Source: Butyrivibrio sp. CAG:318
GTDB lineage: Bacteria > Actinomycetota > Coriobacteriia > Coriobacteriales > Eggerthellaceae
DNA length: 64,000 bases
Reading direction: 5' to 3'
Assembly: GCA_963627055.1 (NCBI GenBank)
Contig: CAVGAF010000003.1
Location: forward strand, 5,177 to 69,176
Made by a program: the position numbers and the translations under genes. The notes beneath the pieces are model-generated. The model saw nothing but the letters and a program-made list of their open reading frames with translations. It made no database searches and had not been told where the DNA came from. This document shows, in pieces, positions 1 through 64,000 of this stretch (position 1 is its first letter; each line of letters begins with the position of its first letter).

Positions 1-1
1 G

Positions 2-835
2 ATCGTCACCATCTTTTTGTCGCTTCTGATCATCGGCATCTTCTTGGTGGGCGGATCGATGGTTAACAACGTGGTGAAGTCCGTCGAGCAAGAGGTGAAC
101 ATCACGGTGTGGATCGCCGACGACGCCTCCGAGGCCGATATCGCCGCGCTTGAGAACACCATCCGTTCCATGAACTCGGTGGCCAACGTCAGCTTCACCA
201 ACAAGGAGCAGGCGCTTGAGAACTTCAAGGCCTCTTCGAACTCCGACATTGCCGAGAGCCTTGACGGGCAGAACCCGCTGCCGGCCTCCATCGACGTGGA
301 GCTGTCCGACCCGCAGCTGGTCGAGGACGTCGCAAGCCAGATCGAGGCCAACGCCACGTTCAAGGCCATCTGCGACAACCCCAGCGACCCCTCCGACTCG
401 CTGCGCTACGGCGAGAAGACGGTCGAGCGCCTGTTCTCGCTGACCAGCTACGTGCGCTACGTGGGCATCGCGCTCATCGCCCTGCTCATCTTCATCGCGC
501 TCGTGTTCATCAACAACACCATCCGCCTGGCCATCCTCGCGCGCCGCAAGGAAATCGCCATCATGCGCCTGGTGGGTGCGTCGAACGGGTTTATCCGCGG
601 GCCGTTTTTGATGGAAGGCGCCCTGCACGCCATCATCGGCGCCGCGCTTGCCGTGGGCTCGCTCGAGCTTCTGCGCAACCTGGCGCTGCCGAAGCTGCAG
701 GCCGCGCTCACGTGGCTGCCGATCAACCTCTCCGGTTCCACCTTCGTGATGTTCTACATTATGCTGGCGGTCTTCGGCCTGGTCATCGGCTTGGTCGGTT
801 CCGCGTTCGCCATGCGCCGCTACCTGAAGGTGTAA
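2..835 (+). CDS. ftsX: Cell division permease-like protein FtsX (5' truncated by window edge)
   Basis: Frame is open from position 2; TM-extracellular loop-3TM layout; signature NTIRLAILARRKEIAIMRLVGASNGFIRGPFLMEG. Confidence 0.93.
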   Translation: MVTIFLSLLIIGIFLVGGSMVNNVVKSVEQEVNITVWIADDASEADIAALENTIRSMNSVANVSFTNKEQALENFKASSNSDIAESLDGQNPLPASIDVELSDPQLVEDVASQIEANATFKAICDNPSDPSDSLRYGEKTVERLFSLTSYVRYVGIALIALLIFIALVFINNTIRLAILARRKEIAIMRLVGASNGFIRGPFLMEGALHAIIGAALAVGSLELLRNLALPKLQAALTWLPINLSGSTFVMFYIMLAVFGLVIGLVGSAFAMRRYLKV

Positions 836-853
836 AGGTTTTAAAGGTACGGC

Positions 854-2134
854 ATGCCGAAGCCCCAAGACAAGAAGTCAAATCTTGCAGCGTCCGCGCG
901 TTTTGCGCGGGCGCGCTCTATTCGCCTGGCGAAGTTCTTCGCCTTCGTGCTTCTCATAGCCGCCGCGTTTATCGGCGGCTTCGTCGTGCGCGGGGATAGC
1001 GCGCTGCTCGACGCACTGGGCATGTCGCAATTCACCGGCAACGACGAGGTGCAGACGAAAACCTCGCAGACGCTGCAGTACAACTCGCTTTCCGCCCGCG
1101 TCGGCGAGGTGGAGACGGTCATCAACGGCGACAGCCTCGATTCCTACAACCTCGATACCGCAACTTCGAAAGTGCTCGATGCGTTCGCGCTTTCCACGCA
1201 GGACGCCTACCTGCGCTACTACGATGCGAGCCGCTATGCCTCGCTGAACCAGGATGCCTCGGCAACCGGCGGGGGAGTGGGCGTTTTGTTCTCGGAATAC
1301 AACGGCAGCGCGTACGCGGTCGACGTGTTCGAGGGGTCCCCCGCGCAGGCGGCCGACGTGCGCACCAACGACGTCGTCGTGGCCATCGACGGGGACCGCA
1401 GCCATCAATGGACGGCCACCGAGGTGGCCAGCGCCCTTAAGCGCGACGAGGGCGAACAGGTGGTCATCACCTGGAGGCGCGGCACTACGCTTGACGATAC
1501 CAAGGGCACCGAGTTCACCACGACGCTCACCTGCACCAATGCGACCGTGAAAAACGTCACCACCGAGCTTTCCGATTCCGTGGGCTATATCAAGCTCAAG
1601 CAGATTACGCAGAATTCCGCCGATTTGGTGCGTCAAGCCATTTCCGATTTAGACGCGCAGGGCGCGCAGTCCTTCGTGCTCGACCTGCGCGACAATCCCG
1701 GCGGTTACCTGACGCAGGCGGTCGATATCTCCAGCTTGTTCGTGAAAAGCGGCACCATCGTGCGCATTCAGACGAAGAGCGCCGACGAGACGACCAAAAA
1801 CGCCACGGGCACGGTGGCGACGGAAAAACCGCTCGTCGTGCTCGTCAACGGCAACACGTCGTCTTCGGCCGAGGTGATCGCGGCTGCGTTGCAGGACAAC
1901 CAGCGCGCCACGGTCATCGGAGCCAAGACGATGGGCAAGGGCTCGGTGCAGGTGACGCATGACCTGACGTTCGGCGGCGCCCTGCGCTATACCGCCGCGT
2001 ACTACAAAAGCCCGCTCGGACACGACATCGACGGGCTCGGCATCAATCCCGACATCGCCATCACCGCCGCGGGCGATGACGACAACCAGAAGTCGTTCGC
2101 CCTGGAAACCGCCGCATCGTTGGTGAAGGAATAG
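854..2134 (+). CDS. S41 family C-terminal processing peptidase (PDZ + peptidase), N-terminal membrane anchor
   Basis: LDLRDNPGGYL, LVVLVNGNTSSSAE, TMGKGSVQ and GINPDI motifs; PDZ-like segment with FEGSPAQAA. Confidence 0.9.
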   Translation: MPKPQDKKSNLAASARFARARSIRLAKFFAFVLLIAAAFIGGFVVRGDSALLDALGMSQFTGNDEVQTKTSQTLQYNSLSARVGEVETVINGDSLDSYNLDTATSKVLDAFALSTQDAYLRYYDASRYASLNQDASATGGGVGVLFSEYNGSAYAVDVFEGSPAQAADVRTNDVVVAIDGDRSHQWTATEVASALKRDEGEQVVITWRRGTTLDDTKGTEFTTTLTCTNATVKNVTTELSDSVGYIKLKQITQNSADLVRQAISDLDAQGAQSFVLDLRDNPGGYLTQAVDISSLFVKSGTIVRIQTKSADETTKNATGTVATEKPLVVLVNGNTSSSAEVIAAALQDNQRATVIGAKTMGKGSVQVTHDLTFGGALRYTAAYYKSPLGHDIDGLGINPDIAITAAGDDDNQKSFALETAASLVKE

Positions 2135-2136
2135 CC

Positions 2137-4221
2137 GTGGGGCGTACGCGCAAGCATACGCGACGCCGACCGCGCAGCAATCCGCATGGCGTGCTGGTGG
2201 TGCACGGCGGCAGCTTCGGATTCGTGCGCACGGCCGAGGGGGAGTACTTCATTCCGGAGGCGAAGATGGCCGGCGCCTTCGATGGCGACCTGGTGGAGAT
2301 TGCGCCTTTGCCTACGCGCGGTGCCACGAAGGGGGCGGCCGAGGAGCGCCCCGCCGCCCGGGTGCTGCGCGTCATCGACCGCGCCCATGACACGGTGATC
2401 GGGCGCTATGAGGTGGCCGAGCCCTTCGGCGTGGTGATCCCCGAAGACGCGAACATCCCCTATGACATCTTCACCATGCGCGCCGATTTCCCCGACGTGC
2501 CCGACGGCGCGCTCGTGCGCGTGCGCATGACCACCTACCCGTCTCGCCACGAGGCAGCGTGCGGCGTGATCGAGGAAGTGCTCGGCATCGCCGACGAGAG
2601 CACGGTGAGCGTCGAGGCCATCATCGCGCGCAACAAGCTGGAGACCTCGTTTTCGGCCGGCGCGCTCGCCGAGGCCGATGCCTGCGCGCTCGATGAGACC
2701 GGCGCGCTTGCGAGCGGGTATCGCGATTTGCGCGACCGCTTCGTTTTCACGATCGATCCGGCGGACGCGAAGGACTTCGATGACGCGCTGTCGCTTGAGC
2801 TGGCTGATGATTTCCTCGGGTCCGGGGCCGTTTGGCGCCTGGGCGTGCATATCGCCGACGTTTCGCATTACGTGGAATGGAACAGCTCGATTGACCTGGA
2901 TGCACGCCGCCGTGCCACGAGCGTCTATCTGGTAGACCGCGTCATCCCGATGCTGCCCGAAGCGCTTTCCAATGGGCTGTGTTCGCTGGCGCCGGACGTT
3001 TCTCGTCGCTGTATGACCTGCGACGTCTATCTTGACGAGCACTGGCGTGCGGTGGGATACGATCTGTATCCGGCGCTTATGCGCTCCCGTGCGCGGCTCA
3101 CCTACGACGAGGCGCTCGGCATCCTGGAGGCCGGCGAGCAGACCGACGGCGGGGCTGCGGACGCGCAAACCGGTGAGGGCGGCTGCGCGACCGCGGTCGG
3201 CGAGCGTTTAGAGCTTGCGCCCCGGCTTACGCGCCTTTCGGCCTTTGCACAGGCACGCATCCGCGCCAGGCAGGCCGCCGGCGGGCTGGACTTCGACTTT
3301 CCCGAGGCGCGCGTGCGCCTAGCCGATAACGGGGCGCCATTAGGCGTGGATATCCGCACCAAGACCAAGGCCACCTCGCTGGTGGAGGAGGCCATGATTT
3401 TAGCCAACGAGGTGGTCGCGCGCCATCTTTCCGAGCGCGCCTTCCCGGCAATTTACCGCGTGCATGAAAAGCCTTCCGCTGACAGCCTCGCGGCGCTTCT
3501 GCCCGTTTTTCAGGAGTTTTCCTGGTACGGGCGCATAAGCCCCGAGCGCTTGGTGGCCGGCGATGCCCATGCCATCCAGCAGGTGCTCGCCGAAAGCGCG
3601 GGGCGCCTGGAAGCCGATTTGGTCTCCAATTTGGTCCTGCGGGCCATGAAGCGCGCGTGCTACAAGCCTGCCTGCGAGGGCCACTTCGGCCTGGCAAGTG
3701 CGGCCTACTGCCATTTCACCAGCCCCATCAGGCGCTATCCCGACCTGGTGGTGCACCGCATGCTGCGCGCGCAGCTCACGCGTCGTCCTCAGCTTTTCGA
3801 CCAGGAAGTTGCGGCGCTCCCCTGGATTTCCGAGCATTCGTCGGACATGGAGCGCGTGGCGGAAAAGGCAGCGCGGCAAACCCAGGAATTGAAGCTGCTC
3901 GAATACATGGCGGCCTTTGTCGGCGAGACGTTTACGGGCACGGTCTCGGGCGTGGCGTCGTGGGGGATGTACGTGCGCCTGGACAATACGGCCGAGGGGA
4001 TTGTTCAGGCGCGCAATATCGGCGACGAATATTTTGCGCACGACGCGGTGCGCCATACCCTTACCGGACAGGACAGCGGAATGGGGTATCGTCTGGGGCA
4101 ACGACTAGATGTTGTGCTTTCCGAGGTCGACGTGCGCGCCTCGCGCATGGAATTCCGTCTGGCGGGCAAGTCGCAGAAACCGTGGAACGCGCAGGGGCGC
4201 GCTTGCAAACAGCGCCGTTAG
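2137..4221 (+). CDS. rnr: Ribonuclease R / RNB family exoribonuclease
   Basis: FTIDPADAKDFDDAL catalytic motif, HIADVSHYV, HFTSPIRRYPDLVVHR, C-terminal S1 domain. Confidence 0.93.
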   Translation: MGRTRKHTRRRPRSNPHGVLVVHGGSFGFVRTAEGEYFIPEAKMAGAFDGDLVEIAPLPTRGATKGAAEERPAARVLRVIDRAHDTVIGRYEVAEPFGVVIPEDANIPYDIFTMRADFPDVPDGALVRVRMTTYPSRHEAACGVIEEVLGIADESTVSVEAIIARNKLETSFSAGALAEADACALDETGALASGYRDLRDRFVFTIDPADAKDFDDALSLELADDFLGSGAVWRLGVHIADVSHYVEWNSSIDLDARRRATSVYLVDRVIPMLPEALSNGLCSLAPDVSRRCMTCDVYLDEHWRAVGYDLYPALMRSRARLTYDEALGILEAGEQTDGGAADAQTGEGGCATAVGERLELAPRLTRLSAFAQARIRARQAAGGLDFDFPEARVRLADNGAPLGVDIRTKTKATSLVEEAMILANEVVARHLSERAFPAIYRVHEKPSADSLAALLPVFQEFSWYGRISPERLVAGDAHAIQQVLAESAGRLEADLVSNLVLRAMKRACYKPACEGHFGLASAAYCHFTSPIRRYPDLVVHRMLRAQLTRRPQLFDQEVAALPWISEHSSDMERVAEKAARQTQELKLLEYMAAFVGETFTGTVSGVASWGMYVRLDNTAEGIVQARNIGDEYFAHDAVRHTLTGQDSGMGYRLGQRLDVVLSEVDVRASRMEFRLAGKSQKPWNAQGRACKQRR

Positions 4222-4298
4222 AACTACCATTTCAAGGTACGGAAAAGCCTACGAGCTGCGCTCATGCGGGCTTTGCTTTCGAGAAGAGGATCATCCCC

Positions 4299-5273
4299 AT
4301 GAATACCCGTATCACCGAACTTCTGGGCATCCGCGTGCCCATCATTCAGGGTGCCATGGCGCGCATCGCCGACGCGAGCCTTGCCGGCGCGGTCAGCGCG
4401 GCGGGCGGCTTGGGCATCATCGCCTGCGGCGGGGCGCCGCTTTCCTGGGTCGAGGAGCAGGTGCGCGCCGCGCGCGAAATCACTTCGAACCCAATAGGCG
4501 CCAACGTCATGCTCATGGACCCCAACGCCGCCGAGCTTGCGCGCTTGCTGGTTGATTTGAAGGTCGACGTCGTCACCACCGGCGCCGGAAGCCCCGCCAA
4601 CTACATGGACCTGTGGAAGGAAGCCGGCATAAAGGTCATCCCCGTGGTGGCCACGACCGCGCTTGCGCGGCGCATGGAGCGCCTCGGCGCCGACGCCGTG
4701 GTTGCCGAGGGAACCGAAAGCGGCGGGCACGTCGGCGAGCTCACCACGATGGCGCTCGTGCCGGCGGTGGCCGACGCCGTTTCCATCCCGGTTATCGCTG
4801 CCGGCGGCATTGCCGATGGGCGCGGTATCGCGGCGGCGTTTTCGCTCGGCGCCGAGGGCGTGCAGATGGGCACGCGCTTTCTGACCGTCGACGAATGCAC
4901 GGTGGCCGACGCCTACAAGGAAAAGGTGCTCGCCGCGAAGGATTCCGACACCATCGTCACCGGCCGCGGCTCGGGCCATCCGGTGCGCTGCCTGAAGAAC
5001 AAGTTCTCGCGCAGCGTGCGCAAGCTGGAGGCGAATGTCGAGGCCAACGGCGACGAGCTCGAGGCGATGTACGTGGGAAGTCTGCGCCGCGCGGTTGCCG
5101 GCGACGTTGAGAACGGCTCCATGATGGCCGGTCAGGTTGCCGCGCTCGTGTCCGAGCGCAAAACGGTCGCCGAGGTCATTGCCGAGGTCATGGCCGAAGC
5201 CGAAGCGCTCGGCGGCCTCGATCTGCAGCAGATGGCCGACGCGAACGCCTGTCGTGCAAGGGATGGGCGATAG
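4299..5273 (+). CDS. fabK: FMN-dependent enoyl-ACP reductase FabK (nitronate monooxygenase family)
   Basis: Start reassigned to ATG 4299 after GAGGA; PIIQGAMA, EGTESGGHVG, AAGGIADGRG, GVQMGTRF; first gene of the fab operon. Confidence 0.88.
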   Translation: MNTRITELLGIRVPIIQGAMARIADASLAGAVSAAGGLGIIACGGAPLSWVEEQVRAAREITSNPIGANVMLMDPNAAELARLLVDLKVDVVTTGAGSPANYMDLWKEAGIKVIPVVATTALARRMERLGADAVVAEGTESGGHVGELTTMALVPAVADAVSIPVIAAGGIADGRGIAAAFSLGAEGVQMGTRFLTVDECTVADAYKEKVLAAKDSDTIVTGRGSGHPVRCLKNKFSRSVRKLEANVEANGDELEAMYVGSLRRAVAGDVENGSMMAGQVAALVSERKTVAEVIAEVMAEAEALGGLDLQQMADANACRARDGR

Positions 5274-5274
5274 C

Positions 5275-6195
5275 ATGGCCTGCGCGTTTCTGTTCTCGGG
5301 CCAGGGAGCCCAGGCGCCCGGCATGGGAGCCGATCTGCTCGACGTCGCCGAGGTGGGCGAGACGGTCGCGCTCGCAAGCGAGGTGCTCGGCTACGACGTG
5401 GCCGACCTTCTTTGCAACGCCCCGGCGGAGAAACTCAACGACACGCTCTATGCGCAGCCTGCCACCTGCGTGCTTTCCGTGGGCATCGCCCGGGCGCTCA
5501 TGGCGCGCGGCGTCGCCCCGCAAGCGGTGCTGGGCTTTTCGCTGGGCCAGGTCAGCGCCTTGGCCGTATCGGGCATGCTGACTGACGCGGAAACGTTTGC
5601 GCTCGTCGCCAAGCGCGCCGAGCTGATGGCGCGCTCCGCCAAGGATCGCCCCGGCGTCATGAGCGCGCTTCTGAAGGCTGCGCCCGAAGAGGTCGAGCGC
5701 CTCTGCGATGAGGCGGCATGCGGGCAGGTGCTCGTCGCCGCGAACTTCAACAGCCCCGGCCAAATCGTCATTTCCGGCGAGGTTGAGGCCGTCGAGCGCG
5801 CCGAAGAGGCATGGGCCGCCGCCGGCAAGCGCTTCGCGCGCCTGGCCACCTCCGGCGCCTTCCACAGCCCGCTCATGCACAAGGCGGCCGAGGGGCTTGA
5901 CGCGTACCTTTCCGGCGTGACGTTCAAAGAGCCGGCCATTCCCGTCATCTGCAACACCGACGCGTGCGAAATGGACGCCGCAAGCGCACGCGCGCGCCTG
6001 GTCGCCCACCTGACGCACCCCGTCCTCTTCTGCCAAAGCGTGGAGAAGCTCTCCGGGCAGGGCATCGACTGCTTTGTCGAGGTTGGTTTCGGCGGCGTGC
6101 TGTCGAACCTGGTCAAGCGCATAGAACGCGGCGCCGCGCGCCCGTGCGTGCAGGACAGGGAAAGCTTCGACGCGTTCGTAGGGAACGCTTCATAA
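5275..6195 (+). CDS. fabD: Malonyl-CoA:ACP transacylase
   Basis: FLFSGQGAQ, GFSLG nucleophile motif, ANFNSPGQIVISG, SGAFHSPLM; ATG 5263 is an alternative start. Confidence 0.92.
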   Translation: MACAFLFSGQGAQAPGMGADLLDVAEVGETVALASEVLGYDVADLLCNAPAEKLNDTLYAQPATCVLSVGIARALMARGVAPQAVLGFSLGQVSALAVSGMLTDAETFALVAKRAELMARSAKDRPGVMSALLKAAPEEVERLCDEAACGQVLVAANFNSPGQIVISGEVEAVERAEEAWAAAGKRFARLATSGAFHSPLMHKAAEGLDAYLSGVTFKEPAIPVICNTDACEMDAASARARLVAHLTHPVLFCQSVEKLSGQGIDCFVEVGFGGVLSNLVKRIERGAARPCVQDRESFDAFVGNAS

Positions 6196-6208
6196 AGGAG
6201 GTGCCCGC

Positions 6209-6973
6209 ATGGGCGAAACAAGTGAAACCCCGCGTCGAGCTGCGCTCGTCACCGGGTCGTCGCGCGGCATTGGAGCCGCCATCGCCGAGGAGCTGGCACA
6301 AGCCGGCTTCGACGTGTGCCTGAACTGCTCGAGCGAGGCCGGCCTGCCGGCGCTTGAAGAGGCCGCGCAGCGCCTGGCGCAAACCTACGGCGTGCGCACG
6401 TGCGCTCAAGCTGCCAGCGTCGCCGACGCCGAGGCGGCAGCCGGGCTGGTCAAGGCGGCCCACGAGGCCTTCGGGCGCCTCGACGTGCTGGTGAACAACG
6501 CCGGCATCACGCGCGACGGGCTGATGGTGCGCATGAAGGAGGCCGATTTCGACGACGTCATCGCCGTGAATCTCAAGGGCACCTTCAACACGTGCAAGGC
6601 CGCCGGCGCCATCATGATGAAGCAGCGCTATGGGCGCATTGTCAACATGAGCAGCATATCCGGCGTGGGCGGCAACGCCGGGCAGGTGAATTACGCCGCG
6701 TCGAAGGCCGGCGTCATCGGCATCACGAAAACGATTGCGCGCGAGCTTGCGGCGCGCGGCGTGACCGCCAACGCGGTCGCCCCCGGTTTCATCGAGACCG
6801 ACATGACCGGCGCGCTGTCCGAAAAGCAGCGTGAGGCGGCAGGCGCGCAGATTCCCGTGAAGCGTTTCGGCCAGGCTGCCGAGGTCGCGCATCTGGTGCG
6901 TTTTCTGGCCAGCGAGCAAGCAAGCTACATTACCGGGCAGGTCATCTGCATCGATGGAGGTTTGGCACTATGA
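6209..6973 (+). CDS. fabG: 3-oxoacyl-ACP reductase
   Basis: TGSSRGIG, NNAGITRD, NYAASKAG (YxxxK), VAPGFIETDMT. Confidence 0.95.
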   Translation: MGETSETPRRAALVTGSSRGIGAAIAEELAQAGFDVCLNCSSEAGLPALEEAAQRLAQTYGVRTCAQAASVADAEAAAGLVKAAHEAFGRLDVLVNNAGITRDGLMVRMKEADFDDVIAVNLKGTFNTCKAAGAIMMKQRYGRIVNMSSISGVGGNAGQVNYAASKAGVIGITKTIARELAARGVTANAVAPGFIETDMTGALSEKQREAAGAQIPVKRFGQAAEVAHLVRFLASEQASYITGQVICIDGGLAL

Positions 6974-8262
6974 GCAACATCATCAACGGCGTTGAGACCC
7001 GTCGCCCCGACGGCACGCATCGCGTCGTCATCACCGGCATGGGGGCGGTTTCCCCGGCAGGCGTCGGCGTCGAGGCGCTTTGGGATGCCGTGGTGGGCAA
7101 GCGCTGCTGCATCGGCCCCATCACGCGTTTCAGCACCGAGGGACACAAGGTGCACAACGCGGCCGAGGTGCGCGATTTCGACGCGACCAACCACGGCCTT
7201 TCCAAGAAGGAGGCGCGCCGTTTCGAGCGCTTCGTCCAGTACGCGATTGTGGCGGCTGACGAGGCCATGGCGGCCTCCGGCCTGGACATGGAGGCCGAGG
7301 ACGGAACGCGCGCGGCGGTTATCTTCGGCGCCGGCATCGGCGGCATCGACGAGCTGCAAAACGGGTTCTACACGCTGCACGACAAGGGCCCCAAGCGCGT
7401 GAACCCCCTGTTCGTGCCCACCATGATCGGCAACATCGCCGCCGGTCACCTGGCCATCCGCTATGGCATGCGCGGGGAGTGCATCGACGTCACCACCGCG
7501 TGCGCCACCGGCGCGCACAACATCGGCGCCGCGGTGCGCTCCATCCGCCACGGCTACGCCGACGTGGCGCTCGCCGGCGGCGCGGAGGAGTCGGTGAACC
7601 CCATCTGCATCGCGGGCTTCGCCAACTTGGGCGCGCTTTGCGAGGAAGAGGACCCTGCGCAGGCCTCGCTTCCCTTCGACCGCCGCCGCGGCGGGTTCGT
7701 GGCCGGCGAGGGCGCGGGCGCGGTGGTGCTCGAGTCGCTCGAGCATGCGCTTTCGCGCGGCGCCAAGCCTATCGCCGAGATAACCGGTTTCGGCTCGACC
7801 GGCGATGCGTACCACATGACCGCGCCGGAGCCTTCCGGCGAGGGAATCCTGCGCGCGATGCGCCAGGCGCTCGACGAGGGCGGCTTCACCCCGCAAGACG
7901 TCGGCCACGTAAACGCCCACGGCACGGCCACCCCGGCAAACGACGCCACGGAATCCCGCGCGCTGTTGGCGCTGGCGGGCGAGGAGGCGGGGCGCAAGAT
8001 ACCTGTCATGTCCGTCAAGGGCGCGATCGGCCACACGCTCGGCGCCGCCGGCGCCGTCGAGGCCATCGTCACGGCGCGCGCGGTCGCGACCGCCTGCGTG
8101 CCGCCGACGACCGGCTTTGCCGAGCCCGACCCCGACTGCCCGGTCAACGTGGTCCGCGAGCCCCTTGAGGGCTATCCGCAGAAGGTGGCGCTGTCCAACA
8201 GCCTCGGCTTCGGCGGTCACAATGCGGTGCTGGCCATCTCGCCGTTTGGCGTTGCGGAGTAA
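6970..8262 (+). CDS. fabF: Beta-ketoacyl-ACP synthase II
   Basis: RVVITGMG, TACATG catalytic Cys, NAHGTAT, GHTLGAAG, SNSLGFGGHNA. Confidence 0.93.
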   Translation: MSNIINGVETRRPDGTHRVVITGMGAVSPAGVGVEALWDAVVGKRCCIGPITRFSTEGHKVHNAAEVRDFDATNHGLSKKEARRFERFVQYAIVAADEAMAASGLDMEAEDGTRAAVIFGAGIGGIDELQNGFYTLHDKGPKRVNPLFVPTMIGNIAAGHLAIRYGMRGECIDVTTACATGAHNIGAAVRSIRHGYADVALAGGAEESVNPICIAGFANLGALCEEEDPAQASLPFDRRRGGFVAGEGAGAVVLESLEHALSRGAKPIAEITGFGSTGDAYHMTAPEPSGEGILRAMRQALDEGGFTPQDVGHVNAHGTATPANDATESRALLALAGEEAGRKIPVMSVKGAIGHTLGAAGAVEAIVTARAVATACVPPTTGFAEPDPDCPVNVVREPLEGYPQKVALSNSLGFGGHNAVLAISPFGVAE

Positions 8263-8271
8263 GGAGCGGGC

Positions 8272-8718
8272 ATGCAAGACATCCAATATCCCTGCGGCCG
8301 CGACGTCATCGAGCGCGTGCTGCCGCACCGCGACCCGTTCGTGTGGGTCAGCCGCATCATCGAGTGCACGCCGGGCGAGCATGTCATCGCCGAGCTCGAC
8401 GTGTCCGCCGACCTGCCGCTGTTTGCGGGCCATTTCCCCGGGCACCCAGTGCTTCCGGGCGTCATCATCATGGAGGCGCTCGCGCAGGCGATGTCGTTTT
8501 CCGTGCTGGTCGGGCGCGGGGACGCGGGCACGCTCGGCTTTTTCGCCGGCATCGACGGCGCGAAGTTCCGCAACCAAGTGCTTCCCGGGGACGTCCTCAC
8601 CCTCGAGGGCACCGTGGTGAAGAGCGGCTCGCGCATGGTGGTGGCCGAGGTGGAGGCGCGCGTGGGCGACAAGGTTGCCGCCACGGCGACGCAGAAGTAC
8701 GTGCTCGCACGTGCGTAG
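8272..8718 (+). CDS. fabZ: 3-hydroxyacyl-ACP dehydratase
   Basis: LPHRDPF and FAGHFPGHPVLPGVIIMEALAQ motifs; AAGGAG RBS. Confidence 0.93.
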   Translation: MQDIQYPCGRDVIERVLPHRDPFVWVSRIIECTPGEHVIAELDVSADLPLFAGHFPGHPVLPGVIIMEALAQAMSFSVLVGRGDAGTLGFFAGIDGAKFRNQVLPGDVLTLEGTVVKSGSRMVVAEVEARVGDKVAATATQKYVLARA

Positions 8719-8736
8719 TTGATAAGGATGGCGGCA

Positions 8737-11361
8737 ATGAAGTTCAACAAGCAGGATTACATCACCTTCGACAGCGCCGGCGCCTTCAAGCAGGACGCCG
8801 CCGCGCCCGCCGAGGCGCAAAAAGGCGAAGGCGTCGCCGAAGACGCGGACGTCGTGTATCGCCTCGGCCGCATTTGCGAGGAGGCGCGCGCGGACATGGG
8901 GACGTCGCCGAACGCGCTCGGCGCCACGGACATGTCGGTGTACACGCAGGTGGAGCCGCGCCGGGCGCAATCCCTTCCCGACAAGGGCGCCGAGGGGTGC
9001 GAGTCGGACGGTCCCGTGGCGCTCGTGGTGGCGCGCGGGCGCATGGCGAAGAAGACCATCCTGGCCTGCCAGGACGTCGGCTTTACCGTCTGCGCCGCCT
9101 ACACGCAGGACCGCCGGGGCGAGGCCTATCTCAAGCTTGCCGATAGCAAAGTGAGCTTAGGCGACGCCTATACCGACGCGCTGTTTTCGAACAGCTATGC
9201 CGTGCTCGAGGCCGCGCATGCCTGCAAGGCGTCGGTCGTCCTGCTTGGCGAGGAGGCGCAGCCGCTTTCGAAGGTGGACACGTTCCTTTCCCGCGCAAAC
9301 GTCGAGGGGATCCGCGTATTCACGTCCTTGGGCGACTCGCCGCACCTTGGCTGGGTGCTGTGCACCACCGACAAGGACGCGCACGGCTTCGGGTCGTGGC
9401 GCACGTGCCGTCACTGCAAGCTGAAGTTCGACAGCGCGAGCCTTGCGGCGGGCCACTACATCTGCCCGAGCTGCGGCGAGTATCTGCGCATGAACTCGAC
9501 CGAGCGCATCAACGACCTGCTCGACGCCGGCTCCTTCAAGGAATGGGACCGCGTGCTCGCCGAGACCGATCCGCTTGACTTCCCCGGCTATATGGACAAG
9601 CTGGCGGCTCAGCGCGAGAAATCGGGGCTGGAGGAGGCCGTCCGCACCGGCGAGGGCACCATCGCGGGCCTGCGCGTGGCCATCGGCATCATGGAGTCGA
9701 CGTTTTTCATGGGCTCGATGGGCAACGTGGTGGGCGAGAAGGTGACGCGCTTGTTCGAGCGCGCCTGCGAAATAGGCCTGCCCGTCATCATCTTCACGGC
9801 TTCGGGCGGCGCGCGCATGCAGGAGGGGCTGGTTTCGCTCATGCAGATGGCGAAAACCTCGTGCGCCCGCGAGCGTCATGGCGAGGCGCATCTGCCCTAT
9901 ATTTCGGTCATCACCGACCCGACCACCGGCGGCGTCACCGCGTCGTTTGCGATGGACGGCGACATCATCATTTCCGAGCCGCACGCGCTCATCGGCTTCG
10001 CCGGCCAGCGCGTCATTCGCGACACCATTCGCCAGGAGTTGCCGGAAGGGTTCCAGACCGCGGAGTTCGCGCTCGAACACGGGCTCATCGACGCCATCGT
10101 CGAGCGCGCGGATTTACGCGCGACCTTGGCGCATATCCTCGCGGTGCATAAGGCGACGTCCATGCGGGTGCGCCCGGCGGACGCGAAGGCGGGGGCGCAG
10201 GATATCCTGGTGAGCTTCGAGGCCGTGCGCGACAACCTCGCGCACAACACCGCCACTTACAACACCGTCACCTTCGGCAATCTCAAGCCCGAGGAGATGA
10301 CGGTCGAGGAAGAGCAGGTGTGGGACAAGCTGCGCCGCTCGGTCATGTCGTCGCTGGCGCCCGATTCGCGGCGTTCTCCCGCGAACAGGCGCCTTGAGCG
10401 CGCGATCGCCGAGGGCGGCTTCGATGCCGAGGGCGGCGTGTCGCTCGAGGTCGAGGCGGGCCCGGGCGAGGGCGCGGGCGCGGCAGGCGAAGAGCCTTCC
10501 GCCTCGCGCGGCGCGAAGGCCGCCGTCGCCGGCGTCGCCGCGGCGGTGGTTTCGGCCGCCTGCGGCACCGAGGACGAAGACAACCGCGCGTGGCGCAGCG
10601 TGCAGCTTGCGCGCAACGTGCATCGTCCCACGGCCATCACCTATATCCGCTCGTTCGTCGACGGATTCGTCGAGTTGCACGGCGACCGCGCCTTCGCCGA
10701 CGACGGGGCCATTGTCGGCGGCATCGGCTGGATCGGCGGGCGCGCGGTCACGGTGATCGGCCAGGAGAAGGGCGAGAACCTCTCCGAGCGCATCCGGCGC
10801 AACTTCGGCTGCCCGCAACCAGAGGGCTATCGCAAGGCGCTGCGCCTGATGCGCCAGGCCGAGAAGTTCGGACGTCCCGTGGTGTGCCTGGTGGACACGC
10901 AGGGCGCCTACTGCGGAACGGAAGCGGAGGAGCGCGGTCAGGGCGGCGCCATCGCCGAGAACCTGGTGGCCATGGCGGGGCTGAAGGTTCCCGTGGTGAC
11001 CGTGCTGCTCGGCGAGGGCGGCTCGGGCGGCGCGCTCGCGCTTGCCGTGGCCAACCGCGTCGCCATGCAGGAGCACGCGGTCTATTCCGTGCTTTCCCCC
11101 GAAGGGTTCGCCTCCATCCTGTGGAAGGACCGCACGCGCGCCCCCGAGGCGGCGGCCGTCATGAAGATGAGCGCGGCCGAGTCGCTCGAGCTGGGCATCA
11201 TCGACGCGGTCGTTTCCGAAGGGGAGGGGCCGGCGCACGAGAACCCCGAGGTGGCGAAGGCCAACGTGCGTGATTATGTTTCCGCGACGCTCGACGAGCT
11301 GTGCGTCTTAAGCGCCGATGAGCTGCTCGAGCAGCGCTACCAGCGCTTCCGGAAGTTCTAA
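8737..11361 (+). CDS. accDA: Acetyl-CoA carboxylase carboxyltransferase beta/alpha fusion (AccD-AccA) with an N-terminal degenerate biotin-carboxylase N-domain
   Basis: Zn ribbon CRHC..CPSC, FMGSMG, SGGARMQEG, DPTTGGVTASFAM (AccD); ELHGDRAFADD, PEGYRKALR, GEGGSGGALA, YSVLSPEGFASILW (AccA); start ATG 8737 after AAGGA. Confidence 0.9.
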   Translation: MKFNKQDYITFDSAGAFKQDAAAPAEAQKGEGVAEDADVVYRLGRICEEARADMGTSPNALGATDMSVYTQVEPRRAQSLPDKGAEGCESDGPVALVVARGRMAKKTILACQDVGFTVCAAYTQDRRGEAYLKLADSKVSLGDAYTDALFSNSYAVLEAAHACKASVVLLGEEAQPLSKVDTFLSRANVEGIRVFTSLGDSPHLGWVLCTTDKDAHGFGSWRTCRHCKLKFDSASLAAGHYICPSCGEYLRMNSTERINDLLDAGSFKEWDRVLAETDPLDFPGYMDKLAAQREKSGLEEAVRTGEGTIAGLRVAIGIMESTFFMGSMGNVVGEKVTRLFERACEIGLPVIIFTASGGARMQEGLVSLMQMAKTSCARERHGEAHLPYISVITDPTTGGVTASFAMDGDIIISEPHALIGFAGQRVIRDTIRQELPEGFQTAEFALEHGLIDAIVERADLRATLAHILAVHKATSMRVRPADAKAGAQDILVSFEAVRDNLAHNTATYNTVTFGNLKPEEMTVEEEQVWDKLRRSVMSSLAPDSRRSPANRRLERAIAEGGFDAEGGVSLEVEAGPGEGAGAAGEEPSASRGAKAAVAGVAAAVVSAACGTEDEDNRAWRSVQLARNVHRPTAITYIRSFVDGFVELHGDRAFADDGAIVGGIGWIGGRAVTVIGQEKGENLSERIRRNFGCPQPEGYRKALRLMRQAEKFGRPVVCLVDTQGAYCGTEAEERGQGGAIAENLVAMAGLKVPVVTVLLGEGGSGGALALAVANRVAMQEHAVYSVLSPEGFASILWKDRTRAPEAAAVMKMSAAESLELGIIDAVVSEGEGPAHENPEVAKANVRDYVSATLDELCVLSADELLEQRYQRFRKF

Positions 11362-11477
11362 GTCGGCTTTAGCCGGCTCTATGCCGGCCGTCGGAACGCC
11401 TTGTTTGGGGCCGCCCTTCAACCGTTATGCGCTAGAATGGGAATTTGCCGTTGCAGCGTCTCAGGAAGGGTCGGCCC

Positions 11478-14400
11478 ATGATCACCGAGAACGAGATATC
11501 GATGCTTGCCAACCCGCGCGCGTTTGCGCGCGGGCGCTCGATTGCGTCGTCGAAGCGCGACATCCTCACCAAACAGGTGCGCTACGACAGCTTCGAAACC
11601 CAGGTCAGCGCCTTCGTGGCCTCGTCAAGCGGGTGGAGCGACCGTTACCGCACCTCGATTTCAATTGACGAGGACAAAGACGAGATCATCGACTATTCCT
11701 GCACCTGCCCGGCGTTTCGCGAATATTCCGGCATGTGCAAGCACTGCGTCGCGCTTGCGCTCAACTTCTCCGAGCATCCGCGGGACTATCTGGGCTGGCA
11801 GCCGACGAGGCAGGCCGCCTCGTCGTATTGCATCACCGAATTCATGCGCCGCGCCGACGAGGTGCTCTCCGATACCACCCCGCCGGGCACGGTGGAGCTC
11901 ATCCCGGAGCTTTCCTACGGGTTTGAACTGTGGTCGGCAAGCTTTCGCATCAAAGGGCCGCTCGGCACCGCGTATGTGCTGAAAAGCATTGACGACCTGG
12001 TTGACCGCGTGGAACTGCGCGAGCGGCACAGCTATGGCAAGAAGCTCGCCTTCACCCACTCTCCGCAGGCGTTCGACGAGCAGTCGCGCCGCATCGTGGA
12101 GTTGTTGACGCGCGCCTGCGAGACGCGGCGCGTCGGCGGCGGGTCGTGGTACTACAGCCGCTCGCAGGCCGTCGGGCGCACGCTTTCCATGACCCAAGCC
12201 GAGACGGTTGAATTGATGGACCTGCTTAAGGGGCGGCACTTTTCCATCAAGAGCACCGATTATTCCACGCCGAGTTTCGACCGCGTCCACCTCGTCGATG
12301 GCGACCCGTCCATTGAGCTTGCGCTTAAGAAGAGCGACCGCGGGTACTGGACCGTCGAGCGCGGCGGACCCGTGCGCATCGCGCAACATGGCGACAAGAT
12401 GTTCGTTTGGCTCGGCGGCGACGCCCTCTACCGCTGCACCGAGGAATTCGCGCGCTGCGCCGACTTCCTCCGCACGGTCTACAACAGCGACGAGCGCGTG
12501 GTCACCATCGCGGAGGCCGACATGCCGCTGTTCTGCGCGGCGGTGCTGCCCACCATCGAGCGCTCCCTTACGGTGAAGGCGCCTGTTTCCATAGACAAGT
12601 ATCGCCGCGTGCCCTGCAAGCTGCGGTTTTATTTCGACAAGGACGGCAAGGGGGTCGAGGTGCGCGCCGAGGCCGCCTATGGCGATCGCATCTTCACGCT
12701 GCGCGGGGTTTCTCCTGCGGGGGAGAGCGACCAAGCGGCGGGGGGCAAGCCCTCTCGCGAGGACGGCGGTGCCGCCCGCCCCGCGCCGCTGCGCGACAAG
12801 CGCGCCGAGCAGGCGGCGTGCGCGCTTGTCGACAACTACTTCGGCCCCGATGCGTATCGGCTGCCGATGTCTGCCGAAGACGCCGTGGGCCAGCTCCTCT
12901 TCGCCGGGCTTGCGGAATTCCGCGCCTTAGGCGAGGTGTTCACCACGCCGGCCTTCGACAAGCTTATCCGCGAGGGCAAGCCGCGCTTGACCATGGGCGT
13001 GTCGCTTTCCGGAAACCTGATCAACCTCGACGTGCAGGCCGACGACCTGGAATCCGACGAGCTGGCGGCCCTGCTTTCAGCCTATCGCAGGAAGAAGCGC
13101 TACCACAAGCTGCGCGGCGGGGCTTTTGTCGATCTGGGCGACTTCGACCTCGCGCAGCTCGACCGGCTTGCGTCCGACCTCGGTTTTAGCGTGAAGGATT
13201 TGGCGGCGGGTGCCATCGAGCTGCCGACCTATCGCGCGTTTTACCTTGACGAGGAGGAAGACCTCGACCGCGACCGCAGCTTCGAGGACTACCTGGCGAA
13301 CTTCAAGCGGGTAAGCGAAGCCGACTACGAGCTTCCCGCGTCGCTTGCGGACGTGCTGCGTCCCTATCAGGCCGAGGGCTTTCGGTGGCTTTCCGCGCGC
13401 TGCGACGCCGGTTTCGGCGGCGTGTTGGCCGACGAAATGGGCCTGGGCAAGTCGCTGCAGCTCATATCGCTTCTGCTTGCCCGTCGCGCGGAAGGGCGGC
13501 AGGTCGGCCCGAGCATCATCGTGTGCCCCTCGTCGCTCGTGTATAACTGGACGGCCGAGTTCGAGCGCTTCGCCCCCGAACTTAGCGTCGCTGCCGTTGC
13601 CGGCACGGCGGCCGAGCGCAAGCGCGCCCGCACCAAGGTGTTCTCGGATTGGGAGGCCGTGCTGTCGCCCGCCGCGGCGGCTGCGGCGGGAGCGGATTCT
13701 CTCGCGACCGATGACGGCGCTGAAGGCAAACCGGTATCAGCCGGTGACCGAACCGAGGAAGGCCTGGTCGATGTCCTGATAACGTCCTACGACCTCGCCC
13801 GCATCGACGTCGCCGACTGGGCGGGACGCGCCTTCTTCGTCTGTGCCATCGACGAGGCGCAGTACATCAAGAACCCGGCGACGCTCACCACGCGCGCCGT
13901 GAAGCGCCTCGAGGCGCGGCATCGCTTCGCGCTCACCGGCACGCCGATGGAAAACCGCCTATCCGAGCTTTGGAGCATCTTCGACTTCTTGATGCCGGGG
14001 CTTTTGGGCCCCTATGCGCGCTTCCGCGAGCGCTTCGAGCTGCCCATCGTCGGCGGTGACGAGGACGTGGCGCGGCGCCTGCAGGCGCTTGTGGGGCCGT
14101 TCATGCTGCGCCGCTGCAAGTCCGACGTGCTCACCGACCTGCCCGAGAAACTGGAAAGCGTCGTGTACGCGCCGCTCGAGGGCAAGCAGCGCAAGCTCTA
14201 TGCCGCCCACGAGCAGCAGCTGCGCGAACAGCTCACGCGTCAGCGCGCCGAGCGCAAGCAACGCCAGGCCAAGCGCGCAAGCGGCGAGGAGGTTTCCACC
14301 GTCGAGGTGCTCTCCGAGCTCACGAAGCTGCGACAGCTGTGTTGCGACCCGCGCCTTCTGTTCGAGGACTATCACGGCCGGGGCGCGAAGCTTTCCACCA

Positions 14401-14894
14401 TCATGGAGCTGGTGGCGTCAGCTATGGAGGGCGGCGAGAAGACGCTCGTGTTCTCGCAGTTCACGAGCTTTTTGGACTTGATTGCCGAGCAACTAGACGA
14501 GGACGGCACGCCCTACTACACCATCACGGGGGCGACTCCGAAGGCCGCGCGCGTGAAGCTGGTCGATGAGTTCAACGAAAACGACGTGCCGGTGTTTTTG
14601 GTGTCGCTGAAGGCCGGCGGCACGGGGTTGAACCTCACCGGGGCGAGCGTGGTCATCCATGCCGACCCTTGGTGGAACGCCGCGGCGCAGCAGCAGGCGA
14701 CCGACCGCGCGCACCGCATCGGGCAGACGCGCGTGGTCAGCGTGCAGAAGGTCATTGCGAAGGGCACCATCGAGGAGCGCATTCTGCGCCTGCAGGAGGA
14801 GAAGAGCAAGCTCGCCGACCAGGTGATCGGCGCAAGCGGCGTTTCCCTGGCGTCGCTTTCCACCGATGATTTGATCGAGCTTTTGGAGGGGTAG
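11478..14894 (+). CDS. SWIM zinc-finger SNF2-family helicase
   Basis: CTCPAF...CKHC SWIM motif; LADEMGLGKS, DEAQYIKN, LTGTPMENRLSELWS, LKAGGTGLNLT, DPWWN, RAHRIGQ. Confidence 0.93.
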   Translation: MITENEISMLANPRAFARGRSIASSKRDILTKQVRYDSFETQVSAFVASSSGWSDRYRTSISIDEDKDEIIDYSCTCPAFREYSGMCKHCVALALNFSEHPRDYLGWQPTRQAASSYCITEFMRRADEVLSDTTPPGTVELIPELSYGFELWSASFRIKGPLGTAYVLKSIDDLVDRVELRERHSYGKKLAFTHSPQAFDEQSRRIVELLTRACETRRVGGGSWYYSRSQAVGRTLSMTQAETVELMDLLKGRHFSIKSTDYSTPSFDRVHLVDGDPSIELALKKSDRGYWTVERGGPVRIAQHGDKMFVWLGGDALYRCTEEFARCADFLRTVYNSDERVVTIAEADMPLFCAAVLPTIERSLTVKAPVSIDKYRRVPCKLRFYFDKDGKGVEVRAEAAYGDRIFTLRGVSPAGESDQAAGGKPSREDGGAARPAPLRDKRAEQAACALVDNYFGPDAYRLPMSAEDAVGQLLFAGLAEFRALGEVFTTPAFDKLIREGKPRLTMGVSLSGNLINLDVQADDLESDELAALLSAYRRKKRYHKLRGGAFVDLGDFDLAQLDRLASDLGFSVKDLAAGAIELPTYRAFYLDEEEDLDRDRSFEDYLANFKRVSEADYELPASLADVLRPYQAEGFRWLSARCDAGFGGVLADEMGLGKSLQLISLLLARRAEGRQVGPSIIVCPSSLVYNWTAEFERFAPELSVAAVAGTAAERKRARTKVFSDWEAVLSPAAAAAAGADSLATDDGAEGKPVSAGDRTEEGLVDVLITSYDLARIDVADWAGRAFFVCAIDEAQYIKNPATLTTRAVKRLEARHRFALTGTPMENRLSELWSIFDFLMPGLLGPYARFRERFELPIVGGDEDVARRLQALVGPFMLRRCKSDVLTDLPEKLESVVYAPLEGKQRKLYAAHEQQLREQLTRQRAERKQRQAKRASGEEVSTVEVLSELTKLRQLCCDPRLLFEDYHGRGAKLSTIMELVASAMEGGEKTLVFSQFTSFLDLIAEQLDEDGTPYYTITGATPKAARVKLVDEFNENDVPVFLVSLKAGGTGLNLTGASVVIHADPWWNAAAQQQATDRAHRIGQTRVVSVQKVIAKGTIEERILRLQEEKSKLADQVIGASGVSLASLSTDDLIELLEG

Positions 14895-14992
14895 GGCGCG
14901 CCGGCCGGTTGGAGGCATCCGGTTTGCGGGACGCATCCAAGCTGGTAGGGCGCACCCAAGTCGGCCCGGGCGCTGGGGGCGCTCAGGCGCCG

Positions 14993-16579
14993 CTACTCTT
15001 CCAGTTTTTCCGCCAGCGGCTTCTCGTCGAGGGCGAGCATGCAGACGGCGGCGGCGATGGTCATGGGTACCATCAGCCAGAACAGCGGCATGAGCGCATC
15101 GTTGTAGGCGCCCGCCACCGCGGATTGCACCGCCTGCGGCAGCGCATGGACGATGGCCGGCGTCAGCGCGTTCATGTCCACGCCGAGCGCTTCCAGGCCG
15201 CCGAGGTCGGTCAAGTGCGCGCCAAGCTGGCATGCCAGGCCCGAGGTGAAGATGGCGCCGGCCACCGAGGTTCCCAGCGTCGTGCCTATTTCGCGGAAGA
15301 AGTTCGTGGCGCTCGTGGCGGTGCCGACGATGGCCGCGGGGAACTCGTTTTGCACGATGAGCACGAGTACCTCGAAGCTCAGCCCGTAGCCGAATCCCAT
15401 GACGCTTAGGTACGCGCAGCAGGCAAGCGGGCTCGTTTCAGCCGACATCGTGCAGATGAACGCCGTGCCGGCCAGCGCGATGGCGAAGCTTGCGGCCATG
15501 AGCTTCTTGTAGCGGCCCGTCTTGGCGATAAGCGCGCCGGAGGCCAGCGAGGCGACGAAGTAGGTGATCTCCATCGGCAGTTCCATGTAGCCCGCCGCCG
15601 TGGCCGACATGCCGTGCGCTATCTGGAAGTACGTCGGCAGGTAGGAAAGCGATGCCATCATGGCGAACAGGATGATGAAGCCGCCCACCGTGGTGAGCAC
15701 GAAGTTGCGGTTGCTAAACAGCTCCAGGGGCATGAGCGGCTCGGGGGCGCGTCGCTCGGCAATCACGAACAGCACCGTCGCGATGACGGTTAGCGCAACA
15801 AGCCCGATGATGACGGGGCTGTTCCAGGCGAAGGTCGTGCCGCTCCACGAGGTTACCAGCGTCAGCCCGCAGATGGCCACGGATATGGTCGCGGTGCCGG
15901 CGGCGTCGAAGTTCTTGAGCGTGCCCGCAATCTTTGGCCGGGGCAGCAGCTTCGCCGCCACCGCGATGGAAAGCACCGCCAAGGGGATGTTGATCCAGAA
16001 TGCCCAGCGCCAGCTCAAGTGGTCGGTGAACAGCCCGCCCAAAAGCGGGCCGATCATCATGGGCAGCGCCCAGCCGATTCCCATGACGTTAAGGTACAGT
16101 GCGCGTTTGCGGGCGGGCACGACATCGGCGACGATGGCCTGAGAGAGCACCATAAGGCCGCCACCGCCTAGGCCGGCCACCGCGCGCCCGGCGATAAGAA
16201 CCGTCATCGATCCCGCGGCGCCGCAAACGACCGACCCTGCCAAAAAGAGCGCCACTGCGACGATGAACAGGGGTTTGCGCCCGATGGCGTCGCCTACTTT
16301 GCCGTAGACGGGCATGACGATGGTGCTCGTGAGCACGTATCCCGTGGTGACCCACAGCATATGGTCCACGCCGCCGAGCTCGCCGACGATGGTCGGAAGT
16401 GCGGTCGAGACGATGGTCTGGTCAAGCGAGCCCATGACCATGGCGACTAAAAGCGCCGCGAACACGGCGGTGACGTTTCTCTGGGATGGCGCCTCGTCTG
16501 TCGTCGTGTACGGGGCTGTGCCTGTTGCCTGTTCCTCTCGTGCCGGCTGCTTGGCGGTTATCTCCTTGTCGTTGCTCAT
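14993..16579 (-). CDS. MFS drug:H+ antiporter, DHA2 (EmrB/QacA) family
   Basis: LDQTIVSTALPTIVGELG, YGKVGDAIGRK, WRWAFWINIP, EPLMPLELFSNRNF; start reassigned to ATG 16579 (MSNDKE). Confidence 0.92.
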   Translation of the reverse strand: MSNDKEITAKQPAREEQATGTAPYTTTDEAPSQRNVTAVFAALLVAMVMGSLDQTIVSTALPTIVGELGGVDHMLWVTTGYVLTSTIVMPVYGKVGDAIGRKPLFIVAVALFLAGSVVCGAAGSMTVLIAGRAVAGLGGGGLMVLSQAIVADVVPARKRALYLNVMGIGWALPMMIGPLLGGLFTDHLSWRWAFWINIPLAVLSIAVAAKLLPRPKIAGTLKNFDAAGTATISVAICGLTLVTSWSGTTFAWNSPVIIGLVALTVIATVLFVIAERRAPEPLMPLELFSNRNFVLTTVGGFIILFAMMASLSYLPTYFQIAHGMSATAAGYMELPMEITYFVASLASGALIAKTGRYKKLMAASFAIALAGTAFICTMSAETSPLACCAYLSVMGFGYGLSFEVLVLIVQNEFPAAIVGTATSATNFFREIGTTLGTSVAGAIFTSGLACQLGAHLTDLGGLEALGVDMNALTPAIVHALPQAVQSAVAGAYNDALMPLFWLMVPMTIAAAVCMLALDEKPLAEKLEE

Positions 16580-16598
16580 AACCTTGGCCGATCTTCCT

Positions 16599-17225
16599 TT
16601 AAGCTTGCGCGCAGTCGAACTCGTAGACGAACATCTGCTCGGGAAGGATGGACTCCTTTGGGTCAAAGGTGCGCTCGGCCCTGCGCTTCATGCCGCGATG
16701 CTCGTAGTATTCCCAGGTGCAGGTGGTATCGGTGAACAGGAAGCCCGTCTCGCCGCCGGCCTGGGCGAGGTAGGCCTGCGCGTCGGCGAGCAGTTTGCTG
16801 CCCACGCCGTGCCCGCGCGTGGCGGCCGATACGATGAACACCACCAGCTCGAAGTCGGGGTTGCAGCCCGATTCGGCGAGCAGTTCGTCGTCGGCGGCGT
16901 ATTCGGCGGCAAGGAAGTCGCGCAGCTCGTCAGTCGCGGCCGCATCGAGGGCGTCGGCCTGTGCATAGGCGCGCTCGCGCAGCTCTTCCCATTCTTTGAC
17001 GTCGTCCGCGTCCGGCATGCCCGCGCGTGCGAGCACCACGCCCTGGACGACGCCGTCCATCACGGCCACCTGCGAGTAGGTGTGGCGCAGCGCGTAGGTG
17101 GCGAAATCGATGACGCCGTGCAGGCGCGCGAGGTCGCCTTCGGCAAGTTCGTGCCAGGTTTCGGCGAGGATGGTGCCGATCCGGTCGGCGTCGTCGATGT
17201 TCAGGGGGCGGTATTCGATGGCCAT
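16599..17225 (-). CDS. GNAT family N-acetyltransferase
   Basis: Acetyl-CoA binding motif FIVSAATRGHGVGSKLL; LFTDTTCTWEYYEHRG. Confidence 0.85.
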   Translation of the reverse strand: MAIEYRPLNIDDADRIGTILAETWHELAEGDLARLHGVIDFATYALRHTYSQVAVMDGVVQGVVLARAGMPDADDVKEWEELRERAYAQADALDAAATDELRDFLAAEYAADDELLAESGCNPDFELVVFIVSAATRGHGVGSKLLADAQAYLAQAGGETGFLFTDTTCTWEYYEHRGMKRRAERTFDPKESILPEQMFVYEFDCAQA

Positions 17226-17244
17226 GGGGAACTCCTTTGCAATG

Positions 17245-17290
17245 GGTATAGTCCGTTATCGGACTAAGTAGACCGATAACGGACTATACC
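17245..17290. promoter_or_regulatory. Tandem palindromic operator upstream of the GNAT-MFS operon
   Basis: Perfect 18-bp inverted repeat GGTATAGTCCGTTATCGG-N10-CCGATAACGGACTATACC, built from two TAG(T/A)CCG-N4-CGGACTA dyads. Confidence 0.75.
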
Positions 17291-17351
17291 AGACTCAAAG
17301 GGAACGTTAAGCGGTATGGAGAAGTTCAGAGCGTCGCCGTTTCGAGGCACG

Positions 17352-17386
17352 AAAAAGGCGCCGGGCCTTGTCGGTCCGGCGCCTTT
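17352..17386 (-). terminator. Intrinsic terminator after the Mo-enzyme operon
   Basis: Stem AAAGGCGCCGGGCC / GGTCCGGCGCCTTT with a flanking A-run (U-tract on the minus strand). Confidence 0.7.
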
Positions 17387-17454
17387 ATACACCTAGGGCG
17401 CAAGGGGAGGGAGGGAAGGAGAACGCGCGCCCTTCGATGCTTGAGGTGCGGATG

Positions 17455-18339
17455 CTAGAGCGTGTACAGGGCGTACACCGAAGCACCCATCTGGTAGAAC
17501 ACCACGCGCAGGCAGATGCAGCAGATGACGGCGGCCACGAGGCCCACACCCGCCCACAGCTTCCAGTTGCCGCCCTTCTTCTTGCCCATGTAGGCGCAAG
17601 CGATGGGGATGAGCGCGCAGATGATGGTGGCGATGGTCAGCGGCAGGCTCTGTGCGCCGAACGGCGAGATTGCGCTGATGTCGACCATGCCGGCCGTCGG
17701 CTGCACCGGATCGATGTAGTAGTCGATCTGGGTGAACTGGCTGTTGCTCGCGGCCATGACGATGATGTAGCCGATGCTGGTGACCGCGGCCACGATGGAG
17801 CCGACGAGGTTCGCGCCAACGTTGCTAGCGCTGATCTTGCCTTCCTTGATGTCCTCGATGACGGCGACCGTGGCAGGTCCGAGCACGAACGAGGCGCCGA
17901 GGATGGACAGGATCTCGACCACGTTGTTCCAGGCCGGGCGGGCATCCATCATGTAGGAGTGGCTCATCACCACGTCGAGGATCACCGAGATGGCGATGCC
18001 GCAGACGGCAACCCACTTCGGCACCGAGCCGCCGTCCTCGGAGCGGCGCAGGCACGCCAGGTAGATGATGGCGACGACGCCGAGCACCACGATGGCGATG
18101 AGCTCCTGGGTGATGCCGGAAGTGATGTGGCCGAAGCCGTTGAAGATGCGCTCCCAGTGCTCCAGGTGCAGAAATACCGAGATACCCGATATCACCAAAA
18201 GCAGTGCGGCGACGATCCAGCAGGTAAGCTGGCTTTTCTTGCCTTCGCCTTTAAACGCCAGGTAACTCTGCGTGCCGAACACGCCGACGCACCAGGCCGC
18301 GAAGGTGGTGAAAAGGATAAGGGGCCATTGCAGTTCCAT
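17455..18339 (-). CDS. DmsC-type membrane anchor subunit of the molybdoenzyme
   Basis: MELQWPLILFTT N-terminus, SVFLHLEHWERIFNGF..ITSGITQE; about 8 hydrophobic segments; third gene of the operon. Confidence 0.85.
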   Translation of the reverse strand: MELQWPLILFTTFAAWCVGVFGTQSYLAFKGEGKKSQLTCWIVAALLLVISGISVFLHLEHWERIFNGFGHITSGITQELIAIVVLGVVAIIYLACLRRSEDGGSVPKWVAVCGIAISVILDVVMSHSYMMDARPAWNNVVEILSILGASFVLGPATVAVIEDIKEGKISASNVGANLVGSIVAAVTSIGYIIVMAASNSQFTQIDYYIDPVQPTAGMVDISAISPFGAQSLPLTIATIICALIPIACAYMGKKKGGNWKLWAGVGLVAAVICCICLRVVFYQMGASVYALYTL

Positions 18340-18342
18340 GTC

Positions 18343-19005
18343 TTACTCCTTTCCTTGCCATTCGCGATCGCGAAGCAGGTAGCACACGTGCGGGCCGTTG
18401 CCCACGTCGGTGAGGTGATAGATGTCGTCGGCGGTATAGGGCTCCACCCATTCCTTCAAGGTCGTGCGGTTGTGCAGCATGTCGTCATACGACGTCGCCT
18501 TGTCGTGGGTGGGCGCCGGCGCCTCGAAGGTGTCGATGCCCTTCTCCAGATCGCCGAAGAAGCGGGCACGCGAGCCGCATTGCGCGACGCACTGGGGAAG
18601 CTCCCCTTGGGCCGTGCGCTGTTCGCACAGGGTGCACTTCTCCACGACGCGCTCCTCCTCGTTGAGGTAACGCACGCCGTAGGGGCAGGCCATGGCGCAG
18701 AACTGGCAGCCGATGCACTTCGACTTGTCGATCTGCACGGTGCCGTCGGCCACCACGTGGCTGGCCTGCGTGGGGCACACGGCCACGCACTTGGGGTTCT
18801 CGCAGTGCTGGCACTGGATGGGCAGGAAGTACATGGTCACGTCGGGCCATGCCCCCGACTTCCCCGTGATGGGGAACGGGCCGATGCGCAGGGTTTTGAT
18901 CCAGAAGTCGCCGGGCTGCACGCCGTTGATGGTTTTGCAGGCCGTCGAGCAGGCCAGACAGCCCGTGCAACGGTTCAGGTCGGTGATGATTGCATACTTG
19001 GTCAT
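18343..19005 (-). CDS. 4Fe-4S dicluster electron-transfer subunit (DmsB/NrfC-like)
   Basis: CTGCLACSTAC, CQHCENPKCVAVCP, CIGCQFCAMACP, CTLC...CVAQC motifs. Confidence 0.92.
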   Translation of the reverse strand: MTKYAIITDLNRCTGCLACSTACKTINGVQPGDFWIKTLRIGPFPITGKSGAWPDVTMYFLPIQCQHCENPKCVAVCPTQASHVVADGTVQIDKSKCIGCQFCAMACPYGVRYLNEEERVVEKCTLCEQRTAQGELPQCVAQCGSRARFFGDLEKGIDTFEAPAPTHDKATSYDDMLHNRTTLKEWVEPYTADDIYHLTDVGNGPHVCYLLRDREWQGKE

Positions 19006-19006
19006 A

Positions 19007-22000
19007 TTAGATCACGCTCCCGGTGCCGGTATGGGTCCAAGACTCAACCTCGGGCTCGCCCTCCACACGGCTGCGCATGCCGACCTTCATCCACTTGCGC
19101 AGGCGCTCGTCGGATGCGTCATGGATGCATTCCTCGCCGGTGTAGGGGTTGCAGGGCACGGGGTTGCCGAACGGGCTGTTTTCAGCCGTTGCCTTGTAGA
19201 TGACGACCGGATAGCCGCGCATCGTATGGCAGCCGCCGACGGCGTCCTGGCCATACGGGTCGTTCAGACAGTTCACGCCGACCAGCTCGAAGCCGTGCGC
19301 GGCGTATTCGAACTCGGGGAACCACCACTGGTGGTTGGCGTTGGATACGGGCAGGTTGTTGGCGAAGGTGCCGCCGGTGGTGCGGGCCTTCACGGCGTAG
19401 TACAAATCGACGACCTCGCGGATGCGGCCCCAGGGGCTTTCGATCCACACCCAGTCGCCCTGCTCAAATCCCAGGCGCTTGGCCTCCTCGGGGTTGATCT
19501 CCACGCGCGGGACCGGCCACAGCTCGCGGCACCAGGGAAGCTGACGGTGCTCGGAGTGGAAGTAGACGGGCTGGCGAGAGCCGGTGGTCTGCAGGAAGAC
19601 GTTGTCCGGGTACTTCTTGATGGCGTCCTTGTACCACTGGTTCTGGAAGTAGTCGTCGGGAACCTGGTCGATCTTGTCGGCCTGGTACAGCTCCGGCATC
19701 AGCACCGGGGAGTCGGTCGCCTCGCGGTAGATCGGGAAGCGGTCGTCGTCGCCCTGGAAGGCGGCGATGTCGGTGTGCGCCCAGCGGGCATCGCCCTTAA
19801 AGCCGTTCTCCTTGAACTCGTTGCCGTCGTACAAGGTGCCCTCATCGCCTGCGTTGCAGATGTAGGCCTCGCAGGTCAGCGACCAGATTTCGATGAGCGA
19901 GGAAGCGGTGGCGAAGCCGGGCTTCAAGTCAACCAGCGGGAACAGGTTGAAGCCGCCCTGCTGACGACGCCAGCCCATCTCGTGGCGACGATAGGTGCCC
20001 CAGCGCTCCGGATGCCACTCGCGGCAGTCCATCCAGCCGTGCTCGGTGAACCATTCCTTGGCCTGCGCCCAGGTGGGGCCGTCCGGGAATTTCTCGGTCT
20101 TCCAGGCATCGACGTTGTCCTTCAGGATGCGGTCATGGTCGGGCCACAGGTAGGAAACCTTGCCGGCCAGCGCGTCGGTGTATTCCTGGCCGAGCGACTT
20201 GGTCCACTTGTCGATGTTGGTCTGGCTGGAAACCTTCGGCTTGAGCATGTAGTCCTCGCTCGAGCCGGTGGCCGAGAGGTCCTTCGTGTTCCACGGCACG
20301 CCCATGGCGCGGTACATCGCGCAGTTCCAGTCGGGGTCGTAGATGGTGTCGCCCGGGGCCTCGATGGCCTTGCAGCAGCAGCCGAACATGCCGCCTGCGC
20401 CCTGCGAGACGCGGGTGGAGTCGATCTCCATCCAGTGCTGGCAGGGGAAGATGACGTCGGCGTTGCCGTTGGTGGGCATGAACCACAGGTTGATCTCGGT
20501 GAAGAAGTCCATTTGGGCCATGCCGTTCCAGGCGCGCACGGTGTTGGCCATGTTCATGACGTCGCCGGACTGGCACACGCCGCCGTGGATGGCGTAGAGC
20601 GTGGGCTTGACATGCATGTCGAAGGGCTCGTCATGCAGCACGTCCTTGAGCACCTGCGCCTTTTCCCAATCCGGGTCCTGCAGGCAGCCGTCCCAGGCGG
20701 TGTTGGCGTCGCACCAGCGGGCCCAGAAGCGGTTGAGCGGGAAGCGGTCGGCGTCGACCATCGACGCCTGACGCGTGAAGATGGACTTCGGGTTGGGGTA
20801 GTACGCGGAGTTGTACATCGCGCCGCCCATGCGCTTGGCGATGATGATGGCTTCCTCGTCGGTGGGGACGTGGTTGCCGTAGCGCTCGGCAAGCGGGGAC
20901 TTCTCGTCGATGAGGTACTGCACGAAGTCCTGCATGTACTTGCCGACTTCCTGCAGGGTGTAGTCGCGGCCGTCCCACGTGATGCGCTGGTCCTCGTCGT
21001 AGGCGGAAGACTTCTGCATGTTGGAGCGGCCCGGGTTGCCGTCGAACTGGCTCTTGCACGAACCGCGGTTGCCGGCCGGCTCGTCGGAGTTGCCGGTGAT
21101 GCAGGAGAGGATCTGCAGGGTGCGGCAGTTCTGGATGGAGTTGCCGTTTTGGTCGGTGGCCAGCTGGAAGTGGACGCCGCCGTTGCCGTGGCGCGGGTCG
21201 ATGCGGGTCGTGTAGTGCTTGACGGCGGTTTCGACCTTGGACCATTCCACGCCGGTGACCTCGGTCACCTTTTCGGGCGTGTACTGGCTGGTCAGGTCAT
21301 GGAAGCCATCCCATACGGTACGGCACTTGTACTTCTTGCCGTCGATGAGCTCGACCTCGATCTCGCCGGGGAACAGCGCGGGCTTCTTCGGCAGGCCCTT
21401 CGGGTTGGTCGTGGCGCCCTTCTCGTTGCCCGCATCCCAGTAGGAGTCGTAAGCGGCGTCGGCCGGGTCTGCCCAGGTGGACTCGTCGGGCAGCCAGCAG
21501 TCGGCGATGAGGCCCGTTAGGGGATGCTTGATGAAGCTGCCGGTGGTCGGGATCTTCGACGTTTCGCCCTCCCACTTGCAAACTTGGGAATCCCACCAGG
21601 TCAGACGCTGGTTGTTCTCGTCCCACACCATGAAGCGGTGGACCGAGCCGCCTTCCTTGATATCTGCCTCGGTGATGATCTTCGTGCGCATGTCGATGCC
21701 GCCGTTGCCTTCCCAGCGACGCGCCGTGGTCAGCCACGGTTTATCGTCGCAGTACAGGAAGGTGGCGTTCGACCAGCGGCGAACCATCGTGTCGTCGTAG
21801 GCCTCGTTTTCGATGATCCAGTTGATCATGCCCAAGGCCAGCGCGCCGTCGGTGGAGGGGCGCAGGTTCAGCCAGCAGTCGGCTTCCTTCGAAATCGGCG
21901 TCATGCGCGGATCGACGACGATATGGTAGTCGGCGTGCGCGCGCACGTCGGAGATGGTGCGGTTGGTGGTGTCGTAGTTGGAATACTCGACCGCGGTGCC

Positions 22001-22645
22001 CCACTGCAGGTACACTTTCGGCTCGGCCTCGACTTCCATCCACGGCGAGCCCATTTCGTCGGTCATGATGCCGGCCCAGTGGCGCGGGCCCTTGCACACC
22101 TGGTAGGCCAGATGAGCGTTCGGCGTGCCGAAGAGTTGCTTCATGCCCTGGTAGGGGCCAAGCGACCACACGCGGGAGGTGCCGCACATGACGATGATGG
22201 ACTGTCCGCCGTACTTGTCGACGCACTCGCCTAAGCCCTTGCCGACGAGCTCGAAGGCCTCGTCGAGCGTGATGCGCACCCAGCCGGGGTCGGCGACGCC
22301 CTTCGGGTTCGTGCGCTTGACGGGGTAGCGCAGGCGGTCGGGATGGTAGGCGGCCTGCATGGACGACTGCGACTTCGCGCAGCAATGGCCACGGGACTGC
22401 GGGGCGCTCTCGTCGCCCTCGACCTTGATGGCTTTGCCGTCCTGGACGGTGACCCACACGCCGCATTCGACCTTGCCGCAGGCGCGGCAGCAGGTGCGGA
22501 CATGCTTGATCTCGCCCGTCGTGGTGGTGGTCGTCTCGGCAAGGGCCTTCATGGGAGCGGTCACCGAAGCGCTGACGGCGCAAGCGGCGCCGCAAGCCGC
22601 GGCGGCAGCGATGAAGCTGCGACGTGACATGGTTAGCTGTGCCAT
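19007..22645 (-). CDS. Tat-exported bis-MGD molybdopterin oxidoreductase catalytic subunit (DMSO reductase superfamily; Eggerthellaceae catechol-dehydroxylase-like)
   Basis: Tat motif SRRSFIAA; Fe-S motif CCRACGKVEC...HCC; YHPDRLRYP; VCKGPR candidate Mo-ligand Cys; C-terminal TTGSRQPVYFHSEHRQ, VEINP; start ATG 22645 after AAAGGTGA. Confidence 0.9.
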   Translation of the reverse strand: MAQLTMSRRSFIAAAAACGAACAVSASVTAPMKALAETTTTTTGEIKHVRTCCRACGKVECGVWVTVQDGKAIKVEGDESAPQSRGHCCAKSQSSMQAAYHPDRLRYPVKRTNPKGVADPGWVRITLDEAFELVGKGLGECVDKYGGQSIIVMCGTSRVWSLGPYQGMKQLFGTPNAHLAYQVCKGPRHWAGIMTDEMGSPWMEVEAEPKVYLQWGTAVEYSNYDTTNRTISDVRAHADYHIVVDPRMTPISKEADCWLNLRPSTDGALALGMINWIIENEAYDDTMVRRWSNATFLYCDDKPWLTTARRWEGNGGIDMRTKIITEADIKEGGSVHRFMVWDENNQRLTWWDSQVCKWEGETSKIPTTGSFIKHPLTGLIADCWLPDESTWADPADAAYDSYWDAGNEKGATTNPKGLPKKPALFPGEIEVELIDGKKYKCRTVWDGFHDLTSQYTPEKVTEVTGVEWSKVETAVKHYTTRIDPRHGNGGVHFQLATDQNGNSIQNCRTLQILSCITGNSDEPAGNRGSCKSQFDGNPGRSNMQKSSAYDEDQRITWDGRDYTLQEVGKYMQDFVQYLIDEKSPLAERYGNHVPTDEEAIIIAKRMGGAMYNSAYYPNPKSIFTRQASMVDADRFPLNRFWARWCDANTAWDGCLQDPDWEKAQVLKDVLHDEPFDMHVKPTLYAIHGGVCQSGDVMNMANTVRAWNGMAQMDFFTEINLWFMPTNGNADVIFPCQHWMEIDSTRVSQGAGGMFGCCCKAIEAPGDTIYDPDWNCAMYRAMGVPWNTKDLSATGSSEDYMLKPKVSSQTNIDKWTKSLGQEYTDALAGKVSYLWPDHDRILKDNVDAWKTEKFPDGPTWAQAKEWFTEHGWMDCREWHPERWGTYRRHEMGWRRQQGGFNLFPLVDLKPGFATASSLIEIWSLTCEAYICNAGDEGTLYDGNEFKENGFKGDARWAHTDIAAFQGDDDRFPIYREATDSPVLMPELYQADKIDQVPDDYFQNQWYKDAIKKYPDNVFLQTTGSRQPVYFHSEHRQLPWCRELWPVPRVEINPEEAKRLGFEQGDWVWIESPWGRIREVVDLYYAVKARTTGGTFANNLPVSNANHQWWFPEFEYAAHGFELVGVNCLNDPYGQDAVGGCHTMRGYPVVIYKATAENSPFGNPVPCNPYTGEECIHDASDERLRKWMKVGMRSRVEGEPEVESWTHTGTGSVI

Positions 22646-23055
22646 GAATTCACCTTTCCTTTCTAAACGGTTTTGCAAACTTTTCGTTTCTGCATCTGGA
22701 TTCGGACGCGGCCTGAAAATTTCCCCTTGCTTCACCCCTCCTTAAAGATGCACTCGTCTTCAAAAAGGCCGCTTGTCCGCCTGCTTGCAGCCTATTCCCC
22801 AAGGCGCGCGCCCTCTTAATAGGGTTGCTATTATTTCGTTTCTCATTTGGTTGAAAGTGTCCGGGCGAGGCATCATATGCATCATATTATTTTCTGGAAA
22901 ACGCCTGTTCAGACGCTTGGCGTATGATGCGCGGCGCGATGATTTCCAGCCTTGCGCGCCGGGTGTGCTATCATTTTCAACTACAAACGAGGGGCGAGTT
23001 TTCGCGCAGCTGGGGGCCATTGCGTGTTGCTTGATGCACATCATTGGGGGGATAC

Positions 23056-24879
23056 ATGAAACTGCCGCACGTTACCATCGAATACCGCGACGAGGAGTCG
23101 GCCGGCGTCGGCAAGATCTCGCCGTCGCTCATCGTCGGCTTCGGCCTGCATTGGGCTTGGATCTTCTCGGCGGTGTTCAGTTCGAACCTTATTTTCCCAT
23201 TTTGGTGGCCCGCCGCCTCTTCGGCGGTGATGATCGGGTCCATGGTGTTCATGGCGGCCACGCTTCTGTGCTACTCGCTTTTCTTCAAGCACGTTCGCCC
23301 GCTGTTCCAGACAATGGGCGATCGGCGTCGCGTGCGCCTGTTCGGGGCGAGCTTGGCTTCAGCGGGGACGCTCGCGGTTGCGCTCGGTGCGGCCGCAACA
23401 CCCCATGCCGTTTGCCTGATCGTCGTCCTTTTCGGCGGGGTTCTCACGGGTGTCGGCACTGCGGTGCTGCTCATGAGCTATGGCGTGTCGTTTTCCGTAT
23501 GCGACACGGCTGCGGCCGCCATGCAGTTCGCCCTGTCCATGGTGGTCGCCTGCTCGGCGTATGCGTTCATTTTGGTGGTTGATACGTTCGCGCATCCAGT
23601 GGGCATGATTTTGTGCATCGTCGTGCCGTGGCTCGAGCTTCTGTGCCTGAATTTGTGCTCCAAGCAGCTTGTGGACCGCACGGAGTTCACGGCGAGCATG
23701 ATGCCCGTGCGTGCGGGGCAGTTCACCTTGTATGTCGCGCCGTCCGCCTTCGCCTTCGGCCTGCTCTTCGGCTTTTTGGGCATCCATGCGTTTCGCGACG
23801 TGGCCGACCTTGCGCTGTCCCCGGGGGCGTTTATCACGGCGGTCGTGGCCGGCGGCGTTTTGGTGTGCCTGCTCGTGGTATGCGTGATGCTCACCCAGCG
23901 CCAGCAGGCGAATTACGCCTTCCGCACGTTGAATCCCATCATCGCCCTCGTCATCGCCGTGGTCGCCTATCTCGTGCCCGAGGGCTCCACCATGACGGTC
24001 CACTGCCTGTTCTTGGTTTCCTACATGCTTATCGAGGCGAGTCTGTGGATATCGTTTTCCGACATGTCGCAGAAGTTCCGCATCAGCCCGTTTCGCGTCT
24101 TCGGCGTCGGGCGCGGTTTCCTTGCTGCAGGCGCGGTCGTCTCCACCGTGCTCATGTTGCCGGGAAGCCCCCTTGCCGCTGCGCTGAACAGCACGGATTC
24201 CATCCTGCCCATCGCGCTGGTGTTGCTCGTGTTCGCCACCAGCAGCTACCCGCGCGACCCCGAGATCATCCGCGTGCTCGTGCGCGGGCACGTCTGCCCC
24301 GCGTTCTTCGACCCGCTCGATATCATGAATCCCTCGACAAAGGTCGTCGCGGCGGCCGCCTGGGAAGTTGAATCCACCGCGGCTGCGCGCGGCGCGGCAG
24401 GTGGGGAATCTGTTGGCGAGAAGGGTACCGCCGGCGACGTCGGTGTTGGGGCTGCCGAGGTTGCCGGCGCGGGCGAAAAGCCTGTGGTCGGCTGTGCTGC
24501 GGATGACTCCGGGGCCGCCCCGGCTTGCGCCCCCGATGCCCCCGGCGTGCCTGGTGCCTCCGGCGCGCCCGACGGTGCCGGCAAGGTTAAGGCCGCCGTC
24601 GGCGCGGAGGACGGCGAGCAGGATGAGCAGCGTATCGGGCGTTACAAGCGCCGCTGCTTGGCGCTTGCCGACATGTGCCTGCTCTCGCGCCGCGAAACCG
24701 AGGTGCTGTTCCTTTTGGCCAAGGGGTACAACACCAAGATGATCCAGGAGCAGCTCTACATTTCGGCCGGCACGGCCAACACGCATATGCGCCATGTCTA
24801 CCGCAAGCTCGACGTGCATTCCCAGCAGGACCTCATCCGCATGGTCGATTCCATCGAGGTAGCCGACGAGCAGTGGTGA
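23056..24879 (+). CDS. Membrane-bound (multi-TM) LuxR-family one-component transcriptional regulator
   Basis: About 12 hydrophobic segments followed by LSRRETEVLFLLAKG...LYISAGTANTHMRHVYRKLDVHSQQDL HTH; divergent from the Mo enzyme. Confidence 0.9.
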   Translation: MKLPHVTIEYRDEESAGVGKISPSLIVGFGLHWAWIFSAVFSSNLIFPFWWPAASSAVMIGSMVFMAATLLCYSLFFKHVRPLFQTMGDRRRVRLFGASLASAGTLAVALGAAATPHAVCLIVVLFGGVLTGVGTAVLLMSYGVSFSVCDTAAAAMQFALSMVVACSAYAFILVVDTFAHPVGMILCIVVPWLELLCLNLCSKQLVDRTEFTASMMPVRAGQFTLYVAPSAFAFGLLFGFLGIHAFRDVADLALSPGAFITAVVAGGVLVCLLVVCVMLTQRQQANYAFRTLNPIIALVIAVVAYLVPEGSTMTVHCLFLVSYMLIEASLWISFSDMSQKFRISPFRVFGVGRGFLAAGAVVSTVLMLPGSPLAAALNSTDSILPIALVLLVFATSSYPRDPEIIRVLVRGHVCPAFFDPLDIMNPSTKVVAAAAWEVESTAAARGAAGGESVGEKGTAGDVGVGAAEVAGAGEKPVVGCAADDSGAAPACAPDAPGVPGASGAPDGAGKVKAAVGAEDGEQDEQRIGRYKRRCLALADMCLLSRRETEVLFLLAKGYNTKMIQEQLYISAGTANTHMRHVYRKLDVHSQQDLIRMVDSIEVADEQW

Positions 24880-24882
24880 GGA

Positions 24883-24915
24883 GGCGAAGGGCCCCGCAGC
24901 GCGGGGCCCTTCGCC
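24883..24915. terminator. Hairpin between the convergent luxR and trigger-factor-like genes
   Basis: 15-bp perfect stem GGCGAAGGGCCCCGC / GCGGGGCCCTTCGCC with a 3-nt loop; weak U-tract. Confidence 0.65.
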
Positions 24916-24962
24916 GGCTTATTCATTCCCGTCGACTGGCGGGAGCTTTTCGCGGGTCGTCT

Positions 24963-26249
24963 CTATTCGAACACGGCGGTTTCCATGAGCCAGGCGTGCG
25001 CGCATTGGCGGCGCGCCATGGTCTGCACGATGAACCAGGCGTCGTTGGCCTGGAAGTCGGCCTTCGCTTCCTGCGCATGCCCCGGCGCCAGCTCCTCGAG
25101 CGCGCGGGCGATGTCGTCATCGTCGAGCTCCATGCCCAGATGCTCGAACAGCGCATCGAGCGCCAGCCCCTGGCGAAGCGACTCGCGGGCCTGCATCATC
25201 ACCTGCATCCCCAGCTGCTGGGTGTCCATCCCGTTTGCGGCGGCGAACTGTTCAAGCGTCATGTCCTGCGCGGCGGCGTTTTGGCGCATGGCCTCGGTCA
25301 TGTCGGCCGCCGCGCGCTCGACGAGCGCGTCGGGGATGGCGGCGAGCAGGCGGCTGCCCAGCTCCTCGTCGGCCAGCTCCTCACGCTGGCGCACTCCGGC
25401 TTCGCCGTCTTTCGACCTTAGGTAGGCGGCGACGCGCGCACGGAATTCCTCGACGGTCTTGTCGTCCTCAGACAGGCGCGTGCGCACGAATTCGTCGGTC
25501 AACTCCGGCACGATGCGGCGACGTTTGTCCACCAAATCGACTGCGACCTGGTAATGGACCACTTCTCCGGTGCTTTCCAGGTTGTCGAAGGAAAATTCGC
25601 GATGCTCGCCGACGTTCATGCCGACGACGCCGTTGACAAAACCAGCCGGCATGAGGTCGCCCGAAAGCACGATGGCCAACCCGTCTCCGGAAAGCCCCAT
25701 TTCAGGGGCGCCGTTTGCCAGGGTGGAGAGGTTGACCTGCAGGCAGTCTCCCTCGCTTGCGGGCCCTTCTGCCTCCTCGTAGGTGGCGAAACGGTTCATC
25801 TCCTTGGCGACCTGCGCGTTAATCTGTTCCTCGGTCACCTCGGCGGCAGGCACGTGCAGGTAGACGGGCTCGTAGGAGGAAAGCTTTGCCTCCGGGCGCA
25901 CGAAGACCTCGGCATCGATAACGGCGTCGCGTTTGTCGAGCAGCCCCGGGATGGTCTTGCCCGCAGGTTCGGGGTTGTACATGATGTCGAGCGCCTGCTC
26001 GCGCACGGCGGGAAGGGCCAGGCGCAGGCAGACGTAGGAGGCCATGCACGCCTCGACCGTATCGGTTCCAAATTGGCCGCAGAGCGCCTCGTACAGGTCG
26101 GCCTCGCCAGCTTCCGTGTTCGTCCCGCGCGCCATGATCTGCAGGCTTTCGCGGGCAAGGGCGCTTTTATGCGCCCCGGTGATGGAGAAGCGCAGGCGAA
26201 CCTTAGAATCCTTTTCCATTGCATCCGTGCTGATCAGCTTGATGGACAT
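24963..26249 (-). CDS. Trigger factor paralogue (FKBP-like + C-terminal domain, divergent N-domain)
   Basis: EVTEEQINAQV, GDCLQVNL, MPAGFVNGVVGMNVGE, PELTDEFV, typical trigger factor length (428 aa); GFRxGxxP motif absent. Confidence 0.8.
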   Translation of the reverse strand: MSIKLISTDAMEKDSKVRLRFSITGAHKSALARESLQIMARGTNTEAGEADLYEALCGQFGTDTVEACMASYVCLRLALPAVREQALDIMYNPEPAGKTIPGLLDKRDAVIDAEVFVRPEAKLSSYEPVYLHVPAAEVTEEQINAQVAKEMNRFATYEEAEGPASEGDCLQVNLSTLANGAPEMGLSGDGLAIVLSGDLMPAGFVNGVVGMNVGEHREFSFDNLESTGEVVHYQVAVDLVDKRRRIVPELTDEFVRTRLSEDDKTVEEFRARVAAYLRSKDGEAGVRQREELADEELGSRLLAAIPDALVERAAADMTEAMRQNAAAQDMTLEQFAAANGMDTQQLGMQVMMQARESLRQGLALDALFEHLGMELDDDDIARALEELAPGHAQEAKADFQANDAWFIVQTMARRQCAHAWLMETAVFE

Positions 26250-26276
26250 GTGCGTCTCCTTGCGGTTTTGGGCGCC

Positions 26277-27479
26277 TTAGCGCTCGTATACCTGGTCGGT
26301 CTTGCAGAGGCTTTGCTGGATATGCCAGATGGTGTGCGCCTGCCCGCGTTTGATGGCCAGCGGCTTCATCTCGTAGGCGTCGGTGGCGCCGGCGAACATC
26401 TCGCGTGCGAACACCTCGTCGGAGATGCTGATGGCCCCTGCAGGGCATATTTTCTCACAAGTGCGGCACTTCACGCAGTCCCCGGGGTAGTGCTCCACGC
26501 CGAACGGCTCGCCCGAATCGTCGTCCTCGCCGAACTTGCGCAGCGCGCCCGTTGGGCAGAACACCGCGCACATGCGGCAGGACTGGCACGCGTCGGTGTC
26601 GATGATGACGTGCCCCCACAGCCGCGTGTCGATCATGACATCGTCAGGGTCGCCGAAGGTCGCCAGTGCGTCGAGCAGGCGCGCGCGGCGGTCGGGCAGA
26701 AAGTGGGGGAGCGTGCCGTCGGCCATGACCTTGACGTAGTTCTTCGTCTTCTGCGGGCTGAATCCCTCGCCGGTGATCTCGGCCGCGGCCGCGCCGGCCA
26801 AAACGCCGCCGATACGCGCGGCTTCACGGCCGCCCTCCTCGAAGGCGTGGCGCTTCGATTTGTCGAAATCCCCGCCGTCTTTCTTGCGCGTGCAGCCGGG
26901 AAGCTTGCCCGAGGTGCGCGCCCCCATGGGTTGCCCCCAGGCTTTAAGCAGGGTTTCCTCAGTTGCAAGCACGTCTTGCAGCATCTTCCAGCCGCTTGCG
27001 TGCTCGCAGGTGCCGCAGGCTCCGTGGACGAGCACCACGGAGGCGCCCTCGCTCTGCAAAAGCGTGAGCAGCGACTCCTCCACGCGCCCGAGGCATTCCA
27101 CGGCGACGACCGCGTCTTCGTCGTAGAGGCCGCGCACCTGCGAGAGCATCTGCGCGCAGGCGATGGTGACGGTGCCCGCGCACGCGGCCGCAGCAGCGCG
27201 GGCACGTTCGATCATCTCGGTGTCGTTGGGATGGTGCGCTTCCAAACAGCACGTGGGGCAGACGGTGGCGCATGTGCCGCAGCCGATGCACTTTTCGGGC
27301 GAGACGATAAGCTGCTCGGCCGCCTCATCGTAGCGGATGCATCCCGACGTGCACACCTGCGAGCAGCGCAGGCAGTCGGCGTGGCGGTTGCGCACGAGCG
27401 CGCAGCGGTCTTGGTGGACGGTGATATAGGGGCTGTCGACCTTTTCGATCAGCCCGAGCATGTTGGCGACGCTTGGCAT
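26277..27479 (-). CDS. Multi-cluster 4Fe-4S binding protein
   Basis: CLRCSQVC, CIGCGTCATVCP, CQSCRMCAVFCP, CVKCRTCEKICP; start ATG 27479 after GGGGGAG. Confidence 0.85.
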   Translation of the reverse strand: MPSVANMLGLIEKVDSPYITVHQDRCALVRNRHADCLRCSQVCTSGCIRYDEAAEQLIVSPEKCIGCGTCATVCPTCCLEAHHPNDTEMIERARAAAAACAGTVTIACAQMLSQVRGLYDEDAVVAVECLGRVEESLLTLLQSEGASVVLVHGACGTCEHASGWKMLQDVLATEETLLKAWGQPMGARTSGKLPGCTRKKDGGDFDKSKRHAFEEGGREAARIGGVLAGAAAAEITGEGFSPQKTKNYVKVMADGTLPHFLPDRRARLLDALATFGDPDDVMIDTRLWGHVIIDTDACQSCRMCAVFCPTGALRKFGEDDDSGEPFGVEHYPGDCVKCRTCEKICPAGAISISDEVFAREMFAGATDAYEMKPLAIKRGQAHTIWHIQQSLCKTDQVYER

Positions 27480-27644
27480 GGCTCCCCCCTTGCTTGAAAT
27501 GAGCGCATATGAGCCTTGAACTGCGCTTTTCCCTATCATAAGCGCTTTTTCGCAACCAAAATCATAGGGCTGATATTATTGTGCGCCGCTGTGTGCTCAT
27601 ATACTCCGAAACGACGAGGGGATACATTTCGAAGGAGGAGGCAT

Positions 27645-28496
27645 ATGGCTTTGATCAGACCGTCTTTGACGCTGGTGCTCGACTTGGACGAGAGACAGGC
27701 GCAGGAAGAGACGCAGCTTGAACTCAAGCGCTGCTATACCTACATTACGGCGCCGATCGTGCGCAAGCATGCGCCCGAGGATGCGGACGCGCCCGTGAGC
27801 AACACGGCGCGCGCCATCGTGAATTTCGGGACGCGCAACTACCTGCATTCGGCCGACGAGGGAGCTGACGAGCTGTGGGACGGCATCGTCGAGCAGTGGC
27901 TCGGCAACATCCTGCATAAGGTCGGTTCCACGATGAAGGCGTTCAACCGCCGTCAGCGCTCAATCGGGCTGCCCGAGGTCATTTTCGACAAGTTCGACAT
28001 CGAGCTTGCTGGCGGTGAATTCACGGTGAGCCTGCATCCCGATTTGCTCGGGTTCGTGCCCGAGGAACTCAACGCCGCCATCACCCTGGCGCGCTCGCTG
28101 CTCAACGACGGCACCTTCGCCGGCGCGGTGCGCGTGCGGATCCCGGCCGACGAGTCGTATGCCGCGCAGCAGGAAAGCGCTCGGGCGGCATGGGATGAGA
28201 CCCATCCCGAAGAGAACGAACCGGAAGCGGCCCCGTCGCCAAGCGAGGCCGTCTCCGCGCCCGAGGTCGACTATGAAAGCGAGGAATGGCTGGCCTATGA
28301 CCGCGAGCGCAAGAGCTACGAGCGCACCGCGGTGCCCATCACCGATTCCGACGAGCTGCCGCCCATTGTGCGCGAAGAGGAGCCCGAGCCGCCCGAGCCG
28401 TTCTCCTTTGAGGTCGACTACACCGTCTGGGGAGTCGTCTACGCAGACGGCACGAACCGGCGCTTCGATTCGTCGGCGCTCGCGTTTTCGGAGTAG
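27645..28496 (+). CDS. Hypothetical acidic protein
   Basis: GGAGGAGG RBS before ATG 27645; host-like codon usage; first gene of the plus-strand accessory operon. Confidence 0.75.
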   Translation: MALIRPSLTLVLDLDERQAQEETQLELKRCYTYITAPIVRKHAPEDADAPVSNTARAIVNFGTRNYLHSADEGADELWDGIVEQWLGNILHKVGSTMKAFNRRQRSIGLPEVIFDKFDIELAGGEFTVSLHPDLLGFVPEELNAAITLARSLLNDGTFAGAVRVRIPADESYAAQQESARAAWDETHPEENEPEAAPSPSEAVSAPEVDYESEEWLAYDRERKSYERTAVPITDSDELPPIVREEEPEPPEPFSFEVDYTVWGVVYADGTNRRFDSSALAFSE

Positions 28497-28500
28497 CGCC

Positions 28501-29376
28501 ATGCCTTCGACGACGGGAAAGACGGGCGCAGGCGTGGCGTGCGAGAGCATGTTCGTGAAATGGGAGACTCCCGAAGAGGAGCTCGCCTCCACTGCGCGCC
28601 TTGCCGAGGCGTTCGTGCATCGCCATATCGACGAGGCGAACGACCTGGCCATCGCGGTGCCGAACATGGCCTGGGCCGTGCAGGCGCGCCGCGCATGTGC
28701 CGCGGCCGGCCTTCCCGCTTCGATTCGCGCGCCGCGCACCCACGTAAGCGCAGCGACGAAAAGCAGGCTTTCCCTGCTCGAGGCGCTGGCAAACCCCGAA
28801 GACGAGCGCCTGCGGCGGCAGTGGGAGGATGCGGGGCGGCCCGCGGGAAAGCTCGACGAGCTTGTTGCGCGCTACGGCTCCTCGCGCGCCTCGGCGCTCA
28901 TCCGCCTGTGCGACTTATCCGCCTGTCCCGAGCTCGAGCATGGGCTTCTGCATGTCTGCGGCGACGAGGACGCGGTACGCCTGCTTTCCATCATCGATGA
29001 GCAGCTTGAGCGCCCGACCTCTCCGGAAGGCTTGCAGGTGGCGTCGATCGTGTTGCTTTCGAACCTGTCTAAGGCTTATGCGCAGCTGTTCGTCGTCGGC
29101 TGCGTCGAGGGCCTTCTCGACGCAGCCGACGAGGCGACAAGGCGGGCGTTTCTCGGCGCGGCGGGGCATGCGACCAGGCGCCTGTACTATTCGGGCTTCG
29201 CGAAGGCCGATCTTGCCCTGGCGAAATCGGCGCACCTCGCCTACGCCCGCACCCGGCGCGAGGGGGAGCGCGAGATGGCGCTGTGCCGGGTAAGCCCGCT
29301 TTTCGCCGACTTCGGCGCCGCGCGTCCCTCGACGCTTGGCGGCCAGGTGCTTCTGCGCACCTACCAACTGAATTGA
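28501..29376 (+). CDS. Degenerate UvrD/PcrA C-terminal-half-like protein
   Basis: LFVVGCVEGLL and RRAFLGAAGHATRRLYYS resemble SF1A motifs V/VI; C-terminus resembles that of ORF 32791-34686; start uncertain (28501 or 28549). Confidence 0.6.
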   Translation: MPSTTGKTGAGVACESMFVKWETPEEELASTARLAEAFVHRHIDEANDLAIAVPNMAWAVQARRACAAAGLPASIRAPRTHVSAATKSRLSLLEALANPEDERLRRQWEDAGRPAGKLDELVARYGSSRASALIRLCDLSACPELEHGLLHVCGDEDAVRLLSIIDEQLERPTSPEGLQVASIVLLSNLSKAYAQLFVVGCVEGLLDAADEATRRAFLGAAGHATRRLYYSGFAKADLALAKSAHLAYARTRREGEREMALCRVSPLFADFGAARPSTLGGQVLLRTYQLN

Positions 29377-29397
29377 CATACCCGCAAGGAGGACATC

Positions 29398-30312
29398 ATG
29401 GCGGATTTCGATTTGAAGAATTTCTCGTTCAACGTCGACGAGGGCTCGTTTAATTTCGGCGGGCCCGAGTCGATGGACGAGGGGGATGCCGATCCGGGCA
29501 TCTTCCTGCCCAACACCGAGGGGCGCACCGAATTTCTGCCGCCCGACGCTGAGCGCGTTCCCAAGATCCCGGGCGTCGTGGACAACGAGTCGGACGCCTA
29601 CGCCGCTCGCCCGGCGGCCGAGCGCACCTCGGAGTTGTTCAACAACATGAACCCGCACCGCCGCGTGCTGTACGGCGTGCTGCGCGCGATGAACGAGCCC
29701 TTAAACGATGAGGCGGCCGATGAGGCCATCGAGGCCCTGCGCGCCCACAAGTTCTCGGTGTATTCCCCGGCCGACATCTGCACGATGCTCGCCGCCGCCG
29801 GCGCCATCACGCGGGTGCTTGCCGACGGCACCCCCTACGAGGAGTTCGAGCCCGAGCCGAAGATCGTCGTCATCGACGGCGTGGAGTATTGGGAGGCCCA
29901 GCCCGCCCCCGAGCATTTCTGGCAGATCAGCGATGCGGGCCGCGCCCAGCTGGCGTCCTACGACCCTGCCGAGAAGCTCGCCGAGCAGCTTGCCCGCGAA
30001 CCGGAATACGCCAAGCTCTACAAGCGCATTTTGGTGCTGGGCTGCGAAGAGGGCGGCAAGACCATGAAGCAGTTCTCGGCCGCCGTCGATAACGACCCGC
30101 TGGTGGCCACCGAGCCACGCAGCTTCTTCGTGCAGCATTTCGTCGAGGCGCTTGAGCGTTGCGAGGCCGTCGCCTGGTTCGGCAGCACGTGGAAGACGAC
30201 CGATACGGGCCGCGCGGCGCTTGCCGGCGAGCTTTCCGAGGTCGTTGACGACTACGTTTTCGATGAGGGGGCGCAGCCTGCGCAGACCGAGACCGACGGC
30301 GTGAACTGGTAG
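29398..30312 (+). CDS. Hypothetical protein with two putative winged-helix-like repeats
   Basis: AAGGAGG RBS; repeated pattern LAAAGAI...WQISDAGRAQL and LERCEAV...WKTTDTGRAAL. Confidence 0.65.
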   Translation: MADFDLKNFSFNVDEGSFNFGGPESMDEGDADPGIFLPNTEGRTEFLPPDAERVPKIPGVVDNESDAYAARPAAERTSELFNNMNPHRRVLYGVLRAMNEPLNDEAADEAIEALRAHKFSVYSPADICTMLAAAGAITRVLADGTPYEEFEPEPKIVVIDGVEYWEAQPAPEHFWQISDAGRAQLASYDPAEKLAEQLAREPEYAKLYKRILVLGCEEGGKTMKQFSAAVDNDPLVATEPRSFFVQHFVEALERCEAVAWFGSTWKTTDTGRAALAGELSEVVDDYVFDEGAQPAQTETDGVNW

Positions 30313-30324
30313 GAGGGGCAGAAC

Positions 30325-31077
30325 ATGACGGACGTGAACAACGTGCCCGAGACGGGCGTGGAGGAACTGATCAGCATCAACGAGGGCCGCGCGAAGACCT
30401 ACGGGCTTCTCGCGCGCCTGTACCGCGAGGAGGCCACCCAGGAGCTCATCGACGAGCTGTACGGCCTGCATTGGCGCGTGAGCACCGGAAACGCGGCGCT
30501 CGACCGCGGCCACAAGCTCATCGCGACATGGCTTTCCGGCCTGTGGCGCAATTCGGCCACGGAGCTTTCCGCCGACTACATGCGGACGTTTTTCGGCCAC
30601 GGGTATTCCGGCCACGCGGCGGCATACCCCTTCGAGAGCGTCTACGCGTCGGAGAAGCGCCTGCTCATGCAGGGTGCGCGTGACGAGATTCTGGCGCTGT
30701 ACCGCTCTGCCGGCCTGGACAAGCAGGCAAGCTGGAAGGAGGGCGAGGACCATATCGCGCTGGAGCTGGAATACATGCAGGTGCTCATCACCCGCACCGT
30801 GGACGCCTTGCGCGCCGACGAGGGCGAAGAAGCGTATCGCCTGGTGAAGTGCCAGCTGAACTTCATGGAAGACCATCTGGGCGCCTGGGCGCCGCTTCTC
30901 ACCGCCCAAATGCGCGGTTTCTGCAAGACGAAGTTCTACGAGGGCCTGTCCTGGATGACCGACGGCTTTTTGGAAGTGGACACGGCGCTGATGGAAGACA
31001 TGCTCTCCGACGACGATGGCGAGGACGAGGACGGCGAGGCGGGCGAGACGGCTGCGGCTTCGCAAGACGGCGAATAG
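30325..31077 (+). CDS. TorD/DmsD-family redox enzyme maturation chaperone
   Basis: YPFESVY, EDHIALELEYM and FMEDHLGAW motifs; AGGAGG RBS. Confidence 0.9.
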   Translation: MTDVNNVPETGVEELISINEGRAKTYGLLARLYREEATQELIDELYGLHWRVSTGNAALDRGHKLIATWLSGLWRNSATELSADYMRTFFGHGYSGHAAAYPFESVYASEKRLLMQGARDEILALYRSAGLDKQASWKEGEDHIALELEYMQVLITRTVDALRADEGEEAYRLVKCQLNFMEDHLGAWAPLLTAQMRGFCKTKFYEGLSWMTDGFLEVDTALMEDMLSDDDGEDEDGEAGETAAASQDGE

Positions 31078-31165
31078 GAGCTCGCACGCCGCGCGAGGCG
31101 GCGTGGCGGGCCTAAGGGTTGTCGGGCGCGAAAGGACGACCGGCGAAACAGCAAGGGGGATTGGT

Positions 31166-31807
31166 ATGGCAGAAGAAGGTAAGACGTACGCGGGCATGTC
31201 CCGCCGTGCGTTCGCCTTGGGCACGGGAGGGGCGGTCGTGCTTTTGGCCCTCGGCGGCCTGAAGGCGACTCCGGCTGCGGCGCAGGTGCGCCCGCCGGGA
31301 GGTCAGGACGAGGATCACGTGATCTCCGCCTGCGTTCGCTGCGAGCGGTGCGTGGAGGCGTGCCCGCGCGGTGCGCTGCGCCCCTCGCATATCGAGGAGG
31401 GCATCTTGGGCACGCGCCTGCCCGCCGCGAACTTCGACGTCGCGTACTGCGATTTCTGCACCGAGGAAAACGGCGGCGTGCCCCTGTGCGTGGCGGCGTG
31501 CCCGACCCGCGCGCTTAAGCTCGACGCAGGCGCCACGCCCCAGAACACCATCATCGGCAAGGCGGTGCTCAAAGGGGACTGGTGCTTGGCGTGGAACCGC
31601 TACAACGGTTGCCGCTTCTGCTACGACGCCTGCCCCTACGAGGCCATCACGCTCGACGAGCACCAGCGCCCCGTCGTGCACAACGACAAGTGCAACGGGT
31701 GCGGCGCATGCCAGGCGGCATGCGTGTCGCTGCAGGAGGGCTCGATCGTCGAGGGCGCCACGTCGCGCGCCATCACGGTCCGCCCGCTTGACGAGGTCGA
31801 GGGCTAG
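31166..31807 (+). CDS. Tat-exported NapG/MauM-like ferredoxin
   Basis: SRRAFALG Tat motif; VRPPGG; CVRCERCVEACP, CDFC..CVAACP, CRFCYDACP, CNGCGACQAAC. Confidence 0.87.
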   Translation: MAEEGKTYAGMSRRAFALGTGGAVVLLALGGLKATPAAAQVRPPGGQDEDHVISACVRCERCVEACPRGALRPSHIEEGILGTRLPAANFDVAYCDFCTEENGGVPLCVAACPTRALKLDAGATPQNTIIGKAVLKGDWCLAWNRYNGCRFCYDACPYEAITLDEHQRPVVHNDKCNGCGACQAACVSLQEGSIVEGATSRAITVRPLDEVEG

Positions 31808-31816
31808 GGGGATGTC

Positions 31817-32767
31817 ATGAATTTGAAAACGCTTCGCATCATCGTGCCCCTTGCCGTCCTTTTGCTAGCGGCAGTGGGCTTCGTGTTCCATACCGGCTTC
31901 GGCGACCTGTCCGCGGTGGGCTGGTCGTCCATATCGGTGCTGTGCCCCCTAGGCGCGCTCGGCACCATGCTCGCCAGCAAGACGGTGGTCCCGCATGCGG
32001 TCATCTCGCTGATCATCGCCCTTGTTGCCATCGTCTTGCTTGGCCGCGCGTTCTGCGGATGGATCTGCCCGGTCCCCGTCATCTCGAAGCTGCGCCATGC
32101 CTTCTCGCGTCCCGAGCACGTCAAGGCCGCGAAGAAGGCCGCATCCGCCGGCGCCGGCGACGACGGGCATGCCGCAGGCGCCGACGGGGCCAAGCCGCTC
32201 ACAGACAAGGAGAAGGCGCTGCTCAAGGGCGCATGCAGCCACCATGCGTGCAAGCCCGGCTGCGAGCCGAGCAACTCGCGCAATATCGTGCTCGGCGGCG
32301 CGCTGCTTTCCGCGGCCATCTTCGGGTTCCCGGTATTCTGCCTCGTATGCCCCATCGGCCTTGCGTTCGCGCTCGTGTTCGTGCTCATCGCCTTGTTCGG
32401 GTCGGGCGACGTCACCTGGTCGGTCGTCGTCATCCCGGTGCTGCTGGCTGTGGAAGTGGTGTTCTTCCGCAAATGGTGCAGCCATATCTGCCCGCTGTCG
32501 GCCTTGATGAGCCTGGTGGGCAAGCTCAACCGCACCTTCCGCCCGCAGGTTGACGCAGGCGCGTGCGTCGAGACGAAGACCGGGCATCATTGCGGCAAGT
32601 GTGCACGGGTCTGCGAGCAGGGCATCGACCCGCGCCATCCCGAGCTGGGCGCGTCGTGGAGCGAATGCACGCGTTGCGGCGCGTGCATCAAGGCCTGCCC
32701 GGGAGACGCCATCAAGCTCGCCGCGCTGGTGCGCGAGGGGAAGAGCCTCGCGGAGCGTGAGGATTAA
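31817..32767 (+). CDS. NapH/MauN-like membrane 4Fe-4S protein
   Basis: GRAFCGWICP, FCLVCPIG, WCSHICPL, CGKCARVC, CTRCGACIKACP; several TM segments. Confidence 0.87.
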   Translation: MNLKTLRIIVPLAVLLLAAVGFVFHTGFGDLSAVGWSSISVLCPLGALGTMLASKTVVPHAVISLIIALVAIVLLGRAFCGWICPVPVISKLRHAFSRPEHVKAAKKAASAGAGDDGHAAGADGAKPLTDKEKALLKGACSHHACKPGCEPSNSRNIVLGGALLSAAIFGFPVFCLVCPIGLAFALVFVLIALFGSGDVTWSVVVIPVLLAVEVVFFRKWCSHICPLSALMSLVGKLNRTFRPQVDAGACVETKTGHHCGKCARVCEQGIDPRHPELGASWSECTRCGACIKACPGDAIKLAALVREGKSLAERED

Positions 32768-32790
32768 AGGCGCAAAGGGGGAGAGGGCGC

Positions 32791-34686
32791 ATGGTTGACG
32801 AGAGGGAAGGCTCGGGCTTGCCGGCTGCGGCTGACGCGCCCGGCAAGGGCGATTTCTTCAGCGACGTCGAGGCGTCTTGCTACGTCGGCCCGGCGAATTC
32901 CGGGCGTACGCGGCACTTGGTCGAGGTCGCGCGCCAGCAGACGCACGCCGGCTCGCGCGTGCTGTTCGTGTGCGCAACCTCCGCCGCCGCCAGGTGTGTG
33001 CGTGAGGCGACCTCGGGCATGCCTGCGGTGACGGTGACGACGTTTCCCCAGATGGCGATTAAGGTTCTTTCGACGACTGAGGGGCGTGGGGCCTTTGGGC
33101 GCGCACCCCGTATCCTCGATCCCCACGAGCAGGACATCCTCATGGAGGACATGAAGGTCAGCCAGATGAAGAACCGCCGGCTGCGTGCCGTTGCGGGCTA
33201 CCTGTTCGCCGGCTGGAGCAACCTCGCCGACGATGCATGGGAACAAACCTACGAGGAGGACCTGCTCATCGACCGCCTGCATGCCAACCTGCGCTTTACG
33301 GGCGGCATTTTGGCGTGCGAGGCTTCGAACTTGGCGTTAAAAGTGCTGCGCGCAAATCCCGACGTTCGCCGACGCCTTTCCTGCGACTGCGTGGTCGTTG
33401 ACGACTTCGACCTTGCCAGCCGCGCCTCGCAGCATCTTGCGCGTGCGCTTACGGGGCGGCTGCTTGCGGTGAGCGCCGCGCCGTATGCCGCTGCGCCTAC
33501 CGCGCAGGAGCCTTATCCGTGCTTTGCGGGAGTAGAAGAGCTGCTTGCGGACTGCCCGGCCTGCCGCGTCGAGCGGCTCGCCAGCGCCCAGCCCCTCGCT
33601 ATACAGGAGGTCATGCGGCGCCTTCACGCTGAAGACGTTCGCGTGGGTGCCAGTGGCGCTGATCTGGGGCGCGCCGGCAACGGTGTCAATTGCGCTGCCG
33701 AGGATGCCCGTGCCGCCGGGGATGAGGTTTTTGCTGACGGAAGTCCCGCGGCGAGCATTGACGACCTTGCCGCCGATGCGGGCGCGGAGCCCCTCGCCAT
33801 TCGCGTGGAGCCTTCGATGGAGGCCGAACTGCTGTTGATGGCGCAGACCTGCGCAGACGCGCTTTCCCGCGGCGAGGACGTGGCCATCTTCGGTACCGAT
33901 CGCATCTGGCGGCGCAACGTCGTGGCGAACTTGCGCCGCGTCGGCCTGCCCGTGGCAGCGGCGCCCGCCGGCCGCATCAAGGCGCGTGACTTAAACGATG
34001 CGATGACCTGCGCCCGCCTTGAGCGCGACGCGCTCGGCCGCCTTCGGGCGAATCGCGCTGACGGCGTGGCATGGCGAACGCTCGTCGCGCTTGGCGACCA
34101 CGTGGCCCGCAGCGCCGCCCTCGACCGCCTGCGCCGGGCCACGGCCGGAGGGGAGCCCGGCGGCCTGGGCCTGCACGAGGCCCTGGAGGCGCTCTCGCGC
34201 GGAAAAGTGGTATGCGACGATTTGACGCGCCCGCTCCTCGACGACCTGCTCGCCGCCTACCGCCGCGCTTGCGCCCTCCTCGAGAACTTCGACGATGCCG
34301 GCGCGCCCGATGGCGCCGTCCAGCGCGAAACCGGCACCGAGCGCAGCCCCTCAATCGTGGTGTACCCGGTATCCGCCGCGCCTGAGGTGCGTGCCGACGT
34401 GGCTATTTTCGGCGCCTTTGTCAACGGCTGCATTCCCTGCCGGGCGTACTTCGACCCCGCCGGTCTCGCCGGCGCCGCGCGTGGGCGCGAGGCCTCCGCG
34501 AGCCTGAGGGCTGCCCTCTCCGTCGCCGCCTGCGCGCGTAAGCGGGTATTGTTCTGCGCCTTTTCCGCCTGCGGACTCGATGCGGCCGAAACTATGGACC
34601 TGCATATCGCTTCCATTAAGTTGCGCCGGTCGGTGCGCACGGCCGTCGTCGAGCCGAGCTGCCTGACGGCGGTCATGCAGGGCTGA
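32791..34686 (+). CDS. Degenerate UvrD/PcrA-like SF1A helicase homologue (probable pseudo-ATPase)
   Basis: GPANSGRT (Walker A-like, K>R), VLFVCATSAAA (Ia), VTTFPQMA (Ib), VVVDDFD (Walker B-like, E>D), AIFGAFVNGCIP (V-like), AACARKRVLF (VI-like). Confidence 0.72.
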   Translation: MVDEREGSGLPAAADAPGKGDFFSDVEASCYVGPANSGRTRHLVEVARQQTHAGSRVLFVCATSAAARCVREATSGMPAVTVTTFPQMAIKVLSTTEGRGAFGRAPRILDPHEQDILMEDMKVSQMKNRRLRAVAGYLFAGWSNLADDAWEQTYEEDLLIDRLHANLRFTGGILACEASNLALKVLRANPDVRRRLSCDCVVVDDFDLASRASQHLARALTGRLLAVSAAPYAAAPTAQEPYPCFAGVEELLADCPACRVERLASAQPLAIQEVMRRLHAEDVRVGASGADLGRAGNGVNCAAEDARAAGDEVFADGSPAASIDDLAADAGAEPLAIRVEPSMEAELLLMAQTCADALSRGEDVAIFGTDRIWRRNVVANLRRVGLPVAAAPAGRIKARDLNDAMTCARLERDALGRLRANRADGVAWRTLVALGDHVARSAALDRLRRATAGGEPGGLGLHEALEALSRGKVVCDDLTRPLLDDLLAAYRRACALLENFDDAGAPDGAVQRETGTERSPSIVVYPVSAAPEVRADVAIFGAFVNGCIPCRAYFDPAGLAGAARGREASASLRAALSVAACARKRVLFCAFSACGLDAAETMDLHIASIKLRRSVRTAVVEPSCLTAVMQG

Positions 34687-34955
34687 GCGCCGCGCCGGTT
34701 TATGGAGCCGGTGTGCAGAAGCTTTGTGTATCCTGGCGAGAACCACAAGATGTAGACGCAGAAGATGGCGATTGCGCACCGATGAGGGGACAGCATCGTC
34801 ACGCGCCGCTATAATCCTTTAAGTTTGCGCGTTGCGCGAAGCGGGCCGTGTCTCGCTGGTGCGCGCGTGCGGCGCCTTTTAGGCGCGCAAGGCATGCCGA
34901 GGAGCATGCGCCGGACGGCCGCTTTCGCGAGCGCGGCCCATGAAAAGGAGAAAAG

Positions 34956-36275
34956 GTGTTCGATCAGTTCTTCTCGCAGATCTCGTTCGTCGACATTTTC
35001 AATTTCTGCGTGTTCCTTGCGTTCACCCTGTGCTACACCTACCAGCTCTACTACGTGCTCGTCGTCCTGACGCGCCGTCCGAAAGAGCTTGTCGCCAAGA
35101 AGAACCACAAGTATGCCGCCGTCATCAGCGCGCGCAACGAGTCCGCCGTCATCGGCCAGCTCATTCATTCGATCAAGGTGCAGAATTACCCCTCCGAGCT
35201 CATTGACGTGTTCGTTATCGCCGATAACTGCACGGACAACACCGCCGAGGTCGCCCGCGAGGCCGGCGCGATCGTCTTCCCGCGCTTCAACACCGAAGAG
35301 GTGGGCAAGGGCTATGCGCTCGATTACGGCTTCTCCGTCATTCGCAGCCAGTATGCCGACCGCGGCTACGAGGCGTATTTCGTCTTCGACGCCGACAACG
35401 TGCTCGACGTGAATTACTTCCGCGAGATGAACAAGACCTTCGACAACGGGGCTGTCGCCTCCACCAGCTACCGCAACTCCAAGAACTACGACTCCAACTG
35501 GATTTCCGCCGGTTACGCCATCTGGTTTCTGCGCGAGGCGAAGTTCCTCAACCAGGCTCGCCTGACGCTGAATACGTCCTGCGCCGTCTCCGGCACCGGC
35601 TTTTTCATTTCCGCCAAGGTGATCGAGCGCGCCGGCGGCTGGAAGTGGCACCTGCTTACCGAGGACATCGAGTTCTCCACCAACGCCATTCTGGCCGGCG
35701 AGCGCATCAGCTACACGCCCACCGCCGTGCTCTACGACGAGCAGCCCATCACCTTCCGCGATTCCTGGAATCAGCGTTTCCGCTGGGCGAAGGGCTTCTA
35801 CCAGGTGTTCTGGCACTACGGCGCGCGTCTGGCCAAGGGCATCGCCACCAACCCCAAGGGCAGCCGTTTCGCCTGCTACGACATGCTCATGACCATCGCG
35901 CCGGGCATGCTGCTCACGGTGGTGTCGGTGCTGTTCAACGCCATTATCATCGCGCTTGCCGCGGCCGGCATGATGTCGACGGGCGTCATGGTGGCGTCCT
36001 CGGTGTCCTCCATCTGCTTCTGTTTGGTGAACTACATTATCTTCATGTTCATGTTCGGCGTGCTCACCACGTTCATCGAGTGGGATTCCATTCGCTCGAC
36101 TACCGCCAAGAAGATCCGCTACATGTTCACCTTCCCGCTGTTCATGCTCACCTATGTGCCCATCGCGCTGGTGGCGCTGGTGAAGAAGTGCAATTGGAAG
36201 CCGATCAAGCACTCGATCAACGTCGACGTCAAGGAGTTCAGCGAAAGCGACGCCCGCTCCCGCGAGCGCGCCTAG
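34956..36275 (+). CDS. Processive GT2 glycosyltransferase (cellulose-synthase/IcaA-like)
   Basis: ADNCTD, FDAD, TED and QRFRW (D,D,D,QxxRW) motifs; N- and C-terminal TM helices; GTG start after AAGGAG. Confidence 0.9.
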   Translation: MFDQFFSQISFVDIFNFCVFLAFTLCYTYQLYYVLVVLTRRPKELVAKKNHKYAAVISARNESAVIGQLIHSIKVQNYPSELIDVFVIADNCTDNTAEVAREAGAIVFPRFNTEEVGKGYALDYGFSVIRSQYADRGYEAYFVFDADNVLDVNYFREMNKTFDNGAVASTSYRNSKNYDSNWISAGYAIWFLREAKFLNQARLTLNTSCAVSGTGFFISAKVIERAGGWKWHLLTEDIEFSTNAILAGERISYTPTAVLYDEQPITFRDSWNQRFRWAKGFYQVFWHYGARLAKGIATNPKGSRFACYDMLMTIAPGMLLTVVSVLFNAIIIALAAAGMMSTGVMVASSVSSICFCLVNYIIFMFMFGVLTTFIEWDSIRSTTAKKIRYMFTFPLFMLTYVPIALVALVKKCNWKPIKHSINVDVKEFSESDARSRERA

Positions 36276-36358
36276 GCTCCAAGGCATATTCGGTTACTCG
36301 GCCCGGGGTTGCGCTGTTTGCGCCGCCTCGGGCTCTTATGTTACATGCCCTAACGGTT

Positions 36359-37054
36359 TCACACGCGGGCGAAGGTGAGGCAGCGGATGGTTTGCGCCCC
36401 CGCTTCGCGCAGCGCGTCGGCTGCGGCGTTGACGGTCGCCCCCGTGGTGCAGACGTCGTCGATAAGCAGCACATAAGGCGCCACGGTTGTGCTGCCGTCT
36501 ACCTTAAAGCTGCCGTTGAGGTTTTTTGCGCGCCCCTTGCGGCCCAGCGCGCGTTGGTCGTGCGTGGCGGGGCGGGCGAGCGTTTCGGCATAGGCGATCC
36601 CGAGCAGCCGGGCTAGCGCCTGCGCAAGCTCGGCGGTGTGGTCGAACCCGCGCCGGCGCAGCGCCGCGGCTGTGGCGGGGACGGGCGTGGCCACCGGCGC
36701 GCCCGCAAGCCACGCGGCGGGAGCGGCTCGGGCCATCATGAGTGCCATCTCGTGGCAAAGGCGCCGCTCCCCGCCATCCTTCCATGCGCGCACGATGCGC
36801 GCCGCCGCCTCGTCGTATTCGATGACCGACGCCATCGCGTCGAAGCCGACCTCGTCGCGCTCGAGCGAGCGCATCATCACGCTGTTGCATTCGCAGCACT
36901 GCACGCGCCCCATGGGCGCCCCGCAGCGCGGGCAGGCGCGCCACCATTCGATATAGCGCAGTTGCAGTCGGCATTGCGCGCAGATGAGCTCGCCGGGCCT
37001 GTCGCAAACGGCGCAGCGGGTGGGCCACAGCGTCTCGGCGATGGCTTCGCCCAC
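36359..37054 (-). CDS. comF: ComF/ComFC family protein (double Zn ribbon + PRTase domain)
   Basis: CAVC..CAQC, CPRC..CCEC, RRRGFDH, LLIDDVCTTGAT; start uncertain (frame open to 37201). Confidence 0.85.
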   Translation of the reverse strand: MGEAIAETLWPTRCAVCDRPGELICAQCRLQLRYIEWWRACPRCGAPMGRVQCCECNSVMMRSLERDEVGFDAMASVIEYDEAAARIVRAWKDGGERRLCHEMALMMARAAPAAWLAGAPVATPVPATAAALRRRGFDHTAELAQALARLLGIAYAETLARPATHDQRALGRKGRAKNLNGSFKVDGSTTVAPYVLLIDDVCTTGATVNAAADALREAGAQTIRCLTFARV

Positions 37055-37392
37055 GCCGCGCGCGTAGCCGGTCGGCAGCGTTTGCTCGACGTTTTGTTGG
37101 CTTGGGTTGGCAGATGGAGTATGCGGGGTGCGGCCCGCCCGGCAAGCCAGGCGGGCCGGGCTTGGGCCTGGCGGCTTTTGGATATGTTCGAAAGCATGCA
37201 TTAAGCATCCAGCCTAGCGGGGCGGGCTTGCCCGGCGTTTGCGTGCTTCTTGCGTATGTCTGCTTCTTGGCTCCCTGCTGCCGCAAGGCCGCTTGCCACC
37301 TCGCGCCCCGCGCTTTCGGCTCGAAGGCCCTTTGCGCGGTTTGCATACTGGCTGGGGATTTAGCGCGTTTGCGTATTGCTTTTCGGCACATC

Positions 37393-37401
37393 TGATACAC
37401 T
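37393..37401 (+). promoter_or_regulatory. Extended -10 promoter element for the ncRNA
   Basis: TG-A-TACACT ends 7 nt before the first base of the ncRNA closing stem. Confidence 0.6.
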
Positions 37402-37408
37402 GGGGAAA

Positions 37409-37643
37409 CTTCTTTCGAGTCTGTAGTTGCGGGCTGTTTATGCAGCCCTAGTCCATGGCAGATGCGGTCAAAAGGATCCACGTAAGCCGCGCCTTTGCGC
37501 GCGACGATCATGGCGTATCCTAGAGGTAAGTCGCACCCTCCGTTTATACGAGCGGCATTGGGCCGCGACGGGGGAGAGGGCGAAGCGAAAGCTTAACCCC
37601 GGTGCGCGGGTGTGGGGTCAAAAACTAGGTCAGTCGAAAGAAG
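37409..37643 (+). ncRNA. raiA-motif structured non-coding RNA
   Basis: Closing stem CTTCTTTCGA / TCGAAAGAAG; blocks CAAAAGGATCCACGTAAG, CATGG, TAGAGGTAAGTC, GCGAAAG and GTGTGGGGTCAAAAACTAGGTCA match my recollection of raiA-motif RNAs; comF and solute-binding-protein neighbours are the known context. Confidence 0.85.
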
Positions 37644-37676
37644 CTTTGCTGAACTTTGGAACGGAGGAAGCTCTTC

Positions 37677-38624
37677 ATGAAGCACATCAAGCGCCTCGCT
37701 CTTTGCGTCGTGGCGGCCGCTTGCGCCGCAACCCTCGTCACGGCGGCCGGCTGCACGCAGGAAAGCGAATCGTACACGCCGCCCGAGGCAACCCCGCAGG
37801 TGTCCAAGCCGACCATCATCACCGACGGCACGCTGACCGTCGGCGTGAATGCGAGCAACGCGCCTTTGGCCGGCCAGCCTTCCTCCTCTTCGAAGATTGT
37901 CGGCATCGACGTCGACATGGCGGCGGCGCTCGCCGATCAGCTGGGCTTGAAAGTGCAGGTCGTCGATGTGGGGACCGACGCCGCTTCGGCGCTGTCGCAG
38001 TCGAAGGCCGACGTGGTCATGGGCGTGAACAAGTCCGATGCCACGTCCACGTTCTGGACTTCCGATTCTTACCTCGACACCTCGGTCGCCTTGTTCGCCC
38101 TGTCGTCGAACTCGGCCGTCCCCACGAACTCCGCCACCACCAAAATCGCCGTGCAGGTGTCCTCCAACAGCGCCTGGGCGGTCACCAACGAGTTCGATAG
38201 CGCCACCATCACCACGACCGATGACCTGAAGAGCGCGTTTTCCGCCTTGCAGTCCGGCCAGGTGAGCTATGTGGCCGCCGACGCCGTCTCGGGAACCTAC
38301 GTCGCGCGCAACGCCGGCGTCGACGTGCATGTCGTGTCGCTTCTGCAGTCGGCCAGCGGCTATTCCGTCGGCGTGCTTGACGGCAATACCAAGCTCAAGC
38401 AGGCCGTCTCCTCCGCGCTCTCCACGCTGAACAACAACGGCGTGGCAGACCTTATCCAGAAGAAGTGGCTCGGCGTCTCGCTCGACCTCTCCGGCTTCGC
38501 CGCGCCGGCTGACTCCACGTCTAACGATGAAACGTCCCAAATCAGCTCGTCGCAGGACGCCATCAACGCGGCCTATCTCGGTACGGGGCTTTCCGACAGC
38601 TCGTCAACCACGCAGGCGGCCTAA
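37677..38624 (+). CDS. Solute-binding lipoprotein (family 3, polar amino-acid-like)
   Basis: Lipobox TAAGC; GTLTVGVN, IVGIDVDMAAALADQLGL, ADLIQKKWLG; GGAGG RBS; no adjacent permease or ATPase. Confidence 0.85.
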   Translation: MKHIKRLALCVVAAACAATLVTAAGCTQESESYTPPEATPQVSKPTIITDGTLTVGVNASNAPLAGQPSSSSKIVGIDVDMAAALADQLGLKVQVVDVGTDAASALSQSKADVVMGVNKSDATSTFWTSDSYLDTSVALFALSSNSAVPTNSATTKIAVQVSSNSAWAVTNEFDSATITTTDDLKSAFSALQSGQVSYVAADAVSGTYVARNAGVDVHVVSLLQSASGYSVGVLDGNTKLKQAVSSALSTLNNNGVADLIQKKWLGVSLDLSGFAAPADSTSNDETSQISSSQDAINAAYLGTGLSDSSSTTQAA

Positions 38625-38688
38625 AGCGGCATAAAGGCGTATATGCATTTCGCCTGAGGTTTCGACCCGCCGCACTTTGCCGAAGAAC

Positions 38689-38728
38689 AGGGCCCCGCAT
38701 GCATTTCTCAAGCATGCGGGGCCCTTTT
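38689..38728 (+). terminator. Intrinsic terminator
   Basis: 14-bp stem AGGGCCCCGCATGC / GCATGCGGGGCCCT followed by T residues. Confidence 0.8.
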
Positions 38729-38815
38729 GCTCTTAGGGGATTACGCTTGACTTGAAGTTAGCTCAAAGGTGTCTACTGGCATACGATTCGAAATCGTTTG
38801 GAAAGGATTGAGCGG

Positions 38816-40210
38816 ATGTCTTCACTCAACGATCTTCTTGCGCAGGTTGCCGAGGGTGCGGTAAGCGTCGAAGAGGCGCACGCGCGTCTTTCTCAGCGCG
38901 GCTTTGACGATCTTGGCTTCGCGAAGGTCGACACCTGCCGCGCCGCGCGTACCGGTGCCGGCGAGGTCGTCTACGGAGCTGGGAAAACCGCCGAGCAGAT
39001 CGCCCGCATTTGCGCTTCCCTTGCCGAATCCGGGCAGGAGTGCGTGCTCGTCACGCGCCTGGACGCCTCCAAGGCCCAGGCGGTCGAAGAAGCCCTGGCG
39101 GGGCATTCGCGCGTTTGTGCGGCGCAGTCCTTGGAGCAACCGGGCACGGAGCGGCCGGGCTCATCGCGCGCACTTCCCTTTACTTATCACGAGCTTGCCC
39201 GCATAGGCGTCTACGGTCGCATGCCCGCACCGCGCGGCGCGGGCTACGTCGCCGTGGCATGTGCGGGAACGTCGGATTTGTACTGCGCCGAGGAAGCGGC
39301 GCTGACCGCCGAGGCGCTTGGCACGCGCGTCGTGCGCCTGTACGATGTGGGCGTGGCGGGCATTCATCGCCTGCTCTCCTGCGCCGATAAGCTCGCGGGA
39401 GCCTCGTGCATCGTGGCGTGCGCCGGCATGGAGGGCGCGCTTGCAAGCGTGGTGGCGGGCCTGGCGGCCTGCCCCGTCATCGCCGTGCCGACCTCGGTGG
39501 GCTACGGGGCGAGCTTCGGTGGGCTGGCGGCTTTGCTCGCCATGCTCAATTCCTGCGCTTCGGGGGTTTCGGTCGTCAACATCGATAACGGGTTCGGGGC
39601 CGGTTTCCAGGCGCATCTGATCGCCAGTGCCGCCGACGGAAAAGAAAAGGAGCGGGGAATGGATACCTTGCGTTGGAACATGTCGGAAAACGCCACGCGC
39701 GCCCAGATTCTTTCGGACACGCTGCTGCAGCTGCCGGAAGGCTCGCGGCAGTGCCTCGAGGCGGCGGCGGATGCGGCCGGCGTCCCGCTTGAGCACCATC
39801 ATGACATCGCACGTGTGCGCGCCACCATTGATTCGCTGGCGGTGAGCGAGCGCGTGCGCGCCGACATGCATGCCATCTACGAAATCCTTGCTGCCGCCGA
39901 GGCCGCGGCGCATGGCGTGCCGGTCGAAAAGACGCATTTTCACGAGGTCGGCGAGGGGCGGCGCATCCGCAACACGCTGTTGGTGTGCCTGGCCGTGGAG
40001 GCGGCGAGCCCGAAGAGGATCGTCGCGACGCGCGTGCAGACAGGCGAGGGGTTTGTCGAGTGCGCGCACGGCAGGTTGGCCATCCCCGCGCCTGCAACGG
40101 CCGCAATCATCGCCCGCGGGCTTCCCATCTGCGAAAAGAAGCTTGTCGGTGAACGCCTTACACCGACAAGCGCGGCGATGTTGCTGCACTTCGTGGACGA
40201 GTTCGAATAA
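38816..40210 (+). CDS. larB: Nickel-pincer cofactor biosynthesis protein LarB fused to an N-terminal LarC (DUF111)-like domain
   Basis: DLGFAKVD..R..RTG..EVVYGAGK, AGTSD, DVGVAGIHRL, GMEGAL, PTSVGYG, VNIDNGFGAG (LarB); AEAAAHG..THFHEVG, CAHGRLAIPAPAT, TPTSAA (LarC N-part). Confidence 0.85.
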   Translation: MSSLNDLLAQVAEGAVSVEEAHARLSQRGFDDLGFAKVDTCRAARTGAGEVVYGAGKTAEQIARICASLAESGQECVLVTRLDASKAQAVEEALAGHSRVCAAQSLEQPGTERPGSSRALPFTYHELARIGVYGRMPAPRGAGYVAVACAGTSDLYCAEEAALTAEALGTRVVRLYDVGVAGIHRLLSCADKLAGASCIVACAGMEGALASVVAGLAACPVIAVPTSVGYGASFGGLAALLAMLNSCASGVSVVNIDNGFGAGFQAHLIASAADGKEKERGMDTLRWNMSENATRAQILSDTLLQLPEGSRQCLEAAADAAGVPLEHHHDIARVRATIDSLAVSERVRADMHAIYEILAAAEAAAHGVPVEKTHFHEVGEGRRIRNTLLVCLAVEAASPKRIVATRVQTGEGFVECAHGRLAIPAPATAAIIARGLPICEKKLVGERLTPTSAAMLLHFVDEFE

Positions 40211-40413
40211 CGCCTGAGCCCGCACGGTTCGTCGGAGTGCGCGCTCTTGCAAACGCGCTTGCAAGTTTCGGTTGCGCTCAACATTCAGCCGGTGTTTTGT
40301 AGGTTCGGGCGACAGCTCGAACAGTAATCGAGAGCGCCCGAAGGGCGCGACACGCTCTCGCCGGCCGGCCAAGGCCTCTCGCGGCCTACGCGAGCGACCC
40401 CGGCCCTTTCGGC

Positions 40414-43413
40414 TTATTCGTTCAACAGGTCGATGACGCTTAGGTCGAGCTTCGAATTCTCCAGGATGGCCTTGTTGCCGAAAACGCACAGCATGCCGGC
40501 CTGAGCCGCGGCCCTCACGTCGTCGACGAGGGCATGAAGCTTCTCCGGTGTCGCCTCGATTATCTCCTGACGCGCCTTCGCGCGCGCGGCCGGCACCCTT
40601 GCGCTGAAGAATGCGCCGTCTTGCCGGCGTATGAGCGCGCGCGTCTTCACGGGCGTGTCGAAGCCGGCGACGCTGCTGACCACGTAACCGTCCATCTCGT
40701 CGGCGGTGGGGTCGAACGCCTCAAGCCACGCCGCCGCCCCTTTAAAGCGCTCGATGGTTTCGTCGAGATGCGGGTCTCGGTAGGAGTAGAAGCGAAGCGT
40801 GCCCGTGCGCGCCGCCTGGAAGCCGGCTCCGTAGGCGCCGCCCTTCACGCGCACCTCGTTCCAGAGGTAATCGTAGGAAAGCGCGCGCGCCGCAACGCTC
40901 CAAACCCCGGTATAGGCCTCGTCCGCAAAGGCGCGGCGATCGGCCGCGAGCGCGGCGTAGCAGACATCCGTCGGCACGATAAACGCCTCGCGCGCCGGCG
41001 AGGGCTGCGGCACGGCGAGCGCTTGGGCGCCGCTTGCGCCCTTACTCGCCGAGCAGTTGGCGCTCGCAAGCCCCGACGCCTCCCAGAACGTGGCGAGCTC
41101 CGTGTCCCCACCCGCAAGCGACACCGTGAGATTTTCCGGCGTGAACAGGCGCTTCGCTAAATCGGAAAGCTTCTTCGCAAGTTCTTGCTCGCGCGTGTCG
41201 AATTCGGCCAAAAGCTTCTTGAGGAATCGATAGAACTCGACGCCGCCAAGCTGCTGGCGCACCACGGCCGCGGGCGAGTAATAGGACGCGGCGCGCGCCA
41301 TCGCGGCGGCATGCCCGTTGTTGGCAAAGCCGTGCTCCATGCCGACCCTTCGCTGCTCGAGCGCGGCGCGGATCTTCTCCGTGTCGGAGAAATCGGTGCT
41401 CGCGAGGATTTCCGTCGGTAGCTTGCCAAGCCACTCGGCGCCTTCGGCCAGGGCTGAGGCGCCCACAATGAACTTCGGCGAGATGTTTCGCGGATCGTCT
41501 TCGTGCTCGTACACTTCGGTGAACACCGAGAAGCTGCCGAGCTTGCCGTTTGTGAGCGTGTCGATGTCGGAGGCGCTGTGCTCATCCGTGCCGAGCTTGC
41601 CGAGCATGGTGGCGAGGATGCTCACGTAGGGCAGCTCCTCGAACTCCACTCCGGCCAGGTCGTAATACCGGTAGGCATAGGCGATGCCGCGCGTGGGCAC
41701 GTCGTGACGGATGCAGGGCACGGGCGCGCCGGCGAGCAGCGCATAGGGCGCCTCGACGGGCGCCGGCCCGATGTCGGATACATGCAGCTGGGGAAGAGTC
41801 GCGAGTGCCTCGGGCGAGTCGGGCTGCTCCTGGCGGCGGCGCAAAAGGGCGACTTCCTCGTCGATGCGCGCAAGGTCTTCCTCGGTGAAGTCCGCGCTCG
41901 CCTTCGCGGCCCGTGCCGCCTCGTCGTCGCCCGCATCTTCGTCGGGAAGCACTTCCACCTGGGCCATGTGGCCGTTATCCAGAAACACGCTGCGGATGAG
42001 CTCCTCGAAATAGCCCTCGTCAAGCGCCTTGCGCAAAAACGCGAAGTCGGACTCGTACTTCAGGTACGTACTCGCAAGCTCGTCGCCGTACAGCCACCCG
42101 TTAAGCGCCGTGATCGTCAGCGCCACGCCGTCGGCCATGCCGAAGTCGGCCTCGCGCATGATGAACTCGTCACGGGCGATGGAAGCCTCGACGAGCGCGT
42201 GGTCGAGCCCTCCGTCGGCCAGGCGCGCAAGCTCGTCGAGCACCACGCGCAACAGCGACTCGCGGCAGCCGGGCTTCAAATCGCGCACCTGGATGGTGGC
42301 GAAGGGCTGCAAAATGGCGTCGGCCATATAGGCGACGACGTCGCCGGCGAGCTGGGCGTCGAGAATGGCGCGGCGAAGCGGGGCCTCGTTGCTGCCCGCA
42401 ATGGCGTCGAGCAGGATGTCGCAGGCCACGATGCGCGTGCGTTCGCGCGCATGCCCGACGACGAAGCCGAGTCCCATGCAGGCGTTCTCGGGGGCGGTCG
42501 CCATGCGGCGCACCACGTCCGTGCGCTTGACGGGGGACTGCAGCGCGATGGTGCGGGGGGTAAGGGGGGCAAGCCCGGCCGCGGCGCGCTGCTCGTCGCG
42601 GCGCGCCTGCTCGGCAGCAACTGGCGAAAGATAGCGCTCGTCAAGGAACTTGAGCATGCGCTCCGCGTCCACGTTGCCGTACAGCGTCAGGTAGCTGTTG
42701 TCGAGGCGGTAGTGGCGCTCGTGCTCTTCAAGGTAGTGCTCGTAAGTCAGCGTCGGGATGGCTTCGGGGGTGCCGCCCGATTCGAAGGCGTAGGGCGTGT
42801 CGGGGAACAGGCTTGCCTGCAGCTCGTCGTACAGCACGCTCGTCGCGTCGGACAGCGCGCCCTTCATCTCGTTGTACACGACGCCGTTGAACGTCACGGG
42901 CGCCTGGCCGGCCCCTTCGCCGGCCGTCTCGCTGCCTGTGTCCGCCTCAGCGCCCTGCGTGCGCTCGAAGTGCCAGCCTTCCTGCTCGAAGATCTGCCGG
43001 TAGCGGTAGATGTCTGGGTGCAGCACTGCGTCGAGGTAGACGTCGGCGAGATTGATGAGGTCCTGGTCGTTGGTGGACGCGACGGGGTAGAGCGTCTTGT
43101 CGCCGAAGGTCATGGCGTTGAGGAAAGTCTGCATGCTTGTCTTCAGCAGGTTGACGAACGGCTCTTTGACCGGGAATTTCTCCGACCCGCATAGCACGGA
43201 GTGCTCCAGGATATGGAATACCCCGGTGTCGTCTGCGGGCGGGGTCCTAAACGCGATGGAGAAGGCCTTGTTCTCATCGGCGTTGGCGAGATAGAGAAGC
43301 TTCGCCCCGCTCTTTTCGTGCGTAAGGGTGTAGGCGCGCCCGTCTATCTCGGGGATGTCCTCGGCGCTTGTGACGGTGAACCCGTAAAGCGTGGATGCGG
43401 GTTTCAAATCCAT
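40414..43413 (-). CDS. M16C (presequence protease-like, insulinase family) metallopeptidase
   Basis: Inverted Zn motif HILEHSVLCGS, FLNAMT, GVVYNEMKG, VRVKGGAYG, SYRDP. Confidence 0.93.
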   Translation of the reverse strand: MDLKPASTLYGFTVTSAEDIPEIDGRAYTLTHEKSGAKLLYLANADENKAFSIAFRTPPADDTGVFHILEHSVLCGSEKFPVKEPFVNLLKTSMQTFLNAMTFGDKTLYPVASTNDQDLINLADVYLDAVLHPDIYRYRQIFEQEGWHFERTQGAEADTGSETAGEGAGQAPVTFNGVVYNEMKGALSDATSVLYDELQASLFPDTPYAFESGGTPEAIPTLTYEHYLEEHERHYRLDNSYLTLYGNVDAERMLKFLDERYLSPVAAEQARRDEQRAAAGLAPLTPRTIALQSPVKRTDVVRRMATAPENACMGLGFVVGHARERTRIVACDILLDAIAGSNEAPLRRAILDAQLAGDVVAYMADAILQPFATIQVRDLKPGCRESLLRVVLDELARLADGGLDHALVEASIARDEFIMREADFGMADGVALTITALNGWLYGDELASTYLKYESDFAFLRKALDEGYFEELIRSVFLDNGHMAQVEVLPDEDAGDDEAARAAKASADFTEEDLARIDEEVALLRRRQEQPDSPEALATLPQLHVSDIGPAPVEAPYALLAGAPVPCIRHDVPTRGIAYAYRYYDLAGVEFEELPYVSILATMLGKLGTDEHSASDIDTLTNGKLGSFSVFTEVYEHEDDPRNISPKFIVGASALAEGAEWLGKLPTEILASTDFSDTEKIRAALEQRRVGMEHGFANNGHAAAMARAASYYSPAAVVRQQLGGVEFYRFLKKLLAEFDTREQELAKKLSDLAKRLFTPENLTVSLAGGDTELATFWEASGLASANCSASKGASGAQALAVPQPSPAREAFIVPTDVCYAALAADRRAFADEAYTGVWSVAARALSYDYLWNEVRVKGGAYGAGFQAARTGTLRFYSYRDPHLDETIERFKGAAAWLEAFDPTADEMDGYVVSSVAGFDTPVKTRALIRRQDGAFFSARVPAARAKARQEIIEATPEKLHALVDDVRAAAQAGMLCVFGNKAILENSKLDLSVIDLLNE

Positions 43414-43675
43414 GAAGCGGCCACCTTTCGTGATCGATGTCGCCTCTCCGCGTCCCTGTGTGTCTTTCTGGTATAGCGAGCGGCGCGAAGGGTCGGCGGA
43501 GAGCCGTTGGTTTCGGGTCGTATTGTCTCATACCGCGTCGGCGCGCAAGCGCGCCCGCGTGGTTTTTCTCGCGCATTGCAAAGCGCCCCGGGCGTGTGCC
43601 TATATAATCTTTTCGACAAGTGGAAATGAGCGGGTGCACGCGCGCCCGCCCGTCAAGGAGCGCAGGGGGTCGCGC

Positions 43676-44098
43676 ATGGCTTCTGACAAGCAGTTCTCGC
43701 ATATCACGGTGAATGCCGCCGAAGACGACGACGTCGTCATCCAGGCCGGCTCGCCGATGCAGCCGGTAGACGAACCGGCGATGCCGTGCGGCGTGCCGGT
43801 TTCGCAAGACGACGCCGCGCCTGCGGATGCTTCGGCCGCCTCCGCGCCCGCGGACGCTCCGACAGCCTCCGCGCCCGAGCCCGAAATCTATGAAACGCCC
43901 GCCAAGAGCGCTTTCGAAGGCGCCGATTCCCAGGACGCCGACGAATCCGGCGCCTCGGCGGACGCGGCGGCTTGGCGCGAGCAGACGCTCGAGGACTTGG
44001 AAGCCGGCCCGATGTCGAATATGCAGAAGATCGTGCTCGGGGCTGCCGCCGTCTTCGTCGTCGTCGCGCTGGTGTGGTATTTCTGCTTCATGCACTAA
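43676..44098 (+). CDS. Small acidic protein with a C-terminal TM anchor, hypothetical
   Basis: ATG 43676 after AGGGGG; Ala/Asp/Pro-rich body; hydrophobic IVLGAAAVFVVVALVWYF tail. Confidence 0.7.
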   Translation: MASDKQFSHITVNAAEDDDVVIQAGSPMQPVDEPAMPCGVPVSQDDAAPADASAASAPADAPTASAPEPEIYETPAKSAFEGADSQDADESGASADAAAWREQTLEDLEAGPMSNMQKIVLGAAAVFVVVALVWYFCFMH

Positions 44099-44126
44099 CG
44101 CGCGTTTGCTAGGAAGGATACGACCT

Positions 44127-45311
44127 ATGGCCAAACATGGTTTCAACATCGACCGCGGCGAGCGCCGCGACCGCGCTTGTGGCGACGAATCGCTCGGGCT
44201 CACCGAGGCGTTCTCCCCGATCGGGGCCGGTGAGGCTGGAGCGAGCGGCTCGAAAGGCGATGGCGATGCCCCTCTCGGGCTCACCGAGGCCTTTGCGCCC
44301 CTTCCCGCTTCCCGGGGCGCGCACGCCGGGGGATTCAGCTACAAGGGAGACGCCGACGACGAGTACGGCGACGCGCTCGATGCCCTCGAGCCGCGCGACG
44401 AGCCGATGATAGGCGACGAACTTCCCGCCGAGCAGCAGCCTGCCGCAAGGGGCAAGCACGGCCGCGTGGAGGAGCCTGCCGCGTCCAAGATGGCATCCCG
44501 CAAGGCGCGCCGCGACGCCGAGCATCCCTATATGCGCAAGTCGCGCCGCGTGCGCAAGGTGCTGATCGTCGTCATCGTGCTGCTCGTGGCCCTTATCTGC
44601 GCGTTTGGCTACTTCGCCTACCAGCTGCTCGGCGAAAGCCAGCGCGCCATGGTGCAGCAAACCCAGACGACGCAGCCGAGCAAGGACGTCAGCGACCTTT
44701 CCAGCGACAACTCCGGCAAGGACGCCCCCACCGCCACCGCCACCAAGCAGACCGAGGTGCCCAACCTCGCCGCCGTGCTCGGCACCAGCCAAGACGAGGC
44801 CGTCGCCGCCCTAAAACACGGCGCAACCGTCACCTCCTCGCGCGACGTGAACGAGGAGGGCAACGCGGTGAAGAAGAGCGTCACCGTCGCGCTTACCGCC
44901 GAGCCCGCCGACTCCCGTTCGGGCACGCCGACGGTGTATCTGGGCTTAAGCGAAGAGGGCAAGGTCATCCAGGCCGGCTATTCCGCGGCCACGGCATCGC
45001 TGGGCTTTGGCACCTTGAGCTTCGCCGACGCAGTGAGAAACGAGCATGTGGTGGAGAAGACCCTGCGCGAGGCGGGCGTGAACGTCGCCGACGGCGCCGC
45101 CGCGCTGCCCTCGGACAAGACGCAGTATTCCACCTACGCCACGGACGGCACCACGCTGGTGAAGGAGAACTGCAGCTTCTCGGGCACCGTCGACATCAGC
45201 GGCGTGAGCCACGCGTGGTCGAGCGTGCTGCTCTACGATTACTCGACGGCCAACACCTCGGGCAACCTCGCGGACACCATCCGCATCATCTACGTGTACG
45301 TCAACGCGTAA
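44127..45311 (+). CDS. Single-pass membrane protein, hypothetical
   Basis: AGGAAGG RBS; acidic N-region, basic stretch then TM (VLIVVIVLLVALICAFGYF), Thr/Ser-rich outer domain. Confidence 0.75.
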   Translation: MAKHGFNIDRGERRDRACGDESLGLTEAFSPIGAGEAGASGSKGDGDAPLGLTEAFAPLPASRGAHAGGFSYKGDADDEYGDALDALEPRDEPMIGDELPAEQQPAARGKHGRVEEPAASKMASRKARRDAEHPYMRKSRRVRKVLIVVIVLLVALICAFGYFAYQLLGESQRAMVQQTQTTQPSKDVSDLSSDNSGKDAPTATATKQTEVPNLAAVLGTSQDEAVAALKHGATVTSSRDVNEEGNAVKKSVTVALTAEPADSRSGTPTVYLGLSEEGKVIQAGYSAATASLGFGTLSFADAVRNEHVVEKTLREAGVNVADGAAALPSDKTQYSTYATDGTTLVKENCSFSGTVDISGVSHAWSSVLLYDYSTANTSGNLADTIRIIYVYVNA

Positions 45312-45417
45312 TACGGCACTCCTGCCGGCTCTTCGCAGCCTGGTCGCTCCTCGCCGTCGGCGGGGGAGCGCAAGTGTGTCGACTTCATGGACGCCCGCGG
45401 TATGCAGTAATTGCTTC

Positions 45418-45445
45418 TTGCCACCGCGGGCGTTCGCGCTATACT
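45418..45445 (+). promoter_or_regulatory. Sigma-70-type promoter of infC-rpmI-rplT
   Basis: TTGCCA-N16-TATACT. Confidence 0.6.
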
Positions 45446-45460
45446 GAACAAGCTGTTCAC

Positions 45461-45578
45461 AAGCGAAGGCAAAGTGCCTTCCACCTAGTTCGGCGCTTCG
45501 GTTGCTGATGGGTCGCATGAATACAGAACTTATTGTTCGTTCATCACGCCCACACGCAAGCAAGCTGTGGGTTTTTTT
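45461..45578 (+). promoter_or_regulatory. L20-type ribosomal protein leader with attenuator
   Basis: Hairpin GAAGGCA-AAG-TGCCTTC followed by CACCT...GGGT stem, then terminator CCCACA/TGTGGG + T7 upstream of infC. Confidence 0.65.
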
Positions 45579-45621
45579 ATAGCACGGCACCGCGCCGTGC
45601 GAAGAAGGGAAGGTGAGTGCG

Positions 45622-46203
45622 ATAGCCGCTCAAGAGCCTCGGCTCAATGAACAGATCACGGTGCGCGAGTGCCGCCTGATCGGGTTCGATGGTACGCAAT
45701 TGGGCATCTACCCGGTCGCACAGGCACAGCGTGTCGCCGACGACCAGGGGCTCGACCTCGTCGAGATCGCCCCGAATGCCGAACCTCCCGTGTGCCGCAT
45801 CATGGATTACGGGAAGTTCAAGTACGATCAAGCCATCAAGGCGAAGCAGGCTCGCAAGAACCAAAGCAAGATCGAGACCAAGGAAATGAAGTTCCGCCCG
45901 AAGATCGACGTGGGGGACTACACCACGAAGAAGAAGCACGTGCTTCGCTTCCTCTCCGCAGGTAACAAGGTCAAGATCACCATCATGTTCCGTGGCCGCG
46001 AGATGGCTCACCCGGAACAGGGCCTGACCATCTTGGAGCGCCTGGCCGACGACCTCAAGGACATTGCGGTCATCGAAAGCCAGCCGAAGATGGAAGGCCG
46101 CAACATGCACATGCTCATCGCCCCATTGCCCGCAAACATGGCGGCGAAGAAGAAAAAAGCCAACGAGAAGAAGAACGAAGGAAAGGACGAAGGCAATGCC
46201 TAA
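45622..46203 (+). CDS. infC: Translation initiation factor IF-3
   Basis: [48 protein letters not shown]; probable ATA start at 45622 (GTG 45613 alternative). Confidence 0.95.
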
Positions 46204-46393
46204 GATGAAGACCCACCGCGGTACCGCCAAGCGCTTCCGCGTCACCGGTTCCGGCAAGATCATGCGCGCCAAGGCTTACAAGAGCCACATTCTGACGAAG
46301 AAGAGCCAGAAGCGTAAGCGCAACTTCCGTCATGAGACCGAGCTGGCTGCCGCCGACCGTCGCGTCGTGGCCCGCAACCTCGGCCGTCGCTAG
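46196..46393 (+). CDS. rpmI: 50S ribosomal protein L35
   Basis: [22 protein letters not shown]; between infC and rplT. Confidence 0.97.
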
Positions 46394-46417
46394 TATTTAA
46401 AGGAGCAGTGATTATCA

Positions 46418-46771
46418 ATGGCTCGTATCAAGCGTGCAGTTAACGCCAAGAAGAAGCGCCGTACCGTCCTTTCCCGCGCCAAGGGTTACTACGGTGCGAA
46501 GTCCCGTTCCTACACCGCCGCGAAGGAGCAGGTGCAGCACTCCCTGCAGTACGCCTATCGCGACCGCCGCAACAAGAAGCGCGAGATCCGTCGTCTCTGG
46601 ATCACCCGCATCAACGCCGGCGCCCGTCTGAACGGCATGAGCTACTCCACCTTCATGAACGGCCTGAAGAAGGCCGGCGTGGTGCTCGACCGCAAGGTGC
46701 TCTCCGACATGGCCATCGCCGACCCGCAGGCTTTCGCCTCCCTGGTCGAGGTTGCCAAGAAGGCCCTCTAA
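46418..46771 (+). CDS. rplT: 50S ribosomal protein L20
   Basis: [33 protein letters not shown]. Confidence 0.97.
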
Positions 46772-46839
46772 GCGTTTTACTTTCGTGCGGCTCCCTGTTT
46801 GGGGGCCGCATTGTTATGCACGCAGCTGTTCATGCAGCT

Positions 46840-46873
46840 ATAAGAAAAGGCTCCCGCGGGAGCCTTTTCTTAT
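46840..46873. terminator. Bidirectional intrinsic terminator
   Basis: Perfect 34-bp palindrome ATAAGAAAAGGCTCCCGCGGGAGCCTTTTCTTAT between convergent genes. Confidence 0.85.
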
Positions 46874-47202
46874 GCCATTTCCAATTCAGATTCGGTGCCG
46901 GCGAGTGTGTTTGTCACATATTGCCGTGCGGCTGCGCTTGCCGTGCCGCTCATTCCCTCGACAACCTCGATGCCTGCGGCCTCAAGTGCGGTCTTGGCCG
47001 AGCCTTCCAGGTTGTTCGTCAATACGACCGTAATGCCCAGATCGCGCATCAAATGAGCCGTCTGCTCGGAGGACATCGACAGATTCGGCATGTTATGGCA
47101 ATCGGTGATAAGACCCCTCTCCACGCGATAGCACATATAACTAGAGCAATGTAAAAACCACGGAGCCACATCGAGCCCCTGGCTCGCCACTGCGATACGC
47201 AT
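46870..47202 (-). CDS. NifB/NifX-family (FeMo-cofactor-binding-like) small protein
   Basis: MRIAVAS..LDVAPWF, GITVVLTNN, LEAAGIEVV pattern; AAAGGAGG RBS. Confidence 0.7.
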   Translation of the reverse strand: MRIAVASQGLDVAPWFLHCSSYMCYRVERGLITDCHNMPNLSMSSEQTAHLMRDLGITVVLTNNLEGSAKTALEAAGIEVVEGMSGTASAAARQYVTNTLAGTESELEMA

Positions 47203-47332
47203 AATGTCGGCCCTCCTTTCCAACTATTTAACTGTAATCGAACTTATCCGAAATAATCCCTGGTTTCGCCCAGCGGAAGCCTTCGGCCGCTCAGCGTACC
47301 GAAGACGACGCTGCTTGCGCGCCTTAAGCGTT

Positions 47333-47369
47333 AAAAGGCGCCCCCTCGATTCGCATCGAGGGGGCGCCT
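47333..47369 (-). terminator. Intrinsic terminator of the DEAD-box gene
   Basis: 15-bp stem AGGCGCCCCCTCGAT / ATCGAGGGGGCGCCT with a flanking A-run. Confidence 0.8.
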
Positions 47370-47374
47370 AGTGT

Positions 47375-48868
47375 TTAGCGTCGCTTGCCCGAGCGCTGGG
47401 ACGCCAGCGCTGCGCGCCGCGCGCGCCCGGGGCGGAAGTCGCCGCCCTGTCGGGCCGCGTTCGAAGTGGGCTTCTTGCGGCCCTTCGGCTGCGCGGCGTT
47501 CTGCTTTCCGCCGGCCTTGCCCTGCTTGTCCGCTGCCGCGGCGTTCTTGGCCTTCGTCTGCTTGCCCGCCGCGCCGCCTGCACGCCCGCGTCCGCTGCGG
47601 GCCTCTTCCGCATGATCGGCCGAGCGCGCCTTGGCCTTCTTGCGCTTGCGGGCGGCCTCCTCCTTCTTCGCCTGCTGAATCTCCGGGTCGCGGCGCGCCT
47701 CGGCGCGCTGTGCCTTCGCCGCCGCCTCGTTTTCGGCTTCCTGCATGTCGAAGTGCTCAAGCCTCAGCTTGGGGATGGATCGCTTGAGCAGCTTCTCGAT
47801 GCCGCGCAGGGAGTCGATCGTTTCCGGGCTTGAGAAGGATACCGCCCAGCCGCTCGCCCCGGCGCGCCCGGTGCGCCCGATGCGGTGGACGTAGTCCTCG
47901 GGCTGCGTGGGAAGGTCGTAATTCACCACGTAGTCGACCCCTTCGACGTCGATGCCGCGGGCGAGCACGTCGGTGGCTACTAAGATGTCGGTGGTGCCGT
48001 TGGCGAAGTTGTCGAGTGCGCGCCTGCGCTGGTTTTGGCTGCGGCTGGAGTGGATCGCCTCAACCGTGTAGCCGGCCTTCTTCAGGCGCCGGCAGGTTGC
48101 GTCGGCGCGGCTTCGCGTGCGGGTGAACACGATGACGCGCTTATGCCCGCGCTCGGCGAGCACTCCCTTGAGCAGGGCGGGCTTTACTGCCTGCTGCACG
48201 TTGATGATGTACTGCTCGACGGTGTCGGCCGTCTCGCCGCGTCGGGCGATTTCCACCGTCGCGGGGTCGTTTAAGAGCTTCCCGACGTTTTGGGTGATGG
48301 AGTGGTCGATGGTCGCGCTGAACAGAAGCGTCTGGCGGCTCTTCGGCGTCTGCCCGATGATCTTCTTCATGGCGGGCCAAAAGCCCATGTCCAGCATGCG
48401 GTCTGCCTCGTCAAGCACCAGCACCTCCACCGCGCCGAGGTGCGCCGCCCCCTGATCCATCAGGTCCACCAACCGTCCCGGGGTGGCGATGAGCACATCC
48501 ACGCCGCGCTTCAGCTCGCGGATTTGCGGCTCGTAGGAAAGCCCGCCGACCACGGTCAGGATGCGATGATGGGTGTGGTTGGCGATGGTCGTGCAGACCT
48601 CGCCGATCTGCTGGGCAAGCTCGCGCGTGGGGGTGACCACCAGCATGAGCGGCCCACGCGTTCCCTTGGCGTGGGGCAGCTTATCCAGGGAGGGAAGCGA
48701 AAACGCCGCGGTCTTGCCGGTACCGGTCTTCGCGGCGGCGATGAGGTCGCGCCCCTCAAGCACGACCGGGATGGATTGTTCCTGAACAGGGGTGGGCGCC
48801 TCGTAGCCGAGCTCGGCGATTGCTTTAAGGGCCGCTTCCGACAGCCCCAGATCCTCGAATCGGGTCAT
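47375..48868 (-). CDS. DEAD-box ATP-dependent RNA helicase (RhlE-like)
   Basis: Q motif, AKTGTGKT, PTRELA, TPGRL, DEAD, SAT, ARGID, HRIGRTGR; basic C-terminal tail. Confidence 0.95.
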   Translation of the reverse strand: MTRFEDLGLSEAALKAIAELGYEAPTPVQEQSIPVVLEGRDLIAAAKTGTGKTAAFSLPSLDKLPHAKGTRGPLMLVVTPTRELAQQIGEVCTTIANHTHHRILTVVGGLSYEPQIRELKRGVDVLIATPGRLVDLMDQGAAHLGAVEVLVLDEADRMLDMGFWPAMKKIIGQTPKSRQTLLFSATIDHSITQNVGKLLNDPATVEIARRGETADTVEQYIINVQQAVKPALLKGVLAERGHKRVIVFTRTRSRADATCRRLKKAGYTVEAIHSSRSQNQRRRALDNFANGTTDILVATDVLARGIDVEGVDYVVNYDLPTQPEDYVHRIGRTGRAGASGWAVSFSSPETIDSLRGIEKLLKRSIPKLRLEHFDMQEAENEAAAKAQRAEARRDPEIQQAKKEEAARKRKKAKARSADHAEEARSGRGRAGGAAGKQTKAKNAAAADKQGKAGGKQNAAQPKGRKKPTSNAARQGGDFRPGRARRAALASQRSGKRR

Positions 48869-48894
48869 GGTTGTAGATCCTTTCTAGCGCACGG

Positions 48895-50340
48895 CTAACG
48901 CACGTGCGCGGGTTTTCCTCCCCAGTAAAAATGGAGGAAATGCTTTTTGTAGAGCGGGTTTGCGGGGTCTTTCTCCGCTTGGGCGAGCGCGAGGGTTTGC
49001 GCGGCGATGTCGCGCGCCGCGCCCGGGCGGCGCAGGAAGTTGCCGTTGACGAGCATTGCGCGGGCGCTGTCCGGGTTTTCCGCAACATTGCGCAGGGCGT
49101 CGAGCAGCTCGCGCCAGGTGGTCACGTGCATGGCCGCGCCTAACGAGGTGAGCAGGCGCACGTTGGCCTTTTCCTGGCCATAGGCTTTGCCCAGCAGCAC
49201 CATGGGAACCTGCGAGCAGAGGCACTCGGTTACCGTCAGCCCGCCTGATTTGCAGATGACCAAATCGGACGCGGCCATGAGCGCCGCCATGTCGTCGACA
49301 TAGTCGAGCACGGTGGCGTTGGAAAGCCCGAGTTCCTTGCAGGCTTGGCGCAGGTGCTCGGCGTAGGTCTTGTCATTTCCAGCGACGAACACGAAGTGCA
49401 TCTGAGCATCGAGCGTGTGCAAAAAGGGCAGGAGATTGTCGAGCGCCGTGCGGAAATGCGCATAGGGTCGGGGCAGATACGCGCCCGCAAGCGCCAACAC
49501 GATGGTCTTGTCTTGCGCAAGGCCGAACGCCTCGCGCGTCAGCGCCCTCTCGTGGGGAAGGCGGAAGTCCTCTCGCGTGGGTATTCCCGTGATGCTGATG
49601 CGCTCCTCGGGCACGAGACGCGGCCTGAGCGTTTCTGCCATGGACTCGGTGGCCACGTAGAACGCATCGACCGACTGATGGGGCCAAAGGCCCTCTATCT
49701 CATAGTCGGTGGGAATGCAGGTGATGGGGAAGTGCTGGCCGGTGAGCATGCGCGCGGCGACGGCGACGTTGGCTGCCGTGATGTGCGTGCACACGATGGC
49801 GATCGGCTTGCGACGGCGCACGTATTCGGTGAATTTCGGATACATGACGTGCGACCAGATGGTGCCGCCGCCCCACAGGACGTGCCCGGTGAGCGTGTAG
49901 CGCCAAGTCCAGTCGTAAACGGGGCGGGAAGGCCCCACGAACATGCTGGCCGCTTTGTCGCCGTCGAAGACGATGCGGCCGAAATCGAGCACGTCGAGAA
50001 CCTCGACCTGAAGGTCGTCGGGTATCCGGATGCCGTCCTCGCCCGCGCCCGCGGGCCGCTCGGCATGCTCGGCCGCCATGAGCCGCAAGGCCTGCGCGAC
50101 GGCGTTCGCGGCGCTTCTGTGCCCGGAGCCGACCGAGGCATGCATGACGATGACGAGCGGGCGCTCCACGCCGTTCGCCCCTTCGGGCCCCCTGGAGGCG
50201 TCCTCGCCTGCGCTTCGCGCGCCATCGGGGGCAGGGCGCCTCGGCGCCTTGGGACCTTCAGGTTGCGAGACCTTTGCAGGTGCGGTATCTGCGTGCTCGG
50301 TGGCGATGGCGCGCCGTCCCTTCACTCGGAGTGTCGACAT
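48895..50340 (-). CDS. MGDG-synthase/UgtP-like diacylglycerol glycosyltransferase (GT28)
   Basis: HASVGSGH, IVCTH, PTDY, TGIP, CKSGGLTVTECL, GQEKAN; start uncertain because ATG 50340 abuts the tRNA terminator. Confidence 0.85.
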   Translation of the reverse strand: MSTLRVKGRRAIATEHADTAPAKVSQPEGPKAPRRPAPDGARSAGEDASRGPEGANGVERPLVIVMHASVGSGHRSAANAVAQALRLMAAEHAERPAGAGEDGIRIPDDLQVEVLDVLDFGRIVFDGDKAASMFVGPSRPVYDWTWRYTLTGHVLWGGGTIWSHVMYPKFTEYVRRRKPIAIVCTHITAANVAVAARMLTGQHFPITCIPTDYEIEGLWPHQSVDAFYVATESMAETLRPRLVPEERISITGIPTREDFRLPHERALTREAFGLAQDKTIVLALAGAYLPRPYAHFRTALDNLLPFLHTLDAQMHFVFVAGNDKTYAEHLRQACKELGLSNATVLDYVDDMAALMAASDLVICKSGGLTVTECLCSQVPMVLLGKAYGQEKANVRLLTSLGAAMHVTTWRELLDALRNVAENPDSARAMLVNGNFLRRPGAARDIAAQTLALAQAEKDPANPLYKKHFLHFYWGGKPAHVR

Positions 50341-50374
50341 AAAAGAAAAAGGGCCGGTGCTTCACCGACCCTTT
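50341..50374 (-). terminator. Terminator after tRNA-Glu
   Basis: Imperfect stem AAAGGGCCGGTG / CACCGACCCTTT with an A-run on the plus strand. Confidence 0.65.
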
Positions 50375-50384
50375 GCCTTTCAAA

Positions 50385-50459
50385 TGGTGCCCCCAACGAG
50401 AATCGAACTCGTGTCTCAGCCTTGAAAGGGCCGCGTCCTAACCTCTAGACTATGGGGAC
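50385..50459 (-). tRNA. tRNA-Glu (anticodon TTC)
   Basis: Reverse complement GTCCCCATAGTCTAGAGGTTAGGACGCGGCCCTTTCAAGGCTGAGACACGAGTTCGATTCTCGTTGGGGGCACCA; cloverleaf with encoded CCA. Confidence 0.95.
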
Positions 50460-50705
50460 GTTTGCGCTTTCGTGCGAAAAGCAGCCTGGTTAGTATCCCA
50501 GATGCATGGGCGTTATGCAAGAACTTTTTTCGATACCGGTCACATTTCTTACACAACGCCTTGCGATTCAGAAAAAGTATGGGGAACCCGTCATGTCGCG
50601 GGCCCTACACTGTCGATAGACGAAGGGCCCGCCGATAAGGATGGGAGCTATGCATGGCCTGCTAGCGAAAGGTCCTTCGGGCAATAGGGTCGCGGCCGGC
50701 GGCGC

Positions 50706-51683
50706 CTAGGCGCTCCGGTCGCTGCGCCCGTAGCGCTCGTATGCTTCGGTCACGATCAGCTCATATTGCTTGCGACTGCCCTTGACCTGCGTGTCCAGGA
50801 TAAGGCCGCAGGCAAGCGAGAGCAGGCCCACGAACACCAGCCCCATCGCCAAAAGCGCGCTCGGCAGCTTCGGCACCAGCCCCGTTTCGGCGAACTGCGC
50901 GATGACGGGCACGCCGCAGACAAGGCCGAGCACCACGAAGATGAGCGCGATCCAGGAAAACAGCGCCAGCGGCTTGTAATCCTTGAACAGGGACATGATC
51001 ATCATGAGCACCTTCATGCCGTCGGAGAAGGTGGAAAGCTTCGACTCCGACCCCTCGGGGCGGTCGCGGTAATCGATGGGCACCTGGGAAATTCTCCAGC
51101 GTTTGTCGACCGCATGGATGGACAACTCCGTCTCGATCTCGAAACCGGGGGAGGTGACGGGCATCGTCTTGGCGAATACGCGGTTGTAGGCGCGGTAGCC
51201 TGTCATGACGTCGGTGAATTCAAAGCCATAGATAGCCTTGATGAGGAAGCGCACTAAATTGTTGCCGAAGCCGTGGAACGCGCGGTCGTTTTCGTCCCCG
51301 TAAGAGCCGTTGGACAGGCGGTCGCCCACGACCATGTCGGCGTCGTTTTCGATGAGCGGTGCGAGCACATCGGGCGCCGCCTCGGCGGGGTAGGTGTCGT
51401 CGCCGTCGACCATGAGATAGTAATCGGCGTCGATGTCGCGCATCATCTGGCGTACGACGTTGCCCTTTCCCTGGCGTCGCTCGAGGCGCACGATGGCTCC
51501 CGCTTCGCGGGCAATGTCGCCCGTGCCGTCGGAGGAGTTATTGTCGTATACGTAGATGTCGGCCAGAGGCAGGACGCGCTTGAAGTCGTCGACCACCTTC
51601 GCGATCGTGACCGCCTCGTTGTAGCAGGGGATAATGACCGCGGTGCCTTTACCTTTATAGGCATCCTGGTTGATTTCGGGCAT
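50706..51683 (-). CDS. Polyprenol-phosphate glycosyltransferase (GT2, DPM/GtrB-like)
   Basis: IIPCYNE, YDNNSSDGT, GKG, MVDGDDTY, DVMTGYR, GFEIETE; two C-terminal TM helices; AAGGAG RBS. Confidence 0.88.
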   Translation of the reverse strand: MPEINQDAYKGKGTAVIIPCYNEAVTIAKVVDDFKRVLPLADIYVYDNNSSDGTGDIAREAGAIVRLERRQGKGNVVRQMMRDIDADYYLMVDGDDTYPAEAAPDVLAPLIENDADMVVGDRLSNGSYGDENDRAFHGFGNNLVRFLIKAIYGFEFTDVMTGYRAYNRVFAKTMPVTSPGFEIETELSIHAVDKRWRISQVPIDYRDRPEGSESKLSTFSDGMKVLMMIMSLFKDYKPLALFSWIALIFVVLGLVCGVPVIAQFAETGLVPKLPSALLAMGLVFVGLLSLACGLILDTQVKGSRKQYELIVTEAYERYGRSDRSA

Positions 51684-51945
51684 CGGTTGCTCCTTCGAAA
51701 GGGAAGATTCGAATATGCACAAACATTCATAATAGGGCATGCCAAGCGTATTTCAGCTGCGATAGCGCGGTTTTCGCAGGATATACGCTTACATAGTTTG
51801 CGCTTGTGCGATGGGGTTGCGATGAGCCCTGTTGTGCTTGCGGCGCACACGATGCGATAATGCACAGGTTTCCCCGCCATGCGCTTCGGCTTGCCGGCTA
51901 AAGGGGCGCATGGGGTCGGTTTCGTAAGGAAGGAAGGGCATCGGC

Positions 51946-52353
51946 TTGAAGAAACTCATCGCCCAGCTCATGAAATTCGGCGTGGTCGGCGTGATCGCGT
52001 TCTGCATCGACTACGGCCTGCTCGCCTTGCTCACCGAGGTGTTCGGCGTGAACTACCTCGTAAGCGCCACCGTGTCGTTCACCGTTTCGGTCATCTTCAA
52101 CTACCTCGCGTCCATGCGCTACGTGTTCACGCACAAGGAGGGCATGAGCCGCCGGCGCGAGTTCGTCATCTTCGTGGTGCTGTCGGTGATCGGCCTTCTG
52201 ATCAACAATGCCTGCATGTGGGCCGGCGTCGAGCTATTGAGCGTGCATTACCTCATCACGAAGATCTTCGCCACGGCCATCGTCATGGTGTGGAACTTCG
52301 TCACGCGCAAGATTTTCCTGGATGCGGGAGATGCGCAAGAAGCGGGCAAGTAA
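51946..52353 (+). CDS. GtrA-family lipid-linked sugar flippase
   Basis: QLMKFGVVG, FNYLASMRYVF, WNFVTRK; four TM segments; TTG start after a purine-rich RBS. Confidence 0.9.
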   Translation: MKKLIAQLMKFGVVGVIAFCIDYGLLALLTEVFGVNYLVSATVSFTVSVIFNYLASMRYVFTHKEGMSRRREFVIFVVLSVIGLLINNACMWAGVELLSVHYLITKIFATAIVMVWNFVTRKIFLDAGDAQEAGK

Positions 52354-52429
52354 AGGCAAGCGGCCGATCGGGCCGGAAAAAGACGAACCCGCCAGATGGG
52401 CCATCCGACGGGTTCGCGTAAATGTTACC

Positions 52430-52506
52430 TGGTGCCCTAGGCAGGATTCGAACCTGTGGCCTTCTGCTCCGGAGGCAGACGCTCTATCCAGCTGAGCTAC
52501 TAGGGC
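52430..52506 (-). tRNA. tRNA-Arg (anticodon CCG)
   Basis: Reverse complement GCCCTAGTAGCTCAGCTGGATAGAGCGTCTGCCTCCGGAGCAGAAGGCCACAGGTTCGAATCCTGCCTAGGGCACCA. Confidence 0.95.
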
Positions 52507-52576
52507 ACGCAAGTTGCTCATTATACGCCAACATTTTCGATATGTGCACAAGATATAACGAAACGGGTGCAAACGC

Positions 52577-53917
52577 ATGACTGAAACCATAACCATCGAA
52601 CGCATGGGCTACTCCGCCGAAGCCGTGGGGCATCGCGGTGACGGAAAGACCGTCTTCATCGCGGGCGGCGCGCCGGGAGATGTCGCCGTGGTGGAGATCA
52701 CCGAGGAGAAACCGAGCTTTTGCCGCGGCCGCATCGTCTCGATCGAGCAGGCGGGAGAGAGCCGCGTCGCGCCGAAGTGGGCCGAGCCCGCCGCTGCGGG
52801 AGCCGCTCCCTGGCAGCACGTGGCCTACGACGCGCAGCTTGAAGCCAAGCGCGCCAACGTGGTCGCGGCGCTCGGGCGCCAGGCGGGCTTTAAGGATGCG
52901 GCCGGCGAGCTCGTGCGGCCCTGCCTGCCCTCCAAGCGCCAGTGGGGCTATCGCAACAAGATCGAGCTGGGGGCCCAGTGGGACTGCCGCGGCGCGTTCA
53001 ACCTGGGATTTCACGAGGAAGGGTCGCCGGATGTGGTGCAGGGGCTGTCCTGCCCGCTTGCGCACGACTCCATTTCGCGCGCCCCGAAGGCCCTGCGCGG
53101 CGCCCTGCGCTATTTGCAGGGGTCGGACGATCTGGGCATCTTCCGCGTCGGCGTGCGCACGAGCGTGCGCACCCGCGAGACGGAGATAGCGCTGTGGACC
53201 AAGCCCTCCGGATTCCCGCGCGCCGCAGCTGCCAAGATGCTCAAAAGCTGCCTTAAGGCCACGAGCGTCGTGCGCGTCATCGCCGACCCGGGGCACGCCC
53301 GCAAAATCAAGGGGCTCGAGGTGCTCGACGGCAAGGGGCACTGGGAAGAGCTCATCGCCGGTGCGCGCTATATCGCCAGCGCCCCGTCTTTTTTCCAGGT
53401 GAACACCGCGCAGGCGGAAAAATTGGTGGCCGAGGCCGTCCGTGCGCTGGGCGGCGAGGTATCCGAAGAGGGCCCGAGCGGCCTGGATGGGCTTTTGGTG
53501 GCCGACCTGTACGCGGGCTGCGGCACGTTCGGGGTGGCGCTCGCGCGCGCCGGCGCGGACGTCATCGCGGTCGAGTCGGCCGGCTCTTCGGTGCGCGACC
53601 TGCGGCGCAACGCCGACGCGAACGACGTGGACATCGACGTCATCGGCGGCGACGCGGCGCGCGAGCTTCCCGAGCTCGGCGGGCTCGACGCGCTGGTGGT
53701 CGACCCCCCGCGTGCGGGCTTGGCCGACGGCGTTCCGGCCGACATCGCGGCCGCCCGACCGGGCCGCGTCGTCTACGTGAGCTGCAATCCCGCCACGTGG
53801 GCCCGCGACGTCCGCCGCTTCGAGGAGGTGGGCTACCGCCTGGAATCGGTGCAGCCGGTAGATCTGTTCCCGCAGACCTACCATGTCGAGGTCGTGAGCT
53901 GCTTTACGCGCTGCTAG
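52577..53917 (+). CDS. rlmD: TRAM-domain 23S rRNA (uracil-5)-methyltransferase, RlmD/TrmA family
   Basis: N-terminal TRAM domain; SFFQVN, DLYAGCGTF, VDPPRAG, YVSCNPAT, DLFPQTYHVE. Confidence 0.88.
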   Translation: MTETITIERMGYSAEAVGHRGDGKTVFIAGGAPGDVAVVEITEEKPSFCRGRIVSIEQAGESRVAPKWAEPAAAGAAPWQHVAYDAQLEAKRANVVAALGRQAGFKDAAGELVRPCLPSKRQWGYRNKIELGAQWDCRGAFNLGFHEEGSPDVVQGLSCPLAHDSISRAPKALRGALRYLQGSDDLGIFRVGVRTSVRTRETEIALWTKPSGFPRAAAAKMLKSCLKATSVVRVIADPGHARKIKGLEVLDGKGHWEELIAGARYIASAPSFFQVNTAQAEKLVAEAVRALGGEVSEEGPSGLDGLLVADLYAGCGTFGVALARAGADVIAVESAGSSVRDLRRNADANDVDIDVIGGDAARELPELGGLDALVVDPPRAGLADGVPADIAAARPGRVVYVSCNPATWARDVRRFEEVGYRLESVQPVDLFPQTYHVEVVSCFTRC

Positions 53918-54140
53918 CGCATCGGTGCGACGGGGACGCTCGCCTTGCCGAGCCGCGCGCCGTTTTCGCGTTCTTGTGGTTTTTGCCACGAGGTTTGGTC
54001 GAGAATTCCCCGCCTGCCCAAGCGCCCTGATACACTCCCCAACGTATGCGACAAATCGCGCCCGCGCCTGCGGGCGCTTTCGTGAAACGGGGTGCGCCTT
54101 CTCGCGCCCACCCTCGATAGACCAAGGACAAGGAGAGACC

Positions 54141-54674
54141 ATGGCTTTGTACACCCCGCAGTATCAGCCCACGGGCGAGGAGATCGCCGTCATCAAGACC
54201 TCCAAGGGCACCATCCGCGTGCAGCTCGCCGGCAAGGATGCCCCCATCCACGTGGGCAATTTCGTCGAGCTGGCGCAAAAGGGCTTCTACAACAACCTGA
54301 AGTTCCATCGCTATGTGCCCGGCTTCGTCATCCAGGGCGGCTGCCCGAACACGCGCGACCTCGACTCCGATCAGGTCATCGCCGCCGCTGGCAACCCCTA
54401 TGCCGGCCTTGGCACGGGCGGTCCGGGCTACACCATCAAGCAGGAGTACTCCACCAACCCCAACAACAAGCATAACGACGGCGCGCTGGCCATGGCTCGC
54501 AGCCAGATGCCCGACTCCGCCGGCTCCCAGTTCTATCTGTGCCTGGGCGCCCAGCATATGCTCGACCCGAACTACACCGTCTTCGGCCAGACCATCGAGG
54601 GCAAAGACGTCATCGGCCAGCTTCGCGTCGGCGACGTCATCGAGGCCATCGAAATCGAGAACGCCGCCCAGTAG
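54141..54674 (+). CDS. Cyclophilin-type peptidyl-prolyl isomerase
   Basis: FHRYVPGFVIQGG, GTGGPGY, GALAMAR, SAGSQFY, YTVFGQ; AAGGAG RBS. Confidence 0.93.
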   Translation: MALYTPQYQPTGEEIAVIKTSKGTIRVQLAGKDAPIHVGNFVELAQKGFYNNLKFHRYVPGFVIQGGCPNTRDLDSDQVIAAAGNPYAGLGTGGPGYTIKQEYSTNPNNKHNDGALAMARSQMPDSAGSQFYLCLGAQHMLDPNYTVFGQTIEGKDVIGQLRVGDVIEAIEIENAAQ

Positions 54675-54722
54675 CGGATCCGTCCATAAACGCAATTCCA
54701 ACGAAGGATTCGAAGGACACCC

Positions 54723-56102
54723 ATGAACAACCAACTATTCCAGCAAGCACGCTCCCATGCCGCCGCGAAGGATTTCGCCTCCGCGCTGGCCACCTACCAG
54801 CTCTGCTTGCAGGATGAGGCGGCACCGCTCGCTCCCGGCGAGCTTGGCCAGCTGAATCACCAGATCGGCAACTGCCTCATCAAGCTCAAGCGCACCGAGG
54901 AGGCCATCAGCGCCTACGGCGTGGCGCTCACCGACGGGGCGTATGACGCCGCGGGCGCGGTGAACTGCAACCTCGGCGTGGCCTACGCCTCCCTGCACGA
55001 CTTCGAACAGGCGGTGGCCCACTTCGAGGCGGCCGCTTCCGACGCCAAGTACGATTCGAAGTACAAGGCCTACACCGGCATGGGCAACGCGCTTTTGAAG
55101 ATGGGCAAGTCCGCCGAGGCCGGCGTGGCGTTTCGCCAGGCCGCCCTCGACGAGAGCAACCCCGACCCGACCAAGGCGCTGCTGAACCTCGGCATCTGCT
55201 TCATGGCGCTCAACCGTCCCGCCGATGCCGTGTCCTCCTATGAAAGCGCCCTGCAGTTCGACATGCAGCCGGCCCTGCGCAACCGCCTGTACGCCAATCT
55301 CGGCCAGGCCTACGTCGCCTCCGGCCAGATGCAGAAGGCCGTGAACGCCTTTGAAGAGGCGATCGAGGACAAGACCTATTTCCTGTCCGACTCGGCCAGC
55401 GTCGACTATCAGCGCGCCGTCGCCGCCGTCGCCCAGGGCACGTCCGAAATCACGCAGGTCATGGCTCCGCTCTCCGGCCAGCCGGCCTCCTCTGCGGCCG
55501 ACACCTCCGGCATCGACGTGGCCGTGGACGGCGGCGCCATGTACGCCGAGCAGGACCCGTACGGCAACCAGCAGCCTGACCCGTATTACTACGCCGACCC
55601 GTATGCCGCAGACGCCGGGCAGTACGGCGCCGCGGCCGGCGACGACAGGTTCTTCAGCGCATCCGACGAGGAGCTGGAGAAATGGTCGCGCGGCGTGGCC
55701 AAGCAGGAGCGCCGTCGCCGCAACGTCGGCCTGAAAGTCCTGCTCGTCATCATCCTGCTCGTCGTCGTTGCCTTCGGCGCGGGGCTGTTCCTCTATACGC
55801 AGGGCTGGGGCTATCCGAGCCAGTCCACCGTGGTGACCGAGGTGTTTACCAACCCCGACCAAGCATCGACGCACTACGCGTCCACGGTCAGCGACTCCAC
55901 GGCCGCGTCCCTGACCGATTCGCTCGTGCAGGATTCCTCGCCCACCATCGAGGCGGTCGAGCGCTCCATGACCGACTCCACCGCCTACGTGACGGCGGCA
56001 ACGCCCGAAGGCGGCCAGGTCCAGTACAAGGTTTCGCTCGTGCGCGACCTCATCGGCTGGAAGGTCAGCAACATCGAGCTGTATTTCGCCAGCCAGAATT
56101 AA
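54723..56102 (+). CDS. TPR-repeat single-pass membrane protein
   Basis: Repeated TPR helices (HQIGNCL, CNLGVAY, TGMGNAL, LNLGICF, ANLGQAY), TM after RRRR, small C-terminal outer domain. Confidence 0.85.
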   Translation: MNNQLFQQARSHAAAKDFASALATYQLCLQDEAAPLAPGELGQLNHQIGNCLIKLKRTEEAISAYGVALTDGAYDAAGAVNCNLGVAYASLHDFEQAVAHFEAAASDAKYDSKYKAYTGMGNALLKMGKSAEAGVAFRQAALDESNPDPTKALLNLGICFMALNRPADAVSSYESALQFDMQPALRNRLYANLGQAYVASGQMQKAVNAFEEAIEDKTYFLSDSASVDYQRAVAAVAQGTSEITQVMAPLSGQPASSAADTSGIDVAVDGGAMYAEQDPYGNQQPDPYYYADPYAADAGQYGAAAGDDRFFSASDEELEKWSRGVAKQERRRRNVGLKVLLVIILLVVVAFGAGLFLYTQGWGYPSQSTVVTEVFTNPDQASTHYASTVSDSTAASLTDSLVQDSSPTIEAVERSMTDSTAYVTAATPEGGQVQYKVSLVRDLIGWKVSNIELYFASQN

Positions 56103-56184
56103 CGGCGGCGTTAAAGACATCGTTTGCAATAAGCGCCTTACCCGGCGCTTGCAGGAATACAAGACAAGAAGAAAGGCACCTACC

Positions 56185-56589
56185 ATGGCAGTCCAGAAGA
56201 CCTACAGCATGATCAAGCCCGACGGCGTGCGCAACGGCCACATCGGCGAGATCGTGAACCGCTTCGAGCGCGCGGGCCTGACCGTCGAGCGCCTCGAGCT
56301 CGGCAACGTCACGCTCGAGCAGGCCAAGGCCAACTACGCCGAGCACGAGGGCAAGCCCTTCTACGACGGCCTCATCTCCTACATCACCTCCGGCCCGGTC
56401 GTGAAGATGGTCATCTCCGGCGAGGGCGCCGTTGCCAAGGTGCGCACGCTCATGGGTGCCACTAATCCGGCAGAAGCTGCCCCCGGCACGATTCGTGGCG
56501 ATTTCGGCCTCATTATGGACGAAAATGTGATTCATGGCTCCGACTCCGTGGAGTCCGCTGAGCGCGAGATCGGCATCTTCTTCGCCTAA
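56185..56589 (+). CDS. ndk: Nucleoside diphosphate kinase
   Basis: MIKPDGV, GATNP..A.PGTIRGDF, NVIHGSDS. Confidence 0.96.
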   Translation: MAVQKTYSMIKPDGVRNGHIGEIVNRFERAGLTVERLELGNVTLEQAKANYAEHEGKPFYDGLISYITSGPVVKMVISGEGAVAKVRTLMGATNPAEAAPGTIRGDFGLIMDENVIHGSDSVESAEREIGIFFA

Positions 56590-56620
56590 GGGTTGCTTGC
56601 CCTTGCGGGTTTAGATGTCC

Positions 56621-56659
56621 GGCCCCTTTTCGCCTCGGCGGAAAGGGGCCTTTGCTTTT
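56621..56659 (+). terminator. Intrinsic terminator after ndk
   Basis: Stem GGCCCCTTTTCGCC / GGCGGAAAGGGGCC followed by TTTGCTTTT. Confidence 0.7.
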
Positions 56660-56701
56660 GGGGAGCAACATTCGCCATAAAGACGAGAAACGGATGAACA
56701 C

Positions 56702-57739
56702 ATGCTCTATCGAGTTTTCGACGCCGAGCAGCTGCCGGCGCTCGTGGCTGCGTTTATGGAGAGCTTCGAGGTGGTGGCGCCGGTAAAGCAGGGCGCCCAT
56801 CATTCCTTCGAGCCCATCGGCGCGCCCGCGGAGATCGACCTTGCCTATGCGACCACGTTGGCGTCGCCGAAGCGCTATCTCATGCCCGAGCGCGAGACGC
56901 TCATGACCTACGATGCGCGCACGAACAGCGTGACGGACTTCGTCGAAGAGGTTCGCCCGCGCGTCATCTTCGGCGTGCACGCCTGCGACATCAACGCCAT
57001 CAACCGCTTGGACTTGGTGTTTCGCGACGGCAGGTATCCCGACCCGTACTACATAGCGCGCAGGCAGGCCACCCTCATCGTCGGTCTTTCCTGCCAGCCG
57101 CACGACGCGTGCTTCTGCAACCTGTGGGATGCCGACGAGGCGCGTTTCGGCTACGATCTGTTCCTGCATAACCTCGGCGACAAGTACCTGGTCAGCATAG
57201 CGAGCGTGGAGGCCGCGAACATCCTCGAGTCCTCGGTGGACCTGCGCGACGCAACCGACGCCGACCGCATCGAGTTCCGCCACGCCACCCGCGCGCGCCA
57301 GGCGGCCTTCAATCCCGCCATCCCCGAGATCCAGGACGTCGCCATGCTCATGGATGCTTTCCATGAGGACGGTTTCTGGGAAGAGCTCGGCGGAAAGTGC
57401 CTTTCGTGCAACGCCTGCGCCGCCGTATGCCCGACGTGCTTTTGCTTCGACATCGCCGATACGCTTGACGCCGACGGCGCAAGCGGCCGGCGCGAGCGCA
57501 TCTGGGACGCCTGCACGTCCCCGCAGTTCGACCAGGTCGCCGGCGGGCATCACTTCCGCGCCGGCGGGCGCGAGCGCGTGCGCCACCGCATGTATCACAA
57601 GCTCAACGGGTTTCTGGCCAATCATGACCGCATGCTGTGCGTCGGCTGCGGGCGCTGCGCCAGCGCGTGCAAGGCGAACATCAGCCCCATCGAGGTGTTG
57701 AAGTTCTTCGAGAAGAAGGGGGCCGAAGATGTGCTCTAA
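56702..57739 (+). CDS. Group 3b [NiFe] hydrogenase beta subunit (AsrA-like Fe-S protein)
   Basis: FGVHACD, CLSCNACAAVCPTCFCF, WDAC, CVGCGRCASAC. Confidence 0.85.
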   Translation: MLYRVFDAEQLPALVAAFMESFEVVAPVKQGAHHSFEPIGAPAEIDLAYATTLASPKRYLMPERETLMTYDARTNSVTDFVEEVRPRVIFGVHACDINAINRLDLVFRDGRYPDPYYIARRQATLIVGLSCQPHDACFCNLWDADEARFGYDLFLHNLGDKYLVSIASVEAANILESSVDLRDATDADRIEFRHATRARQAAFNPAIPEIQDVAMLMDAFHEDGFWEELGGKCLSCNACAAVCPTCFCFDIADTLDADGASGRRERIWDACTSPQFDQVAGGHHFRAGGRERVRHRMYHKLNGFLANHDRMLCVGCGRCASACKANISPIEVLKFFEKKGAEDVL

Positions 57740-58637
57740 CGCAACCGCCGGCGTTTCCATCCATCCGTTCCATGACGCAGGTGCGCCGATGAGCGGTGCC
57801 GAGATGATGGCCGCGAACCCCTATAGGCCTTGGCCGGCGCGTATTACCTCGATCACCGATTTGACGGCTACCGAGAAACTCTTCGAGTTCAGGCTTATCG
57901 ACGAACGCATCCGCGAGGCGTTTTGCCACGCGCCGGGCCAGTTCGTCGAGCTTTCCATCTTCGGGGTGGGCGAGGCCCCCATTTCCATTTCGTCAAGCCC
58001 CTCCAAGCGCGGCTTCATCGAGCTGTGCGTGCGCCGCGCGGGCCGCTTCACCGAGGCGCTGCACAAGATGCAGTGCGGCGACATCGTGGGTATCCGCGGG
58101 CCCTATGGGCGGGGTTTCCCGTTCGAGGACATGAAGGGCCATGACATCCTGCTCGTTGCCGGCGGCTTAGGGATCGCCCCCTTGCGCAGCCTCATCAACA
58201 ACATTCACGACGAGCGCTCGGAATTCGGCAAGGTCACCATCATCTACGGCAGCAAGAACCCCTCCGAGGTTATGTTCCGCCAACAGTTCGAGATGTGGCG
58301 CCATCGCAAGGATTTCGACCTGTATTTGACCGTCGACAATCCCGACGACACATGGGACGGCGAGGTGGGTCTAGTCACGAAGCCCTTCGAACATCTGGAA
58401 ATCAGCCCGGCGAACACCTTCGGCGCCCTGTGCGGCCCGCCGGTGATGTATCGGTTCGTGGTGGCCGAGATGCGCAAGAAGCAGATCAGCTACGACCACA
58501 TTTATATGAGCTTCGAGCGTCACATGAAGTGCGGCATGGGCAAGTGCGGCCATTGCCAAATCGGCCACCAATACTGCTGCATCGACGGCCCGGTATTCAA
58601 TTACTGGGAAGCTAAAAATATCCAAGGTTCGATGTAG
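57729..58637 (+). CDS. Group 3b [NiFe] hydrogenase gamma subunit (FAD/NAD(P)-binding, 2Fe-2S)
   Basis: PGQFV, GEAPISIS, RGPYGRGF, AGGLGIAP, CGPPVM, MKCGMGKCGHC...CIDGP. Confidence 0.9.
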   Translation: MCSNATAGVSIHPFHDAGAPMSGAEMMAANPYRPWPARITSITDLTATEKLFEFRLIDERIREAFCHAPGQFVELSIFGVGEAPISISSSPSKRGFIELCVRRAGRFTEALHKMQCGDIVGIRGPYGRGFPFEDMKGHDILLVAGGLGIAPLRSLINNIHDERSEFGKVTIIYGSKNPSEVMFRQQFEMWRHRKDFDLYLTVDNPDDTWDGEVGLVTKPFEHLEISPANTFGALCGPPVMYRFVVAEMRKKQISYDHIYMSFERHMKCGMGKCGHCQIGHQYCCIDGPVFNYWEAKNIQGSM

Positions 58638-58654
58638 GGAAGGAGGCACACGCT

Positions 58655-59434
58655 GTGGAAAAGGAAGAGAACACGCCCGGCGCCGGCGCCATCCCGCGCG
58701 TCGTGATCGTGGGCTTGGCCAGCTGTTTCGGCTGCCAGCTTCAAATAACCAACGACGAGCGCCACCTTACCGACGTGCTCGGCCAGATAGATCTGCGCTA
58801 TTGGCAGCTTGCAAGCTCTGCGGAAATGCCGAGCGACTTCGACGTCGCCGTCATCGAGGGCGCCGTGACCACCGCCGAGGCGGTCGAGGTCGTCCGCTCG
58901 CTGCGCGAGCGGGCCCGCGTCGTCATAGCGGCCGGCACCTGCGCGGTGTGCGGGGGCATTCCCGGCATGGCCGCAACCGGGCTGGACGCGCGTGCGGCCG
59001 ATGTGTACGGATGCGTGCCCGCAGCCTGCGGGGACATGATCGCCGCCCGCCCGGTCAGCGCCATTATCGACGTGGACTATGAGGTCCGCGCCTGCCCCAT
59101 CGAGCCGGCCGAGTTCGTCGACGTGCTGCAGCGCGTCCTGCACGGCTCGAACAAATTCGCCGCCACCTCGGTTTTGTGCGGGGAGTGCAAGCGCGGCGGG
59201 ACGGACTGCTTCTTCGGGTCGTCTCAGTTGTGTCTGGGCTTGGTTACCCAGGCCGGTTGCGGGGCGAAGTGCCCGGGGCTCGGCAGGCCCTGCAGCGGCT
59301 GTCGCGGCACCTCCGCGGATGCGAACCTGGAAAGCGCGCGGGCGGTGTGCGCCAACTACGGCGTGCCGGTCGCCGATTTCGACGAGGCGCTCGAGCTGTT
59401 CGGCTGCGCCGGCCCGGCCGAGCAGCAGGAATAA
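58655..59434 (+). CDS. Group 3b [NiFe] hydrogenase small (delta) subunit
   Basis: ASCFGCQ, VIEGAV, GTCAVCGG, ACP, LCGEC...CLG.VT.AGCGA.CP....C.GCRG; GTG start after AGGAGG. Confidence 0.87.
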   Translation: MEKEENTPGAGAIPRVVIVGLASCFGCQLQITNDERHLTDVLGQIDLRYWQLASSAEMPSDFDVAVIEGAVTTAEAVEVVRSLRERARVVIAAGTCAVCGGIPGMAATGLDARAADVYGCVPAACGDMIAARPVSAIIDVDYEVRACPIEPAEFVDVLQRVLHGSNKFAATSVLCGECKRGGTDCFFGSSQLCLGLVTQAGCGAKCPGLGRPCSGCRGTSADANLESARAVCANYGVPVADFDEALELFGCAGPAEQQE

Positions 59435-59444
59435 GGGGGAAGAC

Positions 59445-60740
59445 ATGAGCACAGCAACCATTTCGGTGGACCATATCGCCCGTGTCGAGGGGCATGGCAA
59501 CGTGCACGTCGTCATCGCCGATGGCGAGGTCAAGACCGTGCAGATGAGCGTCGTCGAACCGGCCCGCCTGTTCGAGTCGATGGTTGTCGGCAGGCGCTTT
59601 ACCGACATCCCCTTCATCGCCAGCCGCATTTGCGGCATCTGCTCGGCGAACCACGTCATCACCGACATCCTCGCCATCGAGCGCATCTTCGGCGTCGAGG
59701 TCACCCCGCGCACGCATGCCCTGCGCGAGCTGCTCATCTACGGCAGCTATCTGCAGAACCATGCATCGCACCTGTTCGTGTTCGCGGCTCCCGACTTCTT
59801 AGGAATGCCGAGCGTGTTTCCCTTGGAAGGCGCCAATCCCGAGCTGTTCGACCAGGCGCTGGGCCTCAAGGCGCTCGGCAACGAGCTGTGCAACCTCGTA
59901 GGCGGGCGCTCCATCCATCCGATCACGGCCGTGGTCGGCGGATTCACGCACGAGCCGAGCGCATCCGAGCTGCTTGCCCTTGCCGACAAGCTGGATGCCG
60001 CGCTGCCGTTCGCGCTGTCGGTGGTGGACCTGTTCCGCTCCTTCGGCGTGCCGGACATCGCCACGGAAGGCGACATGCTCGCGATGGTTGACGAGGGGGC
60101 CTACCCGGTTTGCACGAGCCGCGTCGCGCGCTTCGTGCATGCGGGGGAGACCTTCGACGCCGACGAGGCGTCCGGGCGCATCGAGGAGTTTGCGGTGGAT
60201 CATTCCGCGGCCCTGTTCGCCCGCGCCCGCAGTACCGGATCGACCTTTTTCACCGGCGCGCTCGCGCGCATCAACGCCTCGTGGGGGGCGCTGTCGCAGG
60301 AGGCGAAGGTTGCGGCGGCGAAGGCCGGGCTGCGTCCTCCCGAGGCCAACCCGTTTTCCAACAACGTCGCCCAGGCGGTCGAGATCGTCGATGCGCTTTC
60401 GCGTTGCGCGAAGCTTGCCCGCGACCTTGCGGCCGGCGAGGGCGAACTTGCAACCTCGAGCACCCCGGTGGCCTTCGAGGTGCGTGCAGGGTCGGCAACG
60501 GGCTTTACCGAGGCGCCGCGCGGCTGCTTGTTCCATGAGCTCGTCCTTGACGAACAGGGTAGGGTTACGCACGCTTCAATCCTCACGCCCACAGCGCTGA
60601 ACTGCGCAAACCTTGAAGCCGACATGCGCGTGCTCGCCGAGGCCCTGGTTGCCGACGGCGCTAGCGCCACCGAGGTGCGCGCCGCGGTGGAAAAGCTCGT
60701 GCGCGCCTACGACCCCTGCTTCAGCTGCAGCGTGCATTAA
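59445..60740 (+). CDS. Group 3b [NiFe] hydrogenase large (alpha) subunit
   Basis: ARVEGHG, L1 motif SRICGICSANH, GGRSIHP, EAPRG, L2 motif RAYDPCFSCSVH-stop. Confidence 0.92.
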   Translation: MSTATISVDHIARVEGHGNVHVVIADGEVKTVQMSVVEPARLFESMVVGRRFTDIPFIASRICGICSANHVITDILAIERIFGVEVTPRTHALRELLIYGSYLQNHASHLFVFAAPDFLGMPSVFPLEGANPELFDQALGLKALGNELCNLVGGRSIHPITAVVGGFTHEPSASELLALADKLDAALPFALSVVDLFRSFGVPDIATEGDMLAMVDEGAYPVCTSRVARFVHAGETFDADEASGRIEEFAVDHSAALFARARSTGSTFFTGALARINASWGALSQEAKVAAAKAGLRPPEANPFSNNVAQAVEIVDALSRCAKLARDLAAGEGELATSSTPVAFEVRAGSATGFTEAPRGCLFHELVLDEQGRVTHASILTPTALNCANLEADMRVLAEALVADGASATEVRAAVEKLVRAYDPCFSCSVH

Positions 60741-60946
60741 ACGCGCCTCGCGCCATGCGCGAAAACGCAACCCCCGCCCCGGGTATCAATCAGATTCACT
60801 CCAGAGTCAACCTTGATACCCGGGGCTATTTGGGAATGGCAGTTATACGAATCCCTGATGGATTTCAAAATCAAGGGAAAAAGCCTGCTTGGGGGCTGTG
60901 CTAGAATTCAATCTCACTATAAACGTAGCACAAGGGGTTTGCCTGT

Positions 60947-62002
60947 ATGTCATTCTTGGATTTCTTCTCGGGGCTGACGGGCCAAATGTCCACGGACATG
61001 GCCATCGACCTTGGCACCGCCAACACGTTGGTCGCCATCCCCGGCGAGGGCATTGTCGTCAACGAACCCTCCGTCGTGGCCATCGAAAAGAGCACCCATC
61101 GCGTGCTCGCCGTCGGCCACGAGGCCAAGAACATGATCAACCATACGCCCGACGCGTTCTCCGCCGAACACCCGTTGCATGACGGCGTGGTCGCCGACTA
61201 CGACGTAACCGAGGCTATGATCAGTGCATTCATCAACAAGGCTGCGCCGCGCAAGTACCCGTGGCAGGCCAAGCCCCGCATCGTCATCTGCATTCCCTGC
61301 GGCGCCACCTCCGTCGAAAAGCGCGCGGTGTTCGAAGCCGCCGTGCAGGCCGGCGCGCGCCAAGCATATCTTATCGAAGAACCCATGGCTGCCGCCATGG
61401 GTGCCGATCTGCCCGTTACCGAGCCTACCGGATCGATGGTGGTCGACATCGGCGGCGGCACCACGGAAGTGGCCGTCATCTCGCTTGGCGGCATCGTCAC
61501 CTCGTCGAGCCTGCGTCTTGCCGGCAACCGCATGGACGAGGCCATCGCCATGCACCTGCGCGATCTTCTGGGCATCAAAATCGGCGAGCGCACGGCCGAG
61601 ATCATCAAAATCAAGATCGGCTCCATCCTGCCTTTCGAGGACGGCCGCGAGCGCGACATGATCATTTCCGGCCAGGACGTCATCACCGAGCAGCCTAAAG
61701 AGGTCACCATCCAGTCCGAGGACGTGCGCCAGGCGCTTATCGCCCCGTGCGAGGAGATGGTCGTCCACATCAAGGAGACGTTCAAGAAGACCAACCCCGA
61801 CCTGGCCAGCGACATCATCCAGAACGGCATCCTGCTCACCGGCGGCGGCGGCTTGCTTTCCGGCTTGGACCGCTATCTCACCGACAAGCTCGAAATCCCC
61901 GTATGGGTGTCGGAAACCGCGCTCACGAACGTGGTCATGGGGTGCCTGAAGGTTCTCGAAACCCCGCAGGCGCTCAAGCAGACCCTCATGCGTTCGAAGT
62001 AA
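60947..62002 (+). CDS. mreB: Rod shape-determining protein MreB
   Basis: AIDLGTANT, NEPSVVA, EEPMAAA.G, VDIGGGTTEVAVISLGG, LTGGG. Confidence 0.96.
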   Translation: MSFLDFFSGLTGQMSTDMAIDLGTANTLVAIPGEGIVVNEPSVVAIEKSTHRVLAVGHEAKNMINHTPDAFSAEHPLHDGVVADYDVTEAMISAFINKAAPRKYPWQAKPRIVICIPCGATSVEKRAVFEAAVQAGARQAYLIEEPMAAAMGADLPVTEPTGSMVVDIGGGTTEVAVISLGGIVTSSSLRLAGNRMDEAIAMHLRDLLGIKIGERTAEIIKIKIGSILPFEDGRERDMIISGQDVITEQPKEVTIQSEDVRQALIAPCEEMVVHIKETFKKTNPDLASDIIQNGILLTGGGGLLSGLDRYLTDKLEIPVWVSETALTNVVMGCLKVLETPQALKQTLMRSK

Positions 62003-62017
62003 GGCCGCGCAGCTACC

Positions 62018-62926
62018 GTGGCGCTTAATTTCCAACAGCAAAGCTCGGCGCTGTTCCGTCGGGCTCTTCTTGCCGCGTTGATCGTCGCGAGCGTGGTGAT
62101 GGTGACGGCATATGGCAAGGAGGGCACGTCCGGCCCCCTGCACTCCGTGCAGACGGCGGTTTCCGGCGCGGTCAGCCCGCTGCGCATCGTCGGCGGATCC
62201 ATTGAAGCGGCCACTTCCACGGTCGGCGATTCCATGGAAAACGTGACGGCTGACGAGGGCACCCTCACCGGCCTGCGCGAATACAACGAGCAGCTTATCG
62301 CCCAGTACGCCCAGATGGAGGAGTACAAGCAGGAGGCGCAGCGTCTGCAGAAGCTGCTCGATCTGAAAGACACCTACCAAATCGAAGGCACGGGCGCGCG
62401 CGTCATCGGGCGCTCGTCGGAGGCCTGGAGCCAAACCGTCACCATCAACAAGGGTTCCGAGGACGGCATTTCTTCCGGCCAGACGGTCATGGGCACCTCC
62501 GGTGTCGTCGGGCAGGTGGTTTCCGCATCCACGAACACGGCGACCGTGCGCCTGCTCACCGACCCGCAGTCGGGTGCGGCGGCCATGGTGCAGTCCAGCC
62601 GCGCCGAGGGCATCCTGCGCGGAAGCCTCGTGGGGCTTCTGTACTTGGAGGATCTTGACGCCGACGCGGAAGTCGCCGCGGGAGACGTGGTGGTGACCTC
62701 CGGCTTGGGCGGCAGTTACGCCCGCGGGCTTATCATCGGCACGGTGGTGAAGGTGGACAGCTCCCAGGGCGATTCGTCGCGCCGCGTGGTGGTTTCTCCC
62801 AACGATTCCATTTCAACGCTTGAGGACGTGCTCGTCGTTTCGAGCGTCGGCACCGATGACGAATCGGAAGACGACGAGGACGATTCCTCGTCAAGCAGCA
62901 CTTCGCAGACGGGAGGCACGCGATGA
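62018..62926 (+). CDS. mreC: Rod shape-determining protein MreC
   Basis: N-terminal TM, coiled coil, INKGSEDG, GVVGQV, VVTSGLGGSYARGL.IG. Confidence 0.92.
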   Translation: MALNFQQQSSALFRRALLAALIVASVVMVTAYGKEGTSGPLHSVQTAVSGAVSPLRIVGGSIEAATSTVGDSMENVTADEGTLTGLREYNEQLIAQYAQMEEYKQEAQRLQKLLDLKDTYQIEGTGARVIGRSSEAWSQTVTINKGSEDGISSGQTVMGTSGVVGQVVSASTNTATVRLLTDPQSGAAAMVQSSRAEGILRGSLVGLLYLEDLDADAEVAAGDVVVTSGLGGSYARGLIIGTVVKVDSSQGDSSRRVVVSPNDSISTLEDVLVVSSVGTDDESEDDEDDSSSSSTSQTGGTR

Positions 62927-63450
62927 TGGGGGAGAAGAACAACGCCGTGTTGGTCATCGGCTGCATCGTCGCCTTCATTTTCCAGGTGGCGCTTGCGCCC
63001 TCGGTGTCCCTGTTCAGCGCGCAACCTAATTTCTTGCTCGCCTATGCCGTGGTGGTGGCCATCGTCATCCCCGACGAGGCCGGCCCGGTGCTTCCCTTCG
63101 TGCTCGGGCTGCTCTACGACCTGACGGGTACGGGCCCGGTCGGCGGCATGGCGCTCTTGCTGGTGGTGGGATGCTTCATCGCCTCGCGTGCCTTCACCGT
63201 GCTGGACAACGACACCATGTTCATGCCCATCGCCATCTTCGTGGTGGTAGCCTTGGCCGCAGAACTTGCCTACGGCATGCTGCTCATCGCCTGCGGGCTT
63301 TCCGCGAACCCGGTCGAGGCCCTGGTCACGCGCGCGCTGCCGTGTGCGCTCTACGATTGCGCCGTGGGGCTTGTCTTCTATCCCGTCATGGTGCGCCTGC
63401 TTGCCGGCGGCGCGCAGGATCGCGGTCTTCGCACGCCGAAGCTTCGATAG
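62923..63450 (+). CDS. mreD: Rod shape-determining protein MreD
   Basis: Highly hydrophobic, QPNFLL, GLLYDL; between mreC and the PBP gene. Confidence 0.85.
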   Translation: MMGEKNNAVLVIGCIVAFIFQVALAPSVSLFSAQPNFLLAYAVVVAIVIPDEAGPVLPFVLGLLYDLTGTGPVGGMALLLVVGCFIASRAFTVLDNDTMFMPIAIFVVVALAAELAYGMLLIACGLSANPVEALVTRALPCALYDCAVGLVFYPVMVRLLAGGAQDRGLRTPKLR

Positions 63451-63460
63451 GCAGGCTTTC

Positions 63461-64000
63461 ATGCTCACCGCCATCGTTGCAACCGTCATAGCGCTCATCG
63501 TCGTCATCGCGGCGCTCGTCATCGTCTATGCCATCGCGCGCGGGCGCAAGAGCGATAGCATCAGCGTCAAGCACGACGTGCGCTCCATCTCGTCCGTCGG
63601 CGTGAAATCGTCCCTGCCCGGGGCCGATAGGCGCCCGGCGGGCGGGGCGGGCCGCGGCGCCACCCCCTCGCAGCCGGTCGCCAACGTGGGCGACTCGCTC
63701 AAGTCGCGCTTTCTGGCCGTCGGCGTGTTCGCGGGCGTGGTGTTCGGCACCCTGGCCACCAAGCTTTGGAGCATCCAGGTGCTCGCGGGCAGCAATTACC
63801 GCCAGGAATCTGAGGACAACCAGTACACGACGGTCTACACCCCCGCGCCGCGCGGCGACATCCTCGACTGCGACGGCGTGGCCATCGTGAAGAACCGCAC
63901 GTCTCTGACGGTGCTTGCCGACCCCGACGTCGCCGACGACCACGACGTCATCGCGCGCCTGTCCACCGTGCTCGGGCTCCCCGTCGGAGTGGTGCGCAAG
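63461..64000 (+). CDS. mrdA: Penicillin-binding protein 2, N-terminal part (3' truncated by window edge)
   Basis: Open frame from ATG 63461 to the window end; LWSIQV, PAPRGDILD dimerisation-domain motif; follows mreBCD. Confidence 0.85.
   Translation, partial: MLTAIVATVIALIVVIAALVIVYAIARGRKSDSISVKHDVRSISSVGVKSSLPGADRRPAGGAGRGATPSQPVANVGDSLKSRFLAVGVFAGVVFGTLATKLWSIQVLAGSNYRQESEDNQYTTVYTPAPRGDILDCDGVAIVKNRTSLTVLADPDVADDHDVIARLSTVLGLPVGVVRK

Follow-up and report, generated by a model that had tools for sequence, protein, structure and literature searches.

Do the nine genes beside a molybdenum (Mo) enzyme in this genome make up an undescribed machine for maturing that enzyme, or a version of a system that is already known? 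The window analysed here is a 64,000-nucleotide stretch of contig CAVGAF010000003.1 (assembly GCA_963627055.1). A preliminary description had proposed the former, seeing a new maturation module in two divergent, tightly packed gene sets next to a Mo-enzyme/LuxR pair. The genes concerned were as follows:

17455–18339, minus strand: DmsC-like membrane anchor, subunit C (Pfam DmsC, E 6e-9; 48% identity to the El Vadh C subunit)
18343–19005, minus strand: 4Fe-4S subunit B, DmsB-like (75% to the El Vadh B subunit)
19007–22645, minus strand: Tat-exported bis-MGD catalytic subunit, Vadh-like (Molybdopterin domains, Tat signal)
23056–24879, plus strand: membrane-bound LuxR activator of the DadR/HcdR/CadR type (C-terminal GerE HTH, hydrophobic N-terminal domain)
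24963–34686, both strands: the nine-gene set, consisting of a trigger-factor paralogue and a polyferredoxin (minus strand) followed by seven plus-strand genes
24963–26249, minus strand: trigger-factor paralogue without the ribosome-binding motif (Trigger_C, Trigger_N; below the tig cut-off)
26277–27479, minus strand: polyferredoxin, DadhI homologue (38% to DadhI, E 2e-78; 52% to the cadh-cluster copy)
27645–28496, plus strand: acidic protein of no named family (no Pfam/NCBIfam match; 37% to an hcdh-cluster gene)
28501–29376, plus strand: C-terminal half of a type-B pseudo-helicase (its alignment to the full-length copy starts near residue 334 of the latter)
29398–30312, plus strand: DadhE homologue, acidic tandem winged-helix protein and predicted TorD partner (26% to DadhE, E 4e-18; 44% to the cadh-cluster copy)
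30325–31077, plus strand: TorD/DmsD-family chaperone, DadhF homologue (Pfam E 9e-32; 50% to DadhF)
31166–31807, plus strand: NapG-like ferredoxin with Tat motif, DadhG homologue (53% to DadhG)
31817–32767, plus strand: NapH-like membrane ferredoxin, DadhH homologue (47% to the C-terminal part of DadhH)
32791–34686, plus strand: full-length type-A pseudo-helicase, DadhD homologue (37% over 199 aa to DadhD, E 4e-24)

All nine ORFs of the set were confirmed on these strands and at these positions, and the 4–88 nt spacing given in the preliminary description was reproduced: the plus-strand genes were separated, in order, by 4, 21, 12, 88, 9 and 23 nt, 27 nt lay between the trigger factor and the polyferredoxin on the minus strand, and the divergent gap between the two sets was 165 nt. 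Its family calls also held (Trigger_C/Trigger_N, Fer4 repeats, Nitrate_red_del/TorD, NapG-like and NapH-like). A promoter/terminator scan returned chance-level hits only (2 vs 1.6; 11 vs 10.3). Comparison with two same-genus orthologous loci gave dN/dS values of 0.05–0.34 for all 11 genes tested, and the gene order was recurrent across many Eggerthellaceae. The nine genes are real and under purifying selection.

Six of the nine were found to be homologues of DadhD, DadhE, DadhF, DadhG, DadhH and DadhI, with 37, 26, 50, 53, 47 and 38% identity, respectively, to the primer-located E. lenta genes. These genes, encoding a protein with a helicase domain (dadhD), a hypothetical protein (dadhE), TorD (dadhF), NapG/H (dadhG/H) and a ferredoxin (dadhI), were named and singly deleted by Dong et al. 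2025 (PMC11887054, cited throughout from its available text). Because dadhD-I had been published and six homologues are present here, the claim that no described system combines these parts was mostly wrong; the accompanying inference that the genes are accessory to, and reserved for, a Tat-exported Mo enzyme was right. In E. lenta, each of the dadhD-H deletions kills dopamine dehydroxylase activity and deletion of dadhI or dadhC has no effect (PMC11887054), so not every part is essential in the published host. We consider it probable that the accessory cluster known to serve catechol dehydroxylases in Coriobacteriia is present here in a Senegalimassilia-type form, made up of the dadhD-I homologues and three extra genes, and that its products assemble the neighbouring Vadh-like Tat-exported Mo enzyme and supply it with electrons, the DadhE-like protein being a co-chaperone predicted to dock on TorD.

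The catalytic subunit showed 63% identity to the primer-located El Vadh, 52% to Hcdh and 35–37% to the five other dehydroxylases compared. A Tat-bearing ABC bis-MGD enzyme of the dehydroxylase clade and a membrane LuxR stood beside the accessory genes, an adjacency shared with the E. lenta dadhD-I/cadh system. Judged by its sequence, the subunit is a putative Vadh-like catechol dehydroxylase whose substrate would be a catechol. The family of membrane LuxR regulators to which DadR, HcdR and CadR belong has been described (PMC9734109). The cadh/vadh accessory block, which lies beside El Vadh, has the same layout as the window, with a ferredoxin divergent from dadhE-torD-napG-napH-helicase; relative to the dadhD-I/cadh block the window adds the acidic gene, the half-length second pseudo-helicase and the trigger-factor paralogue. 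The cadh accessory construct was functional without an acidic gene, type-B helicase or trigger factor (PMC11887054). A host could supply factors missing from that construct, and distant acidic-family copies stand alone in other family members.

In the E. lenta hcdh cluster, as in the window, a type-B UvrD-like gene comes after an acidic gene, and homologues of dadhE-torD, napG/H and the ferredoxin are present too. The cluster differs in having one full-length type-B copy, another gene order and an enzyme that is 52% identical; no trigger factor was found in the 20 kb examined. Published RNA-seq of hcdh induction gave log2 changes of 7.8, 5.8, 6.3 and 6.4 at the acidic, type-B, TorD and DadhE positions, the genes of that table being assigned to families by gene order. 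The acidic gene was immediately 5′ of a UvrD-like gene in 30/30 top loci, and these two genes, acidic and type-B, form a constant pair whose expression rises along with that of hcdh. DadhE was encoded by 50 genomes of a 151-genome sample of the order, and these 50 included 39 of the 41 genomes with the acidic family and all 38 with the pseudo-helicase family. The model of the acidic protein (pLDDT 87) had a best fold match of Z 5.0 (rmsd 3.7 over 97 residues); the fold search returned nothing above Z 5, which is no proof of a new fold. Tautomerase (MIF/4-OT) rows led the list but fell within the chance range, and the invariant proline of the acidic family is residue 6 and not residue 1, the catalytic proline of tautomerases being N-terminal. 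A sequence search of solved structures with the family profile gave no significant match, and an Atlas search gave Aq_aa04 as a lead only, below recognition level.

The earlier guess that the DadhE-like protein is a tandem winged-helix protein was borne out by an AlphaFold model (pLDDT 85) containing two winged-helix repeats. Both halves matched PadR/MarR folds (Z 8–9, rmsd ~3 Å over ~80 residues); Foldseek matches had probabilities of 0.95–1.0 but E values of 0.02 or weaker. A solved-structure sequence search with the DadhE profile found no significant match, and an Atlas search found unnamed Actinomycetota clusters only. The protein was acidic overall, with 18.8% D/E vs 8.2% K/R.

TorD-family proteins are chaperones that hold the apo-enzyme and its Tat peptide. 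The window TorD carried the Nitrate_red_del/TorD domain above the Pfam cut-off and below the NCBIfam TorD equivalog cut-off. Two checks that the preliminary description had suggested, on gene neighbourhood and on pairwise complexes, both linked it to the DadhE-like protein. The DadhE-like gene was immediately 5′ of torD in 57/57 loci found by protein pattern; torD was also found in 42 of the 51 loci of a partly overlapping set found by profile, and the remaining 9 had a Mo catalytic gene within ~1.5 kb. In ten loci, nothing of the accessory set except DadhE and TorD accompanied the enzyme (L168-L170, L172-L177; in L174 no enzyme was visible). The predicted DadhE-like/TorD complex had an ipSAE of 0.81, against 0.00 for the best of three controls, a score obtained from custom alignments for which the calibration of the ipSAE mark (reached by 116/157 solved pairs and 2/215 mismatched pairs) holds roughly. 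Runs shared at least 50% of contacts, with partner pLDDT of at least 81. Contact with TorD was predicted to be made by an extended wing of the DadhE-like protein, and the wing strand was absent from 10/10 DadhE-family copies without an adjacent torD. Interface residue Y164 was aromatic or Cys in 55/64 torD-adjacent copies and 0/10 others, and the TorD interface motif occurred in 64/65 dadhE-adjacent copies and 1/4 others; the copies are kin and neither set of counts is independent. DadhE itself has a divergent wing. On these models the DadhE-like protein is a predicted TorD co-chaperone. The window TorD resembles classical TorD/DmsD/NarJ proteins in its family domain and its place beside a Tat-exported bis-MGD enzyme. 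The classical proteins are not known to act with a winged-helix partner, whereas a conserved aromatic-x-x-x-TG segment of the window TorD is predicted to bind the winged-helix protein. The available text of PMC11887054 gives neither a DadhE fold nor a TorD contact, and its supplement (figures S1, S2, S18) may show a DadhE-DadhF contact or carry a label for the acidic gene.

The UvrD-like family was homologous to the UvrD/PcrA/Rep SF1A helicases over both RecA-like lobes and domain 2B, its profile giving E 3e-23 to UvrD; it differs from them in lacking catalytic and ssDNA-binding residues and in being tied to Mo-enzyme loci. The half-length copy nested with acid-linked type-B proteins (quick tree, SH-aLRT 87–91, not starred), and was on that ground rejected as a split partner for the window's full-length gene. 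It was present in 29/57 loci with dN/dS of 0.25–0.34, and was for that reason not regarded as a decaying pseudogene despite being further shortened to 141–246 aa in eight loci.

It is a serious possibility, though we lean slightly away from it, that the helicase-like proteins act in expression and not in maturation, perhaps together with the winged-helix protein: by binding DNA, RNA or the regulator non-catalytically, they would enable the membrane LuxR to drive the enzyme's transcription or translation. Deletion of dadhD abolishes Dadh expression, as does deletion of dadR, and deletion of the torD gene does not (PMC11887054); a regulatory role for DadhD thus fits better than a folding role, and the same authors suggest that DadhD acts on the locus or on its mRNA, but the loss of protein on a blot may also reflect degradation. 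dadhD lies directly 3′ of the regulator genes, and basic patches were conserved in the 1B region and C-terminus of the helicase-like family, yet the ssDNA-contact and coupling residues of motifs Ia, Ib, III, IVa and V had been lost (column counts vs the genome's own PcrA). DNA binding is the classic function of the DadhE fold; against a role on DNA, however, the DadhE-like protein is strongly acidic and a predicted TorD binder, and dadhE deletion left expression intact (PMC11887054).

The trigger-factor paralogue lacked the GFRxGxxP motif, as the preliminary description had stated. The motif was present in the genome's own tig, occurring only in the C8 copy, which precedes clpP/clpX-like genes (the context of tig). 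The trigger factor had also been placed in a module for Tat enzymes, and what stood of this was the proximity of such paralogues to Mo genes: 16/20 from three relatives were within 5 kb of a Mo-enzyme gene, where ~0.28 would be expected by density. It was not a fixed part, and was rejected as a core part, since it was present in 13/26 informative orthologous loci and absent from 13/26; nor was Tat proofreading kept as its defining role, since most Mo enzymes beside the paralogues had no Tat motif. The window copy may instead be a passenger, one of many motif-less Eggerthellaceae copies with no special Mo-enzyme role, a reading that we find doubtful. Besides the 13 loci without it, the passenger reading agrees with the lack of the exact motif pattern in 42/42 non-tig rows, including a widespread copy beside an ABC transporter, and with the location of its closest relatives away from Mo loci in five genomes (one of which, G053, had no TorD or DadhE match). 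It accords poorly with the dN/dS of 0.15–0.24, the position 27 nt behind the DadhI homologue, the in-cluster copies at two different positions in records named Senegalimassilia, Slackia and Denitrobacterium, and the placement of other paralogue clades beside Mo enzymes as well. In a quick tree of 34/43 rows (eight near-duplicates and one mis-called row dropped), the window copy fell in a 16-member clade of which 13 copies were cluster-borne. We retain the reading that it is an optional, likely dedicated extra chaperone. PceT is not known to carry any of the ribosome-binding domain, whereas the window protein has retained that domain and lost the motif alone; many of the paralogues here also differ from PceT in adjoining Mo enzymes without a Tat motif. 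PceT is trigger-factor-like and binds the Tat signal of its client, and the PceT/RdhT genes accompany that of a respiratory reductase, a setting that the window protein, as a trigger-factor relative beside its putative client, may share; the PceT/RdhT client is a corrinoid reductive dehalogenase, and the comparison made here is one of description (PMC8905343, available text).

The earlier view of the helicases as degenerate was upheld by their motifs. Walker B was DD in 59/59 full-length members, the motif VI arginine was kept in 11/59, and the motif III glutamine was outside the six commonest residues in type A and present in 3/13 of type B. The Walker A lysine was kept in 49/59 but was Arg in the window type-A copy, and the primer-located DadhD had no P-loop. 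Going by these residues, the family is catalytically degenerate. RecC and AddB are known inactive helicase-type subunits; no nuclease domain and no C-terminal extension were seen in the helicase-like family. It is highly improbable, given these losses and the missing N-terminal half of the second copy, that the UvrD-like proteins work as helicases or ATPases of an unusual type, as the retained Walker A lysine and the treatment of DadhD as a predicted helicase in PMC11887054 might suggest.

Read as a version of the dadhD-I system, the locus would work as follows. The membrane LuxR would turn the enzyme on when its catechol is present; catechol-responsive switching has been shown for DadR, HcdR and CadR. 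TorD would keep hold of the apo-enzyme and Tat peptide until the cofactor is inserted, its role with the enzyme being an AlphaFold3 prediction in PMC11887054. The DadhE-like wing strand (residues 151–170) is predicted to join TorD residues 45–80, and the protein probably also touches the catalytic subunit, a contact predicted for DadhE in PMC11887054, so that it would be an adaptor rather than a DNA binder. The helicase-like proteins, without the catalytic glutamate, are likely non-catalytic adaptors needed for enzyme accumulation, acting on protein or nucleic acid. The NapG/NapH-like proteins and the polyferredoxin, more plausible as electron carriers than as assembly factors, would pass electrons from quinol to the B subunit, and the motif-less trigger factor is probably a PceT-like holdase, optional to the system, that attends the Mo enzyme as it folds.

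The DadhE-like fold and TorD contact, the degeneracy of the helicases, the acidic/type-B pair and the optional trigger factor are new relative to the available text of PMC11887054 and within the openly accessible literature. A broader proposal, which we offer tentatively and think unlikely to hold in full, is that Coriobacteriia mature their many DMSO-reductase-family enzymes by a lineage-specific machine of repurposed housekeeping folds, with a TorD and tandem-winged-helix heterodimer as its core. Two dead UvrD helicases and the acidic adaptor would make up its scaffold, and the trigger factors, an expanded, ribosome-free family, would be holdases specific to their clients. The lack of this machinery in E. 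coli would then account for the inactivity of gut catechol dehydroxylases there. Catechol dehydroxylases govern the handling of dopamine and dietary polyphenols by gut bacteria and are hard to express in standard hosts; the need for accessory genes was already known, but not their mode of action. From the locus come a predicted TorD-DadhE interface defined down to residues and the prediction that ATP hydrolysis is dispensable for DadhD; the acidic protein, the type-B pseudo-helicase and the motif-less trigger factor are three more candidates for accessory factors. If true, a co-chaperone for TorD and a dead helicase that is essential would each extend the textbook view of molybdoenzyme maturation.

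On the window sequence, all nine open reading frames (24963..34686) lay where the preliminary description had placed them. The plus-strand genes were separated by gaps of 4, 21, 12, 88, 9 and 23 nt, and each of the nine had a purine-rich ribosome-binding site ahead of it except the half helicase, which begins 4 nt past the stop of the acidic gene. No family in Pfam or NCBIfam matched the acidic protein, the half helicase or the winged-helix protein. Among the other genes, families were assigned to the polyferredoxin, the TorD protein, the trigger factor and the NapG-like and NapH-like proteins and, next to the cluster, to the LuxR and the Tat Mo enzyme with its FeS subunit and DmsC anchor. With two same-genus loci as the reference, dN/dS was 0.05–0.34 for 11/11 genes tested. 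On the same strand, 3′ of the DmsC gene (14,993–17,225), lay a GNAT-like gene and one for a multidrug-type MFS transporter, as read from the sequence; the latter is a possible transporter of substrate or product. A further section (38,798–43,413) encoded what we take to be a LarB-LarC-like fusion and a 999-aa M16-type peptidase.

The preliminary description knew of no described system combining these parts; however, their core is already in print as dadhD-I. In Dong et al. 2025 (PMC11887054), dadhD encodes a helicase domain, dadhE a hypothetical protein, dadhF TorD, dadhG/H NapG/H-like proteins and dadhI a ferredoxin, and the need for dadhD-H is established. The dadh genes were located via exact primer matches in one of five genomes searched (G112). 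The window proteins showed 37% (full-length helicase-like), 26% (winged-helix), 50% (TorD), 53% (NapG), 47% (NapH) and 38% (polyferredoxin) identity to DadhD-I. The cadh accessory block had the gene order of the window and adjoined a LuxR and Eggerthella lenta (El) Vadh. Identity of the window Mo enzyme was 63% to El Vadh, 52% to Hcdh and 35–37% to five other dehydroxylases compared. El Vadh dehydroxylates catechin-derived dihydroxyphenylvaleric acids, which makes a similar substrate likely for the window enzyme. In the dadh cluster of G112, a transposase-like ORF was inserted within the dadhH homologue (L021:13819–16364).

Gene-neighbourhood profiling, as the preliminary description had proposed, revealed linkage. 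torD was directly downstream of a DadhE-like gene in 57/57 loci found by protein pattern. The same loci contained the acidic gene in 45, polyferredoxin in 44, NapG in 44, NapH in 42 and a full-length UvrD-like gene in 40, counts that include loci ending at contig ends. Profile searches yielded 51 short loci, with torD beside the DadhE match in 42 and a Mo catalytic gene there in the other nine. DadhE was present in 50 of 151 genomes sampled from the order, including 38/38 with the UvrD-like family and 39/41 with the acidic family. The phylum sample had it in the window's own genome, in 6/10 same-family genomes and in 0/290 genomes outside the family. As these genomes are kin and not independent, the counts are a description of linkage rather than tests of significance. 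DadhE and TorD were the sole accessory genes in ten loci, and constitute the minimal unit. In the window's genome, five DadhE-like genes shared five contigs with its five TorD matches. That genome also carries a second complete block (acidic-dadhE-torD-napG-napH-type-A pseudo-helicase; C49:357–8362), followed by a gene whose start is presumably a NifH-like P-loop. In L030, the block is situated near genes that we take to be tatB/tatC-like.

The DadhE-like model (pLDDT 85) had an acidic disordered N-terminus followed by two winged-helix repeats, of which the first carries a long beta-hairpin wing. PadR/MarR folds were matched by each repeat (Z 8–9), which bears out the earlier reading of a tandem wHTH-like protein. 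Its composition was 18.8% D/E versus 8.2% K/R. Pairwise structure prediction, also suggested earlier, gave a predicted complex of the DadhE-like protein with TorD (ipSAE 0.81, best control 0.00), with contact agreement between runs of ≥50% and partner pLDDT ≥81. The score mark was met by 116/157 solved complexes and 2/215 mismatched pairs, counts that apply only roughly here as the alignments were self-made. A sequence search of solved structures revealed no relative of DadhE, which makes memorisation of a known structure a less likely source of the score. The predicted interface places wing residues 151–170 against TorD residues 45–53 and 63–80. The central wing residue was aromatic or Cys in 55/64 torD-adjacent copies and 0/10 copies lacking a neighbouring torD. 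The TorD interface motif occurred in 64/65 dadhE-adjacent TorDs and 1/4 others. This pattern agrees with the predicted interface; among the copies that depart from it are the C20 TorD and DadhE itself, with its divergent wing. AlphaFold3 models in PMC11887054 have DadhE and DadhF each contacting the catalytic subunit. In one DadhE subfamily (L106, L107, L110, L111, L113–L117, L120), the next gene downstream is the Mo catalytic gene instead of torD, and an acidic segment takes the place of the wing strand; this subfamily may bind the enzyme directly.

A profile of 21 pseudo-helicase members matched UvrD and PcrA structures (E 3e-23). Two types were distinguished: type A (DadhD-like) and type B, downstream of the acidic gene; by tree placement the short helicase gene of the window belongs to type B, of which it comprises the C-terminal half. 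The 59 full-length members, 46 of type A and 13 of type B, were aligned to the window genome's own PcrA; 32/91 collected sequences shorter than 520 aa were left out. Walker B read DD in 59/59, the conserved residues of motifs Ia, Ib, III, IVa and V were gone, and the motif VI arginine was kept in 11/59. The Walker A lysine was kept in 49/59 and is Arg in the window copy, in line with the degenerate UvrD-like protein described earlier. The primer-located DadhD lacked this lysine and the entire P-loop. Because this essential member has no P-loop, helicase activity is very unlikely in the family; the other members may possibly bind nucleotide. The published dadhD phenotype speaks for a role in expression about as strongly as for apo-enzyme stabilisation. 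In the hcdh cluster of G112, a frame change near the start splits the type-B gene (L025:8643–10578).

The acidic protein gave a confident model (pLDDT 87), for which a fold search returned no clear match, tautomerase-type beta-alpha-beta proteins ranking top (Z ≤5.0). Its hcdh-cluster homologue shared 37% identity. A UvrD-like gene was directly downstream of the acidic gene in 30/30 best-ranked loci, and full-length type A and type B genes flanked it in five loci. According to supplementary file 2a of PMC7028382, tags 02816, 02817, 02819 and 02820 were induced along with hcdh (log2 changes 7.75, 5.8, 6.29 and 6.37); matched by gene order, these correspond to the acidic, type-B, TorD and DadhE genes. 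Distant, mostly longer acidic-family members occurred without an accessory cluster in several Eggerthellaceae genomes (L255–L262).

The trigger factor was correctly described as motif-less: only the tig copy retained the ribosome-binding pattern, which was absent from 42 paralogue rows, the window copy among them. Of 26 informative Vadh-type loci, 13 had a trigger factor inside the cluster; another four loci were truncated. The window copy fell in a 16-member clade (13 cluster-borne, three elsewhere in genomes also having the cluster), and two outer members were also sited elsewhere. Three relatives (G119, G101, G057; L206–L224) had 7–9 Trigger_C genes each, some of them short forms of 240–325 aa; the expansion of paralogues without the ribosome motif spans the family. 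Of 20 non-tig copies examined, 16 had a Mo-enzyme gene within 5 kb and nine had one within 1.5 kb, against ~0.28 expected at 5 kb from at least 85–89 Mo matches per genome. This enrichment is only suggestive, as Mo matches may exceed those listed and several loci are common to more than one of the three genomes. Most of the Mo enzymes near these paralogues lacked a Tat motif. Our literature search found no paper tying a trigger factor to these Mo enzymes; the closest precedent is PceT/RdhT (PMC8905343). To a core already published, the predicted TorD-DadhE complex and the putative roles of the pseudo-helicases, the acidic protein and the trigger factor add a mechanism that is specific and testable.
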